Translations under genes and position numbers: made by a program | In this document: piece after piece, positions 1 through 33,249 of the stretch | Numbering within the stretch: the first letter of the stretch is position 1 | Layout of the letters: each line of letters begins with the position of its first letter | Notes under the pieces: generated by a model | Databases searched by the model: none | Told to the model about the DNA's origin: nothing | The model's input: the letters and a program-made list of their open reading frames with translations, nothing else | NCBI GenBank assembly: GCA_000934665.2 | Contig: KZ537961.1 | Span: forward strand, 186,001-219,249 | Direction of reading: 5' to 3' | Length of the DNA stretch: 33,249 nt | Origin: Catajapyx aquilonaris | Taxonomy: Eukaryota

Positions 1-1194
1 TATACTGCTGAAAAAAATACAGGGGAGTCCTACAATACATTGTAATGCAATGCCAACAGGACATTTATTTCAGTTTGGAAAGAAGATGCTTACGATAGAT
101 AAATTACAATGCTTGACTAGTCATCGCAACCACAGTCTTTTCAAATGAGTCAGCTCAAAATTCAGTTTTCATGTTTCACAACCATTACAACAAGTTCAAG
201 TGAAGCTAAATCACTGGAAGTAGACAGGCCATGGGAGTAGACACTCCCCTTTATTTTTCTTATATGAAAACAGATTACCAAAGCAATCACACTCCATGAC
301 TGACAACTTTTAGCAGAAACGGGATGGCCAATAACGTCTCACAGAATGCCAATAACTCAAGCATCCAACGGTCTTCGTTCATGTCAGGCACCTCTCCATC
401 AAGAATGAGTCTCCAATGATATTTTTGCTTGTATCATAAAACCAATCACTTTTCAAATAATTTGAATTTGGCATGAATGCCATGGGACCAACCATCTCTC
501 ATCCAGCCTCTGCATCATTAATTTGTCAATTCCTATCCTTACGTAAAAACCTGTGGTCCTCATGCTCTTACAAGGTCTGAGTGTTACCCCCCGTAGCACA
601 AGTTTACTTCCAATGCCTTTGATTGAAGCTACAAAATGGGATGAAATGAGACAAATGCATCACTGCTGACCTTGCCTCATCATGTATTCAGGGTGTTGAT
701 GGGTTCAGGTTAGACCCATATCAGATGAAACCATGTTCATTCGTGATTTAAGTTGGAATAATAGGTGAAGGTGGATGCAATGCATGCCAGTGTACACATT
801 CTGCGAGATTCTTACCTGTGATTCGAACTTGAGGCACAAGTGAGCATGGAATATCTACTTACGGTTATTTCTGATGACTTACGTCATGCAGTACAAATGA
901 CAAAGTCAGAGATTTTGCAATATTCAGGTAGATGAACTGTTAAATAACTGGCAGATTATCTGAATCAGTCACTCATTCAGCACACCTGGTTTGTCATGGT
1001 CAGCAGCAATGTTAGCACCAGAGAAGCCTACAGTACAAGCAGCAAAACTGTACTACAAATAATGCAATGCAAAATATAATTATCATTTTAAAATATATTG
1101 CATTTGTTATATTTAAATATATTTTGGCTGAGATGAAGTTGTGGGAATGTCATAATAACACATGAAATACATGAACACGAAAGAAAGAAATGGC

Positions 1195-4100
1195 CTATTC
1201 ACGCCGGGAGTGGAATGGAGCATCTTCTGAGGCCGAGTCACATTCGCTGTCCATGCACATCGACCCTTCCATTGCAGAGCCTGCCCATTTTTGCCTCTCT
1301 CCCGAGGCAAACAGGCCGTAGAACATAGCACCAGCTAGGTAGATGGCCGCGGATATGTAGAATACCACTTTCCATTCCGTAGGATTCTGCAGAATCAAAA
1401 AATTGACACTGCATACTGTCCAAACCTTCAATGATTCATGCTCATTTTGCCAGATACTGTATTACGGCAGGACAAAATTAAATCGTGACAAAAGGACTCA
1501 GGAGGAGGTACATGCACAACCTAATTTTGAGACGACATTACCAACTGTTTCAGGTAGGAGATTAATAACATTAACAACTTCATCAATTTGTATTAATGTT
1601 ATGGAACGGTGTCCATTGAGAAGCATAAAAACTACAAAGAATTTTCTTCGCTCTACCTGGTTATTTACAGCCTATCAGGTAGCAAGAGTAGCCTATCGAT
1701 GTGCTCTCTAAAGAACAGCACATGAGTATGCTACATTCAGTTATACTAAGCTAGGGGAGTACAACTACTTTAATATGGTTACACAAAGCATCACGTGGCC
1801 TCTGGTACAAAATCAAAACTATTATCTCACCTAGAAGCTGCCAATAATAAGCAAATAAACTTTGCAAAATTACTACCTTTTTCTCTTTCTCTTGGACACC
1901 TCACTGTATTGCTCAAATTCACCATGCGAAGCTTAAGTGTGTGCAGGGTGTCTCTTACTAGTGTGTCATCCGGAAGGCAGCATAATTGTTGGCCCAAAAG
2001 AAGACAAAAATGTAGCTAGGGGATAAATGTTGAGGGAACAACCAGCAACGAGGTAGACAAGCAGAAACCTTGGCCTGCCCCTAGTCAAGCACGACCACCC
2101 ACTCACAGAATCTTTGTAGGTAGATCACCTGGCAGATGGATCCACTCAGAACAGCTTACGCTGCAGGATATGAGAATGATAATATAATCATAACTGATGG
2201 GATTTTGTTAGGTCACCACCTTCATAGTTATGATTAACATACTCATATACCGCTCTCAAGGCAACTATTGTAGGGCAAGCTGGACTATCAGCCAGGTGAT
2301 CTCCCTACAAAAAGGTTGCTGAGTGAGGTGGCCATGCTTGTCTAGGGGCAGGCCAATATGTCTGGTTGTCCATCTCATTTCCAGTTGGTCCCTTGACATT
2401 CCTATCCACAACCTACTAAATTTTTGAATTGTTCTGGGCCATTAAGTATGCTGCCAGCCAAAGTATTAGTAAGAAACAAGCTGATGATAACATAATTATA
2501 CAGTCCATGGTTATCCAGTGGAAGAACTCAAGTAGCTTTTTGCAGACGCACCCTAATCTAGCAAGCCTGCAACTAGAGCCTGGAGAATTAACACCTGACT
2601 AAAACTATTGTACAGTACATTGTATGGATCTGGAAAGTACTGTACTAGCTTATTCTATCCAGTCCATATTTTCTCTTCTGATCATGGGTTGCAGGAAGCA
2701 GATGACATGGCTTGGCATAACTACTCTGCCACCCTAGCTGCCTGGGTCCCCTGCTTCCTGCAACCCACGATCTAGAATAAAAATGGACCAGAGAGAAATA
2801 AGCTTCCAGATCCATACAATTTACAGTAATAAGAGGCACCCAGAACCAGAAGTTGTCAAGTCAGGTTTTTTGAAAAATCGAGTTAATCCCATGGTTTGCA
2901 TCCTGAAGGCCAGTACTATAATGGTTCAAAATTACTTCTCGATCAGAAAACGGCAAGTCGAGCAAATGATAGACGGGTCGTATTGAACGGAGTTCCATAT
3001 TTGTAACAGACACTGTTATGTCAGCCTTTTTGGGTCAGAAGTCAAGCTCTTTCTGCGTCAGAAAAGTTGATTACGCTGGGAGTTAGTTGTGGTGACATGT
3101 GGAAAATGATGTAGTAAAGAGAAAAAATGATGCGTGATGTACATCAAAGCCATATGATGTGTGTCTGATGATATGTTATTATTGTATAGTGAAATATTCA
3201 AACCTAGTGACAACTTTTCATTCATTTTTGGTCAAAAGTTGTTAAGTGGTGATTTAAAACTCTTGTGCCACGCATACTGTATGACTCATATGCGAAAAAT
3301 ATTACAACACAATATCATATACCTCCAAACCAAAAAAATTCATTCATTTTTATTGATATCTTGGTATTTCAAAACTGTTTTGAAAACTTTGACTGGCTCT
3401 CATTAAAAACTTAGAAACAGTGACTTAGCAACTTCTGATTCTGGGTGCGTCTTGTGGCTACATGACTGACTTGTGAGTTCTAATGGTCCACTTCGATTGC
3501 ACTGATGTGTGGACCTCTCTATCCTGATAATAATATTTGCCTTTTTTGGAATTTCGCAGCATTATTGCCTCCATGTCTCCAACCTCTCCACGAACTCTAT
3601 TAACACATGTGCTAACCTTGCAGGAAAAGAAACATTGCAACAAATGCACTTAAGTGAATATAAACTATTCATGACCATGACATTTTCAGAGAAAGAGCAT
3701 GTTATATTGAAGGCACTAAAACTACAAATGACATTTAAAAATGGTAAATTTTAGAGAGCTAGTTGTTTTGTACCACCGTCGCATTTAGTTTCATAGATGC
3801 TTCAGAAAATCTTCAATAAATTCACTTGAAAATTCAAAGATTAGCATATTATAATAACAAGTTCGCTACTTTACCTGATGCTGCACAATGACCCCAGTGA
3901 GTGTCGGACTGATGATACCAGGCAGAGTGGCAAATGTGTTAGAAATTCCCATGAGGATGCTGGCATACTGCGGTGCCACATCCAGGTGATTCACGCTGAA
4001 CCCAGACCAAGCGAAACCTCCAAATCCTACGGCTAGAGTGATAAATGTGATGGCAGCTGCCGCACTGGTCATGTAAGCAGCAATCAGCATGAAGAAGGTC

Positions 4101-5936
4101 TGAGCCACAAATGCACCACAATTGAAGCTCTTCCTCACTTGGGTGGTGGTTAGATAGCTGCGGGACAGGAGGCAGTCTGCCAGGTGACCACCAGCCTGGA
4201 CCACTATGGTCATTGCCAAATATGGGAGTGCAGAGAGGTAGCCGATACTGCTCAGGTCAATACCGAATGAATCTGTAGAGAATTAAAAACATGACTATAG
4301 TACAAAAGAAGCAGCATAAGGGAAATATGTTATTGGCAGACAAATTATGTAGATCAGATCTGTTACATGCAGCATCAAGATAGTGTACTTATACACTCTC
4401 TTTAGGAAGTGATCAGCTTCAAAATCTCAAATGTTAGTAATCAGAACTATCCTCTACTTTCCAATACCTCGCACAAATGTTGGTAGTTCAGTAAGGAGGG
4501 TGTAAAAGCCCCAGTTTTCAGTGAAGTGTGCTACAGTAATAGCCCACACAGGTGCGGAAGTCAAGAAGCACTTCCATGGGATTGGCTGACTCTGAAAATA
4601 CAAATATGCAGTGGATCTTACACTCAGCCCCAAATAAATCGTTAAGATGATTCATAACTAAAGTTGGACAGATATTCTATAAAAACGCACTAAAATTTGC
4701 ATGTATAGTCACAAACAAAAAGATCAACACAACTGTTCATGGAATGCTCAAAAGTTCCCCAAAATGCTGGGAAGAATTTGTAGCAGCATGCCACCATAAA
4801 ATGCAGTTGACCTGGGTAGCAGGCTGGGCTGTAAAAAGTGGGGCAAATTTGGTGATCCTCCTTCCCTTAACAATTCTGATATTTTCACTTTAACCACCAT
4901 TAAATGTCTGCAATAATGCTTTGTGTGGAGAGACGAAGTGACTCCCAGGCCAGAAGTATAAATGTCAACTCTCGTGTCAACTCAGCCTCATTAATAAAAA
5001 TGAACATTTCTCAGAAAGTGAGAAGATCACATGTAGTTAGACCTATGATGGTAATGATCCTCACCACTTCATCGTCATCTGGTGGACCAATGCTGACCCT
5101 AATGTAGTGCAATTCACTCTCAGAGATGTTGGTGTCATCTTGCGGCCTCTCTGCAACACACCACCACCACAGTGCGCACCAAAGCATGGCCAGAAGCCCA
5201 GTAACGTAGAAGACAGACTGCCAGCCCACTCTCTCTGCTAGTACCCCTGACAGAGGCATAGCTAATACTGTTCCCATGTAGCTGCCTGAGAAGGCCAGCG
5301 TGGCCAGTCGGGAGCGCTCCAGGGGAGGAGCCCACCGGCTCCATATTGTGTGAATAGATGGGTACGTCACACCCTGCAAAACCAAATAATATTAGCTACC
5401 ACATCCTCTAGAAATAGTAAGTTATGACCTTTCACCCTAAATCACAGTACCTCAAAAAGTCCCTCCAAAACCCTGACAGCCACTAGGAGATATATACTTC
5501 CAGCAGCAGCCAAGGGTGTCACCAGAGTCAGAAGTGCCGTGGAAAATACGCCAAACCCGAACAGCCTCTTCCCTCCAAGCCTCGGAGCAAGCCACCCACC
5601 AGGAATCTGTGTGACCATGTACCCATAAAAGAAAGCGCTGAGAACTACCCCTTGCGTCTTTGAATCCATGTCAAAATCCCGCTCCCAAGTCAAATTCCCA
5701 TCAGAATCGACGACGGTCCGGTTTGAATTCATTGCCACCAGAGCAATCCCCAGGTTCACTCTCATTGCGTAAATGTTGCAGAAACCGAGGAAGGCCAGGG
5801 TGGCCACCAGGTAGCGGCGGGGGATGGACCGGCGGTACCATGGCCTCTCTTTGTAGCCCAGGTCCGTGTAGAAATCTCCAAGCTGGGACTGGGTTGCACG
5901 CAGACCAGAACCTTCCGTCAAGCTGCTGTACGGCAT
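1195..5936 (-). CDS. SLC17-family MFS anion transporter (sialin-like), 5 coding exons, ~502 aa
   Basis: Exons 5936-5451, 5373-5065, 4591-4468, 4272-3875 and 1386-1195 join in frame via GT-AG introns (1509 nt). SLC17 motifs: [100 protein letters not shown]. The VGLUT TM7 arginine (ANFCRSW) is absent, so it is sialin-like rather than VGLUT. Confidence 0.92.
1950..2477. mobile_element. Degenerate foldback/MITE-like inverted repeat in last SLC17 intron
   Basis: ~1976-2146 is a diverged reverse complement of ~2278-2455 (e.g. TTGGCCTGCCCCTAGTCAAGCA vs TGCTTGTCTAGGGGCAGGCCAA). Outer limits are approximate. Confidence 0.7.
2611..2828. mobile_element. TA-flanked hairpin MITE (Tc1/mariner-type termini)
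   Basis: TACAGTACATTGTATGGATCTGGAA ... TTCCAGATCCATACAATTTACAGTA. The inverted arms continue inward (GATCATGGGTTGCAGGAAGCAG / CTGCTTCCTGCAACCCACGATC). Confidence 0.75.
2831..3453. mobile_element. Putative non-autonomous TIR element
   Basis: 33-nt imperfect inverted repeats AAGAGGCACCCAGAACCAGAAGTTGTCAAGTCA (2831-2863) and TGACTTAGCAACTTCTGATTCTGGGTGCGTCTT (3421-3453); no coding interior. Confidence 0.55.
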
Positions 5937-6433
5937 CGTCTGTAACTCAGCTTAGTACTCCAAAGCCATAGTTCTGAAACTAAATTAACTTCATTGTAAT
6001 GCGGTTAAACCCAATCTCCCCAGATGATATTACCTGTCAGCGGATATCAGGTGTGGACACATCCAGCCAATCAATCCATATGGCCACCTGTTCCCCTCTC
6101 CCGATGCGACCTTGCCCTGCTCTTCTCCCCACACTTCCCTTGCCCTTCCCTCCCTCCCAACTAATTTACCAGCCGACTAATTCCCACCAGACAATCAGAC
6201 ATCGTTAGCCCCACTTCCTAATTAAATCACACGCAAAAAAAATGTCCGCAGACACAGGGAGTAGGCCCCGTCACAATGAGTCACAAATGAAACCGTGGCC
6301 TACTGCCTGTGCTCAAAGCGGGAATTTTCAAAAGCATATCTAAAGAACAATATATTTGCTGTAAAATGAAAATCCATATGTTATTTACTGGCCTGCATTT
6401 CCCCACGTTTACAAAATGCTCCGTTGTGACACA

Positions 6434-8939
6434 TCATGCGGTATGATGATTTCTATTCTGTCGTTCAAACACAATGACGAGCTCGCAGTGCTTCGTGTGT
6501 GGGAACATGTCAACTGGGACGGCAAGTCTGGGGACAAATGGAAGGGCCTTTTGCTTGGAATCTTGTTTGCACAGTTGGACAAAGTTCTGCATGGCCACTC
6601 CCTCAGGTTTACACGACACGTACACCAGCCGCTGAATCTGTGGGCAGTTTCGCAGGGTCTGCACCACGTGTGGATCTGATAATAGAATGTGAGTTTGTAG
6701 TCAGTCATGGTCTATTTGGTACAATGTGGCAGTACTTACGCAGACCGGCACGTGCAGGATTAACAATGGCGACTATATCCGGTGATGATTCCAGATCCTT
6801 TAATAGTCTTGGAATCTTCTGTGCTCCAAGTAAAAAATAATTTGCATTAGCATAAAACTACCATTATTTTCACTTTCACGACTTACATCTTCAGCCCTCC
6901 CTCTAACAAACTCCACATTGTCAATTCCGTTTGCTTCCGCATTGGCCCATGCATCCCTAACTGCATCTGCCACAACCTCCACTCCGGCGCAACCCCTCAC
7001 ATATGATGACATGTAGAGACTGATAGTTCCAGTTCCGCAGCAGACATCCAGCACCGAGCTCATGCGGGTGACTCCAGACAGACCCAGAACTGTTTTGTAC
7101 AGTACACGAGCAGCCATTGTGTTCACCTGGAAGAAGGAGTCTGGAGAGATTCGGAACTTCAGGTGGTCCAGCTCCTCCACCAAGTAGGGATCGCCATGAA
7201 GCAGCTCGAATGGAGCCTGCTCATGAGTGCAACGGGTGTGTCGGCTGGAAAAAAATACACATACGCTCAGATGAAATTCCAGAATCTAGCATGCCATGCA
7301 CTCATTCTGAAACCATCGCACTAATTAATAGTGACGATTTTATAAAATCAAATTAAATTGAAATCTCAAGTACTGGTATTGGTAAGCCAATATGAGCACA
7401 GCGAGGGTTTTTCTAGTACTGTGGTTAAAAAGTTATACCCTACCAGGCTTGGAAGTAAAGTGATGTGATTCCTGGCTCTTGTTCTAGGAAGTGCTCCTTC
7501 AGCTTCTCCTTTTCCTCCTCAATTCCCTCTCTCGTCATGTCTTGAGGATGCATGACCACAACAGCCATGATGTCACCCTTCTCGTTTGACCTCACAATCA
7601 GGTTTCGCCAGTGTCCCCCATCATCAAGACGGTCACATGCAGGAAGAGGTGACGCTTGGATGTATTTCTCATAAATCTGAAACAAGGCAAGTTAAAATTT
7701 TATGCTTGTCTTGCAGTTTTATAAGACCACGGTACCTTACAGTATGCGGATAATTCATTATTTAATAATAATAATTCATAATTCATACCCCGTTATCAGC
7801 CTATCGGCTCTTAAGGGGCGAAGTTTTGTTTTGCCTGGAACTCTTTGCTTTCATTTTACTGCGCTTTTTTGGGGGGATAGGATAGGGACGGAATGAAGCG
7901 GCTGTGGCCTATTAATTATGGAAGCAACTCCAGAATTTTCCTGGAAGAACCGTGGGAAACCACAGAAAACCACGGTCAGAGTTGCCGGCCCCGGGATTCG
8001 AACCCAGGACCTCCCGATTAGCAGTCGGACGCCTTATCCACTATGACAACCTGCTTCGGTGCACTAATTCATTACTTATAACAAGAGTAAAGCGCTTCAA
8101 GTGAGCTCACATGTGCCATGCGCTTATGTGATTCCCGTGTGTTGATCAACTGGTCCGGCCTCACGCAAAGTGGATTCCCAGTGGCAGGACTGCCAGTGAA
8201 GAACCCGACAGTCTTTGGGTTTCCATCAGGACCACAGCGAACACTGAATTCATCCTTATTGCGGTATGCTTCTGTAACAGGCTGAAATATGAAGTAAAGT
8301 AGGATTAATATCAAGCTCCGACATTTCAAGCGACTCCTAAAAGAACTCAAAATGAGTTATATCATCAAATATTTAGCAGCTGAGGCATATATGCACTTTC
8401 ATAGACAAACACTATGAATACTAGATCTGGGAACTAGCCCTTTCCAGTGCCAGCGACATACCGAGGGTTGTATCTGTGCCACACGGCAGGGCATTTCCTT
8501 CTTCCATGTTTTGATAGGCGTCTTGAGTCGCCTAAGATGACCGGTGAGTTCCTTCAAAACGTCGCAGCTCTGCTGATACTTGAGCTCCAGCTGCTCCTTA
8601 TACGGCATACTCCACAACGGAGTGACCACATCCCGCAGCATCCCCTCCGCCTCCTCCTCCGACACCCTTTGCTGAGATTCATTCTTCAGGTCCCCCTCGT
8701 CCACATGCACCTCGTCCTGATCCCCATGCTCATGTGAGACTGGGTATGTCCTATGAAAATACACATGTGTTACACCAACTGCTCACCCATAGGATGTCGT
8801 GCAATATTGTGTGCACATACCTGGCCCGTATTCCTCTGAGTGTCCTGGCCGGTTGAAACACCACTGTTGAGCGGACAAGTGTCAATCTGAAGAGGAAGTA
8901 ACCTCGCCGCATGGCCGTGGGTACTGTGGGCGCCGCCAT
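6434..8939 (-). CDS. TRMT2B: tRNA (uracil-5-)-methyltransferase, TRMT2B-like (probably mitochondrial), 7 exons, ~496 aa
   Basis: Exons 8939-8821, 8750-8462, 8281-8111, 7676-7444, 7244-6887, 6818-6740 and 6675-6434 join in frame (1491 nt). Motifs: YRNKDEF, FRISPDSFFQVN, SAM motif VLDVCCGTGTI, VNPARAGL (TRMT2B-type; TRMT2A has DPPRAGL), catalytic YVSCK, PVDMFPHTKHCE. The Arg-rich, acid-free N-terminus resembles a mitochondrial presequence. Confidence 0.88.
7883..8060 (-). mobile_element. tRNA-derived SINE in TRMT2B intron 3
   Basis: Minus strand begins with a tRNA-like head: A-box-like TGTCATAGTGG and B-box GGTTCGAATCCC. There is no acceptor stem. A non-tRNA body follows (GGTTTTCTGTGGTTTCCC...TAGGCCACAGCCGCTTCATTCC). 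Confidence 0.7.
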
Positions 8940-9137
8940 CTTGGAAACTACCGCCCTGACATCTGGCGGGAAAATGGGTTCAAAAGTGCGCCAAAATTTA
9001 AACATTGGTCACACTGACTCGCCTCTAAGCAACGCAATAAATAAGTATAATATGTACCTTATATTTAAAAAAAAATTGTGCTTAATTTCTAGTTGAATTA
9101 AACAGCATGCATGTTTGACTCAAGCTGGATATCCGCC
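8940..9137. promoter_or_regulatory. Short divergent (bidirectional) promoter region between TRMT2B and CA-like gene 1
   Basis: Only 198 nt separate the two divergent ATGs (8939 minus, 9138 plus). A YY1-type motif AAGATGGCGG overlaps the TRMT2B start codon. Confidence 0.55.
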
Positions 9138-10579
9138 ATGAAGGAATTTTGGATTTGCGTTTGTATTCTTCTTCTGCTGCCAGGTGAGTTTCGTTTCACA
9201 ACAAGCTGTTGAATTTTTGTCTCACTGACAGTGAGTGAAAGCTTTTCAATATCTACACACATTTCTCTTCCTTAATAGGTAGTATAATGGATGATTGGAC
9301 TTGGACTTATTCAGGGGAAAAGGGTAAGTGCTTTTCAAGTGATGTTGAAGTTAAGGCAGCAGAATTTAACCTGAAAGATAACTTCCATTGTGTCCTACAC
9401 ATTCAGGTCCTAAGAACTGGGTGGAAACGTGCTCTGAGAGAGATGTTGCTCAGCAATCGCCAATTAACATCATAGCTAGCAGTACTGATGAAAGTGTAGA
9501 CGGTGTCCCTCTCATACAGTTTTCACCTGCGTATTCTGTGGCGATTAACGTGACATTATATAATGCAGATAAATTTGGTGAGTTTATTTTAGATTGGACT
9601 TTAACTTTTTTGAATAGATAACAAAATAAACTTCGCGTTGTTCCCCATATCGATGCAGTGAAACTGTCGTTTCCTGACTCTAAGCCTGAAGCTACTGATA
9701 ACCCCAATGCCCTATATGTCACTATGAAAGGAGTAGGTGTCCACTACTTGGACTACATAGGATTTCACTGGGGTTCCAAATACGCGGATGGCAGCGAACA
9801 TAAGATTGACTCTGAGAGGTACGATTTCGCCTTGTTTCACTGCAATTTGGGCGTCCAATCCAAGCAGCCGACTCAAATGGATACGTGCTTTATTTCAGCT
9901 ATTCAATGGAGGTGCAATTTATACATAAGCCTTCAAAACCATCACAAAAGGCAAGCGAGTTTAACTTAGCCATCCTCTTCAAGGTAATGAGATGTTTGTT
10001 ACTACTGCACTGCTACAAACCACGTAAGTGACGCTAATATTTTTACATCTGTTACAGGCTGGATTGTATGATAATCCGAAGTACTCACCAATTACGAACG
10101 AACTTCCCCGTATCAAACAACCGAACACCTTCATCCACTTCAAGTTGAGACGTCTGAGGGACATACTTCCAAAGGATTTGGAAACGTTTTTTTACTACGA
10201 AGGGACACAGACCATTCCCCCGTGCAATCCAAGGGTCATGTGGGTTGTGTTCAAAGAGGTGCTGCCAATATCCGAATATCAGGTATTTCAAGTACAGTAT
10301 TCGACTGTTAATACCAGCCTCTCATATTATGACCCTGGTTCTCAGATACACCAGTTATGGTCTCTTCTTGATGCAAATCATAGGGGAATGCATATCGCTC
10401 GCAGAAATGTCCAGCAGAGAATTAACATAAAGCCCGTTCAATACAGAAACGACCCAAACAATCCAAACAACCCAAACAACCCCAAAAATAACCCATACAA
10501 CTCAGCTTGTGTCAACAGTATCAGCATAATGTGCATGGGGCTATCATTTGCTTTTTGGATCATTTTGTACAATAAATAA
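9138..10579 (+). CDS. Alpha-carbonic anhydrase-related protein 1 (signal peptide, hydrophobic C-tail, predicted acatalytic), 7 exons, ~321 aa
   Basis: Exons 9138-9183, 9279-9323, 9407-9577, 9659-9818, 9899-9983, 10058-10282 and 10346-10579 join in frame. Alpha-CA motifs: WTYSG..GPKNW, QSPINI, FHWG...GSEHKID, YSMEVQFIH, FFYYEGTQTIPPC...VMWVVF, RNVQ. AATAAA lies at the stop. Confidence 0.88.
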
Positions 10580-10710
10580 AATTTTCAGTGCTGTGAGTCT
10601 CTAAGCAACGCATCATCAACTAGCCGCTGGAATCTCTATAGTTGAATTTAATAGCACGCAACTGAATTCACTTGACACTTAGGACAATCGGTCTTTGCTG
10701 GACATCAGTC

Positions 10711-12084
10711 ATGAAGCAGTTATTGTGGACTTACACCTGTATTATTCTTCTGCTGCCAGCCTTAGGTGAGTTTGGTTTCAACAATACAGTATTATTCAAT
10801 TTGATACAACCAAGCCATTTTTATACTCTAATAGATAGTGAAACTGTGACATGGACTTATTCAGGAAAAACTGGTAAATGCTTTTACAAGTCATGTTAAA
10901 GTTAAGCAACAAAATTTAATTTTAAGGTTAACTTCTGAATACACTGTATCCTACACACACAGGCATGGCCAACTGGGGAGGAGAGTGCAATAAGAAACAA
11001 AAGGATAATTATTACTCGCCAATTGACATCATAGTTAACGAAACTACCACACCTGAATTCCCTCTCCCACCTCTAACGTTTTCAAATGCTTATTCTGTGA
11101 TACGCAACGTGACATTAACCAACAATGGAAATACTGGTGCGTATAATTTCTTATCTCTTCATGCTTATCTATTTTGTTGTTGTTGTTGTTGTAATTACTG
11201 AATTGGTAAAGGCTCTATGAAAATAACAATGAAACCCTTCCAGTTAATCTGAGGTTTCCTGATGATGACGCCGAGATGGTAAACGTCACTATGGAAGATG
11301 AGGGTACCTTCTACCTAGTCAGCATAATCTTCCACTGGGGGCACACATACACGGAAGGAAGTGAACATCATATTGACTCTAAGGAGTAAGCTTTTGCCAA
11401 TTTGTTTCACTGCAAGAATTTGGGAATCCAATCCAATTATATTGGCAACATTGCTTTCAGGTATGCAATGGAGGTGCAATTCATACATGAGCCATCTCAA
11501 CATAAATCAAACACAAAAGAGTTTAACCTTGCAGTCCTCTTCGAGGTAATACATAATAAAATATGTTCGATATAAACCCTAAAAACGACACTTATTTTAC
11601 ACCTATTACAGGTTGGATTGAAGGACAATCCGAATTACGCACCCATTATAAATCAACTTCATAAAGTCATACAACCTAATTCATCTGTCCACTTCAACTT
11701 GACTAGTCTGAAGGACTTACTTCCCAAAAATGTAGACGCATTTTTTTTCTACCAAGGTACCCAAACTATTCCTCCGTGCACTCCAGGGGTCAAGTGGGTT
11801 GTGTTCACAGAGGCAGTGCAAATATCCGAAATGCAGGTACAGTACTTCAATTAGCCCACAGTATTTGTCTGCCAATACTAACTTCTCATATTATGACCCC
11901 CAATTTGCAGAGGTTCAACTTATGGAAACTTTTGGACGCAAATAATGAGAAGATGAGCACTGCTCGCAGAGGTGTCATGCCAAGAATTGACATGAGGTCC
12001 GTCCAATACAGAAGCTCAACTTGTGTCAACAGTGTCTGCATAATGTGCTTGTGGCTGTCATTTGCTTTTTGGGTCATTTTGTAG
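10711..12084 (+). CDS. Alpha-carbonic anhydrase-related protein 2 (tandem paralog, predicted acatalytic), 7 exons, ~297 aa
   Basis: Exons 10711-10765, 10835-10873, 10963-11136, 11244-11385, 11461-11545, 11612-11836 and 11911-12084 have the same intron phases as copy 1. Motifs: WTYSG, YSPIDI, IIFHWG...GSEHHID, YAMEVQFIH, FFFYQGTQTIPPC...VKWVVF; hydrophobic C-tail. Confidence 0.88.
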
Positions 12085-12698
12085 ACATTAATTTTTCATT
12101 TGTCATTAGTTTCAAAATGATGTGTTTTCAAGCAGTTTGTAACGATTAGATTAAAGTAGGAATAAAACAAAGTATTTTGATGGACGCTTTTTTTAAAAAT
12201 TTTATACTATTGCACTCATATGCAGTTTTTTTTCATATGTATCCTACACATGCAATATTTTCTGCAATTCTGAATTGATTTCTTACAGTAATTATTTTAA
12301 CTAAATTATTATCAAACCCTCAACAACACTATATGGGCAACACATTTGGAGTAAATATATTGGCTTAATTCCATAATATGACATAACTCTTCTCTTGTAT
12401 CATATTTTGACCATTCCATAATACGCACTTCGCCACAGCACATTTTCTGCGCTCCACTTACTCCCTATTGAATCGTAATACTTACACCGAAAAGAAGTAG
12501 GGCGTAATTGACACTGTTTTATAACGAGTATTACACACACACAAAACTGAGAGCAAGAAAGTGACGTGCATCATTAGAAGGGCACTGGCAGAAAATATTG
12601 TGAAGCAAGTGCTGTTATCAAATTCCTGGCCCTGCTGGACACTAGCAGTTATCGCACCATTGATCAAGTTCACCGTTCTCTTGGTCAATGAAACTTAC

Positions 12699-12724
12699 AT
12701 TTGGTAACAGAATCGGTATAAAAG
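12699..12724 (+). promoter_or_regulatory. ATTTGGNAA motif + TATA box of Gly-rich gene A
   Basis: ATTTGGTAA at 12699 and TATAAAAG at 12717, ~80 nt before the ATG. The same arrangement precedes copies B, C and D. Confidence 0.7.
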
Positions 12725-12799
12725 CCACTGCTCTCTAACATCAAACATCACACCTAACATTGCCAACCAAGAGAAGAAACACCAAAATAGTCACACAAT

Positions 12800-13208
12800 A
12801 TGGATTCTAAGGTGATTTTTCACACTTTCGTGGTAAGGTATTGTTGGGACGTATTAACATATTTTGATTGTTCTGCAGATATTGCTGGTCCTCGTTGTGC
12901 TGGGAGTGGTGACGTGTGTGTCAGCTGGAGGTCATATCAACTACAAGTACGGGTTTTCCATCAAGGGCAAGCATGGGTCAGCCCAGGTGGAGGCTGGTGC
13001 AGATGACCACAAGTGGGGTTACTATGTGAACAACCAACATAAGGATGGGGTCAGCTACATCAAGCAGAGTGGGGACAACACTCACCACGGAGGATTCGAG
13101 GGAGGGTTCGGAGGTGGTGCTGGTGGGGCTGGTGGGGCTGGTGGGGCTGGTGGGGCTGGTGGTGCCGGTGGTGGTTTCGGTCTCGGAGGAGGATTCGGAG
13201 GGTTTTAA
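12800..13208 (+). CDS. Secreted glycine-rich protein, copy A (~113 aa, 2 exons)
   Basis: Exon 1 12800-12811 (MDSK), GT-AG intron, exon 2 12879-13208. Signal peptide ILLVLVVLGVVTCVSA, a His/Tyr/Lys-containing domain and a (GGA)n/GGF tail. TATA upstream, AATAAA downstream, and three paralogs in the window. Confidence 0.88.
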
Positions 13209-14322
13209 ATGTTATCGTGTAAATATTTATGTCATGGAATAATAAAAAATTATGATTGCCTTACATATCGTATACTAAATGTCCCATGATTTTGACCCAT
13301 ATGTCAGGGTGATCTGAGCTGCATTGGCGCAGTCGCATTCAGTGTGTCTCATAAACTCACGCCAGTTTTAAAGCTCTTAAAAATTCTACTAAACATCTGA
13401 AGAGGTAAAGTGCACCATTATTTATCCATTTTCCACGCTGGTTGTGAGGTAAAAATATATTTCCTAAAAACAGATCAGGAGATTCCCAGGTGGAGCACTT
13501 GCAGAGAATGCAAATGGCTTACATTTAAAAATTATATAGGCAAATGAAATGACCCTACTAATCATTATGCAGGTCTGCATGTAACTGTTGAGTATTTTTA
13601 GCAGAAGTTATTCTCTCTCGATTGGACGTAGTAAATTGCAAAATAGCGCAAAATGGCATAATATGCGTCAATAACATTATTATAATATGCCAATACATCC
13701 TATTGTGTACAAAGAAATATTGCTCCCTTACGAGACGAGCCTCGCAAGCTGCTGTAGCATTACTTTTTTTTCCTTTCGTCGCAGCGGCTAAACCGGAATC
13801 CCATAGTCATGTATTGTATTTAAGACAAAATAAAATAAAATAGTTCTAGACCCTGCTAGCAGCAGTAATGTAATTCCTGCGTCCAAATCAGTAAGGCTTA
13901 CTCCGGCCGGTGAGCCTGTTAAATTTTGCAAGAAAATATGAGACTATGACAAAAATCCGTGGAAGGGTTAACGGCAACGGCAACAATGTCAAAAATTATA
14001 ATCAAAAGAGCTGAAATATTTTTCAAAATCTACTTTTCACGGACAATTAATGTTTTAAATGTTACGAATAAAGACTAAGAAAAATGCTAATTAATTGTGA
14101 AATATCTCACACAGCTTGGATTGTTAGTAGACCGCAGGTGATGAATTAATTATATGTATTGTGTATTATGAAGGTGAATGGAAAAATTAATTAACATACT
14201 CCGTGTGGATAACGTCCTCCAAACTAATCAGAAGAGGACATTTCCAAAATATATGAGCCAGACCTCTGTCCGACTCGGGGAACTTGGGACCTCAGATATG
14301 AAAGGCTGGGACTACACCACCG

Positions 14323-14390
14323 TGCACCTGTTCCGAGAAAGCCTTCTCCTTGCACCTGTTCCGAGAAAGCCTTCTCCTTGCACTTGTTCC
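14323..14390. repeat. 28-bp tandem repeat, ~2.4 copies
   Basis: TGCACCTGTTCCGAGAAAGCCTTCTCCT x2 plus partial TGCACTTGTTCC. Confidence 0.9.
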
Positions 14391-14638
14391 TAGTGCACTT
14401 AATGTTGTATTTTGAATTTCACTTGTTTGGTATATTTTTGGAGCAGACGTGAAGTTAAGGCTTATGACGCCAAACCTGAGAATATTTACTTCAAAATGCT
14501 GTCAAAATGCCTTATACTGTAGAAGAGATGTAAATGATTACAGCAAAAGAAGGCACTTATATAAGGAAGTCGGAATAGAAGTGGCATCTTCTCCAGATTA
14601 CCTATACTGGGAGGATTTTCAGAAACTCTGAGTGAACT

Positions 14639-15394
14639 ATGAATTCCTTGTTCACTCTGGCAGTAATATTGTCAATAATTTGTTGTGGCGTTTGTTATCC
14701 GCGTAGTATGTCGAATTATGGTCCTTTTGGAGGCGGTAATACCGGTGGGTTTCTGGATAGTCTATTTCCTATTGAAAACGACAATAAGGAATTTAATTTG
14801 TCCAGTGAACTCTGTCCTCCTCCTTGTTATGAGTATGCAAGGGGCAGATGCCGATTTGTTGAAGGTGTCCCAGGATGTGACCCGTAAGCGTTTTTTCTTT
14901 GCATAATTTGATACTACTCTCATGCATTTTGCACCTGTTACTTGACACAGACCGATTGGTATTTAGCTCAAGAATTTAATAATCTTGCATGCTCTAAAAT
15001 TCTAAATTATCTATGTGTGGCTGCAAATGTCATTATGATGTTGCGCTGCTATAGTGCCAGTACTGTACATTCAACATACAGTGTGATCCTAAATAAATTT
15101 CAGACTAATATGGTCATTTGTTGACACTAAGCTGTTTTAGCAGTTACTTATAATAGCTATGAGAAGTATTGGCTTTTATTAGTTGTAGACTTTTGAATAA
15201 GTTGCTGGTACAATATAACAGAAGAGATTGTCTTTGTTTTCAGTACCAGTTACCCACAGGGTTACCCAGGGCTTTTAGCATGGGGTGGCTCACAGGGTGA
15301 CTTATGGAAAGGTGAAGACTTGGGTGAAGATTATCTTCTTCCTGCGGCCAATGGGACAAACGAAGAGACACTGTACGAACTGCCAAGCAAATGA
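14639..15394 (+). CDS. Small secreted Cys-containing protein of unknown family, 2 exons, ~131 aa
   Basis: TATATAA at 14558; signal-like MNSLFTLAVILSIICCGVC. Exon 1 14639-14883 ends at donor GTAAGC. A strong acceptor TCTTTGTTTTCAG precedes 15244, and the phase-compatible exon 2 15244-15394 is open to TGA. Two AATAAA follow at ~15420-15435. Confidence 0.68.
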
Positions 15395-15786
15395 CCTGGA
15401 AAGGCTGAAAGTAATTTGCAATAAACAGCAATAAAATCTGTACCACCCAGCATCAGTGTCAATTTTACGAGTTCATTGTAGCCGGATCCATTGCAGCTAT
15501 TTGCGGAATTGTTTCTGGGGTATACCGAGCATATTCCACCACCAGGAATACTGCCGCTCTCACATGACGTCATCCAGGACAGACATATATTGTGAATTCT
15601 GAATATGATATGGCAATTTAGCTGCCGTCTTGTTTACTCTTGTAGCGAGCTGTGCTTGTCCTGTATAGGTGCACTTATTTTGTGCTTAACATAAAAATCT
15701 GCATATTTTACTGGTGCAGATGATTGCATAATGAAACTGCTTTCAAAAAAAAACTACATCAGGTAATGTATTAGGCTTTTAGAATA

Positions 15787-16500
15787 CAGGGTGGGGCAAA
15801 AGTCATGGGCTGGTTTAAACGACGCAGCATGGCGTAAGTAACGAACGATTATAAATATATTTTTAAATTCACTACACAGAGAAATATTATGCCATTTATG
15901 GATCAAGGTCCCAAAAAGTCACTTCTTGAAAACAACACCGGATAGACGTCCACCTTTGCAGGCAACACGTATTCCTCCAAACGTCGGACGAAACCCTTCA
16001 TAACGCGCTCCAGCATGTCCATTGGAATCGGAAATAAAAAAGGGATGGGGGTAAGAAAAACCAGTGCCGCATTTGACTCGTTTGCGCTATCGGTACCGTG
16101 ATACCGGGGATAGGTACGCGTTCGCCGCAAGAAAAATACCAAATTTTTTAAACCCAGGCCTGGAACTCGCATGGGAGTCGGAAAACAGACTAACTTTACG
16201 GGGGTGTCCAGAGGGTGGGGAGTCAAAGACACCGCTCCCATTCGTCACTCGTTACTCGTATCGGATTCCTTACACCTTGTATCGTCATGGATTCGCCAGG
16301 CGCACCTACCACCCGAGTTTGGTGCACCTGCGATGCTCCGTTTGGCGTACAGCGAGGCTCAGAGCAACAAGTGCATAAGTGCCAAGTCATTTTTCAGTCC
16401 TCTTCGTCTGTTTTCCGATTCCGAGGTTCCAATATAATCGTTCGTTACTTTCGCCATGCTCCGTCGTTTAAACCAGCCCATGACTTTTGCCCCACCCTTG
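15787..16500 (-). mobile_element. Non-autonomous Tc1/mariner element with transposase C-terminal remnant
   Basis: TA on both sides (15785-86, 16501-02) and ~65-bp TIRs beginning CAGGGTGGGGCAAAAGTCATGGG. The minus-strand remnant IPMDMLERVMKGFVRRLEE/CVACKGGRLSGVVFKK* (frameshifted) resembles a Tc1/mariner transposase C-terminus. The paralogous site at ~21180-21190 lacks the element. Confidence 0.88.
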
Positions 16501-17044
16501 TACTTATATTGAGAGTCCTGCTCAAAGTTTTAGCTTTTCAAAATCGTCCTCAAAGGAGATGTTCAATTTTGCCCTGGGGACATAGAATTCGTCAATTTAT
16601 CTTGAATAACAACCATTTGGTCACAGTACAATATTATTGACTATTTTTCTCATTGAGGAGAAACATTGTCAATAATATGTACTGTGACATTTTTTTACTG
16701 ACTATGACTTCACACAATATCCGAATAAATCCTAATGTGACCACCATTATGAGCCTTAGTGCTAGACTTGTCCAATGGCTTTCAATACATCTGTACAGCT
16801 CTAGTTCTGACTGATAGTGAGTAGAAAGAATGGGATAAGTACGTACTGCGTACCAGTTAAGTGCCAGTGTACAGTTCACTTGAATCCACGTGCTCGGTCC
16901 TCATCGCATCAGTGAGGCTAGTTCTGCTATTCCGCACATATATTTGGCAAGTAGACTGTATAAAAGTGGCTTACTCCAAAGCTCAGTATCAGTCGCTCAA
17001 GAGCACTACTACAGACAAGAGCAAGCATCAAGAATCGCATCACC

Positions 17045-17419
17045 ATGGACGCAAAGGTAATTGAAGTAATAGATTGTTTAATCGCACTCACTGTTTCATG
17101 TCAAATGCAGATACTGCTGGTCCTCGTTGTGCTGGGAGTGGTGGCGTGTGTGTCAGGAGGAGGTCACACCAACTACAAGTACGGGTTTTCCACAAAGGGC
17201 AAGTACGGGGCAGCCCAGGTGGAGGCTGGTGCAGATGACCACAAGTGGGGTTTCTCAGTCAACAACCACCACAAGGATGGGGTCAGCTACATCAAGCAGA
17301 GTGGGGACAACACTCACCACGGAGGATCCGAGGGAGGGTTCGGAGGTGGGGCTGGAGGGGCTGGCGGAGCTGGAGGTGTCGGGGGAGGGTTCGGAGGGGG
17401 ATTTGGAGTGGGATTTTAA
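17045..17419 (+). CDS. Secreted glycine-rich protein, copy B (~106 aa, 2 exons)
   Basis: TATAAAAG at 16959; exon 1 17045-17056 (MDAK), 54-nt GT-AG intron, exon 2 17111-17419; AATAAA at ~17460. Confidence 0.88.
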   Translation: MDAKVIEVIDCLIALTVSCQMQILLVLVVLGVVACVSGGGHTNYKYGFSTKGKYGAAQVEAGADDHKWGFSVNNHHKDGVSYIKQSGDNTHHGGSEGGFGGGAGGAGGAGGVGGGFGGGFGVGF

Positions 17420-18163
17420 ATGTCCTTTGTATATTATACTACTTGTACAGGTGGTTTTTAATAAATGGATATAAAAGAATTTCAGTTTTTACGCGTAAAT
17501 TACTTACGCAGTAGGCTACCATTCACGAGGTAGGCCTACACACAATATTTAAATAACACGCTTCCAATCTATGGAACTCTATTTATACTGCTTTATAGGC
17601 ATTTAACATCAGTGTCACGAGTCAAGCCATCAAATTGAGATTTGATGATGTCATTCCCTTTGGACAATGATAGTAAAGTGCATACGGTACAGCATATGGC
17701 ATATAGTTTCATGCCACAAAATGTGTTCTTTTGGGAAGAAAATCCCTATGGTCCCATGGTGTAAACTTTGACGCATTTCATTTCCAGCAAAATCGCCGCA
17801 GTAATATTATTACGAGGAAGATCTAAGCAATTTTTGCAGATGGAGGCTCCATCCTTGAATATTGATGTAGATGACACAGGAAAATAGAGTAAGCATATCA
17901 AAATCATACACTGTATACCCTTTATCATATATGCTAGGGAGAACCTAAGTTCGGTGTCGTTCAGTGTTATAATTATAGCAGTTTCACATAATGTAACTGT
18001 ATGGTATTCATTACAAACACAGCCTCAAACTGTTACTTGCCAGCTGCATTTTAGTTCTCCATGCAATATCACATGTGCAGAATAATGTAGAGATTGTAGA
18101 CTGTAAGACGTCTTGTTGCATGAGCACCTGAGAGCAGGTCAGGAAGCGTATCCCATCCAAGGC

Positions 18164-18235
18164 GCGATGGTGGTGTAGTGGTCAGCATAGTTGCCTTCCA
18201 AGCAGTTGATCCGGGTTCGATTCCCGGCCATCGCA
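18164..18235 (+). tRNA. tRNA-Gly (anticodon TCC)
   Basis: 72 nt; acceptor stem GCGATGG/CCATCGC + discriminator A; anticodon loop CTTCCAA; T-arm CCGGG-TTCGATT-CCCGG; oligo-T terminator at 18241-18245. It matches the metazoan tRNA-Gly-TCC pattern. Confidence 0.95.
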
Positions 18236-18240
18236 CTCTC

Positions 18241-18515
18241 TTTTTAGACTTTTTCTTATCGAAAAAAAGTCTTATAGAACGGCTCGACTGTTTGTCCGTC
18301 CGTCTGTCTGTGGACAGGTATCAGGGCCTTAACCGAAAGAGAGAGCAACAAACGGTTTTCATATTCATATTAAGCGTGACCAAAATATATTTCATGGTCA
18401 ACATCCGGTGACCCGCCACTTACTGCTTTCCGGGTTCACTCTATCCGCACAAGTCTACTTTACGGGCGGGTTATCGCTGGATTTCGACATTAGTTCCTGT
18501 GGATTCCTAACCAAT
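18241..18515 (+). mobile_element. DINE-1/HINE (Helentron-derived)-like element, 5' part
   Basis: Starts in a T-run with a short inverted repeat AGACTTTTT...AAAAAGTCT, then a (GTCY)n microsatellite TGTCCGTCCGTCTGTCTGT. This is the architecture typical of DINE-like elements. The 3' limit is uncertain. Confidence 0.5.
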
Positions 18516-19117
18516 TGTGCCAGGGATTTACCCAGAGTTTTACCTGGCGCTATGGCACAGGGGATGTGGAATCAATTCCTGACGTTGGACAAGTTTACGA
18601 TGCGCATCCTCGGCCGCCATGATGTTATCGCCCAGGCCGATACTCGAGTCGATACGCTGCCTGCGCTGCCTATGTTACAATATCTCGGTATCGATATATC
18701 GATTCACATGCTCATACTTGAAAGAATGAGAAAAAGTCGCATCGAATCACGCGCGCGTGATTTTCCCATGTAAATACACGATTACTTTACCCTTCAAAGA
18801 TGTGTATGGCATTAATAGGCATTTGATTGACGCTAAGGGATTATTGTTAAACTTACAGATCATGAGAATCAGACAAAGATCATGAATCTTATTCAGGTCA
18901 ATCTTCAAGCAACAAGATTCTTGATGACCTAATCAGGGTCAAAATAGATAATTTGTAGGGTAGCTAATTCTATAAAAGAAACTGACTGAAATTTCTTAGT
19001 AATCGTCCTGATGTGATATGTCTGACAATCTGGTTGTCAGGTACTTCTCCCACCAGAGGTACAGTACGTACTTCCAGGCCAGCCCACGGACACTTATACT
19101 ACGTTCTGGCGTTATCA

Positions 19118-19409
19118 CCTGCCGAGGGATTACGCACCGGGTGGCCACTTGAGATCGCTACGAGACATTTCCCAAGGCTATCATGTGGCGACCCTACCGG
19201 ACTAAGGCTGAACTTTACAGGTACGAAGGGCAGGGCTACATTGGGGGGCCCAACATGGCCGCTGGCGGCCATATTGGGCCAGCATGTAGCCCTCCCCTTC
19301 GTACCTGTAAAGTTCAGCCTTATAGTCCGGTAGGGTCGCCACATGATAGCCTTGGGAAATGTCTTGTAGCGATCTCAAGTGGCCACCCGGTGCGTAATCC
19401 TTCGGCAGG
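19118..19409. repeat. GC-rich near-perfect palindrome (~145-bp arms, 2-nt loop)
   Basis: CCTGCCGAGGGATTACGCACCGGGTGGCCACTTGAGATCGC... is mirrored by ...GCGATCTCAAGTGGCCACCCGGTGCGTAATCCTTCGGCAGG; centre ATGGCCGC-TG-GCGGCCAT. Confidence 0.95.
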
Positions 19410-19916
19410 GGGTGGGTGGGGAGTGACCTAACCTGAGTCTTCAATAACCATGTTCCAGGCCAAACAGGAGATCGCTCCATGGATCAAGGAAGCAGACTCT
19501 GTGATCTTGCTCTGCTGAGTGTAGAAAGAGAAGAAACTGACAAAAACTGACTTTGACCGCATCATAGGTCAAATTGCATAAGGTTTTGCATGCCCCTTTT
19601 AAACCCTGGCATATGTCACAAATGTAAGTCATGGAAGCAACATGATGCGGAATGAATGCTAGTCGGACACCATGTATGCTCAGACACCATGTATTTTATT
19701 AATAACCGTGAGTTGCCCCTATACCAGTGCACCACTTTCTATTCGGCCTCATGGCAATCGCTTGATTGCACATGATCAATTTCTTTTTCTGCCAGTCTCC
19801 ACCACATTTGGAAACAAATACAGGTATAAAAGCTGTTTCTCTCGGAGATTTGATATCACTTCCTTCGGCACCTCCAGCAGAAGACATCTCTCACTCCAAT
19901 CCAACCTATATACGCC

Positions 19917-20290
19917 ATGGATTCCAAGGTACCGTTCATTCCAACCCAAGAAGCTCCTTGTTTATTAACGTGGATATTCTTGATTGTAACGTGCAGATAC
20001 TGGTGGTCCTCGTTGTGCTGGGAGTGGTGGCGTGTGTGTCAGGAGGAGGTCACACCAACTACAAGTACGGGTTTTCCACAAAGGGCAAGTACGGGGCAGC
20101 CCAGGTGGAGGCTGGTGCAGATGACCACAAGTGGGGTTTCTCAGTCAACAACCACCACAAGGATGGGGTCAGCTACATCAAGCAGAGTGGGGACAACACT
20201 CACCACGGAGGGTTCGGAGGTGGGGCTGGTGGTGCCGGAGGTGCCGGAGGTGGTTTCGGTGGGGGTTTCGGGCTGGGAGGAGGATTCTGA
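19917..20290 (+). CDS. Secreted glycine-rich protein, copy C (~101 aa, 2 exons)
   Basis: TATAAAAG at 19825; exon 1 19917-19928 (MDSK), exon 2 19997-20290. It ends at TGA three codons before the TAA used in copy A. Confidence 0.85.
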
Positions 20291-20744
20291 GGGTTTTAAA
20301 TAATGCCATCATGTAAATATTTATGTCATGGAATAATAATGCTGATTGCCATAACATATCGTATACTGAATGTCCAATTGTTTTGACCCATAATTATGTC
20401 AGGGTGACCTGAGCTGCCCTATCATTGGCGCAGACGCGCAGTCGACATTCAGTGTGTGTCATAATCTTACGCCAAACCCTGCAGGGGGCAGTAATATAAT
20501 TTCTGCATACAAATCAGCATATAGGTCACTTACCGGCGATACCATGAGCGTGAGCGAGCCTACATAATTTTACCAGAAAATTTGCAAAACAAGAAAATTA
20601 TCGCCTGTGGGTAGTGCTTCCACCCTGTCGGGTATTGATCTTAATACCGCGTACACGATGAACATAAAGAACCTTTATACGTACGATACGCGTGTGGGGA
20701 ACGGGAGGTTTCATTCCCAAGGGAGGGCGCTCTTAATTACAGTA

Positions 20745-20950
20745 GTTTCTAGTCATTTCTGACCCTCTTAAATACCTGACCTGTTCTCCTGGCCCTGGCC
20801 AGAGAAGGGAACGTGCAATTATATGCCCTGACATGTCGAGTTAAAAGCGGAAAAATATCCGACCAAGAAGAGGTGACGCTGAAGGGATTTGAACCGGGGA
20901 CCTCCCTCTTGGAGGCCAGTAGCATAGCCACTAGACTACCATGCGCTACC
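20745..20950 (-). mobile_element. tRNA-derived SINE-like element
   Basis: Minus strand GGTAGCGCATGGTAGTCTAGTGG (A box) ... GGTTCAAATCCC (B box), then a non-tRNA body. It lies in a segment absent from the paralogous flank of copy A (~13920-13930). Confidence 0.62.
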
Positions 20951-21763
20951 ATGTCCCCCTTATTTACAAGAAAGTACGAGACTATGACAAAAATCCGTGA
21001 AGGAGTTAACAGCAATAATGTCAAAAATAATCACAGAGGTGAATATTTTCTAAAATCTATACGTTTCACAAACAATTAAAAAAAATCCTGTTGCGAATCA
21101 AGAAAAAATCTTCATATTTTACTGATGCAGATGATTGCACAATAAAACTGCTTTCAAAAAGAAACAAATGTATTAGGCCTTTAGAATTGAGAGTCCTACT
21201 CCGCTTTTTCAGCTTTTCAAAATCGTCCTCAAAGACGATGTTCAATTTTGCCCTGATACTACTATACTATACAGTTGACCTTGCTTGCGTGCGTCAGAAT
21301 AACCAAATTTGTATAATAAATAATAAAATAATTATTATAAGCTTATATCTGTAGATCTGGGCAAGAAGTAATAACAATCTGAGACCTGCCTGACATCTGT
21401 GCCCCGCGTCACTTACTCTGTAGAGTACAACACACGTCATTGTTATACATAGCTTTTTCGGATTCTCAATTGTGATGATCAGTGATTGTTGATTAGGTGA
21501 AGAAAGAAAAGAGACGGAACATGGCACTTGTGGAATTCTCAAAGAAATGTCCAAATGGATAATTATGTTCCCATGTTTTATTATTTGCTGGATTCTACTC
21601 GTATAAGGGCAGTATATTACCAAGAAAAAAATGACATGTCTTGATTTGCATATACAGTATAGGCATGCAGACAAATTATTTTTATTCACGGTATACATTG
21701 TGTCAATATGTTAATGTAACAATAGCATATAGCATCAAGTGCAATAGAAGAGTCCCAAAGACG

Positions 21764-24700
21764 TCACACGCTGTGCTTGAGGTTACTAATGTGTGACGTA
21801 TATTTGTCGTCGAGATATTTCAAGAAATTCGTCACTCGTTGCCCCTTCTTTTCGTCACATCTATAATTCTCTCCTTCGTCTTCTAATTTCTTCAGGTAAG
21901 GCTGGAAATGCATTGTAGTATAAATAATTGTTAGCAGTAGCTACTAGTTGCACCAGAACCACTGTGTCAATGTGTTAAATTAAGTATGTCAAAAAAGTTA
22001 TAATGTATACTTGCGCTACAGTAAAAATCATATTTAAGATGGGTCATGCTTGCTTATTGTATCATTGCTTTAGGTATCCTACATTCCTAGCTACCCGTTT
22101 TTAGGGCAATAAGTTGTGATGCATTGATTTATGGATGGATATACCTTCAGTTGGTCAGCATGACGTTGAAACATCAACATTCCGCCGACAAAATTCCAGA
22201 AGTCGTAGTTTGGCCACAACACCTTGTCAAATGCAATGACACTGTATGCACACTGGAACAAGAAGCTAATATTATGGGTAAATTTGCTAATAGCGCAATA
22301 ATGAGCACCAAGCTTCACTGAAAAATGCACGTGTATACTGCACGTTTCAAACTGAGCAAGAATTACCTGCCAGAGCATGAAGTTGGAGAACCTCATTTCT
22401 CCAGAGGTTCTGACGATCATGTCAACTGGAGGTAAGTCCGAAGTTTGAAGACACTGCTCCATCAGTGCCTCTGACACGTCATCTGGTTCGATCAGGCCCT
22501 TCCTCACTCCTTCCTTCAGCTGGTTTATGGCGTAGGTTATGTCATCTCGGCCTAAAAAAGCAAAGATAATAATATCTATTCCCTGAATAACGTAGTATTC
22601 TAAATTCTGACTAAGGGAATTTGGATATTATGATCCCGTTAATTGCTCACCAGCATAAGGCATGGCCACAGTGTAGACATGCTTATTACAATGACGAGTT
22701 CTCTCCATCAGCTCCCCAGCCAAAACTCGTAGCTTCTGTGGAAATAACTCCAATCGTCCAATAACCCGAAATTGGATTCCATCCTTGATCATGAAATCTC
22801 TGTAAAGGTGAACAATATCCCAAAATAAACTAGTCGTGGCACTAGGCAGTAATTAATACATTATTAAAATAAATAGCTAATTAAACTAGTCGTGGCACTA
22901 GGCAGTAATTAATGCAGTATTAAAATGAATAGCTAATTAACTTCAGTCCAACTACTAACTTAGCAGTAACTAGTAGTGGGACTAAGTAGTACCCGTAACT
23001 AAGATAATATTAAAATAAACAGTCAATTAACTGTGTTAGCAGTACGTATTCGTGGCACTACGAGTAACTAATTTCTATATCTATAAATAAGGAAGTTTGT
23101 CAGTTTGTTTGTCCTTTATAGAAATCCAGGGGAAGGCCCCTACACCGCCTTAAACTAGCATATCGGGGGTTACATTTTCCAAGGAATCTAACGCCGCATG
23201 TTTCAGCTTCCGCAAATGAACCTAACTCCCACAACACGCATATTCCCGAATCTTCTCTCTTCTCGGGCCTTAACAATTAACTTACATAAAAATCAAATAA
23301 CAATATACCGTATCAATTCACATTCCCATGGAAATGTCCTTATGCAACTTCAATACCTAGCAAATTAAACCATCGACGGTAAATTCAACGCATGCACCAA
23401 TTACGCTAATAATTGGCCACCTCACGTGAGTTCGTATCGTATATGGTCATTCCGGGATTTCGTGGGATTAGAAAGTAGACTTCCAGACAAAAATAAATAC
23501 AATAAAATAATACAGTATTTACTAATATTACTCCGTGTTGAGAAAATTTCTTCCACCATGCATCTGTACGTCTGTACGTACTGTACATTTCTAGAGTTCT
23601 TCAAAGCAAACATATGGAACGAGATGGAGGTGTGAAGTGGGGTTGGGGGGTCAAGGGGTCAAAAATGCAGGGGGAAAAAACACACGGCTGTGCAGTCTTT
23701 TCCTGGGCCAACTCCATCCGCAATCCTCTTTTTACACATCCAATCAGAATATCTATCTGTGTCGACTACACTATAAGACAAGCAGGTAATCTACAGTATC
23801 ACTGAGAGTGACAAACCTTGGCTTATTGCAACTTATAAGGCCTATTTTAAGACATATCGAGTTTCGAGTGTACGGAAGGGAAATTTTTACAACTTTCCCT
23901 TCCATACACTCGAAACTCGATATGTCTTAAAATAGGCCTTATAAGTTGCAATAAGCCAAGGTTTGTCACTCTCTGTGATACTGTAGATTTCCTGCTTGTC
24001 TCATAGCGTATGTAGTCGACACAGATATTCTGATTGGATGTGTAAAAAGAGGAATGCAGATGGAGTTGGACCAGGAAAAGACTGCACAGCCATGTGTTTT
24101 CCCCTGTGCATTTTTGACCCTTTGACCCTCCAACTCCACTTCACACCCCCACCTCGTTCCATATGTTTGCTCTGAAGAAATTTAGAAATGTACGTACAGA
24201 TCTCGGTACAGATGCATGGTGGGTATGGAGAACTTCGAGTTATAGCAATTCGAGTTAGGGAAGTTTATTTCCTATTATTTTACATTGTAACCAACCAAGC
24301 TCATCATTTTCTTCGACTTATAGAGAACTTCGACTTAGGGAAGTTCGACTTATGGGAGTTTTACTGATATTTTATTGTACTTATTTTCGTCTGGAAGTCT
24401 AGCTGCAAATCCCACGAAATCCCGGAATGACCATACGATACGAACTCACGTGAGGTGGCCAATTATTAGCGTAATTGGTGCATGCGTTGAATTTACCGTC
24501 GATGGTTTAATTTGCTAGGTATTGAAGTTGCATAAGGGCATTTCCATGGGAATGTGAATTGATACGGTATATTGTTATTTGATGTTTATGTAAGTTAATA
24601 ATTGTTGAGACCCGTGAAGTGAGAAGATTCGGGAATATGCGTGTTGTGGGAGTTACAGTAGGTTCATTTTCGGAAGCTGAAACATGCGGCGTTAGATTCC

Positions 24701-26307
24701 TTGGAAAATGTAACCCCCGACATGCTAATTTAAGGCGGTGTAGGGGCCTTCCCCTGGATTTCTAAAAGGGACAAACAAACTGACAAACTTCCTTATTTAT
24801 AGATATAGAGATTCCCTGAATAACATATGATTCTGAATTCTGACTAATCCTTAAAAATACTAAGGGAATTTGGATATTATGATCCCGTTAATTGCTCACC
24901 AGCATAAGGCATGGCCACAGTGTAGACATGCTTATTACAATGACGAGTTTTCTCCATCAGCTCCCCAGCCAAAACTCGTAGCTTCTGTGGAAATAATTCC
25001 AAACTTCCAATAACCCGAAATTGGATTCCATCCTTGATCATGAAATCTCTGTCAAGGTGAACAATATCCCAAAATAATTGCACTTGTGGCGGTGATGTAT
25101 AGTACCATACATGTATGGTACCATAGCGGTCTTCTAATATTATTCATGAAATACACATAGAGTTATAGAGTCTCTAAAAACATTGTTCTACTGTGTATTA
25201 AAGTATTAAAAGGTTTTTAAAAATGATTTTTATCGTACTATTGTCCAGATGTGATTTCTTTCACCAAATTACGAGCTGTTCGAGCAACATTTCGGCCAAC
25301 TTGATTCTGAATGACCCCTAGTCGACCGTTCCAAACTTTAAAACGATATAATTATATCTCAAAGGGTGTGCCTTACAGCACTATTCTAAGTGCTGATTTG
25401 GAATCAGCGGGGGGCGGGGGGAGACCTTATATANTAAACACATACGGTATTATTACCTGAGAAATAATACCCTTGCCGAACAATGCAATTTACACCACTC
25501 AAATATATTCATAAGCAAAAATAAATAAATCTCTGCCAAAGAATTTGTCACCTTCAATCACCTAATGCCTGCAGGTAATAAACTATTTAATTACAACCGT
25601 ATACCGTATAGAGTCCGCTTTCTACTTCTTTTCCTATGAAATCCGACGCCAACGCAACAAGAAGCTTACTCACATCTCTTCCAAATATTGCGTCATGGCA
25701 TCTTCAAACACCTTAATCAGTCCTTCAACTTCCTCTTGAGCTCTTCCAAAATTATCCAGGCTGAATGCAAAAGTTGTCACAGCGTAGACACCTAAGAATT
25801 TGCACCATCCTAGCACTTTTTTCATTTTCACACCACTGGAATTACAGTAGAAATAAGCAAATAACTCAGTCAACATAGGGTGTATTTAACTGTCCCCATC
25901 CACCTCTCCGTATTGACATGCTGACATATGAAAACATTTATGCTAAGCTTAAAATGTATAACGTATTTAGTACTATCGTATTTGCAGTCACATTATTTTC
26001 CATATTGTAACTCACCCATCTGTGTGGCCTTGCATGATCGGAAGTCCTTTGGACTTGGCGTATCGTCTGTTTCCATCCATGATGTACCCAACATGACGAG
26101 GTACACTTCCTTGCTTTATTATGTCCAAGACATAGCGCTGCAGCCACGAGGGGTTGTAATACGACTTAGGTCGGTAGTCCTAAAATCATGTGTGTAAGTA
26201 AGACATAATTATGTGCAGTACAATATGATGGAAATGATTCTGACCATCTGGCATGTTATGAACAATGAGTCGGAAACTATCGGCAAAGTTAGGTGTCACC
26301 TTACCAT
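21764..26307 (-). CDS. DHDDS: cis-prenyltransferase / dehydrodolichyl diphosphate synthase-like (DHDDS-like), ~302 aa, with duplicated exon 4
   Basis: Exons 26307-26305 (ATG only), 26179-26016, 25835-25674, [25048-24900 or 22799-22651], 22551-22367, 22252-22145 and 21901-21764 join in frame (909 nt with one exon-4 copy). Motifs: [75 protein letters not shown] at ~26404-26397 and AATAAA at ~21686-21681. Orthology versus paralogy is not established. Confidence 0.85.
22828..23072. repeat. ~56-bp tandem minisatellite (2 good + degenerate copies)
   Basis: AACTAGTCGTGGCACTAGGCAGTAATTAAT...ATTAAAAT.AATAGCTAATTA at 22828 and 22884; degenerate echoes to ~23072. Confidence 0.8.
23074..24809. repeat. 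1.7-kb palindrome (~810-bp left arm, 10-nt loop)
   Basis: 23074-23883 is the reverse complement of 23894-24809; loop TTTTTACAAC. Scattered mismatches, plus one ~145-nt foreign segment in the right arm. Confidence 0.96.
24223..24366. mobile_element. MITE fragment nested in right palindrome arm
   Basis: Segment absent from the left arm, built of TTCGA(G/C)TTA subrepeats. It ends GGGAGTTTTACTG (reverse complement CAGTAAAACTCCC, a Tc1/pogo-like terminus). Confidence 0.6.
25283..25318. repeat. Solo copy of the terminus found inside the 29.6-30.4 kb foldback
   Basis: AGCAACATTTCGGCCAACTTGATTCTGAATGACCC is nearly the reverse complement of GGGTCATTCCGAATCAAGTAGGCCGAAATGTTGCT at ~29684-29718. Confidence 0.7.
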
Positions 26308-26735
26308 CGTCTGTTATTACTAGCCGCACTTCCTAAGAGAATGATCCTGAGAGGATGAAAGGAATGTGAATCAAGCTGAGACAATCATGCTGGCTCTTTA
26401 TATAGGTACGCCTAGCCTAAAGTGTACAATACACCTGACAAAAGGTGGAGGATGAGTGGAAAGATATGCGTCAGTATTATCTAACTAATGACTTTGGTAG
26501 TGCATATTAACAGTTTTAAGAAATAATCATATGCAATGACGCAAGTTGAGAGAAAAAATATGTTGGCAGAGATTTCCCATGGGAAATCTCTCCCTGTGTA
26601 CACATATAAGTTTCCACAGCGCCACACCACCTTTTGCTTGTTACAACAGCATGTTACGGTGTTATGAAGTAGCTACTTCATAACACCGTAATCACCCCTC
26701 AAATCGCAGTCGCTCAAATCGATTTGAGGGGCCAA

Positions 26736-26798
26736 GATGTACCCAACACTTCCTTGCTTTGTCCAGGACAAAGCGCTCCAACCACTTGGAAGTAATAC
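26736..26798 (-). pseudogene. Degenerate fragment of DHDDS-like exon 2
   Basis: GATGTACCCAACACTTCCTTGCTTTGTCCAGGACAAAGCGCTCCAACCAC...GTAATAC aligns, with small deletions, to 26081-26162 (GATGTACCCAACATGACGAGGTACACTTCCTTGCTTTATTATGTCCAAGACATAGCGCTGCAGCCAC...GTAATAC). Confidence 0.75.
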
Positions 26799-27158
26799 AT
26801 GGCTGATGAGGACTGCCTCTGTGCAGTTGTCTGTGGGAGACTTACAGTGCGGTCAAAAGTTTATGCATAATGGTGACACGCCTGAAACCAACTACTATAT
26901 GAATAACATCTGATAAGAAATTCATCCAACCAGCTTTTTCCATTTTAATAACGCCGCCTTAAATATCATACGCCAGGGGTTACTTCATACGAGGAATTTA
27001 ATGCCGAATAGCTCAAATCCTGAAAATGAGCCTGAAAGTTACACTTGCACCTTGCACATCTCCCAATCACCCTATACTGTCTTGCGGACCCGGGCATTTC
27101 GTCTAGAGAGAAAAAACTTGACGAGAAAAATAAAGGTGTGATGTGCGCGTGAGGCGGA

Positions 27159-27552
27159 GATACACTACACCCAATTAGAGGCACGACCTTGCAAATTTAA
27201 GAATTACACAAAGCAAGATGGACAAGATAAGTTTATCACGATATTTCTTTATTATATATATATTATTTACATATTATTTATTATTTATATATAAATGGGC
27301 TTCCTGGTCTAAAATTAATGTACTGTATGCATTGAGTGGGAAATCAGACGTATACATTGAGTTTATACTCAATTATGAAGTTTATACATTGAGTGGGGAA
27401 AAGACGTATACACTACACCCAATAAGAGGCATGGCCTTCCAAATTTAAGAATTACAGATGGCAAGATGGGCAATAAGTCTATCACGATACTTCTTTATAT
27501 AAATGGGCTTCTTGACATAAAATTAAGGTAAACTGTACATTGCGTGGGAAAA
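27159..27552. repeat. Imperfect ~250-bp-period direct repeat
   Basis: TACACTACACCCAAT.AGAGGCA.G.CCTT.CAAATTTAAGAATTACA...TATCACGATA.TTCTTTAT...ATAAATGGGCTTC occurs at ~27160 and ~27408. Confidence 0.8.
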
Positions 27553-28942
27553 CGCTGGTGCTGAGAGCCCCACGAAAAACGCGCATGAGGCGGCAACAAA
27601 AACAAATTATTGCAAAAATAATTGCAAATATAAGCAGCGCCAGTGATGTGGGCATAAAGAAGGGTATCATTAGCAGTTTTTCTCGAAATAGAGATACCTA
27701 ACTTAAGTGATTATTTTTTTTTGCAGAACAGTTACAGTGCTGATGTTTGTTGGGACAGTTGGGTACTTTCATTGTGAAATCAGTGGGACCCTGGTTTTGC
27801 ATTCGTATAGGTCTACTAATAACGGATTAATTTATACCAGAACCAAAATTATTGGCCGTATCACAGAATTTGTTGCTGTTAAGCTATGTACACGTTATTT
27901 TGTGCAAATGAAATCCCTCATAGCAGAATCTTTATGTGCATATTAAAAATTACCTCATATTTTCGAACAATTAAAACTTGAACACAAATTCACCATGCAC
28001 CTTGATCGACTTGCATAGTACCTGGTAATCATTCGACAAAATATGCATATTTATACAGTGTAAGGGGGAATTATTGCGGCACATGGGCGATGTTGAAATT
28101 TTTATGACTGACCGAAGTAATCCAGAAATTCCAGCAGAAAGACAACAATGTCACACATAAGACATAACACAGAATTATTAATATTTGTTAATATATATTT
28201 AATATACTAAAGTTAATGTTTGCCTAACCTTGATCTTGCCTGCACATAAGTTATTACAACAGAAAATATTTAAAATTTTAACGTTTGAATTCGGAAAAAA
28301 CAGGTGTGTGGCAAAATTACAATAATACCGTATTATTCCAGAACTAGTTTCTAGCAGGGGTTAGGTCTACTATAAGAGCCGAGGCTACCGATAGTCTCAT
28401 CAAAATTATAGATATTCACGCATATGCAAAATGTTCCGCCATTATTTCTGGAGATAAGGTCAGCTAATTGTTTATGTTTTTTGGCTAATGACATTTTGTA
28501 TCGCTGTCTTTTTTCGTCTCATGGTCATCCACGATGGACAATGAACTACCGGATTCTAATGCGGCTGGGGCGTGTCGTGGGGCATCGACTAATCACCCTG
28601 CTGCCACCAGAAAGGTAACAAGTGGTGGACCCGACTTCTGGAAGCGGTGTACAACATTCAACGCAGTATATTCTACGACCTGTTCAGATCTCATGGCTAG
28701 ACTGTCAATCCAGAGCAGACGAAGAGAATACCTGAGGAGACAGCATAAAGACATGATCACACAGCTGAAGACACACGGTCACTCAGGAATGTCCCAAGAC
28801 GACCACGACCACGACCACGACGCGATCGTATATACAGGCAGAATGATGCAGAATGTCCCTCAAGGTCGGCGCAAGATGGTCAGCATTGGCATTAGCACCA
28901 GAATACTCAATTAATGTAGGCTACTGTAAAATGAGACAATAA

Positions 28943-29048
28943 AAACAGCCTCAAACTATTACTTGCCAGTTTGCATTTTTGTTCTCCATACATAGCACAT
29001 GTGCAGAATAATGTACAGTAGGTAAGACGTCATGTTACATGAGCACCT
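28943..29048 (+). repeat. Third, truncated copy of the spacer upstream of tRNA-Gly
   Basis: ACAGCCTCAAACTATTACTTGCCAG...CACATGTGCAGAATAATGTA...CATGAGCACCT matches ~18018-18129 and 31716-31787/32737-32764. No tRNA follows this copy. Confidence 0.8.
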
Positions 29049-29570
29049 TGCACAGAGCTTTATATTCTTCTCCGGCTTTGGAGCTTCCTAATATCACCGG
29101 CAGTCAGATAAGACCCATCTCAAACGGTAAACCCGTGCACAATGTACACAGGACTATTCTTCAATATTGTTAATGGTATAACTTACCTTTGCCTCTAACA
29201 ATGAAAATTGTTGTTGTGTCGTCGTTGTTATCACATACTCACGCGTCATCTGTCAATAATGATCCCTTAGACTACTTCATTCGACTGACTTTAAAATTTC
29301 AGCCAGAAGGACTAAATAGAATTTTGGTGAAACTTTAAAATGCCCATTAGGGTGGAGCGAAAAAAACGAAAGTTGTCCGATTAAATCGCACGGGGTGTCA
29401 AAAGTTGTGTATGGACAAGTATAACACTAGCTGGTGAATTTTTTTAGAATTTTCGTACTTCATCTTCATTTGTCGCCAGAGCCTTCAAGTTTCGCAATTT
29501 TTGCGAGAACAACACGTCATATTACATTATGCAACACGATTTTTGTCCATGGAAATTCACCGCTATTTCC

Positions 29571-30436
29571 ATGTTGCTTAGGTCACTGACAACTCATAAT
29601 TGACCATTCATTTTGTCTGGGATTTGTTTTTGACCTTGGGGCAGGTACAGTCAAAAACCCAAATTACTCGAAGTACTGCATACGGGTCATTCCGAATCAA
29701 GTAGGCCGAAATGTTGCTAGACCATCTCGGAATTTGCTGAAAAATAACACCGCTGTACATGACTATACCATAACACGTCATGTCAAGTTTCAGAGAAATT
29801 ACGCAATACCGTTGGGAGGGAAAAAATGGAAATGAGGCCCTTTTGGTTAATTTTTTCGGTTAGTGAAAATAGTCCAACACCAATAAACAATACATCAAAT
29901 GAAAGAGAATCACGAGGGAAATGCGTATATGGAATTTGTTCTCCTCTCAAATGTAACCAGATAATTTGCAAATTCTTGGACATGTGACCGAGCACGTGAC
30001 CGATGGAATACCACCCACATTTTTCTGGTCACACCTTAGAGGAAAACTAATTCAATAGACGCATTCCCCTCGTGTTCCCCTTTAATTTGATGCATTGCTT
30101 ATTGGGGTTTGACCACTTTCACTAACCTAAAAAATTATTCAAATGGACCTCATTTCCGGTATTTTCCTAAATTTCGAGATTTTTTCCCTCCCAACGGTAT
30201 TGCGTAATTTGGTTGAAACTTGACATGACGTGTTACGGCATAGTCATGTACAGTACAGCGGTGATATTTTTCAGCAAATTCCGAGATGGTCTAGCAACAT
30301 TTCGGCCTACTTGATTCGGAATGGTATGCAGTATTTCGAGGAATTTGGATTTTTGACTGAAACTGCCCCAAGCCCAAAAACAAATCCCAGACAAAATGAA
30401 TGGCCCATTATGAGTAACCAGTGACCTCAGCAACAT
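29571..30436. mobile_element. ~870-bp foldback / MITE-like inverted repeat
   Basis: ATGTTGCTTAGGTCACTG... is mirrored by ...CAGTGACCTCAGCAACAT. The arms stay alignable for ~390 bp with indels; unpaired centre ~29967-30020. Confidence 0.88.
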
Positions 30437-30777
30437 CTGCATTCTGGTGAAGCTTGAGGAATTAATCCCGGGGTCCCTGGTCACTTCCCGGACTTCAAAC
30501 CCAGAAGCAAAACAACGAATCAAAGGGTAAGCAAGCCGCAGGTACTGTTTCCTAATTGATTCGGCGAATGTCCCGTATACTTGACATAAGCCTGTGCCAG
30601 TGTACAGTTCACTTGAATCCACGTGCTAGGTCCTCATCGCATCAATGAGGCTAGTTCGGCAATTCTGAACAGCAATTTGGCAAGAAAACAGTATAAAAGC
30701 TGATTACTCCAAGGATCAGTATCAGTCGCTCAAGCGCACTTCTTCAGGCAAGAGCAACCATCAAGAATCGCATCATC

Positions 30778-31143
30778 ATGGACGCAAAGGTAATTGAAGT
30801 AATGCATTGTTTAATCGCACTCACTGTTTCATGTCAAATGCAGATACTGCTGGTCCTCGTTGTGCTGGGAGTGGTGGCGTGTGTGTCAGGAGGAGGTCAC
30901 ACCAACTACAAGTACGGGTTTTCCACAAAGGGCAAGTACGGGGCAGCCCAGGTGGAGGCTGGTGCAGATGACCACAAGTGGGGTTTCTCAGTCAACAACC
31001 ACCACAAGGATGGGGTCAGCTACATCAAGCAGAGTGGGGACAACACTCACCACGGAGGATTCGAGGGAGGGTTCGGAGGTGGGGCTGGTGGTGCTGGTGG
31101 TGCCGGAGGTGGTTTCGGAGGGGGATTTGGAGGGGGATTTTAA
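30778..31143 (+). CDS. Secreted glycine-rich protein, copy D (~103 aa, 2 exons)
   Basis: TATAAAAG at 30692; exon 1 30778-30789 (MDAK), 54-nt intron, exon 2 30844-31143; 31 of 103 residues are Gly; AATAAA at ~31185. Confidence 0.88.
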   Translation: MDAKVIEVMHCLIALTVSCQMQILLVLVVLGVVACVSGGGHTNYKYGFSTKGKYGAAQVEAGADDHKWGFSVNNHHKDGVSYIKQSGDNTHHGGFEGGFGGGAGGAGGAGGGFGGGFGGGF

Positions 31144-31790
31144 ATGTCATTTGTACTTGTATGTTATACTACAACGTGGTTCTTAATAAATGCGTATAAA
31201 ATAGTTTCAGTTTTTAAATTCTTTATAAAATACAGTACCAGCATTCACGAGGTAGGCCTACACCCAATATTTAAATAACACGTTTCCAATCTATGAAACT
31301 CTATTTATACTGCTTTATAGACATTTAACAGTGTCACGAATCAAGCCATCAAATTGAGATTTGATGATGTCATTCCCTTTGGACAGTGATAATACAGTGC
31401 ATACGGTGCAGCATATAGTTTCATGCCACAAAATGTGTGCTTTTGGGAAGAAAATCCTTATGGTCCCATGGTATAAACTTTGGCGCATTTCATTTCCATC
31501 AAAATCGCCGCAGTAATATTATTAAGGGGAAGATCTAAACAATTATTGCAGATGGAGGCTGCATCCTTGAATACCGATGTAGATGACACAGGAAAATTGA
31601 GTAAGCATATCAAAATCAAATATAGATACACTGTATACCCTCTATCATATTATGTTATAAGGAGAACCAAAGTTCGGTGTCGTTCAGTGTGTAACTGTAT
31701 GGTATTCACGATAAACACAGCTTGAAACTGTTACTTGCCAGCTTGCATTTTAGTTCTCCATGCATAGCACATGTGCAGAATAATGTAGGT

Positions 31791-32732
31791 GGGTGATTCT
31801 CCAAAAACCTACCATTTTCAAAGCAAGAATTAATTAATTTCAAAACTTGTTTTCAAAATCTGGAAAAATTCTCACTTGCTCTATATGAGGTCACAAATCA
31901 GGGAAAATTATTGAGAACTAATTCTGATATTCTAATACTATAGGAGAGTGAATATTTCCAGGAGTTCGGGAGCCAGAAGAATGACCTATGCATGCAATAG
32001 AATTAATATCACGGTCCAGAACAAACATTGTCCATGAAGATTTCGGTGGGTTCAAGAAGACCCTTCATTCCATGGAATCACAGTTATTTCAAAACATTTA
32101 AACTATTTTGTGGCATAGAAAAATGAGCCAGGAGTGTGAACTTTTTATTTCCGGGAGTTTGGGAGCCAGACGAATTGACCTTTGGATGCATTAGGATCGA
32201 TTAGGATTATAATATCAAGGTCCAGAACAAATGTTGACTCTGGACATTTCTGTGGGTTAAAGAAGACCCTTCATTCCATGGAATCACAGTTATTTCAAAA
32301 TATTTAAGCTATTTTGTGACATAGAAAAATGAGCCAGGAGTGTGAACTTTTTATTTCCGGGAAAACTCGGGACACACTTTGGAGTGATGCAGCAAGGTCA
32401 TGTCAAATGAATAAATCGTTTTAAAAATGTTGTTTTATACCTGCAACTATGTGCAATTTAATTATAGTATTGAAACTTGTCTAATGTTAATAATTAAATT
32501 GTAAGAAAATATAGCATGCTTTAAAATGAGATCGGGACATGCCAAGAATAGTGATTTTAGGCCTTTGACATTTTTTGTAGTAAAACTTAATTTAATATTT
32601 TTCTTTGTTTTCATGGGGATGGCTAGGTGTCAACTGCGTCTCCAAATGTTTAATAAATCAACTCTCTCAGTCAAGCCATTTTTGAGTTATTATGCTGGGA
32701 CATGGTATTGGTAAGTTTTTGGAGAATCACCC
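31791..32732. mobile_element. Non-autonomous TIR element with internal ~200-bp tandem duplication
   Basis: 24-bp TIRs GGGTGATTCTCCAAAAACCTACCA / TGGTAAGTTTTTGGAGAATCACCC. It is absent at the paralogous sites (~18090 and ~29015). Internal repeat ~31955-32155 vs ~32150-32360. Confidence 0.88.
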
Positions 32733-32798
32733 GCTGGTAAGACTTTCATGTTGCATGAGCACCTGAGAGCAGGTCAGGAAGCGTGTCCCATCCAAGGC

Positions 32799-32870
32799 GC
32801 GATGGTGGTGTAGTGGTCAGCATAGTTGCCTTCCAAGCAGTTGATCCGGGTTCGATTCCCGGCCATCGCA
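32799..32870 (+). tRNA. tRNA-Gly (anticodon TCC), second copy
   Basis: Identical 72-nt sequence to 18164-18235; TTTT at 32877-32880. Confidence 0.95.
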
Positions 32871-32876
32871 CTCTCC

Positions 32877-33155
32877 TTTTAGACTTTTTCTTATCGAAAA
32901 AAAGCCTTATAGGACGGCTCGACTGTTTGTCCGTCTGTCTGTCTGTGGACAGGTATCAGGGCCTAAACCGAAAGAGAGAGCAACAAACGGTTTTCATAAT
33001 TATTCATATTAAGCGTGACCAAAATATATTTCATGGTCAACATCCGGTGCCCCGCCACTTGCGGTTTTCCGGGTTCACTCTATCCGCACAAGTCTACGTT
33101 ATACGGGCGGGTTATCGTCGGATTTCGACATTAGTTCCCGTGGATTCCTAACCAA
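32877..33155 (+). mobile_element. DINE-1/HINE-like element, duplicate copy
   Basis: Paralog of 18241-18515 with the same T-run, short inverted repeat and GTCT microsatellite. Confidence 0.48.
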
Positions 33156-33249
33156 TGGGGAACTAGCCTTGGTCTGGGATTTGGGATTTTTGTTCATAAC
33201 TAGCTAGCCCATGCCTGTAAACATACATTCCATCACTCTGTTGCATCAA

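Follow-up and report, generated by a model that had tools for sequence, protein, structure and literature searches.

Tandem exon duplication gives rise to mutually exclusive exons, a pattern enforced by frame incompatibility together with nonsense-mediated decay. In the window, the whole stretch of 33,249 nucleotides of Catajapyx aquilonaris DNA analyzed here, one exon of a minus-strand gene is found twice, and the two copies flank about 2 kb of repeat DNA. The locus raises the question of whether we are looking at a pair of mutually exclusive exons, at a recent duplication of which one copy is used, or at two alleles placed in tandem by the assembly.

RESULTS

A cis-prenyltransferase gene with two copies of exon 4

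The gene carrying the duplicated exon encodes a cis-prenyltransferase of the DHDDS type, which functions in dolichol synthesis. In a Pfam profile search, five of five exon translations matched PF01255 (Prenyltransf) in collinear order, two of them with scores above the 27-bit cut-off (exons 3 and 5) and the short exons with 23.4–24.7 bits, below that cut-off. Exon 4b finds its best PDB matches in the human DHDDS chains 6w2l_A and 6z1n_A, both weak (E 0.14–0.15). Exon 2 contains no ATG, which places the start-codon exon further upstream. Two kinds of sequencing data enter the analysis: X5, an RNA-like run represented by contigs only, and X1–X3, DNA runs of one sample. The coding exons are as follows:

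26016..26179, minus strand: exon 2 (open reading frame and splice-site reading; PF01255 positions 1–23; X5 contig over 26016–26132)
25674..25835, minus strand: exon 3 (PF01255 positions 26–72, 42.7 bits; X5 joint 22799 to 25674)
24900..25048, minus strand: exon 4a, upstream copy, Ser/Lys variant (alignment; PF01255 positions 78–123; in no spliced contig)
22651..22799, minus strand: exon 4b, downstream copy, Arg/Arg variant (PF01255 positions 78–123; X5 record 26 covers 22650–22799, joined to 25674 and 22550)
22367..22551, minus strand: exon 5, whose translation contains a 15-residue stretch not printed here (PF01255 positions 126–183, 56.5 bits; X5 joints)
22145..22252, minus strand: exon 6 (X5 record 25, joints 22252 to 22367 and 21901 to 22145; translation)
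21679..21901, minus strand: last coding exon (X5 record 25; stop codon starting at 21766; contig end at 21679)

Minus-strand reading and alignment bear out the sequence-only reading in its account of the exon itself: exon 4 is present as 4a (25048–24900) and 4b (22799–22651), both copies are 149 nt long and have intact AG/GT sites (...cag before and gtgagc after each), and flanking intron sequence was duplicated with them. A repeat search defines a direct duplication of 251/267 bp with a main ungapped block of 219 nt (22610–22828 versus 24859–25077, 98% identity) and a second block of 37 nt (22578–22614 versus 24811–24847, 89% identity), separated in the alignment by a 16-nt indel. The similarity of the two copies is far beyond chance. 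The copies are spaced about 2 kb apart, and the intron between 4a and 4b measures 2,100 nt.

The exon copies differ at 4 of 149 nt (exon positions 44, 46, 52, and 99), and the alignment reproduces the peptide differences VIGSLE/VIGRLE and MEKTR/MERTR noted earlier. Two of the four differences share a codon, which reads AGT (Ser) in 4a and CGA (Arg) in 4b; a third is synonymous (GAA/GAG), and the last replaces Lys (AAA, 4a) by Arg (AGA, 4b). The two differing residues correspond to Asp and Ala/Asp in human DHDDS and Helicobacter pylori UPPS; neither 4a nor 4b is therefore in a conserved state.

Exon 3 ends at 25674 with ...GAG AT, contributing two bases of a split codon; exon 4 supplies 1 + 147 + 1 bases, and exon 5 opens with GC at 22551. 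When the exons were spliced in silico, exon 3-4a-5 and exon 3-4b-5 were both in frame, joint inclusion of 4a and 4b led to a stop after three codons (...PYAEIS, then stop), and omission of both copies also resulted in an early stop. The earlier proposal that one copy, and no more than one, can be used without premature termination thus holds. Joint inclusion is barred by frame, and the 2,100-nt intron between the copies presents no steric block.

Palindromic insert at the duplication junction

The sequence between the exon copies is made up of two parts, an imperfect palindrome of 1,744 bp and a 241-bp piece of a tandem array with a 56-nt unit. Duplication and insert comprise the following elements (no strand is assigned to the insert):

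24811..25077, minus strand: duplication copy a, 267 bp (29 nt from the end of intron 3, exon 4a, and 89 nt from the start of intron 4 including the 16-nt indel; repeat search and alignment)
22578..22828, minus strand: duplication copy b, 251 bp (repeat search and alignment)
23070..24813: imperfect palindrome, 1,744 bp, of a many-copy non-coding repeat family (inverted-repeat search, self-alignment, DNA-run contigs)
24224..24366: very-high-copy piece of about 143 bp, in one palindrome arm only (arm alignment, DNA-run contigs)
22829..23069: tandem-repeat block T, 56-nt unit, about two good copies plus degenerate ones (repeat search)

The palindrome arms (23070–23886 and 23891–24010...24813) meet at a 4-nt center, and all seven inverted-repeat pairs found in 21000–27000 tile 23070–24813. 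The arms differ by 6–12% including indels, and one of them contains the extra 143-bp piece, which represents a nested insertion or else the replacement of a segment. This piece is represented at 24289 by 66–73 distinct contigs per DNA run, and 11–20 contigs have loose ends at 24224 and 24366. The DNA runs contain many distinct contigs of the palindrome family. Four opposite-strand joints elsewhere in the family (23286 to 24564, 23629 to 24162, 23734 to 24047, and 23825 to 24142; DNA runs and X5) indicate that it forms foldbacks at other places, and other family copies continue beyond the center of this one (loose ends at 23892 in 3–5 contigs per DNA run). Three more whole-length palindromes are found in the window. 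Every 56-nt unit has a short hairpin motif, CTAGT-6 nt-ACTAG, and DNA contigs contain a longer form of the array (joint 23072 to 22948). None of seven open reading frames in the insert (71–97 amino acids) contains a Pfam domain at cut-off, the weak match to Tag1_M (19.6 bits, cut-off 27) being unrelated. Pieces of the insert were not found elsewhere in the 33-kb window, all 10 BLAST rows being located inside 22823–24813.

The insert occupies precisely the point where the two copies meet: the last letters of copy a are ...cagggaat, the first of copy b are ttattttggg, and there is nothing else between them, which is why we read duplication and insertion as one event. The native junctions are intact, with intron 3 running unbroken into copy a and copy b unbroken into intron 4. 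Short overlaps are present where intron 4 meets the palindrome (AAT) and where the array meets intron 3 (TTA). The foldback element has AT on both flanks.

Folding of the intron that separates 4a from 4b (2,100 nt) gives -1403 kcal/mol with 743 pairs between the arms, compared with about -520 kcal/mol for three mononucleotide shuffles. The 1.7-kb hairpin announced by the sequence-only reading is present (23070–24813) and very stable. It lies wholly within the 4a-4b intron, and we infer that it would shorten this intron rather than enforce a choice.

Transcript and read-depth evidence

X5 record 26 (346 nt) joins 25674 to 22799, skipping 2,874 nt with CT..AC ends, and joins 22650 to 22550; over 4b it has no mismatch, and its contig depth is 4.3. 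This one contig therefore contains the junctions of exon 3 with 4b and of 4b with exon 5. None of the four spliced joints in X5 (one run, contigs only) touches 4a, and mutually exclusive use as previously proposed is not borne out. The X5 individual may itself be without the duplication, and an ordinary exon 3-exon 4-exon 5 mRNA would align to 4b likewise. X5 contigs also continue past exon 5 into another exon-6-like sequence, one that the window does not contain.

Depths were taken as per-contig k-mer means summed over contigs and are not copy numbers; on this scale the 4a bin has 11.8–26.3 in runs X1–X3, and the 4b contig (22614–22782, covering all four diagnostic sites) compares with the exon-5 contig at 65.3 versus 61.9 (X2) and 114 versus 100.8 (X3). 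There is a hint that 4a is located on one haplotype only, and the exon-duplication variant is probably heterozygous or polymorphic. The X1–X3 sample contains a third exon-4 type, which is b-type but has T at 22748. Exon bins are 2–3 times deeper than intron bins and, together with the foreign exon-6-like continuation in X5, suggest that a paralogue may exist; such a paralogue could account for the third exon-4 type and for the depth pattern. Allelic divergence in the same sample is illustrated by two contigs at 25876–26033, which differ at 10 of 158 nt. In several places the DNA runs are identical to the window and have a haploid-like depth; the assembly was therefore probably built from these very reads, so that they do not test it independently. 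Among the contigs listed, none bridges the novel junctions 24810/24811 and 22828/22829.

DISCUSSION

Origin of the duplication

Our preferred explanation, which we put forward tentatively and with somewhat less than even confidence, is a single event on the assembled haplotype, in which about 2 kb of repeat DNA was inserted and 251 bp were duplicated on either side, leaving 4b as the exon that enters the mRNA and 4a as a young extra exon. The inserted DNA would be a foldback copy of the many-copy non-coding element plus a piece of the 56-nt array, and the duplicated 251 bp would comprise exon 4 plus flanks of 29 nt from intron 3 and about 73–89 nt from intron 4. In effect, the repeat DNA would have been inserted with something like a target-site duplication, though a very long one. 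The event may have proceeded by a filled-in staggered break or by template switching during replication; the microhomology at either outer junction is about 3 nt. Exon 4a would then be skipped or, if spliced together with 4b, would lead to a premature stop and presumably to nonsense-mediated decay. The arms are more diverged (6–12%) than the exon copies (2–3%), which does not fit a single foldback copying at the time of duplication.

The main competitor to this one-step insertion is an assembly artefact, a serious possibility that we consider less likely than not. Each chromosome would then have one exon 4, and two haplotypes or paralogues with four differences and separate repeat insertions would have been strung together, the gap between them being filled from the many element copies. 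The structure of the window fully fits one haplotype of intron 3-4a-element and another of array-4b-intron 4. The divergence of the copies is within the allelic divergence of the same sample, 4a has haploid-like depth, the entire space between the copies is many-copy repeat, which a short-read assembly could have misfilled, and the signs of a paralogue, as well as an N at 25434, 357 nt upstream, point in the same direction. However, this N is the sole one and there is none between the copies, the 4b contig does not have half the depth of its neighbor, and three exon-4 types occur within one sample. An artefact would also need two independent repeat insertions within 251 bp, on opposite haplotypes, with both far junctions absent from the assembly. 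The arm divergence and the extra 143-bp piece are unlike a read-level palindrome artefact.

We consider it very unlikely that 4a and 4b form a working mutually exclusive pair, in which each transcript would contain one or the other to give Ser/Lys or Arg/Arg isoforms, double inclusion would be removed by nonsense-mediated decay, and the hairpin might bias the choice. Both copies do retain their AG/GT sites, length, and phases, are open alone and run into an early stop together, and 4a retains the entire native upstream intron. Tandem exon duplication is also the accepted origin of such pairs, as for SCN-alpha exons 5a/5b (PMC12772994). Yet the sole contig that covers this stretch of the mRNA skips 4a, neither copy is conserved at the two differing residues, and in the fold of the 4a-4b intron the palindrome pairs with itself, with no competing docking/selector arrangement seen. 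Very improbable, too, is a segregating allele of this essential dolichol-pathway gene that represents such a pair at birth, the single foldback-repeat insertion with its 251-bp flanking duplication having left a frame-asymmetric exon in two usable copies, both exons being spliced in carriers and the hairpin setting the 4a:4b ratio; it might do so via effective intron length or via editing or silencing of double-stranded RNA.

Two further scenarios have a very low probability. A Helitron or Helentron rolling-circle element could have read through and copied the exon, or a pair of such elements could have recombined, which we regard as highly improbable. The insert can be read as 5'-TC...CTAG-3' beside a host A and T, and the letters given by the sequence-only reading are indeed there, but each junction is ambiguous by 1–3 nt. 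The ends do not share one A|T site: they abut host sites 251 bp apart, with the host DNA between them duplicated. The TC is the tip of the 1.74-kb inverted repeat, whose other arm has an identical tip, and the terminal CTAG is part of the motif recurring in the good 56-nt array units. The last 30 nt contain only CTAGT-6 nt-ACTAG, a 5-bp stem that includes this CTAG, and a Rep/helicase remnant was not found in the seven open reading frames of the insert. Most defining tests of a Helitron origin thus failed. In gene capture by Helitrons the captured piece comes to lie within the element and not beside it; here the pieces are found on both sides. Unequal recombination between elements flanking the exon, as also proposed earlier, is contradicted by the window BLAST, since after such a crossover each duplication boundary should have an element copy on its outer side. 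An equally small probability attaches to a two-step history, with a plain 251-bp tandem duplication followed by insertion of the array and then of the foldback element. The foldback family is many-copy and may be mobile, and the AT on both sides could represent a 2-bp target duplication, but a 2-bp match arises by chance in 1 of 16 cases and the later insertion would have had to strike the duplication junction with single-base precision.

Should the tandem arrangement be real, it would represent a very young exon duplication (2–3% diverged), possibly polymorphic, in a conserved single-function enzyme gene, and an example of repeat insertion accompanied by a target duplication hundreds of bases long. 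Alleles with a frame-asymmetric duplicated exon are the assumed, rarely caught first step to mutually exclusive exons, and carriers would then permit a direct test of how the spliceosome treats two equal exons before any regulation has arisen and of whether a long intronic hairpin has an effect. If it is an artefact, the locus is a warning that in a heterozygous genome the gain of an exon can be simulated by allele-like exon copies on either side of sequence filled with repeats. The importance of the finding is moderate to low unless 4a proves to be used.

Comparison with known systems

False heterotype duplication with wrong gap filling, as described in an excerpt of PMC9516828, places duplicates on either side of a filled repeat, with both false copies at haploid depth. 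Our locus resembles it in the near-identical copies with allele-like SNPs, one of them at haploid-like depth, and in its poorly supportable middle; it differs in containing no N between the copies, in a 4b that does not have half depth, and in the third exon-4 type.

Reversed-ends transposition of Ac/hAT elements generates tandem direct duplications in which each repeat is initiated by the transposon, in the order element-segment-element-segment (PMC3744419, excerpt). A direct host duplication with repeat sequence at its junction is common to both cases. This mode was rejected, because the window BLAST finds no element copy at or beyond 25078 or 22577.

For rolling-circle elements, an excerpt of PMC4067079 describes the canonical Helitron with 5' TC, 3' CTRR, a 16–20-nt palindrome about 11 bp from the 3' end, an A|T target, and no target duplication. 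The insert shares the end letters TC and CTAG, with A and T adjoining them, and differs in its palindromic body, the lack of a 3' palindrome of this kind, ends at different host sites, the 251-bp flanking duplication, and the lack of a coding remnant. The non-autonomous HINE/DINE-1 type has 12–15-bp subterminal inverted repeats, a 5–10-bp 3' palindrome, a preference for T-rich (TT) targets, and optionally central tandem repeats (PMC4067079, same excerpt). The insert recalls it in its tandem array, which has short palindromes close to one of its ends, in a palindrome of 5 bp, and in an intron 3 junction rich in T; subterminal repeats are not definable from a single copy.

The body of the insert resembles foldback-type elements: nearly all of it consists of two inverted arms with a tiny spacer, and it is non-coding, present in many copies, and variable in arm length, but it lacks a clear target-site duplication. 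Non-autonomous elements with such long inverted repeats include Drosophila FB and MITE-like elements.

With mutually exclusive exons the locus shares homologous tandem exons of 149 nt (not a multiple of 3), equal phases, and an early stop upon joint inclusion; it differs in that only 4b is seen in RNA, the pair is very young and possibly confined to one haplotype, and a 2-kb insert separates the copies. We conclude that the exon duplication is young, belongs to a known kind, and may be polymorphic.

Exon 4 of a DHDDS-type gene occurs twice in the window

The minus strand encodes a DHDDS-type gene, and its exons are collinear matches to the cis-prenyltransferase profile PF01255. In a Pfam profile search, the profile was matched by all five exon translations (5/5), two of which exceed the curated cut-off. 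The following exons were assigned, with 4a and 4b denoting the upstream and downstream copies of exon 4.

Exons of the DHDDS-type gene (window positions)
26016-26179, minus strand: exon 2, PF01255 profile positions 1-23
25674-25835, minus strand: exon 3, PF01255 profile positions 26-72
25048-24900 (4a) and 22799-22651 (4b), minus strand: exon 4, PF01255 profile positions 78-123
22367-22551, minus strand: exon 5, PF01255 profile positions 126-183
22145-22252, minus strand: exon 6, from a contig of the RNA-like run X5 and translation
to 21901, with the stop codon at 21766, minus strand: exon 7, from an X5 contig and translation

The exon bearing the start codon was not found within the window. 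Among solved structures, exon 4 is matched best by human DHDDS chains, with weak E-values because the query comprises only 49 residues. A protein search with exon 5 scored 223 of 248 candidates, the best of which reach 51% identity across the whole query or 64% across 74% of its length. Hits with a named source are undecaprenyl/polyprenyl diphosphate synthases from bacteria; the corresponding search with exon 4b scored none of its 75 candidates.

Alignment bears out the duplication of exon 4 proposed by the sequence-only reading, with intact splice sites on both copies: each is 149 nt long, preceded by ...cag and followed by gtgagc, and 4 of the 149 bases distinguish them (two in AGT/CGA, Ser/Arg; one in the silent pair GAA/GAG; one in AAA/AGA, Lys/Arg). 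The direct duplication extends over 267 bp around 4a (24811-25077, copy a) and 251 bp around 4b (22578-22828, copy b). It falls into two blocks, of 219 nt at 98% identity and of 37 nt at 89%, with a 16-nt indel between them. A codon is split after its second base at the end of exon 3, and exon 4 passes one base to exon 5. Translation of all four exon combinations confirms the further argument that exactly one copy is usable: the frames of 3-4a-5 and 3-4b-5 are open, joining 3-4a-4b-5 in silico gives a stop after three codons, and skipping both copies also leads to an early stop. The residues at the two amino-acid differences are Asp and Ala/Asp in human DHDDS and Helicobacter pylori UPPS, and thus neither copy retains a conserved residue. 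The searches with exons 4b and 5 returned no close relative by which the Ser/Arg and Lys/Arg changes could be polarised.

The gene is bracketed by a tandem cluster of a small plus-strand gene present in four copies (12867-13208, 17099-17419, 19985-20290 and 30832-31143; 82-91% identical over 294 nt), whose flanks are included in the repeat (16861-18462 versus 30594-33101, 92-97%). Its product begins like a signal peptide and has a conserved HTNYKYGFSTKGKYGAAQVEAGADDHKWGF... block, with a GGFGGGAGGAGG tail rich in Gly. ORF translations further suggest a major-facilitator/SLC17-like transporter (3866-5951, minus strand), an SAM-dependent RNA methyltransferase-like exon (6800-7285, minus strand) and tandem carbonic-anhydrase-like exon copies (10028-10579 and 11576-12084, plus strand; ∼76% over 245 nt), followed by an Asn-Pro repeat.

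Exon 4b is found in a spliced contig

Contigs of four of the five listed sequencing runs were compared with the window. The kind of run X5 is not recorded; we treat it as RNA-derived because four of its joints (contig skips relative to the window) are intron-sized and have CT..AC ends, corresponding to GT..AG on the minus strand. One X5 contig (record 26; 346 nt, depth 4.3) passes from exon 3 (25674) to 22799, matches 22650-22799 with no other letters and continues into exon 5 at 22550. It represents exon 3-4b-exon 5, agrees with 4b at each of the four sites that distinguish the copies, which in 4b are 22701, 22748, 22754 and 22756, and skips across 4a. The junctions expected for a choice between exons are seen for 4b on both sides, in this single contig, and for 4a in none of the four spliced joints of X5, so that the RNA-like contigs have so far provided nothing to support use of 4a; rare forms are dropped from contigs, and transcripts including both copies would be degraded. 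The X5 individual may also lack the duplication, in which case ordinary mRNA would align to 4b anyway. Record 26 has the letter of the window at 22499 in exon 5, the only one that X5 shows at this position, where DNA-run contigs show the other variant, a weak hint that the transcript came from a chromosome like the assembled one.

Two other X5 contigs contain the 3' part of exon 5 up to its donor end at 22367, followed by ∼150 nt of a different, homologous exon 6, which begins SAYSFVWFEK and is about two-thirds identical to the exon 6 of the window over the 30 letters shown. A tblastn search did not locate this alternative exon in the whole 33-kb window, and these contigs thus suggest that an expressed paralogue of the gene is probably located elsewhere in the genome. 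Exon bins of the DNA runs have 2-3 times the depth of intron bins.

The insert is a foldback repeat with an adjoining array

The repeat DNA between copies a and b (the insert) consists of an imperfect palindrome of 1,744 bp (23070-24813) with a 4-nt centre (23887-23890), and an array block of 241 bp (22829-23069) with a 56-nt unit in about two good copies and further degenerate ones. All seven inverted pairs found in 21000-27000 tile the palindrome (89-99% per ungapped block), and gapped alignments of the arms give 88-94% identity. A piece of ∼143 bp present in one arm only (24224-24366) is composed of 15-nt units (CTTCGACTTA...-like). Among the variants listed, no other sequence of the stretch is repeated as often; on the right of the piece, contigs end loosely in diverse flanking sequences, and it resembles a short, very abundant element that is nested in the arm. 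None of the seven ORFs of the insert (71-97 aa) reaches a Pfam cut-off. Seven Rfam matches (E up to 0.1), none at the gathering score, all lie at the palindrome centre on both strands; these microRNA-precursor look-alikes reflect the hairpin shape only.

The RNA of the 2,100-nt intron separating 4a from 4b has a folding energy of -1403 kcal/mol, with 743 arm-to-arm pairs, compared with about -520 kcal/mol for three shuffled sequences. Such a hairpin is self-contained within this intron. It would place the donor of 4a and the acceptor of 4b within ∼360 nt of each other, and would favour harmful double inclusion over a choice between the exons; it could turn the pre-mRNA into a dsRNA substrate as well.

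The insert is built from many-copy repeats. Between 1,422 and 1,699 contigs per DNA run (three runs of one sample) fit 21000-27000, 267-354 of them in two places, and at position 24289 within the insert the same variant occurs on up to 66-73 distinct contigs per run among the variants listed. Four opposite-strand joints lie elsewhere in the arms (23286->24564, 23629->24162, 23734->24047 and 23825->24142, the last in X5), and 3-5 contigs per DNA run track the left arm to 23892 before diverging into other sequence. The palindrome family therefore makes foldbacks with varied turning points, and that of the insert copy is not the natural end of the element. One contig has a longer array of the 56-nt unit without an adjoining palindrome (joint 23072->22948, 21 other letters). 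Two exact-word scans of metagenome contigs with repeat words gave no hits.

Foldback-shaped repeats are unusually common in this stretch of DNA: three more whole-length palindromes (29571-30436, 866 bp; 19118-19409, 292 bp; 1976-2455, 480 bp) and an element with 66-nt terminal inverted repeats (15788-16498) belong to families unrelated to the insert. A fragment of the 29571-30436 palindrome is located in intron 3 (25242-25320).

The insert had been read as Helitron-like. The letters TC...CTAG with A and T nearby can be read at its ends, each junction being ambiguous by 1-3 nt. Compared with the canonical definition, as set out in PMC4067079, the insert has no Helitron 3' palindrome, no single A|T site and no coding remnant among its seven ORFs, and it does contain inverted repeats. 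The array part could conceivably be a non-autonomous element of the Helentron type.

Real duplication or assembly artefact

Several DNA-run contigs of 150-210 nt and low depth match the window exactly beside second-allele contigs (one such pair, at 25876-26033, differs at 10 positions in 158 nt), which suggests that the DNA runs probably derive from the assembly's own heterozygous individual. A third type of exon 4 is found besides 4a and 4b: it is of the b-type but has T at 22748 (1 other letter over 169 nt). 4a differs from this intermediate by three non-synonymous and no synonymous changes, too few for a selection test. The contig containing 4b across the four diagnostic sites has a depth of 65.3 versus 61.9 for its exon 5 neighbour in one DNA run and 114 versus 100.8 in another, and the 4a bin only 11.8-26.3, contig depths not being copy numbers and exon bins being generally deeper than intron bins.

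We tentatively favour a real duplication, probably heterozygous. An artefact, in which 'intron 3-4a-element' of one haplotype was strung to 'array-4b-intron 4' of the other, is somewhat less likely but a serious alternative: such stringing would yield the very structure of the window, and gap filling from short reads goes astray in just such a repeat interior. There is, however, no N between 4a and 4b, and the similar depths of 4b and exon 5, with the much shallower 4a, differ from the false heterotype duplicates described in the relevant part of PMC9516828, where both copies are at haploid depth. The third exon-4 type in the reads also speaks against an artefact, although the possible paralogue could supply this type and inflate the depths, to which the above caution applies. 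The only N of the window, at 25434, lies in intron 3 at a distance of 357 nt upstream from the boundary of the duplication. Contigs of the DNA runs leave 25422-25823 uncovered, and this hole was not used as evidence. A read-level palindrome chimera was rejected, given the 6-12% divergence and the indels between the arms, and flanks that form direct rather than inverted repeats.

Origin of the arrangement and comparison with known exon duplications

If the duplication is real, its geometry is simple. The insert exactly fills the space separating copies a and b. The two native junctions, from intron 3 to copy a and from copy b to intron 4, are preserved, and the outer junctions share ∼3 nt with the insert (AAT, TTA). 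The simplest reading of this layout would be a single event, in which repeat DNA was inserted with a 251-bp flanking duplication, possibly by a widely staggered break and subsequent fill-in, or by template switching during replication. The palindrome arms are 6-12% apart versus 2-3% for the exon copies, a difficulty for a single event; two family members served as templates for the arms, unless the interior was unfaithfully assembled.

All ten BLAST rows obtained with the insert fall inside 22823-24813, and the window thus contains no insert-like sequence beyond the duplication boundaries. This contradicts the earlier proposal that two Helitron copies flanking the exon recombined unequally, and unequal crossover between flanking elements in general, because an element copy would be expected beyond each boundary. 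Reversed-ends transposition, whose signature is given as element-segment-element-segment in the pertinent section of PMC3744419, was rejected on the same ground, and retroposition because neither end of the insert has an A-run.

Tandem exon duplication is the root of mutually exclusive exons, the fate that the sequence-only reading had foreseen for exon 4, and frame incompatibility together with decay is one established way of enforcing exclusivity. Related work is reported in PMC12772994. If real, the locus would be a very young case of tandem exon duplication, with an unusual birth mark: a foldback-repeat insert accompanied by a duplication of hundreds of bases.
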